A stretch of 64,000 nt of DNA from Ylistrum balloti. Its lineage: Eukaryota. The translations under genes were made by a program, and so were the position numbers. The DNA lies in contig NW_026782196.1 of the NCBI RefSeq assembly GCF_031769215.1, positions 682,001 through 746,000 of the forward strand, in the 5' to 3' direction. The notes under the pieces were generated by a model. It searched no databases. It worked only from the letters and a program-made list of their open reading frames with translations, and was not told where the DNA came from. Positions 1-64,000 of this stretch are shown piece after piece (positions within the stretch are counted from its first letter, which is position 1; each line of letters begins with the position of its first letter).

Positions 1-430
1 TCAAGCCTGTTTTTGAAAGTGTTGGTGTTTTCGGCTCTCACTACCCCCTCAGGCAGACTGTTCCAAAGGTTAGCTACTCGTACACTGAAGCTGGATTTCC
101 TAACATTTAGTCTAGAATGCTGGGCATAAATTTTCATGGAGTTCCCTCTCCCCTAGGATCTTGTCGCATTGTCCTTCCGTAACTTGGTGAAATCAGCTAC
201 CTTTTTGTCCTATTTCCCACTTAAAAATTTAAAAACCTCTATCATGTCACCTCTGTGGCGTCTGTATTTCAGTGTTGGTAGTTTTAGTTTTTTCAACCTT
301 TGATCAAATGTTAGCCCCTTTTCTTTGCACCCCTTCTGTTCATTCAGATTGTTGTGTCTTGGATGGGAACCACACTGAGCTAGCGTAGTCTAAATGTGTT
401 CTCACCAATTTCTTGTAGAGTGGAACATAT
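1..430 (-). mobile_element. CR1-type non-LTR retrotransposon, decayed C-terminal part of the reverse transcriptase ORF (continues beyond the window start)
   Basis: Minus-strand translation with frameshifts gives YKKLVRTHLDYASSVW.P, LKLPTLKYRRHRGDMIEVFK and VRKSSFSVRVANLWNSLPEGVVRAENTNTFKNRL. These are typical C-terminal CR1 RT motifs. Confidence 0.8.
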
Positions 431-819
431 ATGGCAGCATTCACAAAAACATTATATGCTTATCTAAGCAAAATACAAACAGAGACTTGCCCTATTATCA
501 ATAGTACAGAATCGCTGAATTTCACCAGGGACGTGTATAACATATTGTATTATACGTCCCTGATTTCACTTAATATGAACACTGATCCATGTTGGATATC
601 TGTGGCTCCGTGATATCGTACTGAATGAAGTACAGGTAAAATAACACACCGTAAATGAGAACATTGAATGTTTGAACGTGTTACTGTTTATGGGTTCTTT
701 TATGTCCTTGGGGGAAAGTTAAAGAAATACCATGATAATAGTTGTTCTATATTTCGTTACAAAATCCTGTGCCTTGTCCCCTTGCTGTATTGTTAATCAA
801 ATATGTTTGGATAAAATGA

Positions 820-1100
820 ATGACAATGCCAAACCACACAGAGCCCACCAAGTACATAGCCATCTTCAACATGAAGTGACAGAGACGCCCCTATGGCCTG
901 CAAGGTCACCATACACGAACCCAACTGAGCATATCTCGGACTAAACGTCAGTGCACGATATCCAATTTGCCAACCAATTGGAAATTAGGGGCTGCATTGA
1001 TTCTGGAGTGCCAGAGTTTACCACGAAACAAGCTTAATTCGGCGTTTGGACACTGGGCACAAGAACTGTACCAAGAGCATGTGACTATACCCGATGATGA
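820..1100 (+). mobile_element. Tc1/mariner transposase remnant (C-terminal DDE region)
   Basis: ORF 732-944 ends DNAKPHRAHQVHSHLQHEVTETPLWPARSPYTNPTEHISD, matching the Tc1 pattern DNARPH...WPxxSPDLNPIEH.WD. It is followed by a stop and degenerate sequence. Confidence 0.7.
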
Positions 1101-1611
1101 AAGTTTTATACCAGTTTGATCAGTTAATCTTCTTAAACAATTAACTGGTTTTGGCGATTTGCTGACATATTAATTAGAGACAGTTTATGTCAAACTGTTG
1201 GAAAATGGAAATGAGCTTGACTTAAAAAAAAGGCAAGAAGCAGCGGTCCTGCTATAATGAAACATTGAAATATTATCATGTTCATTTATAAGAACAGAAC
1301 CAAGATCAGCGAAGTTTCGGCCGCTCATAATTGGTTTAAATAAGAACAGAGAATTGAAAGAAATGCAAAATGTCGCATTTCTGAAAATATCACCGGCAAA
1401 CGCTATGCTTGTAATTCTGCTGTTTTCTCGACTGTTTTTCTCGTCCAGACCGACTGTTAAAATGTCATGACAACGTCAGAATAATAAGGACTACAATGAA
1501 CGGAAAGACAATAGTCAGTTTAAACCATTGTTATAAAGATGTAAGTTTTCGATATGCTCTTATCAGTAATTGTACCTCACCATCACCGCAATCACAGTTT
1601 GAAATAAAACG

Positions 1612-1742
1612 TTTGATAGCGTCATTTTTGATGTTTCGGTTTTTTCCCTTCATTTTGATAGCGTCATTTTTGATGTTTCGGTTTTTTTCCCTTCATTTTG
1701 ATAGCGTCATTTTGGATGTTTCGGTTTTTTCCCTTCATTTCG
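1612..1742. repeat. Tandem repeat, about 42-43 bp unit x3
   Basis: Three copies of ttttgatagcgtcatttttgatgtttcggtttttttcccttca. Confidence 0.9.
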
Positions 1743-2480
1743 CTGAATTGGATTTTCGTAAAGAAAAAAAAAAAAATCAAAAGCAGCACTTTGGACTTTA
1801 GTTAAAGAGCTGGCCACGGTTGTTTAAAGGCTGGTATGTGATAACCAGTATTTCCGATATGAATTGAAGAAAATCGGAAAGATTCTTTATCATTTCACAA
1901 CTGTTGGTTTGTTGAGACAAGGCAGAGTGATTTATTTGAGTGTCAGTTTTGTATTGAATATTCTTGTTTGTTTAGTTGTAGCGATTTGAGATTTTTCACT
2001 GACAACTGGACTGGTTAACTTCCATATTACAATCATCGTATAGAAAATGTCAATTTATACGTTATAATTAGTATGTTTCGAGACAACCATAATAATCAAA
2101 TATCAAAATATTTACAAACATGCATTTTCAGGCATCTGAAACAGCAAGGGAAAGTAGAAAAATACAAATCCCTCTATCATACGTTTCTGATTTTACCTGG
2201 AATAGTTGACTATCAAGACTTGGTTAAAAGAAGATTTAACTATGCTGGCGGGCTAGTTTCTAGTACCCTGTAAATCATTACATTGGATTATTTTTTGTGA
2301 AATGTTATTTTTTTGTGAGTGTGAGGTCATTTTTAGACTTGAGTTGTCCACATCCAAAATTACTACATATATATAGCAACATCAGGATTAATCTTGAATT
2401 TGAACATGTATAAATTAGTACCAATGATAAGAACCTTCGGAAATAGTGACAGTTTATCTGCAAAAATCTAATACGACTAT

Positions 2481-4350
2481 AATAATAATAAATATAATAA
2501 TAATAATTGACTTTATTTAAGAGTCGATAACACTTTGAGTACAAGACCCTTCTAACAAGTGGTCGACGGTAAAATGTACAATATATACAACATTAAGATT
2601 ACAGCATCACATATGATATAAAAATCACAAATATCGAAGTAAACTAGCATAATCATGAAGGACTAAGATGTACATCAATAAAACAAATGTAATGATAGTG
2701 AAGAGGTATATAAAACGGTTATAGAGTGATTAATAATATAATAAAAGGACTAAATTAGCGAGGTTTTGTAAGGGATACAGGACTGATAATTAAAACAATT
2801 AATTGGTAACATTCATAAAGGTACCATATTATCTTAGGGCTAAAATAAGACTGGCATAAAAATGTGGATCTAGGTTAGTAAATTGGAGATGAATTTTTTA
2901 CAATAAAATTTAAAAGTTGGTAAGGTTCCACGTTGTCTGATATTTTCTGGAAGCTGATTCCACAAAGTTGGTCCAGTATATAGGAAGGAATTTCTAAACT
3001 TTTCAGTTTTGTGTTTAGGTATGATATAGTTACCAGCAGTAGATACTCTAGCTTGTCTACTGTGTACACTGAACACAAGCACATTACAGTCCAAGTAGTT
3101 AGGACACAGTTTGTTAGCTACTTTAAACATTAGTATACATTCATTGTAGTTCACTCTTTTGCTAAAAGGTAACCATTTGAGTTCGGTGAATAGTTCCCCT
3201 GATACAGAGTAGTCAGCATCCATAATTATACGTAAAACTCTTTTCTGTAATCTCTCTAGTTTTTTAATATGTGTCTGAGAACAATGTCCCCAAATATTTG
3301 AACAATAATCTAGGTAAGGTAGAATGAAACAGTTAAAATAGGTGATTCTTGATGAAACAGGTAAGAACTTTTTAATTCTGCATAACTGATATATTTTGAA
3401 ATTGACCTTTTTGATGACATCCTGGACATGTTCCAAGTAAGGGTATCATCAATACACACACCTAGGAATTTTTCATGTTTAACATTTTCCAACGTAAGAT
3501 CACCAGAATCAGTACATTCAATACATAATTCCTTTGATTTTTTTGTTTTTTTTTCTGTTTACTGCCTACAAGCATAACTTTGGCTTTGTCTGTATTTATA
3601 ATCATTTTGTTTGTTTTACACCAGTTTTTCACATTTACAAAGTCAGTGCGCAAACATGGGGTACACCAGTTGTAATTTCACAGGGATTACTTAAACTATT
3701 TTTGAAGGAAACAATCTGTAGGCGTTTTGATAAACAGGATGTAAAAAAAAATATGGCACTGTCTGAACATCCATATAATTTCATTTTTTGTAGAAGAATT
3801 TTGTGATCAACAATATCAAAGGCTTTTCTAAAATCAATATATATAACAACAATAAGCTTGCCTTTGTCCATTTCTTTGTACCATCTATTTGTCAAGGCTG
3901 TTAGAGCAGTCTGACAAGAACGTTTACATCTAAAGCCAGACTGATTTTCAATGAGTAGATTATGTTGGTTTAAAAATCATATAAAGACTAGTGTACATGT
4001 TTTTCTAAGATGTTTGATAAAACAGGTAAGATAGATATGGGTCTATAGTTACTAACCAAGCTTTTCTCACCCTTTTTGAAAATTGGATTTACTTTGGCAT
4101 GTTTGAAATTATCAGGGAACAAATTTTGATTAATACACATGTTTAGTTAAGTAGTAATAGACTCAGTCACAACATCAGCTGTCGTTTTTAATTACTTTGC
4201 AGAAATACCATCTAGCCCCGTGGCTTTGGTACAGTCAATATTCAACAGGAATTACTGTATAACAGTAACATCATTCTGCCTTCATTACAAAAATCCTGTA
4301 ATTAATACTAAGACAAAAGAGGGTTTAACAGCCCCACTATCTCAATTTTG
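2481..4350 (-). mobile_element. 5'-truncated L2/CR1-group LINE (RT pseudogene) with 3' UTR, AATAAA and (ATT)n tail
   Basis: Minus-strand motifs: KATGLDGISAK, AKVNPIFKKG..NYRPISILPVLS, IDFRKAFD.VDH.ILL, TGVP, KFLGVCID..LTW, ILPYLDYCSNIWG, RNSFLYTGPTLWNQLP. Several stops and frameshifts. The 3' end reads aataaagtcaattattattattatattt at about 2481-2520. Confidence 0.9.
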
Positions 4351-4424
4351 ATGAACTATAATGTGAATAGATAGAACTTCTTTTGGACAAAATAAGAAGA
4401 GAAACACTGCTATTTCAATTGTGT

Positions 4425-7229
4425 TCACTCGCTGACGTGTTGAAAGGCCCTTTCTACACAATCAGTTCCAAAGAAAGCCTCGAGTACATTGACCACCACC
4501 AGTTTGGCCGAACTGGCAAAGTTCTCGTGATTCTGTGACGCAAACTTGACCATCGAGTCAAGCCGGAAATCCACAAAAGTTAGGTTCTGATGCTCGAACT
4601 TGTCCTTGGGTCCACTGGTGAAGCGTGCCTTAATGTTTTCTGCACTGAGGCGGTGTTGTTCAGCTATCCTTTCATCAAGAAGATCAACAAAGCCACACAG
4701 GCCCCACTCGTGGTAGTCAAACTTTAGATATACTGTTGTCAGAGAAATGGCGTCCAGATCACTTCCGGTAAGCACTATTCCAATTTCCTCTTTCAAACCT
4801 CTTGCTGCTGTATTCACCAGATCGACGTAATGTTGACTGTTACGTAAACATTTGTCAGGAGATGACACGCTTTCCACTATCCCGCACGTGAACAAGCCCG
4901 GACTTGACATTGCCGATTTCCTCGACCTTTGGGTGAAGACAAATTTCTGAGGACACTCAGGTCCCTCATTGGTCAGAACAGCGACATGGAGACCGAATGA
5001 ATTGCTGTAAAAAGAACTGACTACACCCTTGCAGGGAACGGCCTCATCCTTTTCTCTATCGGAGAAGGACATCCATATGTCTCGCATTGTTCTGTGGTGA
5101 CAGTAAAGAGACTCCTGGAAGTGAAGGTTTATTGTTTGACATTCATTAATACCAGATCGAGAAAATGTCACCTTCTTCAGGGCAGCTAACACATTGTTGT
5201 CTATATCCTTCTTAGCTGCTAATTTTCTGTATTTTTCAGCGGTGCGTATGTACAGGTCTCTCTTTTCCATGTTCCATGAATCAGGTGCACCGGCTTCCGG
5301 TATATCACTAGTTTCTATTTCACATATCAACTGTGTATGATCATATCCTGCATTGCGAATCCCTGTGTTATAAAAGCCGCCTGGCTCAGAGCAGAACGAA
5401 TCAGCAACATAAATGTGTGTGTTTTTAAGGAATCCGAAAGAAAAATACTCAGCAATGGTAGGGTTATTTTCGTAAGGGTTGCTCTTGAACAGAAAATAAT
5501 CAGAATAAAGTTCTTCTGTTGTTGGCCTGTGGGACGGACAATGCTTCAAACATGATTCGATGACATCAAGAAGAGGACCACTTAAATCCTCAGGTATGGA
5601 TACAAAATCCCCAATGAATTGTTCGGAAGTGTCAAGTTTCTTCTTGAGATTAGCACTGTAGCTATACTCCTTTACTTTATCTTTCGATACTGACATATAG
5701 TTTTCGTCCTTGACCTGTCCGTCTTTCGTTTCATCATTCTCTATTCTCCCACCTTTCCGTACTACAGACATCAGTTGTCCAGTTGAAAGTTGATTAATCG
5801 CTTTTACTCCAGAGATTGCGTAGCCGGTAACCAACCCAAACGAGTAAATATCGCCGCGTTTGTAATCCTGAAGACTGAATGTAATGTCAGCTTTGCCCCT
5901 GAACACGAATTCAGGTGCTCCCCATCGCACATGTACGTATCCGCGCCGAGGTCCTTCTTGTAGGCCATAGTTACAGAAAGGACTTGCTGTTAGCTTTTCT
6001 ATACCACTACCCCAAGCAAGACCAAAATCGGCAACCTTGACCCTTAGTCTTGAAGGCCAAACCTCGACAAGGATGTTGTCGGGTTTTAGGTCTCTATGTG
6101 TGACATCGTTAGAATGTAGATAGGCAATTGCATGGAAAATTTGATTTGAAATATCCCAGGCATTGGCATAGCTGATCGGTCTCGTGCGCAAATACCCTAT
6201 CAGATTCATATCTACGTATTCCATAACAACGAACACTGCTATTCCGTGGCTGGTCAACTCTTGATGACGTACTTCCTTCGACTTTGGGCATAACACAGTG
6301 CGTGTTAAGCACGTTTGTACTTGTCCTGTTATCTCTTTGCGATCGGACGAGGTTGAGGACTGGTATATCCCAAAATGTCCTGTTTGTAGCTGTTCAACTG
6401 TGTGGTAATTTGAACTTATATGTTTCTTGACTTCTTGATGTGAATTTGTAGGATCTTTTTGAACATCAGTTGGTGCATTACCAGATGTTTGTGTATTTGG
6501 GATTAGTTTGTTTGGACTCTGTATTGAAGCTTCGTCAATATAACCTCTCGGATCAGAATTCCACGAGTCTCCCACATTGCACGGACTATTATCAGACATT
6601 GAGAAAGATTCTTTTGAATACAGTCCAGTGCCAGTCGCTACATCACTGTTGGAGAACGTCGAGTGCTCCGATGTTGAAACGCTTTTTGGATTAGTCACGA
6701 ATACGTCACTGTCGATATTTGACTGTGGCAAAATGTGGCCGGATGTAGAAGACACATTTTGTCCAGAACCTAAATCAATATTTGCCGAACTATCAACAAG
6801 TTGAATAACGTCATGATCCGACACCAACCCCATCCCTCGAAAGGCTACTATATTGTCATGGTGAAGCTCTCGGAGCAGATGACATTCTAAGAAGGATGAA
6901 CTGGCGCGGTCCTTTAATATTTTCACTGCAACGCGTGCTCCTTGAAGACGGCATTCATATACTTTTCCAAAGTTTCCTTCTCCTTTCAGTATCCAGTCAG
7001 AAAGCTGATGAGGACCAACTAAAGATGGTATTCTTGGTTTCGGAATGAGTTTTAGCAGTAAGAATAATTCATGAATTCGCGACTGCAACTCGCCTAAAAT
7101 AACCCCGCCATTAGACAGACTGATGGAGAAATTATCGTTCAAGGGACATAACTCTTCCAGGCTATCAAAAACGTCCCGAAGTCTGTGTAAACTGGCACGT
7201 ACACGGTTTTCTTGCTCCACCAGATCCAT
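4425..7229 (-). CDS. Intronless protein kinase - atypical Nudix (NUDT22-like) fusion protein, paralog A, 934 aa
   Basis: Single 934-aa ORF from ATG. Kinase motifs: GEGNFGKV, VAVK, HRDLKPDN, DFG, RWGAPE, DIYSFG. C-terminal domain: SNSFGLHVAVLT...FVFTQRSR...CGIVES...AARGLKEEIGI (Nudix-box-like). Collinear with the ORF at 13310-15466. Confidence 0.9.
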   Translation of the reverse strand: MDLVEQENRVRASLHRLRDVFDSLEELCPLNDNFSISLSNGGVILGELQSRIHELFLLLKLIPKPRIPSLVGPHQLSDWILKGEGNFGKVYECRLQGARVAVKILKDRASSSFLECHLLRELHHDNIVAFRGMGLVSDHDVIQLVDSSANIDLGSGQNVSSTSGHILPQSNIDSDVFVTNPKSVSTSEHSTFSNSDVATGTGLYSKESFSMSDNSPCNVGDSWNSDPRGYIDEASIQSPNKLIPNTQTSGNAPTDVQKDPTNSHQEVKKHISSNYHTVEQLQTGHFGIYQSSTSSDRKEITGQVQTCLTRTVLCPKSKEVRHQELTSHGIAVFVVMEYVDMNLIGYLRTRPISYANAWDISNQIFHAIAYLHSNDVTHRDLKPDNILVEVWPSRLRVKVADFGLAWGSGIEKLTASPFCNYGLQEGPRRGYVHVRWGAPEFVFRGKADITFSLQDYKRGDIYSFGLVTGYAISGVKAINQLSTGQLMSVVRKGGRIENDETKDGQVKDENYMSVSKDKVKEYSYSANLKKKLDTSEQFIGDFVSIPEDLSGPLLDVIESCLKHCPSHRPTTEELYSDYFLFKSNPYENNPTIAEYFSFGFLKNTHIYVADSFCSEPGGFYNTGIRNAGYDHTQLICEIETSDIPEAGAPDSWNMEKRDLYIRTAEKYRKLAAKKDIDNNVLAALKKVTFSRSGINECQTINLHFQESLYCHHRTMRDIWMSFSDREKDEAVPCKGVVSSFYSNSFGLHVAVLTNEGPECPQKFVFTQRSRKSAMSSPGLFTCGIVESVSSPDKCLRNSQHYVDLVNTAARGLKEEIGIVLTGSDLDAISLTTVYLKFDYHEWGLCGFVDLLDERIAEQHRLSAENIKARFTSGPKDKFEHQNLTFVDFRLDSMVKFASQNHENFASSAKLVVVNVLEAFFGTDCVERAFQHVSE

Positions 7230-7368
7230 GCTAGCTTTAGACCAGCTGAGTTTGCCTCACTGTATTTATGCGAATGTTCTCGGTAATACATTAAAAATAC
7301 AAATATGATAGTTCCATGTCCAGAAAAATCTCAGTGGAAAAGTACCTACACACTGCCATGCGGTATTC

Positions 7369-7376
7369 TGACGTCA
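7369..7376. promoter_or_regulatory. Perfect CRE palindrome TGACGTCA about 140 bp upstream of the paralog A start codon
   Basis: Exact 8-mer in a CpG-enriched stretch upstream of the ATG at 7229. Function is not demonstrable from sequence. Confidence 0.3.
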
Positions 7377-9311
7377 AGTTGTATGGCACATTTATGCGTT
7401 ATTGGTACGAAACATCTACTCGTCACTAGGTAACGTAAAAACGTATAACCAGAAAGTCAATGATTGAAATAGACGTATATAACTTGACTCGTTATCGCCT
7501 CATATATCCATGACTCATAAAGAAAATGCCTTGTTAAAAACCGGTTGTCGTTGACTGCACACACAAGTGACTTGATGATGTATTCAACTTGCATGCAAAA
7601 ATCATTTTTAATCTTGATTTTTGATACTCACGGAGGACAACACATGTTTATATTTCTGCATTATCTCCACACATCTCAAGTGTACACGCTCGGGTGATTT
7701 CCTATCCCAGTTTATACCAAAGGATTCTTTGATATAACAAGTGTTGATTTTATACGAGACGCCCTCTATTGCTACACATAATACTGTATTACACAAACTT
7801 CCTTACAGAACAATTTCCTTGATAGCTCATTTCGTATGTTGATAACTCAGGCGACATACTTTGAAAAAAAAAAAAAAAAACAACTACACATACACAACTT
7901 CCTGTGTACATAGTTGGGTTTATAATACATAAATGATTGAAATTGTTGACAGTATGACGTAATCTCATGAGAGTGCTTTATAAACACGGTATTCTGTTCA
8001 GAAATAAGTATCTGGGCAAGCCATCTCAGTTTTAGAAAGTGCATTATACATAAATAACTGAAAAGTTGGAGAGTTTTTGATAATGTACTTTTTTAAACAA
8101 TGCTGTCACCTGTTTCATAATAACATATTCACGAGCCCCTGTTGTTAAAGACAAAGGGCCTGTTTCCAGTAATGTTAATTCTCCATAGGAGCCTGCCCCC
8201 GTATAATTTCTTATCTAGCTCAACTACTGTTTTTTTCTTTTCCGAAAAATAATTTTACACCTTTCCGACACCCAGATTTCATAATTTCAGTGAAAATGTA
8301 TTTTTATAAAGTTGTCAATTTCAGCATCAAAGACATAAGTTCGTAAATAAAAGAAGGTTATCTCGAAATTGTAATTCGCAACATAGTATAAATTTCTTTT
8401 GATAAATATTTCCAAAACATCGTGTTTATTCATAAAACATAAAAAAAATATTCTCGGATGAAAATGCACTTGCAGAGACACAATTATGAAGAAAAACGCC
8501 ATAAATTTGCAATTTTCTCTCGTTATTTAGTTTTGGATGCAAATTTCCATCAGAAAATCGGATAGAGCTTTACTTGTTTCATATGTGTACCAAAAATCAG
8601 CTAATTCCATGTGGTGGAACGTTCTCATATCGCCGCCTGAATGTGGTTGTAAATTGAAAGAAAAGGGGAAATGAGTAACAACCTTGTCTGAAACCCTATT
8701 ATATAGCTTATTATATACAATATTGAATATCAGAGCGGATATTTTCATGACAGTTTTATGATGTGTAACGACTAAATAAATAGTATCGATATAAAGATTT
8801 ACACTGAGGACACCCTGATACATGAATACTGTTCTATCTCAAGCTGTCCTCTTCTGAATTTTCTGATCGTGTGGCCTTGTACATTTATCCGTATCTTCTT
8901 GTCTTTATCTATACGTTTACGAAATCATTCACTCGACGCTTGCTATTCTTGTCTCAATTTCCTTGTTTTATTGTCCCATCTCCAAAGGGTTGTGGCTCTG
9001 TCAGGGCTGGGACCCTGACTTGTCTCACTTTCTTTGTGCCTGCCGACCACGCCACATCGAATAGATAGATTATCCATATGAAATACTTTATTTTGTTCTA
9101 AGTAATCAATCAATTCTGCGCTTCTTGGAGGTATTGAATGTGATTTATCATATTGTCTTGTTATTTTGTGTAATTAGGTGTTCGTTATTTATCACACATT
9201 TTCGCATAATTGTACCAAACTACTAAGTATTAGCTGTTTACAGCAATCATCGGTGGCTTGCTATTTTGTTACTTTATCGACGCTTCATAAACCAATCTTT
9301 ATTGTTTCAAG

Positions 9312-10060
9312 ATGGAGGGTAAATGTGTTGGAGAAGAGTGTCAAGTGTACTTCAAGAAACGTAGTGGCAATAAGAACAGAAGTGCACGCAATGTAAATAG
9401 TCCACAATATAAATGGCTCCTAGATACGCTGGTGCAACAAGGATTGATGACAGCAAAGGAACAAGCATTTATTTGCCAGAAGTGCTACATGAAGTATCTT
9501 CGGAACAAAAATCAGCCTGAACCTGAACCCGAGCAGAACCAGGAAATAGAGGAGAAGACGACTCCCCGTCCCATATCCTGCCGTTGCTGACCCTTCATGA
9601 TCTTTTGAATGGATCATCTTCACACAAAAAATGCTGTCTCTGTCTTGTTACCTTTCCAAAAAATGGAACAAAATCATCAGTCTTACCAAAACGTGCAAGA
9701 CATCACCTGATCTATTCACACAAACTGTGGTGTCCCACCTCATCCCGCCTCTGCTCCATTCACCTTATTGGTAACGACTTAGATCCGTCTACAGAGGTTG
9801 TCCTTGATAGTAGAGGTTCCTTGGAATCTCAGTTACCATCAAAATCGTCCGAAATCATTAATGACCTCCTAGAGGTGTCGCACGTCCTTTCACAGAACCA
9901 GTCTGCGTTTACAATAAGCTTTTCTTCTCTTGATGACTCGGCATGCATGGCCTGGACAGGTTGGTCCAAAGATCAGTTCCTCGAAATCCACTCGCACTGT
10001 TCCCCATATCTTTCATCTGGTATATATACCAAGACTACACACGTTTTGGAAACCGGCCCT
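9312..10060 (+). mobile_element. Frameshifted, truncated N-terminal part of a DNA-transposon transposase, probably PIF/Harbinger-ISL2EU-like
   Basis: Two overlapping ORFs (9312-9590 and 9584-10117) with Cys motifs (ICQKC, SHKKCCLC, RLCSIHL) and a C..WTGWSKDQF helix-turn-helix-like motif that I associate with DDE_Tnp_4-family elements. No DDE triad is present. Confidence 0.45.
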
Positions 10061-12129
10061 TTATCTTTTATTTATCCATTTTTCATAGTTAATTTGCGAG
10101 TTATGGAACAAGTTTAGGAAGTGAGGTGTGGTATATATTGTTTAACGTCCTTTCAATAGCCATGTTTATCTAAAGGACGGTAAGCAGAGAGAGTTATGTT
10201 GTGGTGTTCACGGCGTCCTCCGATCGCCAACTTTTAATTATTACCTGCTTTCACGGTATGATAATTCCTGATGAATCTAGGAGGTCCATAGTCGACATAT
10301 ATAATCAGAATCCTTGAACTTCCATTTGTCGTTTCCTGATGAATTATTTGAATTAACTTTGAATGAAAACAATCTAACCTTGGTGAGATTCATGGTGTTT
10401 ATCGTAACTTCGACGTCACTAGGATCACAGATTTTAAATCTCCAATCAACTTCCTCTCACTGAGAAAGAAACCCATAGTTAGGATATTATGCAGGTAACA
10501 TGCTGGGATCAAACACAACAAAGTTAGTTCAATTGAATCTCCTTGACCTAGCTTCTAGCTTACAGAGGTCAAATGTATGAAAAAATCTTCAAACAACCTG
10601 CATTAACCAAGGTGCTGTGGTCATGATATTGTGCCAGTGGCATACTGGAACAAAGGTCAATCAAACTGGCTTACTTTCAAGGTCAAAGTGTCAAATGGAT
10701 AAAAACCTAGAACAAATTCTTCTTAGTGCCAACGATGTAATGAAGACTTTGAACAACTACGACCTAATTTCAAGATTACAAGAATCAAATGTAGCATTTA
10801 ATAACCTTTACAAAACCAAGAGGCACATTGTCATGATATAGGCCTGAATCTAACAGACTTCTAAGGGGTCTAATGAGTTAAATACCACTAACAACTTCTA
10901 AAATTCTAGAGACCAAACAACAAGGGTCATATTTGTCCAGTAGCATGCCAGGATGAATGACCTTTAAATTATTTTCAAAGTCATAAGGTTAAATGTGTTA
11001 AAAACTCTTAACAATCTTCTCCCAATAACCAAAATACCCAGACTGCTGATATTAAGCCAGTAACATGCTTGAAAGATTTAAATTTTGCTATAGCTACTTT
11101 GGCATCAATTTGATTAATTTTACAAATTAATGAAATCTTCAGAAACCCAATCAGAATTGAATTTACTCAGTGCATATATTCAAAATGCAATATAAACAAT
11201 AATGAAGATAGATGTATACATATTTGTAGGAATTTGATATTTTTTAAGTCAATTGAGAACTAGTATATTGCATGTTTCATTTTTGTGAAAAGTTCATATT
11301 ATGAAATATCAATACCAACATGTGCATTACTATGAAACTGGTTAAGTATCATAAAGCAACTTAATTTTTTTTAGTGAATAGCCAACAATAGTGACAAGAA
11401 AAAGACTACAGGGATATTAATAACATGATATAAAAATGTGCACATAACATGTAAAAAAAGTTAAAATATTGACAGAAAACATTGTACATACACAATAATT
11501 TCAGAGTTCATTTGTCTGATGACTATTGTATAACGCATTGCATTACTACAGAGCATTGAGTATCATTCTCCCTTAATGGTTCGGACGGAAGTGCTTGAAG
11601 GTCCAGAAACCATAGAAACACACAGTCAAATTCATACATCTTAATGTCTGACCAGAGAACTGAACACCAGTTATCTTTGTGAGAGGCAAGTGCTTAACCA
11701 TTCATGTGCCTTCCTGCCATCCAACATGGATAATAAACACTGGCCAGCATAAAAATAAAAATGTGAACGTGAAGAGAATGTTGTCATATTCTGGGAAAAT
11801 ACTATAAATTCATATATATCTTGGTAGGGCTAATAGTTTATGGTTTCTCAATATAAATCAATTTACTGACATTTGAGTTTTTGAATAAATAGCACAATAC
11901 CCACTGGGACCAATATCCATTTTATTTTCACACCTTTATCATTTCAAACCAGGAAGTAACAAATTTGTATGCTAAGAGTAAGAAAGAAAATCAGGCAAAG
12001 GAAAGCACATAAAAAAAGCACAACAAAGATAACAAATATGTTAATATACAGTACTATGTAAATGAATGTTCAGATATTGTGTAAGTAATCTTTACAAAAA
12101 ATATTTCATGTGTCTTAATGTTGTGTATT

Positions 12130-12900
12130 CTATGTCAGAGGCCTGCAGAGCCTGTATCACCTGGCCTTGATAAAGCAAAAGAAATTCTAAAGAAAAGTCA
12201 GAAAAAGTGTTTTAAAGAATTTGCTCTATTTCACCTATTAGGCCTTTTTCAATTCTTTTCAACTTTAAGATGTTTCAAACCAACTGGGAGACAGAATCCT
12301 TACATTCCTAAAGAAGAGGAAGAATTTTAAAGAATTTGTTCTTTTTCATTATTGGGCCTTGCCCCTCATTCCCAAGGAGGCCAATAGCTACATTTTATAA
12401 CAAAAAAAAATAAAAATATTCAGTCACCTTCACCAAAGTATGTTTCAGTCTAAACTAGGACAAAATATATGCATTCCCACTAAAGAGGAAGGATTTTAAA
12501 GAATTTACTCCACTACATGTGCCTTAATGTTGCACATGTAAGAGGTCTACAGTATTTGCTGTATTTCCTTAGGGGACTGAAACCCACTGTTTATATAAAT
12601 CTTAGACCCCTTCAACAAAGGATGTTTCAGATCTTTTATGAAAAATAATTTGTGCTGGATATCTTCTTTTGAATCCTGCCCCTAGGATTCCAAGAAGTCA
12701 GACCCATCATTTATAGAAAAAAACACAACATAGTCCTCTTCACCAAATAGTGCTTCTGACCAAATTTGGTAAAAATCCACTTGATCGTTCATGACTAATA
12801 GTGATTTGTAGTACAAGTTGACAAAAGGACAACAGCCATTGTAGTATTCTATATACGTACTTGACTCTACAGTCTGGTGTCCTTATCAAGAAGAAAACTC
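12130..12900 (-). mobile_element. Degenerate non-autonomous repeat with internal tandem units (HINE/Helentron-like); similar remnants at about 10500-11170, 25150-25420 and 31300-31540
   Basis: Recurring ggaagaattttaaagaattt blocks about 150-200 bp apart, with degenerate terminal motifs. Confidence 0.4.
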
Positions 12901-13309
12901 CCTATACAATATATCACAGTCAGGTACTGTTGATTGTCACCATCATCTCATTAGTGACCTGAAAGTTGGATATTGGCACTGAAGTATGATATTTCAGAGT
13001 GCAAATAGGTACATATAACTTATGAGAAGAGTACTTCATAAGACTAAAATATTACATGTAAACTAGACTGATTACACAAATACAAACAGATAACAATGTA
13101 GAAATTTTGGACACCTAAACCACTGGGTATAATCACTATCTTCAGTATGTCTTCTTAGTATTTTGAAAATTCTTGAAATTTTAAAGCAAAATTACTTTTT
13201 TTCTGAGTATATAAACAACCGGTATACAATTTGTTGTGGAGTATTACATTTTAATCACATCAATATTTGGAATAAGAATTAGAAGCCAGACTGTGACACT
13301 AAGAACCAC

Positions 13310-15466
13310 CTATAAATCTTGGTTAAACTTTTGGTGTACTTTATCACTCCCAAAGAACGTCTCCAATACCTTGACCACCACTAGTTTGGCAGAACTAGCA
13401 AAGTTCTCATGATTATTTGACACAAATTCAACCATAGGCTCCAACTCAAAGTCCACAAAAGTCAGTGTCTGATGCTCGAACTTGTCCTTAGGTCCACTGG
13501 TAAAGCGCCCCTTGATGCTTTCTGCACTGAGGCGATGCTCCTCTGCTATCCGCTCATCCTTCAGGTCAACAAAACCACACAGACCCCACTCATGGAAATC
13601 AAACTTGAGGTATATGGTCATCAAGCAAATGGCATCCAGATCATTCCCTGTCAATTCCAGACCAATTTCCTCCATTAATCCTCGAGCCGCTGTGTTGAGT
13701 AGATTGACATATGTTTCACCTTCAATATTAACATAGTCAGGTTTGGAGACACTTTCTACAGCCCCACATGTAAAGTTACCTGGGCTTGACATGCCTTTTC
13801 TTCTAGCTCTTTGGGGAAATACAAATTTCTGTGGCTTATCTGGACCCTCATTGGTTAGAATAGCAACATGGAGCCCAAATGAATTGCTGAAGTATGGATG
13901 GACATCTCCTTTGCATGGAACTTCCTGATTCTTTTCTGAAGGAGAAAGTGACATCCAAATTTCTCGCATGCTGCGATGATGGCAATAGTCAGACTCCTTG
14001 AAATTGAGAGCAATGGTTTGTTTTTCATCTTCTCCAGGTCTTGCTAACACCAAGCCTTTCAGTGCTGATGTTGGATTGTTGTCTATCTCTCTGCTCTTGG
14101 CCATCTGTAGATATTTTTGTAGACAATCCTGGTACTGTGCTATCTCCTCTTCTGTCCACTGGATATGTGGGTCTCGATACGGTGCACCCTCTGTTTCTAT
14201 CTTACATATCAGATTGTTGTGGTCATATCCTGTTGGTCTTTTTCTGTTGGGTGATTCTAAGTACCCAAGTGTTGCATCATCTTCCCCTATATAGGAATCT
14301 GCCACAAATATATCTGTTTTCTCCATGAATCCACACGAGAAAAATTCCACTTGTGTGGGGTCAATCTGGTATGGATTTTTATCCACTGAGAAATATTCTG
14401 CCAATAGATGTCTAGCACTTTTCCTTGCTTCTGGATCATGTTGAACACATGTTTCTATAGCAGCTCGTAGAGTCCCTTCCAAAGATTTTGGTAACTTCAC
14501 AGGGTCATCGTCTGATTCATCAGATTCTGATGAAAGACATGATGATGATATGTTGGCCAAAGCTTTCACTCCAGTGAGTGTGTAAGTCATCACCAGTCCA
14601 AATGAATACATATCTCCTTGTTTGTAATCTGTGATATCATATTCCTTTTCCCCATATCTGGCAAACTCTGGGGCTCCCCATCGGATGTTTAAGTAGTACG
14701 AACTCATCCCTCGTGTTGTTGATCCTGAAGGTCTGACATATTCTGTTTCATTTGCTTCCCCCTGACTGTACCATGCAAGTCCAAAGTCTGCTACTTTCAC
14801 CAAGATTCGGCTAGGCCCCACTTCTATGAGAATGTTGTCTGGCTTCAGATCTCTGTGAACCACATCCAGAGAGTGGAGGTAGGATAATGCGCTGCATATC
14901 TGCTTTCCGACACTCCAAGTCTGACTCTCTGTTAGTCCATGTCTTTCATGTGTTTCCAAATCCCTGATGTACTGGAACAAGTTCTTGGACATGAACTCCA
15001 TTACAAGAAACATATGTTGATCTTCGTCTATCACGGAGTTTTCAGATCGTGAAATCTGGCCTAGTTCCTTTCCAGTCATATAACCCATCCCGCGATATGC
15101 CACGATGTTATCGTGACTCAAGTAACGAAGTAAGTCTGACTCCCTGAACTTAGTCTTAGCTTGTTCTTTCAGTGTTTTAACAGCCACTCTAGATCCATTC
15201 AGTTTACACTCAAAGACCATTCCAAAATGACCCTCACCGAGGAATTTTTTATCGGTCAAACTCCTTGATGTGACGCAGGCGATGGATGAAGATTTATTTG
15301 CTAGTTGAAGCAAATCTTTCACGTGGTCGTAAACTGTACTTACGGCTATTCTTACTTCTTTTACTGTTGTTTCCAGATTTTCACTTATTCCTGAAAACTT
15401 ATTCACAAGTTCATTAATCGATCGAAAACATTCTTTAAGTTGTTCTGATCGAGTGTCTGGATCCAT
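13310..15466 (-). CDS. Intronless protein kinase - atypical Nudix (NUDT22-like) fusion protein, paralog B, 718 aa from the ATG
   Basis: The ORF-track start at 15481 is a TTG; the first ATG is at 15466 (MDPDTRSEQL...). Kinase motifs: GEGHFGMV, VAVK, HRDLKPDN, DFG, RWGAPE, DMYSFG. C-terminal domain: SNSFGLHVAILT...FVFPQRAR...CGAVES...AARGLMEEIGL...DKFEHQTLTFVDF. Confidence 0.9.
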   Translation of the reverse strand: MDPDTRSEQLKECFRSINELVNKFSGISENLETTVKEVRIAVSTVYDHVKDLLQLANKSSSIACVTSRSLTDKKFLGEGHFGMVFECKLNGSRVAVKTLKEQAKTKFRESDLLRYLSHDNIVAYRGMGYMTGKELGQISRSENSVIDEDQHMFLVMEFMSKNLFQYIRDLETHERHGLTESQTWSVGKQICSALSYLHSLDVVHRDLKPDNILIEVGPSRILVKVADFGLAWYSQGEANETEYVRPSGSTTRGMSSYYLNIRWGAPEFARYGEKEYDITDYKQGDMYSFGLVMTYTLTGVKALANISSSCLSSESDESDDDPVKLPKSLEGTLRAAIETCVQHDPEARKSARHLLAEYFSVDKNPYQIDPTQVEFFSCGFMEKTDIFVADSYIGEDDATLGYLESPNRKRPTGYDHNNLICKIETEGAPYRDPHIQWTEEEIAQYQDCLQKYLQMAKSREIDNNPTSALKGLVLARPGEDEKQTIALNFKESDYCHHRSMREIWMSLSPSEKNQEVPCKGDVHPYFSNSFGLHVAILTNEGPDKPQKFVFPQRARRKGMSSPGNFTCGAVESVSKPDYVNIEGETYVNLLNTAARGLMEEIGLELTGNDLDAICLMTIYLKFDFHEWGLCGFVDLKDERIAEEHRLSAESIKGRFTSGPKDKFEHQTLTFVDFELEPMVEFVSNNHENFASSAKLVVVKVLETFFGSDKVHQKFNQDL

Positions 15467-15635
15467 GACGATCAAATTCAATTTACTCTCAAAACGAAAG
15501 TAGAAAATTCGGAACGCTTCTATATCGCGATCTTACAGTTCGGAACATATCGGATGCTTTGATAATAGTCGTATATTTTTTGACAGCTTCAGTTCAATCT
15601 GAGGTCAAGGTTAATGCACTTGCACTCGTGTTAGC
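15467..15635. promoter_or_regulatory. Bidirectional promoter shared by kinase-Nudix paralog B (-) and GBE1 (+)
   Basis: Only 169 bp separate the two divergent ATGs, and the interval is CpG-rich relative to the window. It contains an IRF-element-like AAAACGAAAGT at about 15491-15501. Confidence 0.7.
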
Positions 15636-18600
15636 ATGGCCGGTGATGGACGTAATACTTGTGATGTTCCTGAGATCGAAAAACTGTTTGACATCGATCC
15701 AAACCTGAGAAATGTCGAACAAGAAATCAGGAGAAGGTATTATTATGACGATGATTTTGATAGCTTTCAAATAGCACGTGTTAAATGAGTGACAGCGGCA
15801 TTCAGTAGCTAATTGCTTTGCACGTGTGCCGTAAGTGCATGAGGCATGTATGAGGTTATGTCGGTCTATCCACTTTGGCATGTATAAAAAAATTCAAGAA
15901 ATGATAATACAACTGCACTGCATTGAAAATATATGTTGATATATATTCATTATTATTGTAACAAACTCCTGTTGTCTCTCACTCTGAGAATATGTTGTGT
16001 GTCGAGGAAAATTTCAAATTGACATTTCTGAATAATCAGCAATTAACCCTAGTGATTAATATTGTTGATTAAATCATCCTCTTTATATAGATACATGTTC
16101 TTATACATACATATTTCCATTGCATGTTTAGTCCAGTATCCTATCACATCACTTTGGAATGACATACAATTAACCTAAGTTGGAGTTATCTGATTTTGTT
16201 CCGGATTCACTTCTTTTGAAGCTTGAGCATGGAAGGTCATTGGTTTATGTTGAAGGCCAGGAGTTTACCTTTGAATAGGTAACTGGGGTGTGAACAGGGA
16301 GGCTGGGAAAAGCAGGACACAGCAATTGCTGACTGTCAATTATATACATGTAGATTTGATAATGGTTTTTAGCTGTTACATTATGATGTATTTTATAAAA
16401 TTATTTTGACCTCTGGCCACAGTTTGTCTGTGTGACACAGTTTTTCCATGTGACACAGTTTGTCTGTGTGACACTGTTTGTCCATGTGACACAGTTTGTC
16501 CATGTGACACTGTTTGTCCATGTGACACTGTTTGTCTGTGTGACACAATTTGTCCATGTAACACTGTTCGTCTGTTTGTCCTTGTTACACTGTTTGTCCA
16601 TGTTACACTGTTTGACTGTGTGACACTGTTTGTTCATGTGACACAGTGTGTCCATGTGACACCGTCTGTGTGACACAATTTGTCCTTGTAACCCTGTTCG
16701 TCCGTTTGTCCTTGTTACACTGTTTGTCCATGTTACACTGTTTGTCTATGTGACACTGTTTGTCCATGTAACACTGTTCGTCCGTTTGTCCTTGTTACAC
16801 TGTTTGTCCATGTTACAATGTTTGACTGTGTGACACTGTTTGTCCATGTGATGCAATTTGTCCTGTGGACACTGTTTGTCCATGTGACACTGGTTGTCCG
16901 TTTGTCCATGTGACACTGTTTGTCCTTGTGACACAGTTTGTCAGTGTGACACTGTTTGTCCTTGTGACACAGTTTGTCAGTGTGACACTGTTTGTCCTTG
17001 TGACACAGTTTGTCAGTGTGACACTGTTTGTCCTTGTGACACAGTTTGTCAGTGTGACACTGTTTGTCCTTGTGACACAGTTTGTCAGTGAGACACTGTT
17101 TGTCCATGTGACACTGTCCTTGTGACACAGTTTGTCAGTGTGACACTGTTTGTCCTTGTGACACAGTTTGTCAGTGTGACACTGTCCTTGTGACACAGTT
17201 TGTCAGTGTGACACTGTTTGTCCTTGTGACACAGTTTGTCAGTGTGACACTGTTTGTCCTTGTGACACAGTTTGTCAGTGTGACACTGTTTGTCCTTGTG
17301 ACACAGTTTGTCAGTGTGACACTGTTTGTCCTTGTGACACAGTTTGTCAGTGTGACACTGTTTGTCCTTGTGACACAGTTTGTCAGTGTGACACTGTCAG
17401 TGTGACACTGTCCTTGTGACATTGTTAGTCTGTGTGACAGGATTTGTCCATGTGACACTGTCCTTGTGACACAGTTTGTCAGTGTGACACAGTTTGTCAG
17501 TGTGACACTGTCCTTGTGACACAGTTTGTCAGTGTGACACTGTTTGTCCTTGTGACACAGTTTGTCCATGTGACACAGTTTGTCCATGTGACACTGTTTG
17601 TCCTTGTGACACAGTTTGTCAGTGTGACACTGTTTGTCCTTGTGACACAGTTTGTCAGTGTGACACTGTTTGTCCTTGTGACACAGTTTGTCAGTGTGAC
17701 ACTGTTTGTCCTTGTGACACAGTTTGTCAGTGTGACACTGTTTGTCCTTGTGACACAGTTTGTCAGTGTGACACTGTTTGTCCTTGTGACACAGTTTGTC
17801 AGTGTGACACTGTTTGTCCTTGTGACACAGTTTGTCAGTGTGACACTGTTTGTCCTTGTGACACAGTTTGTCAGTGTGACACTGTTTGTCCTTGTGACAC
17901 AGTTTGTCAGTGTGACACTGTTTGTCCTTGTGACACAGTTTGTCAGTGTGACACTGTTTGTCCTTGTGACACAGTTTGTCAGTGTGACACTGTTTGTCCT
18001 TGTGACACAGTTTGTCAGTGTGACACTGTTTGTCCTTGTGACACAGTTTGTCAGTGTGACACTGTTTGTCCTTGTGACACAGTTTGTCAGTGTGACACTG
18101 TTTGTCCTTGTGACACAGTTTGTCAGTGTGACACAGTTTGTCAGTGTGACACTGTCCTTGTGACACAGTTTGTCAGTGTGACACTGTTTGTCCTTGTGAC
18201 ACAGTTTGTCAGTGTGACACTGTTTGTCCTTGTGACACAGTTTGTCAGTGTGACACTGTTTGTCCTTGTGACACAGTTTGTCAGTGTGACACTGTTTGCC
18301 CTTGTGACACAGTTTGTCAGTGTGACACTGTTTGTCCTTGTGACACAGTTTGTCAGTGTGACACTGCTAGGTTTTATTAAAGAGGCTTATAATTGCCTCT
18401 TTCTGCTTTGCAACATTGTTAAGTATAAAACAAGTATGAGAGTTTAGTTCTGGAAGTTTGGTTTGTAGCTATGTTGGATTGTGATGTAAGAGAGGGTTTT
18501 TATCCTCTATTGGTGAGAGTGATGGTGCCTGCTGCTCATATGAACAGTTACATAGGATTCTTAATACAGCAGTCAAAAACTAAGGATTGGTGTTGAATTT

Positions 18601-21600
18601 TATTTCTTGATGACTCATTCTAACATTATCTAAACACAGGTGTAGTGACAGGTGTCTGATGGTAACTTGGAAGATAAGGTGTAGTGACAGGTGTCTGATG
18701 GTAACTTGGAAGATAGGGTATAATGACAGTTGTCTGATGGTAACTTGGAAGATAGGGTGTAGTGACAGGTGTCTGATGGTGACTAGAAAGATACCTACCA
18801 AAGAACTTCTTAATATATGCTTAATAAGGAGATTTTATGTTACATCAGTGGTGTTTTTTTATGGTTATTAGGCATGCATAATTATAAAAGATATACTTCA
18901 GCATGATAGTATACAATAGTGTACAGTAATGAAAGCCTATACTATATATAGACTTCCTTTCCATGATGATGAAGTTTAATAGACACACATTTCAGCCCCA
19001 ACTCGCTTTAAAATCATGTTATTATTATTTTTAAGGTATGGATGCTTCCAGAAAATTATCAATGATATCAGCCAGTCTGAAGGAAGCTTGGAGAAATTTT
19101 CTCTGGGTTATGAGATTTTCGGAATTCACAGAACGGCAGACAATGGGATTAACATGACAGAATGGGCACCAGGAGCAGAGGGCATCTACCTAAGAGGAGA
19201 CTTCAGTCAGTAACTTAAACAATTATTAGTTTAAATTTTGTTTATAAAAGGCAGAGAAATAATTGTTACCTGTGATTTTAGGGTTTGTTGCTAAAAGTTG
19301 TAAGGTTCACTGGAAAAGTCTGTTTGATTACATTTATTTGTATAATATTTGAAATATTCAATTTTGATGTTGTGTCTGAATTTGTTTCCATGAAATGAAA
19401 TGGGGCATTTGTGGCCCAAAATCTTAACCTAAAAACTACATAGTATCGAAAGTATTTTGTATTTCTTCAATTAAGGTTAAGCATATGGCAGCTATTAGAC
19501 GAAACATATTCAAACTCAGATTTTTGTTGTAAGAATGAGTCTGTTTTAGATGACTGGAACCAGACGGAGTATCCATTTACCAAAGGAGAATTTGGAAAAT
19601 GGCATTTAACACTGCCCCCTAAACCTGATGGCTCATGTCCAATACCCCACAACAGTAAAATCAAGGTAATTAAACTTTTGTAATATAGATAGACAAAATT
19701 CAAGACAAGAAGTTTGAAAGTCCAACATCATAAGGTGTAGACACTTCATTAAGATTTTATTTTCTGTGACCTGACAACCATCCATCATTTTTTTCTTTTT
19801 ATGGAAACTGTGGATCAATCTTTCACAAATTTTGTTGTTTGTCCTTTGTCAAAATTATTAAAAGAAATAGTATATTTGTATGTTCAACAAAACATCATTT
19901 TTGATTTGGTTTCTTAAACGGTTTGCAGTGTTCAACAGTTAGAAGAATTTGTTGTTTTGACAAGTAAATATATAAAATATAAACTTTATTTATTCTAAAA
20001 ATAATTGTGAAACAAGCTATTAGCTTATATTAAATCACTCATGTCAGCCCAGATGGAAGCATAAGGGGGTCTTACTATTGGAGAAAACCACAGTACCAGG
20101 GGAATACCTGTGTGATTTGGCAGGTGACCTTTTCAAATACATTTGGGGAATAAAACCTGAGATGGCTAGGTAAAAGGTGAATGTGTTACACACTGAATCA
20201 CACGACCAACTAGCGGCCTGGTAAAATGTGGTCAACTGGACTAGTAATAGAAAATGTATGCATAGAGGACTCCTATGTAGTGTATCAGACTTTAATTCAG
20301 CCAAGTTCAGTTGTGAATATATTGTCCATACGCATTGGACATTTTGCGAAAGCTGTTACCAACAGTCAGTTTACTTAATGTTAGCACCTTCAGTCTATCA
20401 TACCTATTTACATTAATTCCTAGCTAAACAGTAAACCAGTTATAAAGGATTTCCAGTGATAGAGCTAATGTAAAAACATGGCAGAGAGGGTTATATTTTG
20501 GGACAAATTAGGGGATATTTTAATTAAACAAAAAACACACATAACATATAGAAATACTTGCTAAATATCAATTTAATTACTGTTTTCTTTCAAATCGGAT
20601 GTCTCATGACCACGGTCTTTGTTTTTCTTTAGTTGTTTGATAAAAAGAAATTTTATTTTTGGCTGAGCCATTGTCATTAGGGAAACTTGGACGTCCCCAT
20701 TTCACTAAGAGATAACCTGTAACACTGAAATGCTGTTACAGTACCACAGTATGCAATCATAGTTAAAGAAACGCTTTTTCCATCTTAGTTTTTACAAACT
20801 TACAAGTTGACATTTTGTTGTTTTACACAACAATGTCACACAAAAGGAATGCATAATAACCAATTGATAGCTAGACAGTTGACATCAGAGGTACATGAAA
20901 TTACATGAAAAGGTATACTTGTTATATGTATTAGTTGCCAGTGAAAGATAACTTATCTGTTGGCAAATTCTACTCATCAGGATGAGTGCTTTTGCCAGGT
21001 CTTGCTTTACTTTTCAAATTTCTCGGAAGTTATGGAGGACCTTTCCAAAAAAAAATTCTAGGTATGTCTTAGGTGCCTTATTAGAAATGAAGTTTCACAC
21101 CTTTATATTTGATAATGATTGTAGGAACTAGATAACTAACACAGGGACCATCTTGGATTTAGATTTTTAAACTAAGGAAAGAATCATCACAAAACATTAT
21201 AGACAAGTAAAGGATTCCCAATGGTTCCTGCTACTGTTTGAACTTCGTTAATTATCACAAACTACCAAAAATTACCATTTGGAATTTAGGAAAATTCTTT
21301 ACATATCAGAAATCTAGATTAAAACCTTCATACTAAGAAGGTACCATTATAAATGTCAGGAAAGGAAAAATTCAGGAGAAAGAAAAGAAAGTATGACTTT
21401 TATTTAGAACAGAAATTAGATCTTAAGTGTTAGGTGTCCTAATTCCTTATAGGCTGGTTTCATTCTACTCTAACTTTCTGTTCTACTCTACACTATAAAA
21501 CTGTTGTGTAAATTTTTGTTGACAGCTAGTGATTCGTACCAAGTCTGGAGAACTTGTGGACCGCCTTAGTCCATGGGCCAACTATGTTGTGAGACAGGAA

Positions 21601-24600
21601 AAGGTTCCTGTGTATGACCAAGCGTTTTGGGACCCTCCGCAAGTATGTATGGGTACAGTCTTACTGGACCAATATTCTTTTACCTCCTCCGTTCATAGAA
21701 ATCTTCTGCTAGTGATACTTCACCAGTTAGTCCCTCGCTTTGTCTAGAAGTGTAGAATACTGAAATCAGGTCTTGTGACCTACCATACACAGATTTATAA
21801 TCTCTTGTCCTTTGTTATTTCAAAATTTTTCCAAGATTTTCCATATACTTCTCACAATACACACCTGTACTTTTACAATAACAGACTAACACAAATTCTC
21901 TGCTAAAACAATACTCATTTTTATTGTTACAATTACAGCCTTACACTTTCAAGAATCCTCATCCCATGAGGCCTGACAGCTTACGGATATATGAATGCCA
22001 TGTAGGGATATCTTCATGGGAAGGCAAGATATCAACATATAAAGAATTCTCTCGAGACGTTATACCACGTATTAAGAATTTAGGCAAGTACAGCTCTTCA
22101 GATGTTATAAATAGTTATGATACAAACCCAGACAGTGGTATGTCGGCACAAAAGTATTATATTTTTTATTATATTGTAAATGTTTCCATGTTCTATGATG
22201 CTGTGATACATATAAAAATGTTATCATTTTTTACAGGTTATAATGCTATCCAGCTGATGGCTGTGATGGAACATGCTTATTATGCTAGTTTTGGATATCA
22301 AGTCACAAGTTTTTTCGCTGCATCCAGGTATGATATCATTTCCTTCTTAGACTAGTTAGGTTTGTTTCTATGGTTTGTCACCCCTTTGGGACCTCTAAGT
22401 AGTTGTTGGTGGCTTTGTCACGAAACACCAATGGGAGGCCCACCATATTCCACCCAGAGCAATAGGGGTCAAATGTTTTGGCCAAGGACACAACCATGAT
22501 AGTATAGATCTGTTTGATTCTTAGCCTCCTGAATAACAAACCGTCACATGTAGGGGGTACCAAACTACACACCTTGGAACTTCACCTGAGGTTGTTAATA
22601 TTCAACGGAATGAGATATTGCATCATTGTAAGCATTGTGATTTTATTCAGCACTGGATCCTCATTGTAAATTTATTCAACACTAGTCCCTCATTGTGATT
22701 TTATTCAGCACTTGTCCCTCATTGTGATATTATTCAGCGTTGGTCCCTCATTGTGATTTTATTCAGCACTTGTCCCTCATTGTGATATTATTCAGCATTG
22801 GTCCCTCATTGTGATTTTATTTAGCACTTGTCCCTCATTGTGATATTATTCAGCACTGGTCCCTCATTGTGATTTTATTTAGCATTGATCCCTCATTGTG
22901 ATATTATTCAGCATTGGTCCCTCATTGTGATTTTATTTAGCACTTGTCCCTCATTGTGATATTATTCAGCACTGGTCCCTCATTGTGATATTATTCAGCA
23001 TAGGTCCCTCATTTTGATTTTATTCAGCATTGGTCCCTCATTGTAAATTTATTCAACACTAGTCTCTCATTGTGATATTATTCAGCACTGGTCCCTCATT
23101 GTGATATTATTCAGCACTGGTCCCTTGTGATTTTATTCAGCACTAGTCCCTTGTGATTTTATTTAATGGTTCTCCTAAAGTACATGTGGTATGAACTCTG
23201 TAAACCTCACATTGATTGTATCTTTCCAATGAGTGCACAGTCAGCAAATTACTGGACAAGTTGAGACTGAACTGATTAAAGAATTAAAAAGGACGATTCT
23301 GCTACATAGACAATAACATCAAAAGGATGGTTATGGTGTTGCTGAAAATTCGACATCATATTGATGAATCTGTGATGCCGTAATGTAGATTCAACATGCC
23401 TTAAATTTTCATGACCAAAGCTGCTGTGTTTGACTTAGAACCTTGTGTTCTAACAAAATTTTCCATTACCCCCTGTTTGATGTTTCTCCATGGGATGAGA
23501 TTTATTGATTTAAGATAGGTTTATAACAGCTTTTGTACGTTTTATTAACATTTTGTTTGAAATTCTGTTAAAATTCAAGGATAACATATCAATGTCATGG
23601 ATTTTTTTTCTCATACGTTTTATTGACAAAGACAAAGACATATAAAGCCATACAAACATGGATGTCCTGTCATCCCATACACATCATCACATATCACTAT
23701 CATTGATAAATATCTTTTTATACAAAATGAACTTTCTGTATCAGTATAGTCTAAACTGTAAAAAGGTAGACCTCTTGAAACTTACCATCTTTAATAATTT
23801 CTCTTATACTTGGTTCTCTCTAGTCGGTTTGGTACACCTGATGAACTGAAGGAGTTGATTGACACAGCTCATGGAGCTGGATTGGTGGTACTGTTAGATG
23901 TTGTACACAGTCATGCCTCCAAGAATGTCGTAGATGGTCTGAACCAGTTTGATGGCACGACCTCCTGCTACTTTCATGATGGACCAAGAGGAACACATGA
24001 GCTGTGGGACTCTCGTCTGTTTAATTACACTGGGTAAAGTACTGTTCCTACTACAGTATGTATCCTGCAATAAGCCCAGCCTCACAAAAAGCTACTCCAC
24101 TGCCATGTAACAAGCCTGTTTTTGTCTTTTAGTGACAGGTCATGTGTCAGCCCTGGGCTGATAGTCAGATAACCACATTAAGCTTAATATCTTGGTAAAA
24201 GTGATGTCAACAATTTCATTTTAAATGCATTTTCTGTTGCGAAAATTTTAATATGCCAAAAAATGTTTTGAGAACACGCAAAGGACACGTTTATTTTTTG
24301 TTTTATGTGTGAATTTATTATGAGCCAATTTCAGCATTTGATAAATATAAATGGTTCAGTCTATGTAGCATTGAAAGAAAATGGAAATTTAGGGGGTCAG
24401 TTCCATTTTTGTGTGAACAGTGACCTTTTAACCCCCGATATGCAATAGTTTATTCTGTGGCTTTAATAAGGTGTTTTAGCAAGCATGCCGACATATCATC
24501 CTGATTCCTCAATGGCTTATGGTTTGATTTACAGGTGGGAGGTGTTGAGGTTCTTGTTGTCCAATCTTCGCTGGTGGATACAGGAATATCAGTTTGATGG

Positions 24601-27600
24601 ATATCGCTTTGATGGCGTCACATCAATGTTGTATCACTCCCATGGAATGGGTAAAAATTTCCAGCTTATTTACATAGAGTAACATCCTAACTTATCACAC
24701 CTAACACAGGTTTTCTTTCTTTTTTTTTGTAAGTTTTGACTTAAAGTCTTGTGATTGTTCTGTCTAGATAAAATGAAGTGTAGTTCAAAAAGTGTGAAAA
24801 ACTTTTAATTTACCAGTTTTGTTGGTTTACTGTGGAATATCTACCTGTGAATCGGTGTAAAAGTATTTTCTAAAGAAAATTTAGCTACTGCTATTAAATC
24901 TGTTTACATTTGTGTTTTAAACTTGTTGAATTAAAGATCAAAATCTGTAAATAACAGCATTGAAATATTTTTTCTTTAGGCCATGGATTTAGTGGAGATT
25001 ATAACGAATATTTTGGGCTAAACACTGACACAGATTCACTGGTGTATTTGATGCTTGGCAACCACATGTTACATTCTCTGTACCCTGACTTCATTATTAC
25101 TGTCGCGGAGGTAAGTTGAAAAATTAAAAAAAAAAAAAAAAAAAAAAAATTGGTATTTCTGAGGCATCACATATGAATGAATGTTAAATTTGGTAGGTTG
25201 TTCTTTCTTCCTTAAAATGATTTCTTTCTACCAAAAGGTTTTGGTATGTTTGGTAGCTCAACTGATCTTCTTAAATCCCAAATGCCCAGGGTCATGATAT
25301 TTGGTCAGTATGTAGCATTCTGGCATAGATTGCATAGATTGGTTTCAAGTTTATGCAAATGAATGTCCTTGACCTATTTTTAAGGTTACTGGGGTCAAGT
25401 GCATTTAAATATTTTAAAGACTCCTTGTTTGCTGTTGGAGGTCATACTTCGAAGTAATTGTTTCTCTCATGTTAAAGGATGTGTCTGGAATGCCGGGACT
25501 CTGTCGACCAGTGCAGGAAGGTGGGGGAGGTTTTGACTACAGGCTAGCTATGGCTGTACCTGATTTATGGATCAAGGTAAAATGTTGGGATTTGAAATTA
25601 AAATAGGTAACCAGTAGGTTTTTCTGTCAGATGCTTGATTTTGATTTTATGATTAACCCCCAACTTTCATTGTCAGTTCTGACAGTCTTGACACACATCA
25701 TCATGGTCAACGTGTGGAAAGTTGCTTACCTGGAAATCAGTTTTTATGAATATGCCTTGTGAAAACAAGCCTATTTTCTGATCAGCAGCACATGGTTTGA
25801 CCAAGGGTCTATACTGGGTGGCTAAATTTACTCTTAGGGAAAATTTGAAGAAAAAAAAAATAAAAGAAAAATCATTAGTTATCGTTTCACTTTAAATACT
25901 TTGTCCTTATATTTGATGATGCTTGATTAATACTGTTAAAGAAACAAGATACAAACAAATGTATACTAAAGACTTGTACTCTCTATCCTTATTGTAGTTT
26001 TTGAAGCACAAAAGTGACGATGAGTGGGACATTGGCCAAATGTGTCATAACCTTACAAATCGTCGCTACGGGGAGAAGTGTATTGCATATGCTGAGAGTC
26101 ATGACCAGGCATTAGTCGGTGATAAGACTGTTGCATTCTGGCTGATGGACAAGGAAATGTATACCAATATGTCTAACCTGTCACCACCAAGTCTCGTGAT
26201 TGACAGGGGAATTGCACTTCATAAAATGATTCGTCTTCTGACATGTGGCCTGGGAGGAGAGAGCTATCTTAACTTTATAGGTGAGAGTTCGCAGAGGGTG
26301 ATGTCAAATTTCATAAACATAAATGGGTATTTATTGTAGGTGAGGAACAAATAATAGGGAGCTTCATTCTTTAAGGGAATAGTTTGTGGAGCAGGACTCC
26401 AGAACTACATACCAAGAGTTCGGTGAATTATTATAGCAGGGACGATGTTGAAAGAGGAAGTAACGTAGACTTTCAGTGTGATCTTTTTGACCTTCATAGC
26501 CATATTTAAAAAAGGAAAGAAAATTGATATTGAACATTGACATATCAAGGATAATGAAAATCATCTGCATTACATAAGACTCCGAACCATACAATGTAAG
26601 ACATGTGACAGATACAAAAGCTTTTTCAATCAGGTAATGAGTTTGGACACCCAGAATGGTTGGACTTCCCTCGAGTGGGTAACAATGAGAGTTTTCACTA
26701 TTGTCGGCGACAGTGGCAGCTGGTGGATGACAAGAACCTCAAATACCAGTACCTCAACAACTTTGATCGTGCCATGATGCAAGTAGAGGAGACCTATAAG
26801 TGGCTGAGTAACTCACAGGTATCTATATAAATGTGGTTGAGTAACACAAAGGTATCTTTTGTATTCATTAATTAATGTAGTAATATGAACATAATTCTGA
26901 CTTGTTGAAATATCTATATATAGGGTGTCATTACTTGTTAGATATTTCATTGTTAATGGCTAGAAAAACATGTGTTGTATTGTCTCACTTTTCATTCTTC
27001 CACAGAACTATGTAAGCAGAAAACATGAGGGAGATAAAGTGATCGTGTTTGACAGAGCAGATCGTCTTGTGTTTGTGTTTAACTTCCATCCCACCAAAAG
27101 TTACACAGATTATAAAATTGGTGTGCAGAACCATGGAAAGTATCCTTTTTTTCAAAAGTGGGCATGCAACTGAAGATTATAAGAATCAAATATCACATTT
27201 TGATGGTAAAATTGAAGGTGGATGCCTAACTTAGAAAACTTTTCCCAAAGGTTAATCTAGTTTAGTTTATTGTTACTTTACATTCTATTGATAAGCAGGG
27301 TCATTTAAGGGTGTGTAAGGTTTGGATGGTGGAGGAAAGCCAGATTTCCGAGAGAAAAACCACTGTCCTGCGGCCAATACCTGGTGATTGCCCCACATAA
27401 GCCTCAAACCCATGACCAAGAGGTGAAGGGTCAAAAAGGTTAAGACTTTGCTTTGTATATCGTTCAACAGTGATTGATTATTTTTTAAACTAAATGTAAT
27501 TGTGCCATCTTTCATAACAGTGTTAAGCATACATATGATCTCTATGAGACAGGCAAGTATTATACTATAGAATTATCAAAACTTACAGGCTAGGTGTCCC

Positions 27601-29954
27601 TGGTTTGAAGTTAATTCACTTAGAGGGGACAATATGGTGGACACATAGGAGTATTGGATCATTAATATTTATTTTTTTTAGTGATCAATTTTTAAAAAAG
27701 TGTCAACAAGTTGTAACCAGCGTTGTAAAGACTTCAGAAATCTTTTAAAATAATCTATAGTTAGCAACATCAGAAGATATGATTATAATACGTTTGAACA
27801 TTGTACTAAATAAAGTTAGTGACATCAAAAGCCATTTGCTCAATATGATAGTAGTACATCATTGTACTAAGTTTCTGCTCTAGCGAAATTGACAGCTTTG
27901 TAAAGTTTGGGTTTGACGACATTTCATACAAATAGCATGGATGTATCTTCAGATACTGTTGCTTAAAGTACTCAAAGAAATTAGTAACATCAAGATATAT
28001 ATTATTGATATGATCATAAAACATCTGTGTACATAGTTTCCCATGTTGATGTTGATTGTGTACATCATGATCCTTAAAGATCGAAATTGATGACATTATC
28101 GCACTGTTATAATGTGACTTTATTACAAATTATGATATGTTTAGAATAAAAAACATAGCAGACTGACTTTTCAGAAGTAAGAGATGAATCTTTCCCTTTA
28201 ATAGTAATGCACCTGTTAAAATGTCTTACTCTGTATCTCAGGGAGATACAGGAGAACTTCACATGGGATTTGATATTTGCAAATCAGTATGAAACACTGA
28301 AATATGTACGGCACAGAAATCATCTATACCTCTATATTTAGTAGATTGATAACGTATAAATAAATCAATAACAATATTTAGAGGTCAGAATGTCTACAAT
28401 CACACGCAGCATTGAAAATTACATCAAAAACATTCTCTAGGTAAAAGAGGAGATATTAAATTATTTTTAAATCTTTTTGCACATTCATGGAAATTGAGTA
28501 TCAAAGTAATACATTTGAAAACTTAAGGATCAGGAATCTCCTTACATTTTGTTTGACTGTAGATAGTTAGCTCTCCTTGACTACCCCAAGATACAAACTT
28601 GTGCTTGACTCGGATGCTGAGGAGTTTGGAGGACACAAGCGTTTAGACCACAGTGTTGAGTATAGGACCTCACAAGAACCCTGGGATGACAGACAATGTT
28701 CTATGATGGTGAGTTGATCAGGAGGCTTCACCTGTTAAAATGATCATCACATAGTATTACTTAAAAAACATCAGTCTGTTGACTTTCCTTGTACAATGTA
28801 TAGCCAGTGGAGCATGGAATATGATTGAAAATTAAAAAAAAGTATCAGTAGTATATTCATTCAGCAGAAAGTCTGTGACAACAAGTCTGCTCATCAGTAT
28901 TTATTGCTGTTCAGTGCTCCTTCATTGTCCAATAATTAACTCGCACCCTTACTTTGAGTCATACCCTGACTTTGAGTCATACCCTGACATTGCGTCATAC
29001 CCTGACTTTGAGTCATACCCTGACTTCAAGTCATACCCTGACTGTCATACCCTGACTTTGAGTCATACCCTGACGTTGAGTCATACCCTGACTTTGAGTC
29101 ATACCCTGACTTCGAGTCATACCCTGACTTTGTGTCATACCCTGACTTTGAGTCATACCCTGACTTCGAGTCATACCCTGACTTGGAGCTGACTTGGAGT
29201 CATACTCTGACTTGGAGCTGACTTGGAGTCATACCCTGACTTGGAGACATACCCTGACTTTGAGTCATACCCTGACTTCAAGTCATACCCTGACTGTCAT
29301 ACCCTGACTTTGAGTCATACCCCGAGTTCGAGTCATACCCTGACTTTGAGTCATACCCTGACTTTGAGTCATACCCTGACTTTGAGTCATACCCTGACTT
29401 CGAGTCATACTCTGACGTTGAGTCATACCCTGACTTTTGAGTCATACCCTGACTTCGAGTCTAATGGTTATGTGTTGGCCTATAGGCTTATTACAGAATA
29501 AATTCTGTAAATGTAAACATATTGTGAAATGTACATGTAGAATATAGATATTTGTTAAATTGAAAACTTCTGGTTTGTTTAGTGAAATTATGAATCGTTG
29601 ATTTTGGTGGGTATTTTATTTTCGTTTGTTTCATGGGTACTTGTAATCTACAAATTCATATGTCTATGAACAGTTAAAATTAGTACAAGCACATTTATTG
29701 GGGTTTATTTTCCATGAAATCAAATGTCCGTGAAAAAGTTATCTTTTAAAAACCATGAAAATTGATTACAAAGAAAATATCTTAATTTACAGTAACATGC
29801 TTTCAAGAAGTTGGTTCCATATAGCCAAAGATATGCTAGATACATTTACATACATTCAATGGATGGTTTTATTGGAAAATAAGATCTGACTGATTGTTTC
29901 TCACAGGTGTATTCTCCTAACAGGACAGCCATTGTACTGGCTAAGGTGGATTGA
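15636..29954 (+). CDS. GBE1: 1,4-alpha-glucan branching enzyme (glycogen branching enzyme), 15 coding exons, 687 aa
   Basis: Exons: 15636-15736, 19036-19205, 19550-19665, 21526-21642, 21939-22083, 22237-22327, 23824-24033, 24535-24650, 24980-25110, 25478-25576, 25998-26280, 26634-26818, 27006-27139, 28591-28708, 29907-29954. Total 2064 nt, in frame with consistent phases. GH13 motifs: [28 protein letters not shown] (nucleophile), VAEDVSG (acid/base), [21 protein letters not shown]. Confidence 0.97.
16420..18365. repeat. About 1.95-kb minisatellite in GBE1 intron 1; 36-bp unit made of two 18-bp subunits
   Basis: Unit tgtgacactgtttgtcct-tgtgacacagtttgtcag. Degenerate on the left, nearly homogeneous on the right. 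Confidence 0.97.
18635..18790. repeat. 39-bp tandem repeat x about 4 (GBE1 intron 1)
   Basis: Unit gtgtagtgacaggtgtctgatggtaacttggaagatagg. Confidence 0.9.
19980..20225 (-). mobile_element. tRNA-derived SINE, family A; further copies at about 36790-37000 (+), 40318-40500 (-) and 46650-46880 (-)
   Basis: Copies share a gggttttccc..ggtactccagtttcctcc-type core and a 3' tail ataagct...cttgttt...aaataaataaagttt. The 40318-40500 copy has a tRNA-like head with an A box (tggcgcagtgg) and a duplicated B box (gttcgattgcc). Confidence 0.75.
22640..23165. repeat. 29-bp minisatellite x about 18 (GBE1 intron 6)
   Basis: Unit gcactggtccctcattgtgat(a/t)ttattca. Confidence 0.95.
27140..28590 (+). other. 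U12-type (minor spliceosome) GT-AG intron of GBE1
   Basis: Donor GTATCCTTTT. Branch site TCCTTGAC at 28574-28581, with the branch A 10 nt from the AG. No polypyrimidine tract. The spliced frame gives [11 protein letters not shown]. Confidence 0.85.
27290..27450 (-). mobile_element. tRNA-derived SINE, family B; fuller copy at about 49570-49770 (-)
   Basis: Both copies share ggtggaggaaag...gaaaaaccac...gccagtacctgg..a.tgccccac.tag..ctcaaaccc.tgacc. The 49.7-kb copy has a tRNA-like head (tagccgagtggtttagacg). Confidence 0.7.
28950..29460. repeat. 18-bp minisatellite x about 28 (last GBE1 intron)
   Basis: Unit gagtcataccctgacttt. Confidence 0.95.
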
Positions 29955-32599
29955 CGCTGGCCCTGTCACTGTTTTAACTGATCATCAATTCATCTCCAAC
30001 AGAAACAATCTGATTCAGATATCTGTCCACAACAGATTTGGGTATCAGCTTACATACTAAGTATTCACCAATTCCTGCTATGTCATGTGTGTCAGCTTCT
30101 ATTTATGGTAACCCAAATATCTGCAAAGAAAAAAAGAAATTGAAAAAATGTTTAGCTTGGTTATAGTTGTATTATGTGTAATCAATGGTTAGAAAATGAG
30201 AATAACTGGATTTTGTGGCCATGTGTGGTGAGTGGAAAGAAAAGATATTATGACAACATTTATTCAGGTACCAATTAGCTCAGGTGAGATGAATAGAGGT
30301 CAGTGATCAGATGACCTATTAGCTCAGGTGAGGTGAATGGAGGTATATGATCAGATGACATATTGGCTCGAGTGAGGTAAGTAAGAGTCAATGATCTGAT
30401 GATTATGGGAGATAATAGTGATCAGATGAATGAGAGAGATTATAACAATCACATGATTTTCACAGATGATAATGTGGGGATGATAGTAAGGAAAGGTCAC
30501 GATCAGATGATGGTAGGAACTGATCAGATGATTGTTAGAGATGATGGTATAAAGTATCACATCTGTATGTCTTGCACAAGCAACATCCAGCTGTTTAAAT
30601 CATTGGTAATGAAGAAGCTGATTTTGTGATCACAACTTTTGTGATAATGAAGATGAAACTGCAATACTGGTGTAAAGATGCTTTTCTTGTAAAAGATGGC
30701 ATCTGTAGACTTACATTGATTATTCCTAGATAACAACAACAATGAGGTGAGAAACTGGGAAAGGTTCCTAATTCTCAGTTTCAAATAGTGTTGTCGACCT
30801 ACAGAAATGTATGATTTTGTAAAATGTGTAAGAGGTGCTTTGAATGTAGTTTTACTTACTGATGAAAATAACATTCAGTATTGTAATATATTTTGTAATC
30901 ACATGAATCTCTGTATCTAAATATAATGTTGATGTTTACATATATTCTATGGTTTTCAAGTTAGTTGTTAAGACATACATTTTATTAAATGTAGATTTTA
31001 TTATTGTCACTAAAATAATCACTAATTATATATAACCTGTACATTTGAAAAAAAAGGAGTCAGTTGACAAACATTACGGAGTGTTGGGTATTATATTCTC
31101 AGAGGTGTTATTTTTTAATTTTCTAATTTTGGGGGCGTGCCTATCGTCTTGGATATTTCTAAGTTCAATGATACCAGATAATTCTATCAGGTAATTAATT
31201 TGAATCAGTATTATGGTGTCACAAGATAAAAAATACATTGATTGTGTCTCTTAATATATGCTGACGAGAATGAGGCCTAACTGCCATTCTAGAAAACACA
31301 ATTTAGAAAACAGTTGGAAACTGATAGAGTAAATTAATATCATGAAAATAACAAAGGGCAGTAATTCTTAAAAATACTGTCAAATTAACAAACTGCCATT
31401 CAGAAAAACAAAATCACAGGTCATGATGATTAAGGCTATCAAGTTTGAAAGCACTGTGTTGAAAACTGTGGGAAGGATCTCCCGTTAAACAAAGTTAACA
31501 ATGGACAGGCAGACAACGCCATACCATAATATATCCCCTCACAGAAAGCCAATCAAGCCACAAAATTATTTCCTGTGTAAGCCATTGGTCTTCCCTGTCC
31601 ATAGGCATGTTTACCTGCCAGTATTGATTATGACAATGATAAGTCAGCACAACAGGTCATTATACATATGTATTTTGGCTGGAGTAAGTGAGAGGGCGGA
31701 TGATATCTTTTACTGGAATAAACTTTCGTGGTGCTTGTAAGTGACATGTGTTTGTTTTTTTATCTAAAAAGTTGACCACAATAACTATATCACTTCCAAG
31801 ACTTTTTTTAAAAGTTCAATCAAATTTTCTCCAAGTATAAGAAATTTTTTCCTCCATGATTACATATATTCTCGTTTACTGAACACTTAATGCATGAATC
31901 TAAAGTTACTATTTTTGAAGAATATTCAGGATACTTCTGATGTCTTAGTTATGATATCAGTAAACAATATACCATAGATGAAAGCTATTCCTTTATGTCA
32001 ATTTGGTACAAACTTGTCAATAAACACTTTTCTTGAGCTTGGAATATTGAACTTTCACAATTACCTCTATAGAAATTCCAAAATTAATTGTTAAGTATGA
32101 AGAGCAGCAAGAATACAGAGCAGAATTTGTTGAAAATTTTTGGTGCTTTTTGCACCGAAAATATTCCACTAAAATATGATTGTGCTTAAAGCAGTGTCTA
32201 TTTAATGTATATAACAATTAATGTGGATGTGTCAATTTATCATTGTATTTATTTTCCAAGAAAGTAATATTGCACTAAAATTTGACTTAGACAAATTAAG
32301 TATATTTACAGTACAGATTTTAAGCACCAGCATCCATGGCAGTTGTTGTTTATATAATGTTAAAAGCTTGAATTCTTCACAATTTAATATTACAAATAAT
32401 TAGTTTTGGAAAATGAATTTTGTTTGAAACTTCAAAATAAAATTGTATTGTGTTAATCAAAGATGGCTGCCTCTCGTACATCTTGTTCTTCCACTATAAT
32501 TATATACATATGTAGACATTAACAAATGAATGCTGATAGGAATCTTCATAAGAAATTTTTAAGAAAAGTTGGGCCATCACTTCTTCAGAGCTAACAATA

Positions 32600-33290
32600 A
32601 CAGTAAATCTCAGAGGGATCTTTGTGCCCACCATTGTTTGATCTTTATAAGCTCTTTGAGAGTTAGATTTTTTCCCTTCTTTTCTTTTCTCTTCTCTGTT
32701 TTTGCTCTTAATGGTAAGACTTTCAAACAGTCCTTTGCAGTAGTAGCGATGATAATCCTTATCTGCAAAATCAAAATTGGCCTTCTGGAAGTCATTCAGT
32801 TTCTTCGATCAGTCCCAAAATCAAATGAGCACAAGGAGAACCAAAGGGAACATACGTATGAAATTTGAGAGATACCCATTCAATACTTCTAAAGAAATAG
32901 CAATAACAATCTTTACTAGGCAAACTCCAAGATGGCTGCCTTTGGCCATTTTATTCTTTTGATCAGACCTTAAATCAAATGGGCACAATTTGGGACCAAG
33001 GGGAAACTACATATGAAATTTGAGAAAAACCCATCTCCTACTTTTCAAGAAATTGCGATAACAATCTTCATTGAAAAAATCCAAGAGGGCCGCCAGTCAG
33101 CCAGTTTTTTTTTATCAGACCCAAAATCAAATGGGCACAACTAGTGATCAACGGGAACCTGCATATGCAATTTGAGAAAGGTCTATCCAGTATTTCTCAA
33201 GAAAAAATAATAACAAAAATTTTTTACAAATGGACGGCCCACGGATGCAGAGTGATTTGAAAAGCTGACCATCTGATGATGGTGGGCTAA
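32600..33290 (-). mobile_element. Non-autonomous Helentron-like (HINE/CvA-type) element; same family at 44100-44755 (+), 46320-46940 (+, SINE nested inside) and 57225-57420 (3' part)
   Basis: 5' hairpin ttagcccaccatc-tgat-gatg(g/t)tgggct, about three internal tandem units of about 150 bp, and a 3' palindrome of the type aaatccc-tgt-gggattt followed by a T-rich end. The copies at 32.6-33.3 kb and 44.1-44.75 kb are inverted relative to each other. Confidence 0.7.
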
Positions 33291-33479
33291 TGAACATGAC
33301 TGTCCATCAAAACTCTTCCAAACCAGTTTGATGTTTGCTGTCCACCACCTCTAAAATCATCTAGCAAAACTTAAGTATTACCTACAAACTTTAGAAAATA
33401 AGTTGCTGTCAGAATTTTCTATGGCATTCATTATATTTGTAGACTTAAATCTCCCTTGCTGGAGTGGGGTGAATAACAA

Positions 33480-34070
33480 GCTACTGTCAGATTTTTTCTG
33501 AGACACAACACCTGTAGACTTGTTCTCCCTTACTTAACTTGGGGTATAAGGTACTGTTGGCCAAGTATAATAAGTATAATAAGGTGTGTCTCTGAGACAC
33601 TTATGACACCTATAGACTTAACACCCCCCCCCCCCTTACCAAAGTAGGGGTATAATAAGCTATCATCAGACTTTTTTCTCCAAACACCTGTAACACCTGT
33701 AGACTTAAACCAACCAACCTCCCACCCTCGCATAATTAGGGGTATAATAAGCTATTGTCAGACCTAGAGACTTAAACCCCCCTTACCTAAGTAGGGTATA
33801 ACAAGCTCTTGTCAAGACTTTTTTCTCCAAACGCTTAAAACACCTGTAGACTTAACCCCCCCCAACCCTCACATAAGTAGGGGTATAATAAGCTTTTGTC
33901 ACACCTAGAGACTTAAACCCCCTTACCTAAGTAGGGTATAAGAAGTTGTTGTCACACTTTTTTCTCCGAGACACTTATAACACCTGTAGACTTAAACACC
34001 CTCACATAAGTATGGGTGTAATAAGCTATTGTCACACTTTCTTCTCCCAGACACTTGCCTGTAGATTCTA
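33480..34070. repeat. Degenerate composite tandem repeat with C-runs
   Basis: Recurring aagtagggtataacaagctattgtcagacttttttctcc...cacctgtagacttaaacccccc. Confidence 0.85.
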
Positions 34071-34429
34071 ATGTGAAAGTCTCACAAAAGTTGCATGTAT
34101 TAGCTTATATACAAATGGATATGGAATTGGAGAAAGATAGATTCACAAGAATTTTTTAAGGATATGATGACTGATGGAGAAATTTCTGCAAAGAATGTTT
34201 ATTTGAGCAGCACATGCACAAAATCTGTTCACGGTGGACTAAATATTTAAATGAACAGTAATTAAACAATGGGAATATTTTGTCCTTTTATTGATTATCA
34301 TCATATACAAAAATTGTCAACATATTCCGATAAACATGTTTATAAATCTGTGACATAGTTTAACATACCTTTACAAAAATGATTAACGTTCACTGTGTCA
34401 AAGGACAACATACGTCCACTATAAAAACT

Positions 34430-37400
34430 GTTCACTGATGTCACAACATATTTTATTAATCAAATAAATGTAAATATATGTTATTTCTTAATAACTTTGT
34501 GTCACATGTTCAATCAATCTCCAGAAAATAGTCCATACAAATTGTTACACGTTAGTACATGTTCATGTAACGTCCACCAATCTCCAGAAAATGGACGAAC
34601 GTCCTTTTAGTAAGTTCATGTACAAATAACATCCACCTCTCTCCAGCCATGATGCAAGCTTTGGTCATCTTGATTGTTACTCAGAACTTTTTCACTCCAG
34701 AAATAGATAAAGTGTTTGATTTTACAACATCAGTTCTAGGAGTTTCCAGTTTTGTAAGTCATAACACAATGTAGTAACAATCCTGACATAACGTTCACTG
34801 GGTTTCTGTCAGACTCGTGTCTTGGCCGTCACAATGTAAACTAGGCAGGCCATTGAGTGTTTTCAGCCTGTATAAAAAAGAAATAGAACAGTATAGTTAT
34901 CACCAGCTCTTTTGTATAAAATCTATATCATTTTAATTTCGGAGTCTAATAGCGTTTATTCAGATGAATCAATGACTAATTTGATTAATCAATCTTACGA
35001 TAATTTACTTTTGTAATCCTCTGTTTCATCTCTACTAAACCATCTTAATTTGCTACAAGTAATTAATCTTAAATTTATCTTTAATCACTGACTATGATAT
35101 TAAAACTTTGAAGATTCATTGTGATCTACAGAAGACCTGAAAAGTGATGAAATGCAAGAAAACTTTAATTTAAATTCCACCCAAATGGATATTTAAAATG
35201 GATATCGACTGCATCATTCTATTTTAGTGAGTAACCTAAAGTTTATATAATGAAAAATGAATGACGGATCATAGAAAATTCCAATAGTACAATTGTGACT
35301 ATGTTGCAGGAGAAAATATACATACCCACGATTTTTACTGGAAATCAGTGGAAGAAATCAGCACCACCAGTAGGAGATTCTTTGCTACAGTCATACCTCA
35401 AAGAGTCTGTGATGAGTTGACATGCCAACCACTTTTGCAAATGCTTTTAAAATTGCAAATTTGTCCTACGACCATAATGGTAAACATCAAACTACAAATG
35501 AATATTCTGACCTCAGTTGTTAGTGCTAAAGCGAGACAAACCCCAGATTGAAAGTAATATTCAACTTTGAAGTTGAATTCTATAGGAAAAACCGGGACGA
35601 CTTAAAGGATGATGGACACACTACACAGTAAAATCGACATAACCTTTGCCAGTTTCCACACGATACTCTAATGACAAGGATGGGACATAGGAAACACTGA
35701 ACTTATCGGTCGTCTATTGTTATCATTATGATACGAAATGTCATCTTTCCACTGGATATGCTGGACAAAATTCCAACTGTAGTACACAAAACTTGTCTTA
35801 CATTTTTTATTCTTCAAAGCATACACACCATAGTTATAATTATCAAAAACATCTATCACCACACTTTCATGAATAAATCCACAGAATGTTTAGATTTTAC
35901 AAACCTTTAGACATAGAAACGTGTTGCTTGATACCTATGATATTCAGAATAAAAAGTTCAGTATGTTAAATAAAGGTTCCAACAAGAAATTTTTTCAGAG
36001 TTTTGGGCAACTTGGGAGGAAAAGAGAAATTACTGTTACTTAAATGGAAAAAGAATACAGAGGATTTTTTTGGGATAATGTTTAGCTGGTTACTCGACAG
36101 TTAAACTTCACCAAATAGGGATGACCTATTGTCATCAGGCACAGTCATCATCTCATCAAAATTCAGAGTAAGCCAAATTCAGACAGATCTCTGAATATAG
36201 TACCAGGCAGATCTAAAATCTGGTTGTTGCCCAGTCGCAAGTGGGCAGTTTAGATAGCTCATGAAAAAGAGCACCAGGCAGATCTTAAATTTGGTTGTTG
36301 CCCAGTCGCAAGTGGGCAGTTTAGACAGCCCATGAAAATGAGTACCAGGCAGATCTAAAATCTGGTTATTGCTCATTTGTAAAAAGACAAGTGTAGATAG
36401 TCCATGAAAAAGAGAGCCAGGAATTGCCTTTATCTGATTGGATTCTAGGGTGAGGATTGTAAGCTCTATATTCTTGAATTATTTTGTGTGTACATGTTTG
36501 GACTTAAATACCTATTTGTAAATGTACGACTATGAAGGCTGCCACCAGGCCATTCTGAAAACCCACCTTTATCTGGGTTTTTTTGTTCTTGAGATAAAAA
36601 TCCTTTACATTATTATATGGTAATCCTGGACAGGGTTTCGGGCTGGGTACAGGCTTTGGAGTACACCTATCATAAGTGACAAAATGAAAAGATGGCAGTT
36701 TGTGTTGAATGGGTAAGCACCTTGATGACACCAATATGGAATTTCTAAACACCATAAAATAAATGGAGTTTGTATACCCATTAGGGATTACCATAGCCCT
36801 TCACCTAGCTGAACGTGGTTTGATTCCCGGTTCAGATATGAAAAGGTATGGAGTCACCTGCCCAACCACATGGGTTTTCCACTGGTACACCAGTTTTCTC
36901 TTACAGTAAGATGCCCTGCATGCTTCCATCTGGACCCACAAGAATTATTAACATAAGCTAAAATCTTGTTTTATAATTGTTGTAAAATAAATAAAGTTTA
37001 TATTAATGGACAGGGAAATGTCTACCTAGCCATTTCTATATCTACATCGATTTCTGAATCCATCAAGTTATATCTTGCAGGGTTTTCCCAGACTGTCAAA
37101 AACACTTTATTTTGACTCCTTAATAAAAGATTGACAAAAGGTCCACAAAAATACACACTTTCACTCTGTTTTAAATATGATGCGATTCCCAGGATTTTTA
37201 CCATTCATAAATTTGAGAGTCTCAGAAAAAAAAAACCATGACTTTGTTCAGAGACGTGATATATAGGTCTCTGCTTTGTTGGTCAATACTTTGTCGATTT
37301 TATTTACTGTCATGTTACACTGATATATACAGCTCTTAGAATATAAAAAAAAAATATTTTGAAAAATGTGTTCAGATTTCCCTTCCTTTTTCACTGCTAC

Positions 37401-37685
37401 ATGTACATTTGTCACTGTACTGGCCGTTAGTTGGGAATTCGTGTCACGGTGATCTCTACTTCAATGATGTGAGAGGTTTACGCGGCGAGAAACTTATGAC
37501 AGGCGCCGTGTAACAGTCTTTACAATTTTGTTGGCCTAGATTACAGCTAGCTATAGGCCGACCAGTTAATTTGGTCTCGAACAAAAACCTGTCTTCTTTA
37601 TACTAAGCAAGACCTTTTCCACGGTATCTTGAACATCAAGTTTGTAGTTCTTCCATTTCAGAATATTAGTAACAATAAAATGCAT
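34430..37685 (-). CDS. Candidate small spliced gene of unknown function (about 107 aa)
   Basis: Phase-consistent exons 37685-37589, 37092-37026 and 36666-36512, plus a terminal exon starting at 34867 (strong acceptor ttctatttcttttttatacag; AATAAA at about 34452). Product: MHFIVTNILKWKNYKLDVQDTVEKVLLSIKKTVWENPARYNLMDSEIDVDIEMARCTPKPVPSPKPCPGLPYNNVKDFYLKNKKTQIKVGFQNGLVAAFIVVHLQIG*. The first donor (GTTTTT) is weak and no homolog is recognised. Confidence 0.35.
36180..36420. repeat. 71-bp tandem repeat x about 3
   Basis: Unit gtaccaggcagatctaaaatctggttgttgcccagtcgcaagtgggcagtttagatagctcatgaaaa. Confidence 0.9.
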
Positions 37686-37964
37686 ACATTTGGAGGAATT
37701 GGAAAACAAAGCATGGACGCCGCAACTTGCTGTGCCAAATACAAAGACGATTGCCTGGTTGATATTTCTGGAAAGTTGTCGCCCTTGTGACACTATGTTT
37801 TCAATTTACATCTTTTTCTGGGCCTTCTAACTTTTGGTCGTGTCGATATTAATGACATGTGCAATATGCAAGGTAAAAGTAAAGATAAGTCCTTGCTCGA
37901 ACAGTGTTGATTTATTTCGTGTTGTCACAATTGAAATATGAAATTCATTTTTATCAGAAATTAG

Positions 37965-40900
37965 GGTGATACTAATTACAGCCCAGTACCTTCAAGTACT
38001 GTCCGGTTTCACATAATATTTCCCGGCACCGCCCAACACCGTCTGGCATTGCCCGGGAACTATATATCCATCGCCCGGGTTTTAGTTTTATATTTGAAGT
38101 AGTCAAACTGCCCCGTAAGTAAATATATTCACAAAATCAATATTGTAAACAAAGATGGTAAGAAATAACCAAAATTGTCGGATTTACAGCCATTTGAAAT
38201 AAGTGATATACTAATAATGCGCTCAAAACGTGTTATTCGCTAAGTTAATATAAACTTTATTTTATTCTTATATATACATATACATTTAACAATACAAGAA
38301 CAATAATTAAAATTGGATTAGGAAATAAGCTTTTTTTTCTTATTTTTTTAAAAATCCGCCTCCGTATTCAACAAGTTGCCGCGATACCGGATGTGTGGAG
38401 CTGTTATTTCTATTAGTGTATCATGATATCTGTATCATATACAAAACTGGGGATAAATTTAATATTGAAAACCAGAAATGATGGAAAAATATTTAAAAAT
38501 GACCAAATTATTACCATTTGAAACAACTTCATTGCAACAATGCCCCGCATCTTTTTTTTCAATGCCAGCCCGCCCATGCTTTTACTTTTAGTATCGTTAA
38601 ATCTGCCTTATACATATACATTTGAATATCATGATCCAAGGTTTCTACCAAACTATTATCATTTTAAATCACAAATATCGCAACAACGCGGCGGCCGTAA
38701 TTCGTGCAATTTTAACATAATTTCATACGTACGTATTTCTTATCTATCACACCACATCTTTAAGCTTCATTTTCCATCAATTGCCCAGACGGACATTAAT
38801 AACATTGGCAAAATCGATAAATTGTTAAAAACTTTTCAAAGTTTCAAAATTATAACCATTTTAAATTCATTTAATTGAAATACCGGGATCAATCATTTGT
38901 CAGCTGCATATCATTTTTTTGTGTTACAATGTCTTAAAAATAGGCCTTAACTGAATTAAATTACAATTATTCTTAATACAATAATTTGAGAATGAGAAAT
39001 ACCGTAGATGCACATACAATCTAGTGGAGATGTTTGATTGAATATTAAATTATCTATATCTGTAATTTCAGATGAAAATAAAGTTGCCTATTGTTGTGTT
39101 TTAACTTAGGGGTTATTTGCAGCCTGGACAAAAAAAAAAAAAAAAAAAAAAATTCTTGGTTCCAACTCTGTTCAGATGAACTCCATCTTCACATAAAAGA
39201 CTATTCTTCAGAAAGTCGTGATTTCAAAAATGGAAATCACACTGGCCACTACCGCCGTACTGTTATAATATAAAGTTTATTTTCTTTGCTTACGTGTGTC
39301 TTAGTGTGCGTTTTGTGGAACGCCTAACTGCCGATGATATATTGCCGTTACACAAACGATGTCATTCGCTCCAAACTGGAGAAATACTACGACTGGCTTG
39401 TCTGATAAGGTGACAGTTCTTCTGTCATTTCTTACCCCCAACTCTGTACATGAGGGCATGCAGTTCAGGGGATGGGGCTATATTCTCTCACTGTATCCAC
39501 TCTGACAGTCTTCTGACAAAGCTGTGTCCTAACACAAATGCTGACAACATTTTTGCAATGTATGACTCTTTGGTTTGTAGTATCCGTGAATCCTCCTGTT
39601 GCCGGACATCGTCTCACCGACGAGCGTCCGTGTTCTGGCGACGTGAGGGGGTGGTCTGCATCCGTATCAGAGGATACTAGAGTGTTATAATCCACTCTAC
39701 TCCGGCGCATACACCTGTTCACTATTCCGATTTTTTTTGCAGTTATATATGTGATTTGCGTGACCGTGGTGATATAAAGGGTCATGAGATTTTAAGATAA
39801 GTTATGTTGAAGTAGAAAATATTATGATATGATGGTGATGTCTATGATGAATTAAGTTGTGAAAGAATTAGAATCACTATACGTGTAGGATGGTTAGGTT
39901 ATGTTTAGGCTATGTTTTTATAATGAGTGTTAAATCTTACTGGTTACACTTTGAAAAGAAATAGAGCAAAAAATAATTGGTCTATTCTATCCTCTTATGT
40001 ATTTAATATGTACATGAATTACTCATCCCTGCTGTTGTATACTGTCTGCAGCAACTACAACGCTTTAATTGGCGGATATTCTTCAGATTCAAACAAGCGT
40101 CTGTCGCTTTATAAAGGTTTAAACAAAGGGCGGTAACTCTGGGATATCAGAATGATCACCACGACGCGCGTCTGACAAGTAACGAGAAAAAAATCTTTAA
40201 AGATATTTAAATGGGAGATAGCATTTACATAAGGTTAACTTATTAACGATTCAAAACTAGTTTTCCCATCTTTTACTAAACACGTTTGCCAGTTTGTCCA
40301 GATTGAAACGCGCGAGGGGTCTTACTGCAGAAAGAACCCAGAAAAACAAAACAAAACAAAGGACGGAAAAACCACGTAGTTGGGCAGGTTACGCTTACCT
40401 TTTCAAACCCGTTCGGGCAATCGAACGCCGGATTCGGGCAATCGAACTCGGCACCTTTTGTTGAAAGACGAGTGCGTTACCACTGCGCCACCAGACCGCC
40501 CTCTGTGACACCGCTCCATCTGCTCTGGCTTATATCTAGAGTGAAAGATCCCAATGCCCTAGCTCAACAGTTTTAAAGTATTGGTACAGTTATGATGTAT
40601 TTTACTGTAAGGAGTCTCGCCGGAATAACTACTTGTATATATTTATATATAAATTAATACGTAATTACTTTAGATCGGTACACATCATGTTGAATTGTAC
40701 GAGTTGAGTTGAGGACCATGACCCTACTCTCGTTAATAACACACATGATGAAAGTCACCACTATGTTTTGATTTATTTTTTATTTGTGGTGAAACTGCAT
40801 TATTTATATAACTTTGTATGTGAATGCAGTTGATTTTATCGTAAAGATAAATAACAGGGTGCGAGCGCATTGTTACGATATCAGTAATTTGAAATAGGCA

Positions 40901-41255
40901 TGTTAACATAAGCATAATCCAACTCAAATTCAATAAAACTAGGGCAAAACATTTACAAGGGCGCTCTTCAAAAAGGAAAATGAGAATAAGACCAGGTGTT
41001 CCGGTGTTGCGAATACCAGGATTTATGTTGTGTTGTTGCAGGGACGTATATGTCATATACGTCCCTGGTTGTTGCGAACATTTTCTGATAATTTTGCACC
41101 ATATTTTACTATTATATTGATTTTGTTAATATCTTTACATATAGGACAACCTTTTAACGATATATATGCAAATAAAAGCCCGGACGGTTAAAAAAAAGTT
41201 TCCGGGCCGTACCGGGCAGTACCGGGTGGTGCAAGATTGTAATTAGTACCACCGC
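37965..41255. mobile_element. About 3.3-kb segment bounded by about 200-bp degenerate inverted repeats (putative old DNA transposon)
   Basis: The left end ggtgatactaattaca...ccgggtttt...gtaaatatattcacaaaatcaatatt matches the reverse complement of 41075-41255 (ggtggtactaattaca...ccgggctttt...gtaaagatattaacaaaatcaatata). Confidence 0.5.
39150..39550 (-). pseudogene. Decayed SGNH/GDSL hydrolase ORF of the type carried by Ngaro/DIRS retrotransposons or LINE ORF1 esterases
   Basis: Minus strand, across stops and frameshifts: AFVLGHSFVRRL (39521-39529, block I), PVVVFLQFGAND (39361-39372, block III) and LCEDGVHLNRVG (39176-39187, block V), in the canonical order and with plausible spacing. Confidence 0.7.
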
Positions 41256-43633
41256 TTTAGGGGCACTTCCTGTAAAGATGTCCTAGCTAATTCGTGTAAA
41301 AATCATTTATGAAGGAAAACAGTTCAGGTAAAATGTTGCATTTTATTTTTCTTTATAGCGATCGACTGCTTTATTCAATTAATTCATACACGGCCCTTTA
41401 AAATCGTTTGATACATTTAAAATGATAAAACAGTTCTACAACGTGTACCACGAGCCGTCAAGCGAACTCTGCGAATGACAGACATGACAGATTCTCTGAA
41501 TTATGAATTAGGCTTATCAGGTTCCGAAATATTTCATGTATCCAGCATTTGGCTTCTCAGACTAATAATTTTTCCCTTATATATGATACGAATGCTTCAA
41601 TTACTCTATATATTGCTTTATCAAGATCTTTGCAGACGACACCAAATAATTATTGAAAACTTATCAGATGTCAGAAACCGCAAGATTGAAATATGGTTAT
41701 ACAACTGTCATATATAACAACTTGAAACAAATAAGATATTCTGTCGCGACTACTATGTAGGCGATTCCACAAACTGTATCTATTAGCTATAAACACACCC
41801 AATTTTCATGGTTACTAGCTAGATTTCATAACCCACAACAAACTACAATGTGCAGAGTTCATATGTACATATACACACGACAGAAAGACTTGTGTTGATA
41901 GGGACGTATAATATGGAGGGATAAGTAACTAAGCCCATTGGTAACTTTTATGGCATGAGGTTTAGTGTTTGTGCACTGAGCCATGAAATCCTCTTTTCTC
42001 TATGTTGTTATCTAACCTCATGCCACTTCTACGCTGATCAGCTTGACCACTGCAGGTTTTTTTTTGGGGGTGAGAAGTGAATCTCACTTTTGTAACAAAA
42101 TGGTTTTATAAGCACAGTAAGGCAAGTTAACTCAAACGTCTATGCTGTAACATAACAAAAATATGTAGGTAGTTTCTTATCCCTCAGTATTACATGATCC
42201 TGGTTTATACAAGTAAATTACATGTTGACCTAGAGGCAATGTTGTAACTCTGACAACACAACTTTGTCATATTAATGCCATACATTACTACTATTGACTA
42301 TCAACATCTGAATTCTGTGGTGTTATTGGTTTACATGTTTTGGCTAGATAGAGTGATTCTGATGATGGCAAGTGTAGTAAGCCGAAATATGTAAACCAAT
42401 AATAAAACCACAGAATTCGGATCCTAGTAACACATACATTAGCTTTAAGAGAAATATTTATCTTTCTAATGCGGTGTTTGATGAATGAGATTGGTGAAGT
42501 AATTACCAAGTTAAGATCTGACGAATTTGGGAATACACCAGTATGTAGAAATGGCCAAGTAGACATTTCTCTGTCTGGTTGAAATACATTTTTGTCTTTT
42601 ATGGGTCACTCAATAACTTTTCCAATATTGCACAATTTACACTTGTGGCAGTATACAACAACCATGGCCATGTCCACACATAATGTCATTTGATCATGTC
42701 TCTTTACATTGTTGAAATTCCATATTAACATTAAGGTGCTCGCTTTCTTCCACAACACTTGCCATCTTTTCTTTAATGTTACCGATCACTGGTGTATGCC
42801 GTACCCATTCTCGGCCCTGGTCCCAAAACTTGGTCCTGGATTATGATAAATAATTGATATCTTAAGGGTGAAAAAATCGAAAAGTTTTCAAATTTTCTTT
42901 TAATGTTATCTCAAAATTTTTAAAATCTTACACCTTAAATGGATTGATTTTATTTTCTTATTTGTTGCATCAGAGACTTATAGTAAATGCCTCTGTTTAT
43001 ATCGGCGATTTGTATTTTTGAGGGGATGTAAATTTGAATGTAGCACTCAAACATGAAATTGTAATTAAGTCATTCAAAGAATTAGATTTTAAAAAAAATT
43101 GAAATATCGATTTATCTAGCTTTAGGCAAGGATTCCTCCATATTATGCAAATGTATTAAATATTTTTGTAATTTCTTGTCATAGAAACCCATGATAACCC
43201 AAAAATATTTTTCCACAACTCAATAATAAAAAAAAAAATTCAATTCGGTGAGAAAGAACAATTGTTGTAAAAAGGGCTAAGTATATACTGGTATAATATA
43301 CATATATATATGTATATGTATATAGGTATGTATCCTGAGTGTGATACCTCCATGCATATGGGAGAATGATGAGGATTGTCTACATTGGAAATGACTAGAA
43401 AGTAAATAGGTCATGAAGATTATTATTAATGCTGAATATTTTGGTATATGTTGACAAAATCTGTATCGCAGCATTTGTGGAGTGACACAATTTGCACCCC
43501 AGCTTGTGATGATAGTTTGTGTCAGTTTGTGTAATAGTTTCTTTGTCTATTCTTTTCCAGCTTGAAGTGGTAATGAAGATGAGATAATGAAAACACAAAC
43601 GTAGACTGACTTTGAGCTGCTTTAGGGTGCAGC

Positions 43634-46600
43634 ATGTCCCGACACTCCAGCGGTGGTGAGGTATCCTCGGGAACCTGGCTACTGAAAAATAATGGACAGC
43701 TCACAAGTGAGTCATTCTGCTTTAAAAGTAGTAAACAGATTATAAGTGGACCACTTTACAGAGATATAAGGACTACGGGGGAACTACTCCAGTTTTTGCT
43801 GGAAATTGCATTGAAATTCTCAGAATGTGCTATTTTGTATAGGAAAATCTCATCCTCTTTCCCCAAAGCCCAAAAATTTTCCAATAATATCTTAAATGAC
43901 CAAGAATGACATTTTAAGCCCACTACCATCAGGTGGTGGTCTGTTTTAATTGCCTTATATCCCTGGTCATTCACCTTTCATAAACAACTCTTGTTATCTT
44001 GTGAAGTGCTGGAATGATGCTCCCAATGGTGGACACCAAGGTCCCACTAGGATTTCTTGTATTGTCAGATTTTCCTTATTTTTAACAGATTTTATTTTTC
44101 CACATTTGTATTTTAGCCCACCATCTGATGATGTTGGGCTATTCAAATTGCCCCACATCTGTGGTCTGTCCGTATGCCTGTCTGTAAACATTTTTTTATC
44201 GCTATTTCTTTAGAAGTACTGAAAAAAACTTTTTTCAAATTTCATATGTAGGTTTCCCTTGGTCCCTAGTTGTGCCCATATGATTTTGGGACTAATCAGA
44301 AAAACAAAATGGTGGCCATCTTGGATTTCTCATAGTAAAGTTTGTTATCACTATTTCTTTAGAAGCACTCCAGGGATCTCTCTCGAAAACAAAATGTCTG
44401 ACGGGCAGTCATCTTTGATTTTGACTTTGAAAGTTTTTTATTGTAATTTGTTGAGAAATACAAAATGGATCTCTCTGCAATTTCATGTGTTGGTTCCTCT
44501 TGGTCCCTAGTTGTGCCCATTTGATTTTGGGACTGATAAAAAAAACCCCAAAATTGCTTCCAGGTGACCATCTTGGAGTTGGCAGTTTAAAATTATCATC
44601 GCTATCCCTGCAAAGGATCAATGTTCAAATTACTTATCATTGAGAGCAAAACAGAGAAGAGAAAAGAAAAGAAAGGAAAGGATCCAACTTTCAAAGAACA
44701 AATAAAGATCAAACAATAGTGGACACCAAAATCCCTGTGGGATTTCTTGTTTGTTGAACATTTAAAAGTATTAAATCATGAATTAATGAAAATTAAGCAA
44801 TAAATGTTTTAGAGACTGAATAATGGGCCTGAATTTTATTTAATGGCAACCAAAAGAAAGTTTTACAGTTTTAAATGCATGTATACCATTTTATGTAGTG
44901 GATTAGCATGCAACCACCATGTATTTTGATATCGACTTTTGAAAATTTTCACTGACTCTGCGTTGAAAATTCTTTTGTCAAGGATGTCTAGCTAGTGACT
45001 GTGGCATTCATTTACATGTGAACATTGTGCATGCCATTGATTAAAACCTTAGGATGGCCTAGTTTGACTTAAAGCATGTGTAACATCTGCTTATTTAATA
45101 TAGACATAATGTCAGTTCTACATCAGAGAAAAGTATTAAAATCAAACACCTATGTACTAATCATTCTTCAGTCTGTTTTGTTTAGAATTACTTGTACTCC
45201 AGTTCATTAAATCAAAACCAATAATTCATTTAAAAGAATATGTCTGTATAAATTATAACTGTTTCACTATAAACTTTGATAATGTGTTGATTACAAATTG
45301 TTCCTTTTGTATCCATCATTTCAGTCAATAGTTCAATAGTTTATATTGACGGATATTCATCAGAAGATTCAAGCAAATATGCCAGCCTGTGTGGCCTTAT
45401 TTATCTCCAGCCTGTGTGGCCTTATTTATCTCCATCTTGTGTGGCCTTATTTATCTCCAGCCTGTGTGGCCTTATTTATCTCCAGCCTGTGTGGCCTTAT
45501 TTATCTCCAGCCTGTGTGGCCATATTTATCTCCATCCTGTGTGGCCTTATTTATCTCCAGCCTGTGTGGCCTTATTTATCTCCAGTCTGTGTGGCCTTAT
45601 TTATCTCCAGTCTGTGTGGCCTTATTTATCTCCATCCTGTGTGGCCTTATTTATCTCCATACGGTATGGCCTTATTTATCTCCAGTCTGTGTGGCCTTAT
45701 TTATCCCCAGCCTATGTGGCCTTATTTATCTCCAGCCTATGTGGCCTTATTTATCTCCAGCCTATGTGGCCTTATTTATCTCCAGCTTGTGTGGCCTTAT
45801 TTATCTAGTCTTGATTTTGATGAAGACTGTTTGAAACAGGGGTGCTGATAGAAAAATCTGAGTGCCATGGAATAAAATCTAGATCTGGTTCTTTATACAG
45901 ACCTTTAAACATTGTCTATAGCAGCAAAGCCTTCTCTATATTAATTTATCCCCATCTGTGAAGAGTGGAGAGGTTTTGTGTCCTGTGATCTGTTGTTCTG
46001 CTGCAATGAATCTTATCTTTGCACTCTCTCCTACAATACTAGTCACTGGAACTATACATATGAGATAGAGGTTCACTTTGGTGAGGCAGTGTTTAATGTG
46101 TCAAAATAGGTCACTCTGACCGACATTTTGATCTTTGACCTTCATCAGACAAAAAATGTCTGGGGTATGAGTTCATCTTGGTTAGGCAGTATCTTGATGG
46201 GGTACTGTAATTCATCAAATTGTCCCGTTGATTGTTTTATGAATATAAAGAACTTTAATTGAGGACAGAGTACCTCGAAATCAAAACTTCATAAATGCTC
46301 CTTGATTGAAGGAGAAATGTACTCAAAAGTACAGGGTGGATTTTTCTCAAATTTCATATGTAGGTTTCTCTTGGTCCTTTGTTGTGCCCTTTTAATTTTC
46401 AGACTGATCAGAAAAACTAAATGGCCAACAGGCGACCATCTTGGATTTTACTTTGCATTTTATTATTGCTATTTCTTGAGAAATGCTTAATGGAACTTTC
46501 TCAAATTTCATATGTATGTTCCCCTTACTTTCTGGTTGTGCCAGTTTGATTCTAAGTCTGATCAGAAAGACAAAATGGCTGACAGGTGGCCATCTTTTAG

Positions 46601-49600
46601 TGTGAATTTGAAAGTTTGTTATTGCTATTTCTTTAGAACTATGAAAAAATAAACTTTATTTATTTCACAACAATAGAAAAACAAGCTTTAAGCTTATATT
46701 AATAACTCTTGTTGGCCTGGATGGAAGTGTGCATGGGTCTTACTGTAGGAGGAAACTGGAGTACCTGGGAAAACACCTGGTTGGGCAGTTCATCTGATAC
46801 CTTTTTACGTCCATTCTGGAAATCAAACCCTGTACAGCTATGTAAAAGTTGAGTGCATTACAACTGTGGCACCCGACCACCAACTTTCAAAGAGCAAATA
46901 AAGATCAAGATGCCAAGATCCCTCTGGGATCTCTTGTTAAGTTTGATGGAGAAATTTAAAGAAGTAAACCACACCCAAGAAAAAGCTAACTTACAGTAAC
47001 TTAACCCTTTGTGTTAGTTTGTCTGTATACAAAACAAAACTTTATTAGTTTTGATAAATAGTCTAGAAACTTTTCATGAAAATTTGTCATGTTTTCTGAA
47101 GGAAATTTTACATTTAAGAAGTTAAGGAAAAATATGTGAAACTGTGACCAGTAATGAATTTAATCTGTTGCCCATGATGTTGAATGAAATACTGCAGTGA
47201 TCACACTTTATTGTTATTCTGGTCACAGGGGACATGGATATGCAAACAGTTGTATTTTGAATGTATTAGAATTGTTCATATATTGCCAGGCATGGTTTAT
47301 ACATACAGGGTACCTAAATGGTGTTTATATGATCAAATCATATGTTAATGAGTGTTTACATTATCAGTACTGGTGCTAAGGTATGTCCATTAAAGTTTGG
47401 TTAATCAGGTAGGATTTCATTGTTTATTATGTCACTTTCATCTGTTCAACAGTTTTATTTTTAATTATTTGCTAAATCTAGGTCTTACAGATGTCAGATT
47501 GTGTCAGTGTGTCAGTTTCTTGTAATATATTATCATTTAATGCAGTTTGGGGCATGATAGGTCTAAGTGTTGAAAGTCACAGCCACATGTCTTACTGTCC
47601 TACACTCAGCAGAATTACACAATGTCTGGTGTAGAAAGGTTACAAATGGTCATCAACATCTTTACAAGATCAAGTTATGTTGAGATGCATTTAATACAGC
47701 TGTTCATGGAGAAGCAGACTGGATTCACCAAGCAACATATCTGTAATAAGTGGGAGGTAAAGGAAGTAATGTTTGGGTCCTATCTCTCAGACATATTGTA
47801 AAGGAATCAATGTTTGGGTCCTATCTCTCAGACATATTGTAAAGGAATTAATGTTTGGGTCCTATCTCTCAGACATATTGTAAAGGAATCAATGTTTGGG
47901 TCCTATCTCTCAGACATATTGTAAAGGAATTAATGTTTGGGTCCTATCTCTCAGTCATATTGTAAAGGAATTAATGTTTGGGTCCTTTCTCTCAGTCATA
48001 GTGTAAAGGAATTAATGTTTGGGTCCTATCTCTCAGACATATTGTAAAGGAATTAATGTTTGGGTCCTATCTCTCAGACATATTGTAAAGGAATTAATGT
48101 TTGGGTCCTATCTCTCAGACATATTGTAAAGGAATCAATGTTTGGGTCCTATCTCTCAGACATATTGTAAAGGAATTAATGTTTGGGTCCTATCTCTCAG
48201 TCATATTGTAAAGGAATTAATGTTTGGGTCCTTTCTCTCAGTCATAGTGCAAAGGAATTAATGTTTGGGTCCTATCTCTCAGACATATTGTAAAGGAATT
48301 AATGTTTGGGTCCTATCTCTCAGACATATTGTAAAGGAATTAATGTTTGGGTCCTATCTCTCAGTCATATTGTAAAGGAATTAATGTTTGGGTCCTTTCT
48401 CTCAGTCATAGTGTAAAGGAATTAATGTTTGGGTCCTATCTCTCAGTCATAGTGTAAAGGAATCAATGTTTGGGTCCTAGCTCTCACAAAAATTGAAAAA
48501 TAAAAACTTGTCGAAAAGCAACCTCTTTGTTGAAACAATATTGATTTATTCAATAATTAATAATATTACACATGCATGTATGATGCATATAGGATGGGAA
48601 AACAAGCTTAGAGATATTAATTCATTAACTTTTACTGGCAGAAGTTTGTGATCTACCCAAATCCACAAGCAATAAGGTGTTTGATCAAATATATATAATA
48701 TATTGGTAGTGTAGTGGGCTGTGAACACTAGGATGTTAACCTGTGGCCTATAGTTTAATTACCATGGTCTTATTTCCTTAATGAATAATAAATGTAGTGG
48801 GCCTACAAGTATATCTTGATATGTTCTTATGATCAGTATCGGGATGTATAGTTCCTTAACTTAGTAAGATATGTAAATACTTACAAATGCCAGATGTTTT
48901 ATGTTAACACTTTTACATAATGTACATGCGATGTTTTTAAAACAAATGGCAATGATTAATTTCCAATAAAAAAAAGACAGGTTGTGCATTCATATGGTAA
49001 GGAACAAAACTATTGAATAATTTTGGTAACTCAAATACATTCATTTGGCATTGGGAAAAACTGCAATATAAAGTTTTTATATAGTCTGGTTATCTGTTGG
49101 TTGGACTAATCTGTTAAAAGAAATAGTGTGTAGGTTGAGTGATTTGTGCAGTGCATTGTCAGTTTATGGAGGTGATATGTTGATTGAGGTGGCCAGTTCA
49201 TAGAGGTGGCCTGTCTTTGAGGTGGACTGTTTATAGAGGTGGCCTGTCTTTGAGGTGGACTGTTTATAGAGGTGGCCTATCTTTGAGGTGGACTGTTTAT
49301 AGAGGTGGCCTATCTTTGAGGTGGACTGTTTATAGAGGTGGACTGTCTTTGAGATGGACTGTTTATAGAGGTGGCCTGTCTTTGAGGTGGACTGTTTATA
49401 GAGGTGGCCTGTCTTTGAGGTGGACTGTTTATAGAGGTGGCCTGTCTTTGAGGTGGACTGTTTATAGGGATAGTCTATTTAGTAGTGCTGTGGATAGTTT
49501 ATCTGATTACTGGCTCAGTATTCTTTTTTGATAATGAGCTATGATTTGGTTTATTGTTGCTTTACGTCCTATTAATTAACAGCCAGGGGCACTTGAAGAG

Positions 49601-52600
49601 GTGCCAGGTTTGGATTGTGGAGGAAAGTTGGAGGTCCCAGTGAAAAACCATCAAACTGTGGCCAGTACCTGGCAACTGCCCCACGTAGGTCTCAAACCCG
49701 TGACCCAATAGTGGAGGGCTTGTGATAAAGATGGTCAGACGTCTAAACCACTCGGCTACCACGGCCACCATGGCCATTTGTTTAAGAGCTATGACTTACA
49801 TAATAAATAGCTTGTAATGAACAGTCCATTGGCAGTGGTATTTAAAGTTTCAATGGGAAAGATAATATTTAGTATCTATATAATCAACTGTTTTGTTTTG
49901 AGTATTTAGTGATTGTTTCAATCAAGACACATGACATACCAATACAAAGTCAAATTCTGTTCTTTGGAGATTTCCATTTACACACCTGGCATTCAATATT
50001 GTCCATTTGTGGTGCTATATTGGACACACAATGGTATTGATGTAACATGTGTTGTGTATTGATATTTTGTAAACACACAAAGTCTTTCTAACTTGCTCCA
50101 AGCTTAATCAATACTCATACATTTTGTATAACAATATCTATATACAGTCTCTAAAACTACCAAAGCAATCTTCGATAGGGTGTGAAATATTTTGATTCTA
50201 AGAACAGAAAAGTTTCCTACTTGTTCTTCTGTTTAAAATATTGTTGAGAAAAACATCCTAAAACTGTGATACAAAGCTAACAAAACTGTGGATGAGACCT
50301 TCAAGTATATATTTATTGCTACTGTATACTAACCACTAAACAAGGTAACTGGAAACATAGTTATATATCTGTAATTATATTATCATTTTTACAGGATGTC
50401 CATAAACACAGCCAACACTGCTTTCCGATGTGTGTAGTCATGATAAGATTCTTTAATTGTCTTGAAGAGTACTTTTCCTGTTGATTTCCTGTATAATAAC
50501 GAAGGATATTCATTTTTTCCTGCCAGTTTCTCCTGTACTGATGATACAGTGTGCATATTTTCAGATGAAGACGACCTGTTGTTAGATTTAGGCAGTCCAA
50601 TGTTGAGTTCTTCATTGTCCTCACCCTCCTTTTCCCTCCAGAGGAATCGGGCCAGCGTAAGTATTTTATTTCAGTCTTCTGTCACCAGAATTTTGTTAAC
50701 ATTTCCGAAAGAGAGGAAGTTAATTTTTCAGATAAGTTTCTTTCCACACTAATGTACAAGACCAGCTGAAGTATCAGTGTAGTTTTTTGTTACACTTAAT
50801 TTCTTTGAAATATTCACAATGTTGTTATAGTTTTTTTGTTGCAATGAATTTCTTTGAAATATTCTCAGTGTTGTGATAGTTATAATGATGTTTTCTATAA
50901 CGTACATGTACCAGGAAGAGATTGTGACATGTAGACATTTTGTCATGTCCACAGACTATGAGATGTTATTACAAATTTCCTATTTCATTTCCTTAGATCA
51001 AGTATAAAACATGTGATATTAGTTCAGGTACATAATTTCCTTGAAAAATAAAGAAAATTAATAACAAAACTTGATATTGGTTTATCCCTTCATTTACCCC
51101 TGCACACTGAGTCAATTGGAAAAATTTCAGGCTAAACCAATACCATGTATTCCAAGTTAGTTAGTGATCTATTGTTTCTGAATCTACATACATAATGCAT
51201 GTAAATAACACTGATTGATTTTTTCCCAGTCCGAATCGAAGCTGTTTACCCCTCCTGCTGAGAAACGTACAGGGACCCCCTCAAAAATGTCCAAACGAGA
51301 ATCATTGAAGGTATGTTTATTATGCAAAATGTTTTTTAAAAATGCGTTTTATTTTTGTCTTTTCTAAATTAAATTTTATTTATTTTGCAATGAGTGAAAG
51401 TCTTGTTGCTATCACACATTGAATGTTTGTAGATGATTTTGTGAAATGAAAACATTCTGATTAATCAGATATTTGTGGAAAAATGAAAAAAAAATGGTTT
51501 TTAATCAATTTTGCAATTTTCAGAATGATTTTGTTTATCTTCATTCTGACATACATATATATGAACACATAAAAAGTAGAATTAGCTCTATATAACATTA
51601 CAGATGAACAAAAAATAGTTTATACATCACAAATTGCAGTAAAATCATTGCTAAAATTGTTTTCTGACAGAATTTTCTTGTTAAATATGGGTATTAAATA
51701 GCAAGGGCAAAGAAGGTTCAAAACAGTTTTTTGTTAAAAAAGATTAAATCTTTTTTCATCACCATTGGAGTCTTATCACCTGGATGTTGAAATCTTCATT
51801 AGTCTGGTTAAAAATGAGGATTAAGTTTAATATTGAAGTTATCTTTTAAATGCAACATCAGCCAGAAAGACATGAAAGTTAACTGAATGCTCAATTCCTT
51901 TCCTGTTTGATAGGCCAAATCTAGTTAGCCAGCATTTTATACCTGAATGACATAAGTTGGATTTTGGGATCTTTCTAAGTACTGTGTATATCTTTTAATC
52001 TTATATTTATCTTTGTATGGCATAGTCTGTTGTGTACTACACAGGATCATGAACAGTCAGTGTAATAGGGATAATATAGATAATGTGAACAATTTGATAT
52101 TCCTTAAAACAAGATGAAAATGGTAGTTATTAATATAAGAAAATAAAGATAAGTATTGAGTTTAGCATTTTGAATGCTTACTCGATAAAGGCAAATTCAC
52201 CTTGAATCACTACATGCTTCATTAAATTGTCCTCTGGTTGGCATTCATATGCCCATGAATGCCACTTGCAAAAATTTTTTTAAGTTATTTACTTAAAAAA
52301 CAAGTCACCAATAATCGAGGTCAAGTTTTGTATCAATGAACAAGTTGATTTGTTATTGTGAAGAAAGTTGAATAAAAGTACTGGGTACAAAGAAACTCAG
52401 CTATCTATCAGACCAGATGGTCAATGTGTCTGCCCACACTAGCTTCTACAATAACTAATGTTAGATAAGCTTCCTTGTGGTGATTTGTAGACTTTCTTCC
52501 AGACATACAGTGAGGTTCTCAATGATCTTTATTGATGATCTTGATACCTGGCTTAAGTAAGTACCATATAAACTTATGACGGATAACTGTGAAACACCAA

Positions 52601-55600
52601 GTTTTGTTCCAATAGTGTGTTTAGTCGCTATTCTAAGAGTAACTTGCTTTTGGTCCACAAGGTACAAAAGAAGTACTACCGCAACCAGAAGAAACAGGCG
52701 ACCAAGGAGTTGATGAGCACCCACAAGGATTCCTCTGTGATTGTTCTTGCTGATTGGCTTAAGGTTCGTGGAACGCTCAAAAGCTGGACCAAGCTGTGGT
52801 GTGTTTTAAAACCTGGACTCCTAGTATTGTACAAGAGCGAGAAACAGAAGGTAGGTCCTTTTATTACTTAGAGATGAGGGATATGTCCAAGGGAGGAAAA
52901 TGCTGGTTTTAGGTCGTTTTGTTGTAATACATGTTAGCTTCCATCAATAGTCTTTGAAATGCATCAGAGTTTATGAAAATTTGATAAATGTATCCTTATC
53001 ATCAGTTAAGTACACTTTGCCACCGTTCTTCATTTTCAATTAAGTACATGCAAATTGCTTTACAGAGTAGCCATTGGGTGGGTACTGTTCTCCTGAACAC
53101 GTGTCGTCTGATAGAGCGACCCTCTAAGAAGGACGGCTTCTGCTTCAAACTCTTCCATCCTCTCGACCAATCCATCTGGGCTACAAAGGTATTTCTGTCG
53201 TGCTACAAACTTTATAATGTTGATATATATATGAGCTAGATTTATTACTTAGATGGGCAGATTGACAGACAAATGTGGTAAAGTAAAAGAGTTTGGCTAT
53301 TTCAGTTTTATTTCTATACATTGGTAATAATAAGCTTTGTTTCTTATCTTGAACCATTAATAGCATTACCTCATTGCTTTTTAAAATTCTAAATAACACC
53401 AAAAATAAACCATGCCATTGTTATTTTACAGGGACCAAAAGGGGAGACAATCGGAGCCATCGTTCAGCCACTACCATACTCTTACCTCATCTTTCGGGCC
53501 CTGTCAGAATCAGCTGGTAAGTGAATTGCCTTACTTTTACTAGGAAAAAGCGGTTGATTGTTATTCAGATGGAGAGTGTCAAAGTTACTGTTTTAGCAAT
53601 TTTGGTGTTTTGTTAGTGACATATCCATACCCCGATTAAAATTGCACTCAAATTTGTGGTTTTTCCCAAACCTGATTAAACAATGAAGTGTTGAATAGAC
53701 ACCCTACTGTGCTGTGTACTAAGCTAATATTGAAATATGTTTAATGTAATTCACTGTGTATATTATACAGGGAAGTGTTGGTTGGCCACCCTTGACTTGT
53801 TGCTGTGCTGTGTATTAAGCTACTATTGAATTATTTTTAATGTAAATTACTGTGTATATTATACAGGGAAGTGTTGGATGGATGCCCTTGACTTGGCCCT
53901 GCGGTGTACTGGGCTGCTGATGAAGTCCATGAAGAAAGACCCCCACCTGGTACAGGGAGAGAACCCTGATACTCCAGACACCCTCTTACCCCCTTCAACA
54001 GAACAAGAACAACTGAATGATAGTGACTGTGAGAAACATTTTGCTGGTGTAGGTGAGTTGTCATATCCATGTGATATTTGTCCATTGTCCTAACATATTT
54101 GCACCTTCTACAGCTGTTGCTGAAGAAGCATACATTACTTGTACTCCTGGCAATTGAAATATACATGTATGAAATCTTTTTAACTCTATTTTCCTGTAAT
54201 AGATTTAGAGGACGGGGAGGGTAACATATATTCTCTATATCAGGGGGTTGAGCATAGGATAAGATATGGAAATCTTTGAAATGAAATATACAGTGGCTTA
54301 TTACCAGACATGGGCTTACTGAAGGGATAGACAACAGCCTTAGATATGGATGGGCTTATTACCAGACATTGGCTTACTGAAGGGATAGACAACAGCCTTA
54401 GATATGGATGGGCTTATTACCAGACATTGGCTTACTGAAGGGATAGACAACAGCCTTAGATATGGATGGGCTTATTATCAGACATTGGCTTACTGAAGGG
54501 ATAGACAATAGCCTTAGATATGGATGGGCTTATTACCAGACATGGGGTTACTGAGGGATAGACAACAGCCTTAGATATGGATGGCCTTATTACCAGACAT
54601 TGGCTTACTGAAGGATAGACAGCATCCTTAGATATGGATGGGCTTATTATCAGACATGTGGTTACTGAAGGGTAGACAACAGCATTAGATAAGGATGGGC
54701 TTATTACAAGACATGGTCTTACTGAGGGATAGACAACAGTCTTAGATATGGATGGGCTTATTATCAGACATGGGCTTACTGAAGGATAGACAACAGCCTA
54801 AGACATAGATGACCTAATTATCAGAAATCAGCCTATTGTTAGGTAGATTTGAAGTTAGACTTAACATGGTTCACCATATAACCATATGAAATCTGCATAA
54901 AACCCCTTTCTACAACTTGTTAAGATTGTAAATTATGTTACAGATCTTGAGGAAGATAGTCGGACAGACAGGGAGGAATTAAAGACTGATACGGAGTCAG
55001 ATACAGAGGAGGAAGAGGACAAAGTGTTTGATGAAATCAGTCAGCCAAGTGAGACATCATACATGGAGAATGTTGTCGAGGAATTAGGACAGGTAATGTT
55101 TTTTTGTAGCTGTATTTATGATTTTTTTCTTACAATATTGGTTTTTTTTTCTTTTCACAAGAAACAATATTTTTTTCATGGCTTGTAATGATGAATTGGA
55201 ATATCTTTCTGCAACACACAGATAGGTATTCAGAGTCATAGTCATATCAGAGGGCAAATCAACAGGGAAAATTAATGTTTTACACCAACACAAATAGAGT
55301 TAAGGGTGACTCCATCAGTACCACTGATGGGAACTGTAGTTTGTAGATATGTCCGATTGTCGGTCATTTTTTTCAGTCTCTATTGCACATTTTTACATAC
55401 GACTGCAGGTATTGCTAGTTTATCTGTGCTTGAGTATGCATATCTCTGAAAAAGACAGAATATTTCATATTAATATTTGATTATACACCTAAATATTTAC
55501 AGAGTTATGACCCTTTAATCCCCATTTGACTGTTTTTGGCATGGTATATATGATGAGATTTACACTTGTTAGGATGGGGAAGGATTGTGTAATAAGACTT

Positions 55601-58600
55601 GATAATGTGCCTCATAATGTGCAGAGTTGTGGCATTTTGTTTATATCAATACCAAAGTTTACCTTAAAAAGTGACAAATTATACGTCGTTTTTCGTCATT
55701 TGGTAGTTAAAAGTATTTGGATATTACTGTTAATCTAGACCTTGCAACAACTTATTATTTCATGAAATAGGATCTTCTTCCTATAAGAAATTATTATATT
55801 TTGCAGCAAGGGGATGCGTGCCAAACAGAAGAAGTTGATGATGAGAATAAAGGTCTGATCTGGACTCTGGTGAAGCAGGTGAGTACTATGTGTGACATCT
55901 CGTTGTATCAGAATATTTCAGCATTTTTTAAGAGAATATCAGCAAAATCCTCTTTGTGGAAAGGAGCTGCAATAGTTAACAGGTAGAGCATTTTATTTTA
56001 CAACCTTGGGTGAAGATCTGAGATGTGTGGTTTGGTCCATACATAAAGCAGATTGTGTGTCTGGATAAAGCTTTCCTTGAGAAAAATACTTTTCCCAAGT
56101 TACTTTGGATAGTTTTTGACAGACCTCCTGCATAATGTGGCTACCTACCACAATATGACAATGCATCAATATAATCCTAGAAAACATACAAATAAAACCT
56201 TGTATATGGTACCTACTCACTTATATCAGGTATATTGCATAAAGGTACATCCAAGAAAATGTTAAACATTGTAAGAAACTTTTAACTTAAACAATTAGCT
56301 TGATTGAAATACATGAAATTCTGTTAAATCAGTTAATACATCTATGTATTAAGTTAATGGTTGGTAGCAAAGCACTGTATGATTGAAAGTGCTGATTTGA
56401 TTAATGTAGTGGAAACAAACATGTTTGATATGGTCTTTGTTTGATATTCCAGGTACGTCCAGGTATGGATCTATCAAAAGTGGTGCTGCCAGCCTTTATC
56501 CTAGAGCCTCGCTCCTTCCTAGATAAACTGTCTGATTATTACTATCATGCAGACATTTTATCTGAGTAAGTATTCATCATAATGTTGTCTGGATTATGAA
56601 AAAATGTCTGAATTAGGAAATGTATTTTTATGAATAAATGTAGGAAAGATGTTTTATTATTATTGTAAGATCATATAAGTTCATAGTAGATCAGGAAAAT
56701 GACTTTTCAATTCTGCCTCAAGAACTCTTGTAGAATTAATTATGAAATATATCTATACTTGAATGCATAGCGTTAAACTTCAGTCTGAAACATTATATGT
56801 TGTTGAAATTGATTTAGAATCTTCTGTTGAACTACAGGGTCCAAAGAAATGAACTTCTTCAGGCCAATTTTGTACATTGGTTTGACCATTTAGTCTAGTG
56901 TTCTTCAATGAAATAAGATTAATGACAGACCTACTGACCTGTATTTAATTTCTGATTTAAAATGTTGAATCAGTTTAAGCAAAAATGTTCCCAAATTACA
57001 TAACATTTGACAGATGAGCTGAGTTCATTTCAATCAATTGGCTAATGAGTATTATTTTCATGACCAGAGCTGTGACATTAGAAGATCCCTACTCCAGGAT
57101 GAAAGGCGTTATCAAGTGGTACCTCTCAGGGTTCTATAAAAAGCCAAAAGTAAGATTTAGATATACCTTTCATATCTAGAAAGCATGAAAATGTCACTTT
57201 TTTATGTCTTTGTTACATGAACTCAGGTTTTTGCTATTTTAGCGACTGTCTTGGATTTTGGGTTAAAGATTATCATCGCTATTTTTAGAGGAATTTTTAA
57301 TTCCATCTAAACAAAAACAGATCAGAGAATAGAAAAAAGGAGAAAGATCCAACTTCTGAGGAACATATGAAGACTAAATAATGGTGGTCACCAAGATCTT
57401 TCTGGGTTTTCTTGTAAATATCATCAGGGGAAAAATTGGATATTTCAAATACAGGATTGGGCGTTAAGAAGATGTGTGCTGTTCTGTTGGATACATAACA
57501 GTATATTGATTGTTGATTTACAGGGCCTGAAGAAGCCGTACAACCCAGTCATTGGTGAATCATTCAGATGTTACTGGCAGCACACCAAGACGAAGAGTCG
57601 CACATTCTACATAGCTGAACAAGTAAGTTAGTCAACAATTAGGTTTGACTGATGTGTTGGGTCTGTATTTAAAAATTGCTGCTATCGATATTGTAGACTG
57701 TCTATGCATATCCTTTTAGGCCAAACAGGTAGATCTATATACTGTTGATTGTTCGTCATTTGAATCTGTGAAATGTTGTCTCAGATGAATGTACATTTGC
57801 AGATGAACATTATTTTGGTCCAAAACATGTAGATCTATAAACTGTTGATTGTGTATCATTAGAATCCATGAAATAACTTGTGTCTTTATCAGATATCACA
57901 CCACCCTCCAGTGACTGCCTTCCATGTGACTAACCGACATGATGGCTTTACGATCAGTTCAAGTATCCTGACAAAGTCCAAGTTTTATGGTGAGATTTAG
58001 AAACCCCACACAACAAATTTTTAACATTTAAGTTTTTTTCCTTAGAATATCTTTTTACCATAAACAAGTAATAAAAATTCATCAAATTCATTTTTGATTT
58101 TTTGTAGTTTATTAATAGAATCTTCCCCTACCCTGAGGATGTGATAGAGAAATCTCCAACCCGAGGGGTGATTTTTGTTGTTGTCTAACCCGAGGCTCTG
58201 CCGAGGGTTAGACTACAAAAAAATCACCCGAGGGTTGGAGATTTCTCTGTCACATCCTCCTTGGGTAAGGGTTGATTATTTTTCTCCCACCCCATTATTT
58301 CCCACCACGACGTAAAAAAAAATCCCACGGTACAAGTGCCTGAATGGCATATGAATATCACCATTCACGTTTCCAAAATTCTACATTCTTCCGCGAGAGC
58401 AAAATGACAGACTACAAACGCAATATGAATAACCATTAAAAATATTTATTTTTTGGAAATTAAATATTTTAATTAGCGATAGATACATGGAAATACTTGT
58501 ATTGAACAACATTTAACTCCGTATCATTTATTAAGGTAGGGTAGGCTTGCCGCGATGTCATGGACAAAAAGGGGATTTCCCAGTTTATAATGATGTCAAT

Positions 58601-61600
58601 TGTTTATGCCCGCGAAAAATTGCAATGGTGTGAGTGTCACGCGTGTGTTCATTCAGAATCAGAGTCATAGATGATCCTCCGACGTTTATTTGTGTTCACT
58701 GGACAAGTATTGTTATAGTTAATGTTAACTGTGATGTTACAGTCGCGCACTACGGAACCTGCAAACAAAGCATCCACTCGTCGGTTTGAGTCAGTTGTGA
58801 TAGCCGACTGAGGTCACCGAGTCATGTGGGATAGATTTATCCTCCATGGGTGTTCCATATGGGACATGTCTATCCTACATGGGCTGAGGTGGGAGAAAAA
58901 CATATTCTAGGGTTCTTTATGACCAAATTTCAGGAATTTATACGATGATTCTTGTTTGTCACAATATTTTTGTGTAGTGTTTTCAGATCAGTGTTTGTGA
59001 TTGTATTTGCTCACTGTTTCATTGTGTGTTTGTGTTTATTCAGGGAACTCCTTGTCAGCAATTTTGGATGGCACAGCAAAACTCACATTCCTGAAGCGAG
59101 GGGAAGATTATCTTGTAACTATGCCATATGCTCACTGTAAAGGTATGTTCATGTACTGTGATGTAAAATCAGAACCAGGTTATGTACTGTAACTTGGGTT
59201 AGATTTTGGTGCATCATCACTTTTATTGGTGAAACATTTTAGTTAAAAATTGGTACATTCACTTTGATTTCTGTATAAACAATGTTAACTGAAGTTGCAA
59301 TAAATCAAATCACATTTTAGTGTAATGTTTTCAGTGTAGAAAACAGTAAGATAAGATGATCTCTCATATATGTGTGTTTACAATATTAATACAAAGTTCA
59401 GTTACAGAGCTCAGTGATTTTCTGGGTTGGTATAATTGCAAATTGGCTTCTTAAGGAGTGAGAACATATCAAATTATAGATGTTTTAGAATGTTCATTTT
59501 AACAAAAATCTTAAAAATTGTAATGGAATTGAAATACATAATGTAAATCCAATTGAGACAAAGAGATCCATGCAAAGTCATTGATCAGGGGTCATGACTA
59601 GTCTTTGAAAAAAGCATATAAGTAAGATAAAGGGTCACCCAGCTGGTTTTACTGTTGGTAGGAATCCTAATAGGAACACTTACTATGGAGATGGGAGGCA
59701 AGGTGTCCATTGACTGTCCAAAAACAGGGTACAGGTGTGAGCTGGAATTCAAACTCAAGGTAAAACTTAAATGTAACACACTGGTCTCAAGAACTGGAAG
59801 CTGCCTTGAAAATTTTCAATAGAGTATTGCAAAGAACTCAGAAATATTGACGTCATGAAACTTGCCATAATATATTCAAAGCCATGGCATTGCTGTGTGT
59901 TTTCTTTGACAAAGTCTTGCTCAGCAATGTTATCAGTGTGACAGAGCCTTGCTCAGCAATGTTATCAGTGTGACAGAGCCTTGCTCAGCAATGTTATCAG
60001 TGTGACAGAGCCTTGCTCACCAATGTTATCAGTGTGACAGAGCGTTGCTCAGCAATGTTATCAGTGTGACAGAGCCTTGCTCACCAATGTTATCAGTGTG
60101 ACAGAGCCTTGCTCAGCAATGTTATCAGTGTGACAGAGCCTTGCTCAGCAATGTTATCAGTGTGACAGAGCGTTGCTCAGCAATGTTATCAGTGTGACAG
60201 AGCCTTGCTCAGCAATGTTATCAGTGTGACAGAGCCTTGCTCAGCAATGTTATCAGTGTGACAGATCCTTGCTCAGCAATGTTATCAGTGTGACAGAGCC
60301 TTGCTCAGCAATGTTATCAGTGTGACAGAGCCTTGCTCAGCAATGTTATCAGTGTGACAGAGCCTTGCTCAGCAATGTTATCAGTGTGACAGAGCCTTGC
60401 TCAGCAATGTTATCAGTGTGACAGAGCCTTGCTCAGCAATGTTATCAGTGATAAGACTTTCAATGAAACACGTTCATTACTAATTAAAATTAAATGGAAA
60501 TTTTGTAGTATATAAGAGCGCTTATTTGCTTTTGGAAAAAAGTGTCATAATTAAGGATCCAAAAACTGGTATTTATTTGGTTTTTCAGCCGTTCTTAGGA
60601 AGTGGTGCTGCATCCAACAGAATATCTGGGAAGATAAAGATGGGTTCAGACACATTGGCTCATGTGGAAGGACACTGGGACCAGGAAGTTTTTCTCAAAG
60701 AGAAGGGCTCGTCGGTTAGTTCAGTTTCCAATTGACTGAGTGGAGCAGAAATATTATTGTATCCTGTCTTAGTTCTGAAACATTTTTTTACTGAAATATC
60801 TGTTTTTTGGCAGTTGATTTCCTACCTTGTGTAAATATAGTGAGATATTTGTAACCAGCTCTCTTTATTCATCAGACTAGAGCCTTAACTAATGCTGAAG
60901 AAATTTGTTTACGTGATAAGCAGTTGGTGACAACCAACAATTGGAAAGTGCATTTTATTTTTGTTGCATAGTTATCACTGTTACGGTATTTTCAGGAAGC
61001 TGAATTGTTCTGGAGCCCAACACCAGAAGTGAAGAGTCAGAGGTTACTGCGTTATACAGTTCCTGTGGATTCTCAAGGAGACATGGAATCAGAGAGGCAA
61101 GTTGTTCTGTAGTACTGATACACACAAAAAATCCTTCAAAATGTTCAACCACTTTTCCTTTTAAGTGTATTTAGATATCTATCAGATCAGTTATTAGCAC
61201 TTTCTGTACACTTTAGATTTAAGATCATAATTTCTATGACAATAGATGGGGTGATTTCATGTAATATTAGGATTTGTGACAGATTGTCATGTAATTTTTA
61301 TACATTACAAATTAAACATATATTTCAATTCCTATATAACTTATAGAGAGGATCTGAGATGAGCTTCTTTTTCATACCATGTTAATGAAACAATCATAAG
61401 GAATTCATTGTATTGTTCTCAAGCTACTTTCTAGCTAGCAGAAAAAAATTGTGGCCTGTTTCAGGAATCTCAAATGAAATGGAAGAACCTGTAACCCTGG
61501 AAATATCCTATTTATCACACAATCAAAATTATTTGAAAAAATAGCTTGTGCTTTCATTGGACCTTTCTTTTGTGATGGCATATAACATCAAAATATTGAA

Positions 61601-63253
61601 AGAATATAATCTTACTGATTGCCAGGTGATACTGAGGGGAGTTTAAAACAACTGATATAATGCCGAATACAGGATTACTATTTGATGAAAGAATGAACAA
61701 TATCATAATTGTCAAACAAAAACATCACTTCATATTGTGACAGAAATACATGCATTTAAAATCATACGCTATCAGTAGACATTCCTGTTAAATATTGAGT
61801 TGGCTTATTAACAGGTTATGGAGGCATGTGAGTGATGCAGTGGTCGTAGCAGACATGGTAAATGCCACCCAAGAGAAATATCTACTGGAGGAACGGCAGA
61901 GGAAGGAGGCACGCGAACGAAAGGCAAAGATGGAAGAATGGATGCCTCGTTTATTTGAAAGAGATCTTCTGACAGGCGATTGGGTCTACAAGCATTTAGA
62001 GTGAGTGTAACAGATGTCATTATTTTATTGCAATGCTTCAAGCATGATTGGAAACTGGGACATCTGTCTTACTAGTCTTATGCTGAAATCATCGCACTTA
62101 AAGATCTCTCTAGCTGAGCTGTATATTACATCTTGGTATTGACCAGAACCATTGCACTCCCCCTTCTGGAAAGAACTCATCCTCGAGTTTCCAGTGATTA
62201 CAGTGATGTCTATGAGGCATGGCCAAGTATTATTCCTGATTCCTGATGGGTGCCAAGGTAACAGAGGTATTCTTTATTTCAAAACCTCTGCTAGGATTTG
62301 AACTGGGGACCTCTGGCTTGCTAATCTTACGCTCTACTTAGCAATATGCAACAGCTAGATATTTACATAAGTTTTATTAATTTATTGATTTCTGAAATGA
62401 AATTGACATTTTCTGACCTAAACATGTGATATAAAAGTGGACAGATATATTCCACATGGCACTACAGTGGTGGTCGTATATTGTAGTATGAGGCCGTGGG
62501 ATCCCAGTAATGATCTGCTGCAGTATGAGTCCAACTACTGTATTCAAACATGGACACGTCACAAGACTCCAGTTGTGCGTACATGTAGCATTGCAAGTCT
62601 GGAGCAGCAACCGGTGGCCACCGGTGGTCGGCTTGCACCCTGTATCCATCGAAGCTCTGTGAAGAGGCTACGTATTGTGGGAGAAGAGAGTGAAAGTTCA
62701 ACGCCAGAGATTGACACTCGACACAACAGCGATTCATCTGACCAAACTAAAGGTAAGCATGCGTTTAAACAAACCTCAGCTGAAGGTGTGGACATAATGA
62801 TCATGTTAAAGGTCAGATCAAATTAAATTCTGATGTAACATTTTTGTAGAATATTCATGGGAATTGATTGCATTTATTGTGTGACTGTATTGCATAAAGT
62901 ATGTGTATATGTGTCCTTGGTGTTGTAAAACCAAACTTTTTCGTATTTGCTTATCATTTCCTTTTTGCAATTGTCAGTCTGTTGATTTCTTTTCAGCTCG
63001 ACGAATCCAGCGCACGGCTTCCAACAACAAGAGCCGTTTATCAGAAGATGCGCTTGTGAAAGCCCTGCAGCCATTGATAGACATGCAAAAAGAGACCAAC
63101 CAATCAGTTCAGCTATTACAAAAGCAAATGTTTTCCTTAAGGAAGGAGAAAGAGGAACCTCAAGGGAACAGTTCACTTGTCCAGAATCGTGATATACTCG
63201 TCGTGCTTGCTGTTGTCCTATGCCAGGTCCTGCTGCAGCTGCTGTGGAAATGA
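43634..63253 (+). CDS. OSBPL8: Oxysterol-binding protein-related protein 8/5 (PH domain + ORD + C-terminal tail anchor), about 840 aa
   Basis: Exons: 43634-43655 (tentative), 50565-50656, 51230-51310, 52662-52850, 53066-53188, 53432-53516, 53867-54052, 54944-55092, 55807-55878, 56453-56565, 57068-57149, 57524-57622, 57893-57989, 59044-59142, 59662-59759, 60589-60714, 60996-61096, 61815-62000, 62487-62752, 62997-63253. Total 2523 nt, in frame. Motifs: KSWTKLWCVLKPG, RPGMDLSKVVLP, KKPYNP.IGE, EQISHHPP, and a hydrophobic C-terminus ILVVLAVVLCQVLLQLLWK. The first two coding exons and a possible 5' UTR exon (about 41265-41327) are less certain. Confidence 0.93.
45375..45810. repeat. 25-bp minisatellite x about 17 (OSBPL8 intron)
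   Basis: Unit ccagcctgtgtggccttatttatct. Confidence 0.95.
47765..48480. repeat. 41-bp minisatellite x about 17 (OSBPL8 intron)
   Basis: Unit aatgtttgggtcctatctctcagacatattgtaaaggaatt. Confidence 0.95.
49185..49470. repeat. 33-bp minisatellite (17+16 bp dimer) x about 8
   Basis: Unit gaggtggactgtttata-gaggtggcctgtcttt. Confidence 0.95.
54290..54830. repeat. 58-bp minisatellite x about 9 (OSBPL8 intron)
   Basis: Unit ggcttattaccagacattggcttactgaagggatagacaacagccttagatatggatg. Confidence 0.95.
58117..58910. mobile_element. Non-autonomous element with palindromic ends (Crypton-like or MITE) in an OSBPL8 intron
   Basis: Long imperfect hairpin at 58135-58259 built around ccgaggg motifs, a second palindrome near 58830-58885, and the inverted pair tttttctcccacc (about 58280) / ggtgggagaaaaa (about 58890). 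CpG-richer than the flanks. Confidence 0.55.
59915..60450. repeat. 32-bp minisatellite x about 16 (OSBPL8 intron)
   Basis: Unit ccttgctcagcaatgttatcagtgtgacagag. Confidence 0.95.
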
Positions 63254-64000
63254 TCTGTTGTTAGAAATGTTTATTTAAAAATATATTTAGCTGTGATTTT
63301 CACTTTTACTAAACCATGTATGATCACAATTATTATTATCGAATGTGCAATAGCGATGATGAGCCTTGTTAACTGATGATTATTGAAACTTGATAGTTCT
63401 AACTACCATGGATAGCATTATATGTGTCTGGTGCAACTTCTTTGGTAAAGAGAGAACTACTCAAGGATGTGATATGGCAATATGTTTATGGCTTTTGGAT
63501 GTGTGGAAAATGTAATATTTGTTTGAAATTAGTGAAATTCGGGAAGAAAAGTGATCTGGAATAGTGTTCGTTAATTTGAAAATCTTACATGATTTTTTGG
63601 CAACAGTATTATACATACTTTGTATACATAATAATAAAAGAGCTCAATTAAGTAGTAATTCTTCAGTATCAAAAAATAATTTTTAACTTGAACATTCTCA
63701 CATTTCAATATTCCTCTTTAATTATTTAAAATTTTGTTTAAAATAATTGATCATTTCATGTCAATATTAGATAATTAGGACAGAAGAAATAGATATTGAC
63801 ATTGGTAAATTTACACTAGCTACTTTCCCCACTGATTTAGATATGTGCTTTTACAAAGTGATTTACAGATAATGAGGAAACCCTCAACCTGACTTTAATA
63901 GTTGAAAGTTGTCTGTGATAATAGGGAATGGCAACATACCAGTTATAACATGTTTGTATAATACTGTTTGCTAAAAAATAATGTATATTGGGGGGCACTT

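What the first reader, a model, noticed from the sequence alone, without database searches (positions are those of the whole stretch)
4425..15466. Tandem pair of protein kinase - NUDT22-like Nudix hydrolase fusion genes (candidate undescribed signalling system)
Seen: two long single-exon ORFs (934 and 718 aa) with the same architecture: a short helical N-terminus, a kinase with all catalytic motifs (GxGxFG, VAVK, alphaC Glu, HRDLKPDN, DFG, RWGAPE, DxYSFG), and a C-terminal domain of about 330 aa. From memory, that domain aligns motif by motif with human NUDT22: DNNPTSALKGLVLARPG..IALNFKESDY ~ FDAPKFRLHSATLAP..LLLRLGLTSY; SNSFGLHVAILT..FVFPQRAR..PG ~ ADPLGVGAALAT..LVFLRRS..PG; LLNTAARGLMEEIGL ~ LFSSVLQEICDEVNL; LSAESIKGRFTSGPKDKFEH..FVD ~ LTSEQVRKHYLSGGPEAHES..FVE; FASSAK ~ LCPSAK. 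It also recalls atypical actinobacterial Nudix proteins. I know of no described animal kinase with a C-terminal Nudix domain. Inference: a nucleotide-sugar- or nucleotide-messenger-sensing kinase, or a kinase-controlled hydrolase acting in metabolism or innate immunity.
Basis: partly seen in the sequence, partly recalled or inferred. Interest (0 to 1): 0.9.

Follow-up and report, generated by a model that had tools for sequence, protein, structure and literature searches.

The report
Tandem kinase–NUDT22-like Nudix fusion genes
Two neighbouring scallop genes each join an intact protein kinase to a domain built like the human UDP-glucose hydrolase NUDT22; this unstudied gene family runs from sponges to amphioxus, and bacteria use the same Nudix module in their defence-type systems.

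Summary
Window 4425-7229(-) and 13310-15466(-) are intact single-exon ORFs of 934 and 718 aa. Each has a two-helix N-terminus, a protein kinase with all catalytic motifs, and a C-terminal domain of about 340 aa.

Pfam does not recognise that domain. Its AlphaFold model (pLDDT 94.8) matches human NUDT22 over both lobes: Foldseek E 3e-13 and VIA Z 22.7, against Z 14 for the next Nudix. An 84-sequence family profile hits NUDT22 by sequence at E 6e-9. A modified Nudix box (R-[GA]-U-x-E-E-x-G-U) and further acidic residues are at least 90% conserved, which points to an active pyrophosphatase.

Both genes are under purifying selection, and the tandem pair is also present in Pecten. The same architecture occurs in molluscs, a brachiopod, amphioxus, a hemichordate, tunicates, cnidarians and a sponge, and is multi-exon in Nematostella and amphioxus.

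Sequence homologues of the module in Streptomyces-like actinobacteria and Ktedonobacteria are fused to caspase (next to EACC1 in the contigs examined), TIR or Ser/Thr kinase domains.

I found no paper on this architecture. Function is inferred only, most likely an NDP-X-binding and hydrolysing module coupled to a signalling kinase. No RNA data were available for this species. The link to the neighbouring glycogen branching enzyme gene is pectinid-specific and probably incidental.

The parts
13310..15466 (-). Gene B: intronless CDS, 718 aa plus stop (N-terminal helices, kinase, NUDT22-like Nudix domain)
   Evidence: ORF. 83-86% identical orthologues in Pecten, Argopecten and Mizuhopecten. dN/dS against Pecten is 0.09-0.20 in all three parts.
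15269..15466 (-). B, aa 1-66: N-terminal two-helix hairpin (helices 3-22 and 29-56)
   Evidence: AlphaFold full-length model, pLDDT about 80 in this region. The sequence is poorly conserved between phyla at 5-26% identity.
14381..15268 (-). B, aa 67-362: protein kinase domain with GEGHFG 77-82, K97, E109, HRDLKPDN 204-211, DFG 227-229 and RWGAPE 262-267
   Evidence: Pfam Pkinase E 1.3e-39. Motif coordinates. The family profile is nearest to CTR1, RAF and TYK2, so TKL-like.
13313..14347 (-). B, aa 374-718: two-lobed NUDT22-like Nudix domain (N-lobe about aa 380-515, Nudix lobe about aa 530-718)
   Evidence: Model pLDDT 94.8, pTM 0.92. Foldseek against NUDT22 E 3e-13. VIA Z 22.7. Family profile against NUDT22 E 6e-9.
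13658..13768 (-). B modified Nudix box: C567-G-A-V-E571 ... D577 ... (23-aa spacer) ... R595-G-L-M-E599-E600-I-G-L603
   Evidence: In 84 family members R216 is invariant and E192, D198, E220 and E221 are at least 90% conserved (C-domain numbering, add 379 for B numbering). In 30 metazoan members R595, G596, L597 and E599 are invariant.
4425..7229 (-). Gene A: intronless paralogue CDS, 934 aa plus stop, same architecture
   Evidence: ORF. Pfam Pkinase E 5.6e-30 in two stretches. A 65%-identical orthologous ORF lies downstream of the B orthologue in Pecten maximus (L001 16465-19353). dN/dS is 0.03-0.18 outside the insert.
6240..6827 (-). A, aa 135-330: Ser/Thr-rich low-complexity insert inside the kinase, between the N-lobe and the hinge
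   Evidence: Absent from B. Present at the same place in Pecten A but only 36% identical, dN/dS 0.46.
4428..5450 (-). A, aa 594-934: NUDT22-like Nudix domain, box CGIVES 782-787 ... RGLKEEIGI 810-818
   Evidence: 61% identical to the B domain. Motif coordinates. Clusters with B inside the metazoan clade, SH-aLRT 95 and 99.

Best explanation
Shown. These are two functional, tandemly duplicated, intronless scallop genes of an old metazoan family. Each encodes one polypeptide with three parts. The first is a short helical hairpin. The second is a catalytically intact TKL-like Ser/Thr protein kinase. The third is a C-terminal two-lobed Nudix domain of the NUDT22 type that keeps a modified Nudix box (R-G-L-x-E-E-x-G-L) and further invariant acidic and arginine residues.

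Inferred mechanism.
1. The C-terminal module binds a nucleoside-diphosphate-X compound in the cleft between its N-lobe and Nudix lobe and hydrolyses it with Mg2+. Candidate ligands are a nucleotide-sugar such as UDP- or GDP- or ADP-hexose or heptose, or an ADP-ribose-type molecule.
2. Ligand occupancy or turnover is coupled within the same protein to the kinase, probably through N-terminal helix-mediated oligomerisation and trans-autophosphorylation.
3. The protein therefore works as a ligand-gated signalling kinase with a built-in off-switch. It most likely acts in stress or innate-immune signalling rather than housekeeping metabolism.

Bacterial homologues of the module sit in conflict-type proteins, fused to caspase (beside EACC1), TIR or Ser/Thr kinase domains. 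The coupling to a signalling or effector domain is therefore a recurrent theme, and the animal family is its kinase-linked branch.
For: Genes are real and constrained. The ORFs are intact. Orthologues of both genes sit in the same tandem order in Pecten. dN/dS is 0.03-0.20 in all structured parts.

Kinase looks active. Pfam scores E 1e-39 and 6e-30. K97, E109, D206, N211 and D227 are kept in 28-29 of the 30 aligned metazoan members.

NUDT22-type fold. Model pLDDT is 94.8. Foldseek gives E 3e-13 over both lobes, against about 3e-6 for the next Nudix. VIA gives Z 22.7 with 271 of 282 residues aligned, against 14.3 for the next. Swiss-Prot models of NUDT22 (four species) and of Arabidopsis NUDX9 are the top hits. 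The family profile hits NUDT22 by sequence at E 6e-9.

Catalytic potential. Across 84 family members R174 and R216 are invariant, and Y115, E192, D198, E220, E221, D282 and E285 are at least 90% conserved.

Coupling of the two domains.
- The architecture is conserved from a sponge to amphioxus and tunicates.
- It is encoded by 9-13-exon genes in Nematostella and Branchiostoma.
- The Nudix module is the most conserved part, at 49-67% identity against 29-48% for the kinase.
- Two of the four members with a decayed Nudix motif have also lost kinase catalytic residues.
- Three of the four non-metazoan kinase-fused homologues fall in the same subclade as the animal family, SH-aLRT 86-87.

Conflict-system kinship.
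- phmmer-significant homologues are fused to TIR, caspase and Ser/Thr kinase domains.
- The caspase fusion sits next to EACC1, the two-gene conflict system of PMC7159879.
- A TIR fusion sits next to a TIR-TM defence candidate.
- 47 loci were found in Streptomyces, Actinomadura, Micromonospora, Ktedonobacteria and relatives, and 9 of the 10 longest ORFs tested carry an N-terminal caspase.
Against: No activity, ligand or expression was measured. Only DNA runs exist for this species.

The full-length model has pTM 0.52, so no confident kinase-Nudix interface is predicted.

The Nudix box is non-canonical: Gly replaces the first Glu of REUXEE, and the spacer is 23 residues instead of 7. Hydrolysis is therefore not assured.

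In the bacterial EACC1-caspase system the C-terminal domains are read as effectors, not sensors. This fits the rival in which the Nudix module is the output.

The one Death-domain fusion looks like a merged gene model. No PADLOC model covers the module. The immune reading therefore rests on domain context alone.
Confidence: 0.5

Rival explanations
1. The Nudix module is the output. It is an NDP-X-depleting effector, for example acting on UDP-sugars, NAD+ or ADP-ribose. The kinase switches it on or off by phosphorylation after an upstream signal. This would be a eukaryotic counterpart of bacterial effector domains deployed by caspase, TIR or Ser/Thr kinase partners.
For: In the EACC1-caspase system the variable C-terminal domains are interpreted as effectors, and the NUDT22-like module occupies that position in Streptomyces-type proteins. 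Catalytic-type residues are conserved across 84 members. The module is the slowest-evolving part of the protein.
Against: A single constitutively tethered kinase is an unusual way to regulate a hydrolase. No phospho-acceptor site or interface was identified, and full-length pTM is 0.52. No substrate is known.
Confidence: 0.2
2. This is a metabolic enzyme. A UDP-glucose or UDP-galactose pyrophosphatase like NUDT22 is tied to a kinase to regulate glycogen or nucleotide-sugar metabolism, co-regulated with the divergently transcribed glycogen branching enzyme gene.
For: NUDT22 hydrolyses UDP-glucose and UDP-galactose (Carter et al. 2018, cited in PMC12847042). The top fold hits NUDT22 and Arabidopsis NUDX9 are nucleotide-sugar enzymes (the NUDX9 activity is from my own knowledge). 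Gene B and the branching enzyme gene are head-to-head with 169 bp between their ATGs, and the same arrangement is found in Pecten.
Against: Oyster has no called gene within 10 kb of its orthologue, and amphioxus and Nematostella have other neighbours. Identity to NUDT22 is only about 15%. A cnidarian holds a separate stand-alone NUDT22-like protein (rank 12), so this is not the NUDT22 orthologue. Lineage-specific paralogue expansion in Mytilus, oysters and corals and the bacterial TIR and caspase contexts fit conflict systems better than core metabolism.
Confidence: 0.15
3. The Nudix-like domain is non-catalytic. It serves as a protein-interaction or scaffold module for the kinase, as in TIRR/NUDT16L1.
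For: The Nudix box is non-canonical. NUDT22 itself lacks a conventional box and had no activity in a 52-substrate screen (PMC5688067). TIRR and syndesmos appear among the weaker fold hits.
Against: R216, E220, E221, E192, D198, D282 and E285 are kept in at least 90% of 84 sequences spanning bacteria and animals. That pattern is typical of a metal-dependent active site, and non-catalytic Nudix proteins usually lose these residues.
Confidence: 0.1
4. This is an artefact: chance ORFs, pseudogenes, or two separate genes read as one.
For: There is no RNA evidence for this species. One related database model (P0041) is a probable merge of two genes.
Against: The ORFs run 718 and 934 codons in DNA of about 40% G+C. 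dN/dS is well below 1. More than 60 full-length homologues share the same order of domains. Multi-exon genes span both domains. Fourteen transcript-like 2.5-kb contigs from different coral runs carry the whole ORF, and a sponge-like transcriptome ORF does too (P0056).
Confidence: 0.03

Closest known systems
Human NUDT22 (UDP-glucose/UDP-galactose pyrophosphatase; PDB 5LF9, 5LOR, 5LOU)
   Same: It has the same two-lobed fold, an N-terminal lobe plus a Nudix lobe, aligned over 271 of 282 residues with Z 22.7 and Foldseek E 3e-13. Profile-level sequence homology is E 6e-9, with shared motifs NG/DAPK..SY.., FGV..A..TaD..lvF.RRS....PG and GG.(D/E)..E. Both have a non-canonical Nudix box (PMC5688067).
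   Different: Identity is only about 15%. NUDT22 is a stand-alone enzyme of about 300 aa with no kinase. The substrate is unknown. This is not the orthologue, because a cnidarian has a separate NUDT22-like protein.
Bacterial NUDT22-like modules in conflict-type proteins: caspase fusions next to EACC1 ('System 4' of Kaur et al. 2020, PMC7159879), TIR fusions, Ser/Thr kinase fusions, HTH and PilZ fusions
   Same: They are direct sequence homologues of the scallop domain at 20-33% identity, with phmmer E 1e-29 to 1e-6 against 1.8 billion proteins. They share the conserved R/E/D constellation. The module is C-terminal to a signalling or effector domain.
   Different: They are prokaryotic, found in filamentous Actinomycetota and Ktedonobacteria. 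Their partners are mostly caspase or TIR rather than a TKL-like kinase. No member has been characterised, and the module is absent from PADLOC. I did not find it named in the paper's text; its single mention of Nudix is generic.
ALPK1, the cytosolic ADP-heptose receptor kinase (own knowledge: Zhou et al. 2018, Nature)
   Same: The logic matches the proposed one: a nucleotide-sugar-binding domain and a protein kinase in one polypeptide acting as an innate immune sensor.
   Different: There is no homology. ALPK1 has an alpha-kinase domain and a helical ligand-binding domain, not an ePK plus Nudix. ALPK1 does not hydrolyse its ligand. This is an analogy only.
TRPM2 with its C-terminal NUDT9-H domain (own knowledge: Perraud et al. 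2001; Nematostella TRPM2 work by Kuhn et al.)
   Same: A Nudix domain is fused to a signalling effector as an NDP-X (ADP-ribose) module. In the cnidarian channel the domain remains an active hydrolase that removes the ligand.
   Different: The effector is an ion channel, not a kinase. The Nudix domain is of the NUDT9 type, not the NUDT22 type.
TKL-group kinases (RAF, CTR1, MLK, IRAK and RIPK relatives)
   Same: The family profile's best solved-structure matches are CTR1 (E 2e-36), TYK2 and RAF. It carries the HRDLKPxN Ser/Thr signature.
   Different: The single sequence has no close relative in PDB, with a best E of 1e-15 spread over GSK3, Src and GCN2. No known TKL family carries a Nudix domain. 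The assignment to a subfamily is unresolved.

Membership tests
Eukaryotic protein kinase superfamily (Pfam PF00069) | Significant match to the kinase profile over the whole catalytic domain | tested here: met
   B scores E 1.3e-39 over aa 72-357. A scores E 5.6e-30 in two stretches split by the insert.
Eukaryotic protein kinase superfamily (Pfam PF00069) | Catalytic residues: Gly-loop, VAIK Lys, alphaC Glu, HRD Asp, Asn, DFG Asp, APE | tested here: met
   All are present in A and B. They are kept in 28-29 of the 30 aligned metazoan members.
TKL kinase group | Specific affinity to TKL families above other kinase groups | tested here: inconclusive
   The profile's top hits are CTR1 and RAF but also TYK2, EGFR and ULK1 within a few bits. 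Structure search gives Src, Abl, JAK and BRAF alike.
Nudix superfamily | Nudix alpha/beta/alpha fold | tested here: met
   More than 90 PDB Nudix chains match at Foldseek E below 1e-3. VIA Z is 10-14 to many Nudix and IDI structures.
Nudix superfamily | Canonical Nudix box GX5EX7REUXEEXGU | tested here: not met
   The box is G-x2-E-x23-R-G-L-x-E-E-x-G-L. It has a longer spacer and Gly in place of the first Glu. The R, EE, G and U positions are conserved. Pfam NUDIX does not match A or B, and 13 of 84 relatives match it only weakly.
NUDT22-like two-domain Nudix hydrolases | N-terminal lobe plus Nudix lobe, superposable on NUDT22 over its full length | tested here: met
   Model residues 3-328 align to chain residues 1-290, Z 22.7, rmsd 3.5. 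TM is 0.62 by query and 0.71 by target.
NUDT22-like two-domain Nudix hydrolases | Sequence homology to NUDT22 | tested here: met
   The 84-sequence profile scores E 6.3e-9 against 5LOR. The 43-sequence profile scores only E 0.22, and the single sequence finds nothing.
NUDT22-like two-domain Nudix hydrolases | Mg2+-dependent hydrolysis of UDP-glucose or UDP-galactose | not testable with these tools
   This needs an enzyme assay. Conserved acidic residues make hydrolysis plausible.
NUDT22 orthologue group | Closest relationship to vertebrate NUDT22, with no separate NUDT22 gene in the same lineages | tested here: not met
   Identity to NUDT22 is 15%, against 20-33% to bacterial modules. A sea-anemone stand-alone 'NUDT22-like' protein forms a separate fold cluster (rank 12).
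Bacterial EACC1-caspase conflict system (Kaur et al. 2020) | EACC1 gene followed by a caspase protein with a variable C-terminal domain | tested here: not met
   This holds for the bacterial homologue P0163 but not for the scallop genes, which have neither EACC1 nor caspase. The scallop genes share only the C-terminal module.

The most novel reading that the evidence does not exclude
The family is an animal cytosolic receptor kinase for a nucleotide-diphosphate-sugar or ADP-ribose-type danger or pathogen signal. It would be built from a module that multicellular bacteria use in caspase, TIR and kinase conflict systems. That would make it an independent invention of ALPK1-like sensing, with ligand hydrolysis as a built-in timer. 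It would have been present in the metazoan ancestor. Among the homologues recovered here, none came from a vertebrate.
Probability: 0.25. Interest if true: 0.9.

Novelty: new variant of a known kind. Interest (0 to 1): 0.72.

Why it matters
If the reading holds, it adds an unstudied, ancient signalling family to the animal kinome: a kinase hard-wired to a nucleotide-sugar or ADP-ribose-type hydrolase.

It also gives a third example, after TRPM2-NUDT9H and ALPK1, of NDP-X metabolites being read directly by signalling proteins.

It links animal genes to modules of bacterial conflict systems (caspase with EACC1, TIR and Ser/Thr kinase fusions), a theme of current interest for the origin of innate immunity.

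It defines a large uncharacterised NUDT22-like family with clear catalytic-type residues. This gives NUDT22, an outlier among human Nudix enzymes, an evolutionary context.

All of this is directly testable with one recombinant domain and a substrate panel.

Tried and rejected
Searches that gave nothing useful
- Pfam at E up to 10 on the two C-terminal domains found no family.
- Single-sequence phmmer against PDB gave only a chance hit to ornithine carbamoyltransferase.
- Two bacterial homologues searched against PDB found nothing.
- PADLOC found no model for the Nudix-like module.

Transcript test
- The only run offered as 'rna' proved to be genomic DNA: depth was a uniform 9-11x across intergenic sequence, with contigs spanning the intergenic region.
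- A second search found DNA runs only.
- The question of a split transcript is therefore untested in this species.

Death-domain fusion in Branchiostoma belcheri (P0041)
- I considered it as immune evidence and set it aside.
- Its first 384 aa map to the separate upstream Death/SH2-like gene of B. floridae.
- It also skips the first two exons of the kinase gene, so it is probably a merged prediction.

Functional link to the glycogen branching enzyme gene
- The head-to-head arrangement is real and shared with Pecten.
- It is absent in oyster, amphioxus and Nematostella, so I treat it as lineage-specific synteny.

Other dead ends
The scan with P0153 alone found nothing.
- Look-ups of P0042 and P0043 returned 'not on record'.
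- The 282-aa gene next to the bacterial TIR fusion shows no similarity to the family.
- Literature searches on kinase-Nudix, NUDT22 plus kinase, TIR plus Nudix defence, and six LOC identifiers returned nothing relevant.
- The structure paper on NUDT22 (Carter 2018) is not held, so ligand-contact residues could not be mapped.
- Model coordinates are not exposed, so I could not check whether the conserved residues cluster in space.


Full report
**Observation**

The ORF listing finds exactly the two long ORFs described. A is 4425-7229(-), 934 aa. B is 13310-15481(-), with the biologically sensible ATG at 15466 giving 718 aa.

Both match Pfam Pkinase (E 5.6e-30 and 1.3e-39).

They are paralogues with 29% identity in the N-terminus, 48% in the kinase and 61% in the C-terminal domain. 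A has an extra Ser/Thr-rich insert of about 195 aa inside the kinase.

The window has no assembly gaps. The other large ORFs, at 17171-18166, are artefacts of an 18-bp minisatellite.

**The C-terminal domain**

Sequence alone does not identify the domain. Pfam returns nothing at E up to 10, and phmmer against PDB gives only a chance hit.

I built an alignment of 43 homologues (A1). An AlphaFold model made from it is very confident, with pLDDT 94.8 and pTM 0.92. It shows an N-lobe (about residues 1-136) and a Nudix-type lobe (150-339).

- Foldseek against PDB puts the six human NUDT22 chains first, at E 3e-13 to 1e-12 and TM 0.62/0.71 over about 330 columns. The next Nudix structure is seven orders of magnitude weaker.
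- VIA-align gives Z 22.7 with 271 of 282 NUDT22 residues aligned. Other Nudix and IPP-isomerase structures reach 14.3 or less and align only to the Nudix lobe.
- In Swiss-Prot models, NUDT22 from four mammals and Arabidopsis NUDX9 lead the list.
- A protein-language-model search independently lists a 'NUDT22-like' cluster.

Sequence-level support appears once the family profile is broad enough. The 43-sequence profile gives only E 0.22. An 84-sequence profile (A3) hits NUDT22 at E 6.3e-9.

**Catalytic potential**

Across the 84 sequences, R174 and R216 are invariant. Y115, E192, D198, E220, E221, D282 and E285 are at least 90% conserved. These positions use C-domain numbering; add 379 for B numbering.

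R216-[GA]-U-x-E220-E221-x-G-U lies on the model's helix 210-222. It is the REUXEEXGU half of the Nudix box, with Gly or Ala replacing the first Glu. The G..E192 half lies 23 residues upstream instead of 7.

The box is therefore non-canonical, as NUDT22's is (PMC5688067). Even so, the metal-binding Glu pair and several further acidic residues have been held from bacteria to animals. I read this as a probably active Mg2+-dependent pyrophosphatase. This is an inference.

**The kinase and N-terminus**

The single kinase sequence has no close solved relative. The best E-value is 1e-15, spread over GSK3, Src and GCN2. The family profile (A2) is nearest to CTR1 (2e-36), TYK2 and RAF, so it is TKL-like but unassigned. 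Structure search is equally unspecific.

The N-terminus is modelled as two helices, 3-22 and 29-56. The full-length model has pTM 0.52, so the arrangement of the domains is not predicted with confidence.

**Are the genes real and functional?**

Pecten maximus has the B orthologue (83% identical overall). About 4.3 kb downstream on the same strand it has an ORF 65% identical to A. The duplication therefore predates the split of these scallops.

dN/dS against Pecten is 0.09-0.20 for B. For A it is 0.03-0.18, except in the insert where it is 0.46.

No RNA data could be laid. The only run offered was genomic, and a second search found DNA runs only. Indirect evidence that one mRNA carries both domains comes from relatives:
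- The Nematostella and Branchiostoma genes have 9 and about 13 exons spanning both domains.
- Fourteen contigs of about 2.5 kb from different Montipora runs carry the complete uninterrupted ORF with short flanks.
- A Trinity transcriptome ORF, P0056, has the same architecture.

**Distribution**

A search scoring only the C-terminal region, with full-length size limits, returned 68 proteins. Nearly all were kinase plus module. They came from scallops, mussels, oysters, Pinctada, Solemya, Haliotis, a chiton, Lingula, three Branchiostoma species, a hemichordate, three tunicates, many corals and anemones, and Oscarella.

Sources name them 'uncharacterized' or give unrelated kinase names. One fragment is auto-named 'Nudix hydrolase domain-containing'.

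The module is always the best-conserved part, at 49-67% identity against 29-48% for the kinase outside scallops.

In the 30-sequence alignment, 26 members keep both catalytic sets. Of the four with decayed Nudix motifs, two have also lost kinase residues. This is a small hint that the two activities are coupled.

Bivalve copies are intronless.

**Wider family and context**

An exhaustive phmmer search of 1.84 billion representatives found 187 proteins at E up to 1e-3. Beyond the animal clade the hits are 20-33% identical proteins.

- Many are stand-alone proteins of 350-470 aa.
- Others are fused N-terminally to TIR (P0116, P0122, P0133, P0202), caspase (P0151, P0163) or protein kinases (P0080, P0142, P0153, and P0164 from the jakobid Andalucia).
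- Shape searches add HTH_31 fusions, TIR+Hexapep+GMPPB_C fusions, and a 1271-aa 'PkwA' Ser/Thr kinase with the module at its C-terminus. Scanning the A3 members with Pfam adds one HTH_31/HTH_3 and one PilZ match.

Genomic context of the bacterial members:
- The TIR fusion P0116 lies in a bacterial genome next to a TIR-TM defence candidate and a BrnT/BrnA pair.
- The caspase fusion P0163 is directly preceded by an EACC1 gene in three contigs. This is the two-gene 'System 4' of Kaur et al. 2020, in which the variable domain C-terminal to the caspase is read as an effector (PMC7159879).
- A scan of species-representative genomes found 47 loci in Streptomyces, Actinomadura, Micromonospora, Amycolatopsis, Kutzneria, Actinoplanes, Ktedonobacteria and others.
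- Nine of the ten longest ORFs there begin with a caspase domain, and one Kitasatospora ORF begins with TIR.
- The module is in no PADLOC model, whereas its TIR and kinase partners hit ThsB, PDC-S66, PD-T4-6 and mad6.

**Tree**

On a quick maximum-likelihood tree of the 84 modules, the animal sequences form one clade (SH-aLRT 99).

Three of the four other kinase-fused members lie in the same 19-row subclade (SH-aLRT 86-87). The TIR fusions are scattered over four places and the caspase fusions over two.

The kinase of P0080 is also more similar to the scallop kinase (89 bits) than any PDB kinase is (61 bits).

This suggests an older kinase-linked branch of the module, but support is moderate and the tree is unrooted.

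**Interpretation**

What is shown: a conserved, constrained fusion of an intact kinase with a NUDT22-type Nudix domain, and membership of that domain in a large family that bacteria deploy next to TIR, caspase and kinase domains.

What is inferred: the module binds and hydrolyses an NDP-X ligand, and this is coupled to the kinase in signalling. The direction of control is open, because the module could be the sensor or the effector.

The closest functional analogies are ALPK1 (a nucleotide-sugar-activated kinase) and TRPM2-NUDT9H (a Nudix module on a signalling effector). Both rest on my own knowledge and neither is homologous in architecture.

The metabolic reading tied to the divergent glycogen branching enzyme gene rests on synteny that holds only in scallops.

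The amphioxus 'Death-kinase-Nudix' protein is probably a merged model.

**Novelty**

Six literature searches found no description of the architecture or of these genes. Both domains are known kinds and the combination appears undescribed.

I therefore rate it a new variant of a known kind, with interest 0.72. The most novel reading that the evidence allows is an ALPK1-like innate sensor of bacterial conflict-system ancestry, which I put at about 0.25.

Noticed in passing
window 15467-15738 and + strand exons at about 19031-19210, 19540-19668, 21523-21651, 21942-22088, 22233-22343, 23807-24043, 24524-24667, 24973-25116: The glycogen branching enzyme gene is transcribed divergently from gene B. 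Its ATG is at 15636, 169 bp from B's ATG. The arrangement is conserved in Pecten maximus (its neighbour carries CBM_48 and Alpha-amylase domains). No gene is called within 10 kb of the oyster orthologue, and amphioxus and Nematostella have other neighbours.
   Followed up: yes
window 16418-18366: A minisatellite of about 2 kb with an 18-bp unit (about 110 copies, 78% matches) sits in the first intron of the branching enzyme gene. It produces the spurious 331-aa and 215-aa ORFs at 17171-18166.
   Followed up: partly
window about 12200-12780: This stretch downstream of gene B has 2- to 20-fold higher contig depth and many alternative joints in a genomic run. It is probably a dispersed repeat or transposon fragment.
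   Followed up: no
window 9584-10117 (+): A 177-aa ORF lies between genes A and B. It has no Pfam match and is probably not a gene.
   Followed up: partly
L004 898-5888 and 10001-18188 (Branchiostoma floridae): A Death-domain (weak SH2) gene lies directly upstream of the kinase-Nudix gene, in the same orientation. In B. belcheri the two are merged in one predicted protein (P0041) that skips the first two kinase exons. Whether there is real read-through or a functional pairing is open.
   Followed up: partly
P0030 (Saccostrea), P0063 (Exaiptasia), P0032 (Mytilus), P0049 (Porites) in alignment A2: Some lineage-specific paralogues have lost catalytic residues. P0030 and P0063 have lost them in both the kinase and the Nudix box. 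P0032 and P0049 have lost them mainly in the Nudix motifs. This is possible pseudoenzyme evolution.
   Followed up: partly
L007 6389-9560 (bacterial genome GCA_022842825.1): A TIR-NUDT22-like gene overlaps by one base a 282-aa gene with no detectable family. That gene is followed by a TIR-TM defence candidate, and a BrnT/BrnA toxin-antitoxin pair lies nearby. This is a possible uncharacterised defence operon.
   Followed up: partly
rank 15 (AlphaFold DB cluster A0A6I9YF19): A 475-aa protein named 2'-phosphotransferase carries a NUDT22-like domain at residues 2-268. From memory, NUDT22 and TRPT1 are neighbouring genes in vertebrates, so this may be a read-through model. Not checked.
   Followed up: no

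What the first reader, a model, noticed from the sequence alone, without database searches (positions are those of the whole stretch)
15466..15736. Kinase-Nudix paralog B and glycogen branching enzyme are head-to-head, 169 bp apart: a possible UDP-glucose/glycogen module
Seen: GBE1 exon 1 ([33 protein letters not shown], 15636-15736; missed by the ORF track) starts 169 bp from the paralog B ATG, so they must share a promoter. Established: UDP-glucose is the donor for glycogen synthesis, NUDT22 hydrolyses UDP-glucose to UMP and glucose-1-phosphate, and glycogen is a major energy store in bivalves. Inference: coordinated expression could link a UDP-glucose sensing or hydrolysing kinase to glycogen metabolism. 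Alternatively, a retrogene may simply have borrowed the GBE1 promoter.
Basis: partly seen in the sequence, partly recalled or inferred. Interest (0 to 1): 0.7.

Follow-up and report, generated by a model that had tools for sequence, protein, structure and literature searches.

The report
Old divergent promoter: glycogen brancher and kinase
In this scallop the glycogen branching enzyme gene and a kinase gene with a NUDT22-like tail start 169 bases apart on opposite strands; the short spacer is conserved in four scallop genera and partly in a pearl oyster, so it is an old shared promoter region, but nothing yet ties the two gene products together.

Summary
The ATG of the single-exon kinase/NUDT22-like gene "B" is at 15466 (minus strand). 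The ATG of glycogen branching enzyme (GBE1) exon 1 is at 15636 (plus strand). The spacer between them is 169 bp.

The pair is not restricted to one species. The same head-to-head layout, with spacers of 160-178 bp, occurs in Pecten maximus, Mizuhopecten yessoensis and Argopecten irradians. It also occurs in the pearl oyster Pinctada imbricata, with a spacer of about 500 bp.

It was absent within 10 kb of the homologues examined in Mytilus, Crassostrea, Saccostrea, Solemya, Haliotis and amphioxus.

The spacer is as conserved as coding sequence (79-87% identity), while the intron and the 3' flank sit at shuffle level. It is CpG-rich (observed/expected 1.65, against 0.41 for the window). It holds invariant blocks, one of which (GGTCAAGGTYA) is shared with Pinctada.

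The C-terminal domain folds like human NUDT22 (Z 22) at only about 15% identity, so its substrate is unknown.

No RNA data could be obtained. Shared transcription control and co-expression are therefore inferred, not shown.

The "UDP-glucose/glycogen module" idea remains speculation: GBE does not use UDP-glucose, and the linkage is missing in most lineages examined.

Best reading: an ordinary but anciently conserved bidirectional gene pair.

The parts
13310..15466 (-). Single-exon CDS of kinase/NUDT22-like gene, paralog B (718 aa plus stop)
   Evidence: ORF. Pkinase at aa 72-357, E 1e-39. 82-83% identical orthologues in three scallops. 4-fold sites are only 51-58% identical against 83% at the protein level, which indicates purifying selection.
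14396..15253 (-). Protein kinase domain (aa 72-357)
   Evidence: Pfam match. VAVK lysine, HRDLKPDN and DFG are invariant or nearly so across 20 homologues. No subfamily can be assigned: GSK3b, Src, GCN2, PKR and TYK2 all score 57-61 bits.
13352..14347 (-). NUDT22-like two-lobed Nudix-fold domain (about aa 374-705)
   Evidence: AlphaFold model, pLDDT 85.6. Foldseek top hit is human NUDT22, E 1e-12. VIA-align Z 22.0, 271 residues, rmsd 3.6; the next Nudix scores Z 12.9. No Pfam or PDB profile hit.
15467..15635 (.). 169-bp spacer: candidate bidirectional promoter plus both 5' UTRs
   Evidence: 79-87% identical to three scallops, while the intron and 3' flank sit at shuffle level. CpG observed 10 against 6.1 expected. 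Alignments A1 and A4.
15489..15503 (-). Conserved block CTACTTTCGTTTTGA (plus strand TCAAAACGAAAGTAG), 23-37 nt upstream of the kinase ATG; Inr-like or IRF-like by eye only
   Evidence: Nearly invariant in four scallops. Only close match in the 64-kb window. A related ACTTTCGGTTT lies upstream of the ATG in L011. The factor assignment is inference.
15508..15515 (-). GTTCCGAA, copy 1
   Evidence: Invariant in four scallops. The 8-mer occurs 4 times in the window against 0.85 expected, two of them in this spacer.
15539..15546 (-). GTTCCGAA, copy 2 (in Pecten and Mizuhopecten GTTCCGAAATAT; Pinctada has GATCCGAAATAT)
15578..15595 (+). Conserved TTTTGACAGCTTCAGTTC; its TCAGTT fits an initiator consensus, a possible GBE1 start site near 15591
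   Evidence: TTTTGACAG and CAGT are invariant in four scallops. The start-site assignment is inference; no reads were available.
15603..15613 (+). GGTCAAGGTTA, a direct repeat of nuclear-receptor-type half-sites, 22 nt upstream of the GBE1 ATG
   Evidence: Invariant in four scallops and GGTCAAGGTCA in Pinctada, always on the GBE sense strand 9-27 nt from the ATG. Unique in the 64-kb window. The factor identity is inference.
15636..15736 (+). GBE1 coding exon 1 (33 codons plus 2 nt)
   Evidence: The Pinctada exon 1 reads MADGDRN...EIRRR.
19036..19209 (+). GBE1 exon 2 (ends approximate)
19444..28714 (+). Remaining GBE1 exons, seen as open pieces and not joined
   Evidence: pieces. (CBM_48, Alpha-amylase, Alpha-amylase_C). 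(human GBE1 residues 447-541, E 4e-41).
4425..7229 (-). Paralog A (934 aa), tandem to B, with no GBE-type promoter blocks just upstream
   Evidence: 47% identical to B. Sister to B in the tree, with a long branch. Its upstream 500 bp lacks the blocks.

Best explanation
The 169-bp spacer is a compact, CpG-rich, divergent promoter region. It serves GBE1 on the plus strand and the kinase/NUDT22-like gene B on the minus strand. The layout is old. It was present before the scallop genera split and most likely before scallops (Pectinida) and pearl oysters (Pterioida) split. It has been kept because the core and proximal elements and the short 5' UTRs of both genes are interleaved within about 170 bp, so any break would damage at least one gene. 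This is the usual behaviour of head-to-head pairs (PMC1487180). Shown: the geometry, the identity of both genes, conservation of the layout, and selection on the spacer. Inferred: the start sites (possibly near 15501 on the minus strand and 15591 on the plus strand), the sharing of factors, and any co-expression. No specific biochemical partnership between the two products is needed to explain the data.
For: Geometry is read directly. The same divergent pair has spacers of 161, 178 and 160 bp in Pecten maximus, Mizuhopecten yessoensis and Argopecten irradians. Pinctada imbricata also has the pair: GBE exon 1 at L012 8999-8895 and kinase homology from 9509. Spacer identity is 79-87%, equal to exon 1 (78-87%). 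The first 300 bp of intron 1 and the 3' flank score 62-72%, which is the shuffle level (67-71%), and 4-fold sites are 51-58% identical. Invariant blocks appear, and GGTCAAGGTYA and ATATTTCGGAWC are shared with Pinctada. CpG observed/expected is 1.65 against 0.41 for the window. The gene tree leaves the Pinctada GBE-linked copy in an unresolved three-way split with the scallop A+B clade and the mussel+oyster clade. A clade of Pinctada2 plus scallops is not rejected (delta lnL 0.71, AU p 0.26). In vertebrates, head-to-head pairs with start sites 1-400 bp apart are common and under selection against separation (PMC1487180).
Against: No RNA evidence was available. The only run holding this DNA is genomic: one contig crosses the ORF, the spacer and the intron at flat depth. 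Start sites, promoter sharing and co-expression are therefore untested. In Pinctada the spacer is about 500 bp and carries a palindromic insert. That kinase copy also has no ATG at the homologous start and sits on a long branch, so the pairing there may be decaying. All non-scallop, non-Pinctada homologues examined lack GBE within 10 kb. Selection against separation is therefore not absolute.
Confidence: 0.6

Rival explanations
1. Functional module. The kinase's NUDT22-like domain binds or hydrolyses UDP-glucose. The shared promoter co-expresses it with GBE1, so that nucleotide-sugar status and glycogen building are coupled.
For: The fold is NUDT22-like (Z 22). Human NUDT22 converts UDP-glucose to UMP and glucose-1-phosphate (PMC10101856 abstract). 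The linkage is conserved across two bivalve orders. The spacer is conserved. Head-to-head genes tend statistically to share function (PMC1487180).
Against: Identity to NUDT22 is about 15%, with no sequence-profile match, so the substrate is unknown. In the Nudix helix the family has an invariant R-G-L-x-E-E rather than R-E-U-x-E-E. From general biochemistry, GBE does not use UDP-glucose; glycogen synthase does. The kinase/Nudix gene family is found from sponge and cnidarians to amphioxus, yet no GBE lies near the examined homologues of Mytilus, Crassostrea, Saccostrea, Solemya, Haliotis or amphioxus. Paralog A is not GBE-linked. A Branchiostoma belcheri homologue carries a Death domain, and the B. 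floridae neighbour is a Death+SH2 protein, which points to signalling rather than sugar metabolism. There are no expression data.
Confidence: 0.12
2. Two independent promoters that merely abut. Each conserved block serves one gene only, expression is uncorrelated, and the linkage persists only because there is no room for a harmless break.
For: The blocks sort by side. GGTCAAGGTYA and the Inr-like TCAGTT lie next to the GBE ATG. CTACTTTCGTTTTGA lies next to the kinase ATG, and a related block sits upstream of the B-type gene in L011, where no GBE sequence is seen in the 173 nt available. In Pinctada an insertion of about 400 bp is tolerated between the two sides.
Against: The two central GTTCCGAA copies lie between the putative start sites and cannot be assigned to one gene. 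In vertebrates most head-to-head pairs show correlated expression (PMC1487180).
Confidence: 0.23
3. Origin scenario, compatible with the best explanation. An intron-less retrocopy of the kinase/Nudix gene landed beside GBE1 and took over its upstream region. The later tandem duplication produced paralog A.
For: The CDS is a single exon in scallops, mussels and oysters, and in Pinctada and Solemya all but the first 21-44 residues lie in one exon. Haliotis and amphioxus show at least 8 coding exons. Scallop A and B are sister copies (SH-aLRT 99).
Against: Intron loss is shared by all bivalves sampled, including Solemya, where no GBE is nearby, so retroposition and the GBE linkage are not demonstrably one event. 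No poly(A) remnant or target-site duplication would survive at this age, and none was looked for. The ancestral location cannot be told from the unrooted, unresolved three-way split.
Confidence: 0.25

Closest known systems
Vertebrate head-to-head (bidirectional) gene pairs, as surveyed in PMC1487180
   Same: Divergent orientation. The 169-bp spacing between ATGs falls near the commonest class of start-site distance (101-200 bp). The spacer is CpG-rich and has no TATA box conserved across the scallops. The layout is conserved over long evolutionary distances.
   Different: This pair is in bivalve molluscs. The start sites are not mapped. The partner genes (GBE1 and a kinase/NUDT22-like fusion) have not, as far as my searches show, been described as a pair. 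The conserved blocks are not the GABP/NRF-1/Sp1 sites typical of mammals, as far as can be judged by eye.
Human NUDT22 (UDP-glucose/galactose hydrolase; PDB 5lor, 5lf9)
   Same: The C-terminal 340 residues of gene B adopt the same two-lobed fold (Z 22, 271 of 290 residues, rmsd 3.6). Like NUDT22, it lacks a conventional Nudix box (PMC5688067; no Pfam NUDIX hit).
   Different: Only about 15% identity and no profile-level sequence match. The domain is fused to an apparently active protein kinase. Its activity and substrate are untested.
Human GBE1 (PDB 4bzy, 5clt)
   Same: Exon 2 and a catalytic exon match at E 1e-17 and 4e-41. The domain order CBM_48, Alpha-amylase, Alpha-amylase_C is the same (neighbour gene calls).
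   Different: Nothing notable. It looks like an ordinary orthologue. Intron 1 carries an 18-bp minisatellite of about 110 copies.

Membership tests
Bidirectional (head-to-head) gene pair | Two protein-coding genes on opposite strands with their 5' ends facing, less than 1 kb apart, and nothing between them | tested here: met
   ATGs at 15466 (minus) and 15636 (plus), 169 bp apart. No Rfam hit in the window.
Bidirectional (head-to-head) gene pair | Start sites of both genes mapped inside the spacer | not testable with these tools
The only run found is genomic DNA contigs.
Bidirectional (head-to-head) gene pair | Correlated expression of the two genes | not tested
   No RNA data were reachable, and no paper was found on this pair.
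Bidirectional (head-to-head) gene pair | Layout conserved in other species | tested here: met
   Three other scallop genera and Pinctada imbricata. Not seen next to the homologues examined in six other taxa.
Glycogen branching enzyme (GBE1) | CBM_48 plus alpha-amylase catalytic plus C-terminal beta domain, and orthology-level similarity to human GBE1 | tested here: met
   Tested exon by exon. The exons were not joined.
NUDT22-type Nudix hydrolase | Two-lobed NUDT22 fold | tested here: met
   Foldseek E 1e-12. Z 22 against 12.9 for the next Nudix.
NUDT22-type Nudix hydrolase | Sequence-level homology to NUDT22 or to the Nudix family | tested here: not met
   No Pfam NUDIX hit. No PDB hit with the single sequence or with an 18-sequence profile.
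NUDT22-type Nudix hydrolase | Hydrolysis of UDP-glucose or UDP-galactose | not testable with these tools
   Needs an enzyme assay. A residue-level comparison with the NUDT22 active site was not possible because no residue alignment or NUDT22 sequence reference was available.
Active eukaryotic protein kinase | VAIK lysine, HRD aspartate with the catalytic-loop asparagine, and DFG | tested here: met
   K97, H204/D206/N211 and D227-F228-G229 are invariant or nearly so in 20 homologues. Pkinase E 1e-39.
Retrogene | Intron-less coding region where outgroup orthologues have introns | tested here: met
   One coding exon in Mytilus and Crassostrea. In Solemya and Pinctada one exon holds all but the first 21-44 residues. 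At least 8 coding exons in Haliotis and amphioxus.
Retrogene | Poly(A) remnant, target-site duplications, or an intron-bearing parent gene in the same genome | not tested
   Not expected to survive at this age. The rest of the genome was not available.

The most novel reading that the evidence does not exclude
The GBE1 / kinase-NUDT22-like pair is a co-regulated unit kept together since before scallops and pearl oysters split. In this reading the kinase's Nudix-like domain reads a nucleotide-sugar (or another nucleotide) signal and the kinase adjusts glycogen metabolism. The invariant GGTCAAGGTYA element would let a nuclear receptor of the energy-metabolism type drive both genes.
Probability: 0.1. 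Interest if true: 0.65.

Novelty: new member of a known kind. Interest (0 to 1): 0.3.

Why it matters
Glycogen is the main seasonal energy store and a quality trait in farmed bivalves. A mapped, deeply conserved 170-bp control region for the branching enzyme gene, with a handful of invariant blocks, is a ready target for reporter and association studies. The pairing also gives a first experimental handle on an uncharacterised animal gene family, a kinase fused to a NUDT22-like domain, found in animals from sponge to amphioxus. If expression of the pair proved tightly coupled, that would be the first functional clue for the family. If not, this is simply one more long-lived bidirectional pair.

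Tried and rejected
**Exon 1 against solved structures.** There was no significant hit because 33 residues are too few. The exon was confirmed instead by scallop orthologues and by exon 2.

**RNA evidence.** The single run listed is genomic DNA from another individual (21 differences in 3.6 kb), so it gives no start sites or splice reads. I kept the laid stretch clear of the 18-bp minisatellite.

**Sequence-level Nudix assignment.** Nothing was found; only the fold shows the relation.

**Kinase subfamily.** GSK3-beta tops the list at 61 bits, but Src, GCN2, PKR and TYK2 are within 4 bits. I reject any "glycogen synthase kinase" reading.

**My interim conclusion that the pair is scallop-only.** This was overturned by the second Pinctada copy.

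**Promoter blocks upstream of paralog A.** They are absent. The GTTCCGAA at 9499 lies in unrelated sequence.

**Bacterial-type promoter and terminator scan.** Not meaningful for this genome.

**Literature.** Nothing was found on this pair or on NUDT22-like kinases in invertebrates.

**Transcription-factor names for the blocks.** The labels (nuclear receptor half-sites, IRF/ISRE-like, ETS-like, Inr) are by eye only, as no motif library was available.


Full report
**1. The observation**

- A 718-codon ORF on the minus strand starts with ATG at 15466 and stops at 13310-13312.
- On the plus strand an ATG at 15636 opens a 33-codon frame, MAGDG...EIRR, that ends at 15736 before a GT.
- An in-frame TAA lies 24 nt upstream of that ATG, at 15612-15614.
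- The two ATGs are separated by 169 bp (15467-15635).

**2. Identity of the plus-strand gene**

Exon 1 is too short for a significant database hit on its own. Three lines of evidence still place it in GBE1.
- It is 76-88% identical, codon for codon, to the first coding exon of the genes called as CBM_48 / Alpha-amylase / Alpha-amylase_C proteins (687 aa) in three other scallop genomes.
- Exon 2 (acceptor AG at 19034-35; about 19036-19209) matches human GBE1 residues 48-105 at E 1e-17. It continues the frame left open by exon 1.
- Further open pieces up to about 28714 carry CBM_48, the alpha-amylase catalytic domain and Alpha-amylase_C. One piece matches human GBE1 residues 447-541 at E 4e-41.

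**3. Identity of the minus-strand gene**

- Residues 72-357 are a protein kinase domain (Pfam E 1e-39). The catalytic lysine, HRDLKPDN and DFG are conserved in 20 homologues.
- No kinase subfamily can be named. GSK3-beta, Src, GCN2, PKR and TYK2 all score 57-61 bits. The GSK3 top hit should not be read as a glycogen link.
- The C-terminal 350 residues hit nothing by sequence.
- An AlphaFold model built on 18 homologues (pLDDT 85.6) matches human NUDT22 over both lobes. Foldseek gives E 1e-12. VIA-align gives Z 22.0, 271 of 290 residues, rmsd 3.6, about 15% identity. The next Nudix protein scores Z 12.9.
- The Nudix helix is recognisable as an invariant R-G-L-x-E-E-x-G, not the canonical R-E-U-x-E-E. 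Human NUDT22 is itself reported to lack a conventional Nudix box (PMC5688067).

The label "NUDT22-like" therefore holds at the level of fold. Nothing can be said about the substrate.

**4. The gene family**

- Homologues occur in scallops (82-83% identity to Pecten, Mizuhopecten and Argopecten, so the window comes from a different pectinid). They also occur in mussels, oysters, Solemya, abalone, a chiton, amphioxus, a hemichordate, tunicates, cnidarians and a sponge.
- The coding region is essentially one exon in every bivalve checked. It has at least 8 coding exons in Haliotis and amphioxus.
- Paralog A (4425-7229, 934 aa, 47% identical to B) is the sister of B in the tree and sits on a long branch (SH-aLRT 99). 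The mussel duplicates arose independently.

**5. Conservation of the arrangement**

Species in which the pair is present:

| Species | Locus | Spacer |
|---|---|---|
| Pecten maximus | L001 | 161 bp |
| Mizuhopecten yessoensis | L002 | 178 bp |
| Argopecten irradians | L003 | 160 bp |
| Pinctada imbricata, second copy P0049 | L012 | about 500 bp |

Homologues in Mytilus galloprovincialis, Crassostrea virginica, Solemya velum, Pinctada imbricata (copy 1), Haliotis, Branchiostoma floridae and Saccostrea cucullata have no GBE gene called within 10 kb. For all of these except Saccostrea, the window's GBE exons 1 and 2 also give no tblastn hit in the locus.

The second Pinctada copy overturned my interim view that the pair is scallop-only.
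- It lies head-to-head with a 697-aa GBE gene.
- GBE exon 1 (MADGDRN...EIRRR) is at 8999-8895.
- Kinase homology begins at 9509, at the residue equivalent to position 4 of the scallop protein.
- About 500 bp lie between, including a palindromic, MITE-like insert at 9413-9462.
- There is no ATG at the homologous start, and that copy sits on a long branch.

In the tree the Pinctada copy forms an unresolved three-way split with the scallop A+B clade and the mussel+oyster clade. A clade of Pinctada2 plus scallops is not rejected (delta lnL 0.71, AU p 0.26).

Pinctada (Pterioida) and scallops (Pectinida) are different orders of Pteriomorphia. From general knowledge, not tested here, their split lies hundreds of millions of years back.

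The simplest reading is that the linkage existed in an early pteriomorph and was lost, or not sampled, in oysters and mussels.

**6. The spacer is under selection**

Comparison of the window with the three scallops:

| Region | Identity |
|---|---|
| Spacer | 79-87% |
| GBE1 coding exon 1 | 78-87% |
| First 300 bp of intron 1, and 600 bp of 3' flank | 62-72% |
| Shuffled controls, same aligner | 67-71% |
| 4-fold degenerate sites of the kinase CDS | 51-58% |

CpG is enriched in the spacer: 10 observed against 6.1 expected, an observed/expected ratio of 1.65, against 0.41 for the window.

The alignment and the motif map show five blocks.
- 15489-15503: CTACTTTCGTTTTGA on the kinase strand. A related ACTTTCGGTTT lies upstream of the B-type gene of an unnamed species at 69% identity (L011).
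- 15508-15515 and 15539-15546: two copies of GTTCCGAA. The 8-mer occurs 4 times in the window against 0.85 expected.
- 15578-15595: TTTTGACAGCTTCAGTTC, whose TCAGTT fits an initiator.
- 15603-15613: GGTCAAGGTTA.

The last block is invariant in the four scallops and reads GGTCAAGGTCA in Pinctada. It always lies on the GBE sense strand, 9-27 nt before the ATG, and it is unique in the 64-kb window.

Pinctada also keeps GATCCGAAATAT, which matches the scallop GTTCCGAAATAT block.

By eye these resemble nuclear-receptor half-sites, ETS- or STAT-like sites, an IRF-like site and initiators. Those names are inference only.

**7. What could not be shown**

The one sequencing run that holds this DNA is genomic. 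A 3.7-kb contig crosses the ORF, the spacer and intron 1 at flat depth, with 21 single-base differences. Start sites, splice use and expression are therefore untested. "Shared promoter" is an inference from geometry and conservation. No paper on this pair was found.

**8. Interpretation**

The data fit an ordinary kind of object, a compact bidirectional promoter. Such pairs are common and are known to resist separation in vertebrates, and their most frequent start-site distance is 101-200 bp (PMC1487180). This instance is unusually old.

The specific "UDP-glucose / glycogen module" idea is not excluded, but it has little support.
- The substrate of the Nudix-like domain is unknown.
- GBE does not use UDP-glucose (general biochemistry).
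- Most lineages examined that keep both genes do not keep the sampled homologue next to GBE.
- Paralog A works from a different upstream region.
- Amphioxus relatives associate with Death domains, which hints at signalling or cell-death pathways instead.

The "retrogene borrowed the promoter" idea is plausible as an origin. Intron loss is shared by all the sampled bivalves, Solemya included, so it cannot be tied to the same event as the GBE linkage.

**9. Verdict**

This is a new, well-conserved member of a known kind of arrangement. Interest is moderate to low unless expression or enzymology later links the two products.

Noticed in passing
window 16418-18366 and 18638-18793: GBE1 intron 1 holds an 18-bp minisatellite of about 110 copies (consensus CACTGTTTGTCCGTGTGA, 78% matches) and a 39-bp repeat of 4 copies. 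These create the long artefactual ORFs on both strands at 16376-18447.
   Followed up: partly
window about 54900-63250 (+): Open pieces look like exons of an oxysterol-binding-protein-related gene (for example ...ISHHPPVTAFHVTNRHDGFTISSSILTKSKFYG..., ...KKPYNPVIGESFRCYW...). Judged by eye only, not searched.
   Followed up: no
window 45340-45831 (+): Tandemly repeated ORF (about 24-aa units, ...VALFISSLCGLIYLQPVWPYLSPAC...) open in two frames. Probably a minisatellite and not a gene.
   Followed up: no
L012 9000-9560 (Pinctada imbricata): The GBE-linked kinase/Nudix copy has an intact frame of about 737 codons but no ATG at the homologous start (…GAT ATT TGG GAC ACG…). A palindromic, MITE-like insert lies at 9413-9462 just upstream. 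The public annotation starts it at an internal Met, which cuts off half the kinase N-lobe.
   Followed up: partly
P0053 (Branchiostoma belcheri) and L010 898-5888 (B. floridae): One amphioxus homologue of the kinase/Nudix family carries a Death domain. The upstream neighbour of the B. floridae gene is a Death+SH2 protein. This is a possible hint of an immune or cell-death signalling role for the family.
   Followed up: no
L005 and L013: Independent tandem duplicates of the kinase/Nudix gene occur in Mytilus galloprovincialis (702 and 693 aa, 4 kb apart). Saccostrea cucullata has a second, fragmented copy at L013 18202-20407.
   Followed up: partly
window 13310-15466 compared with run X1: Another individual of the same species differs at 21 sites in 3.6 kb (about 0.6%). 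One of them lies inside the spacer (15546 C>T, in the second GTTCCGAA copy) and one just inside the kinase CDS (15415).
   Followed up: no
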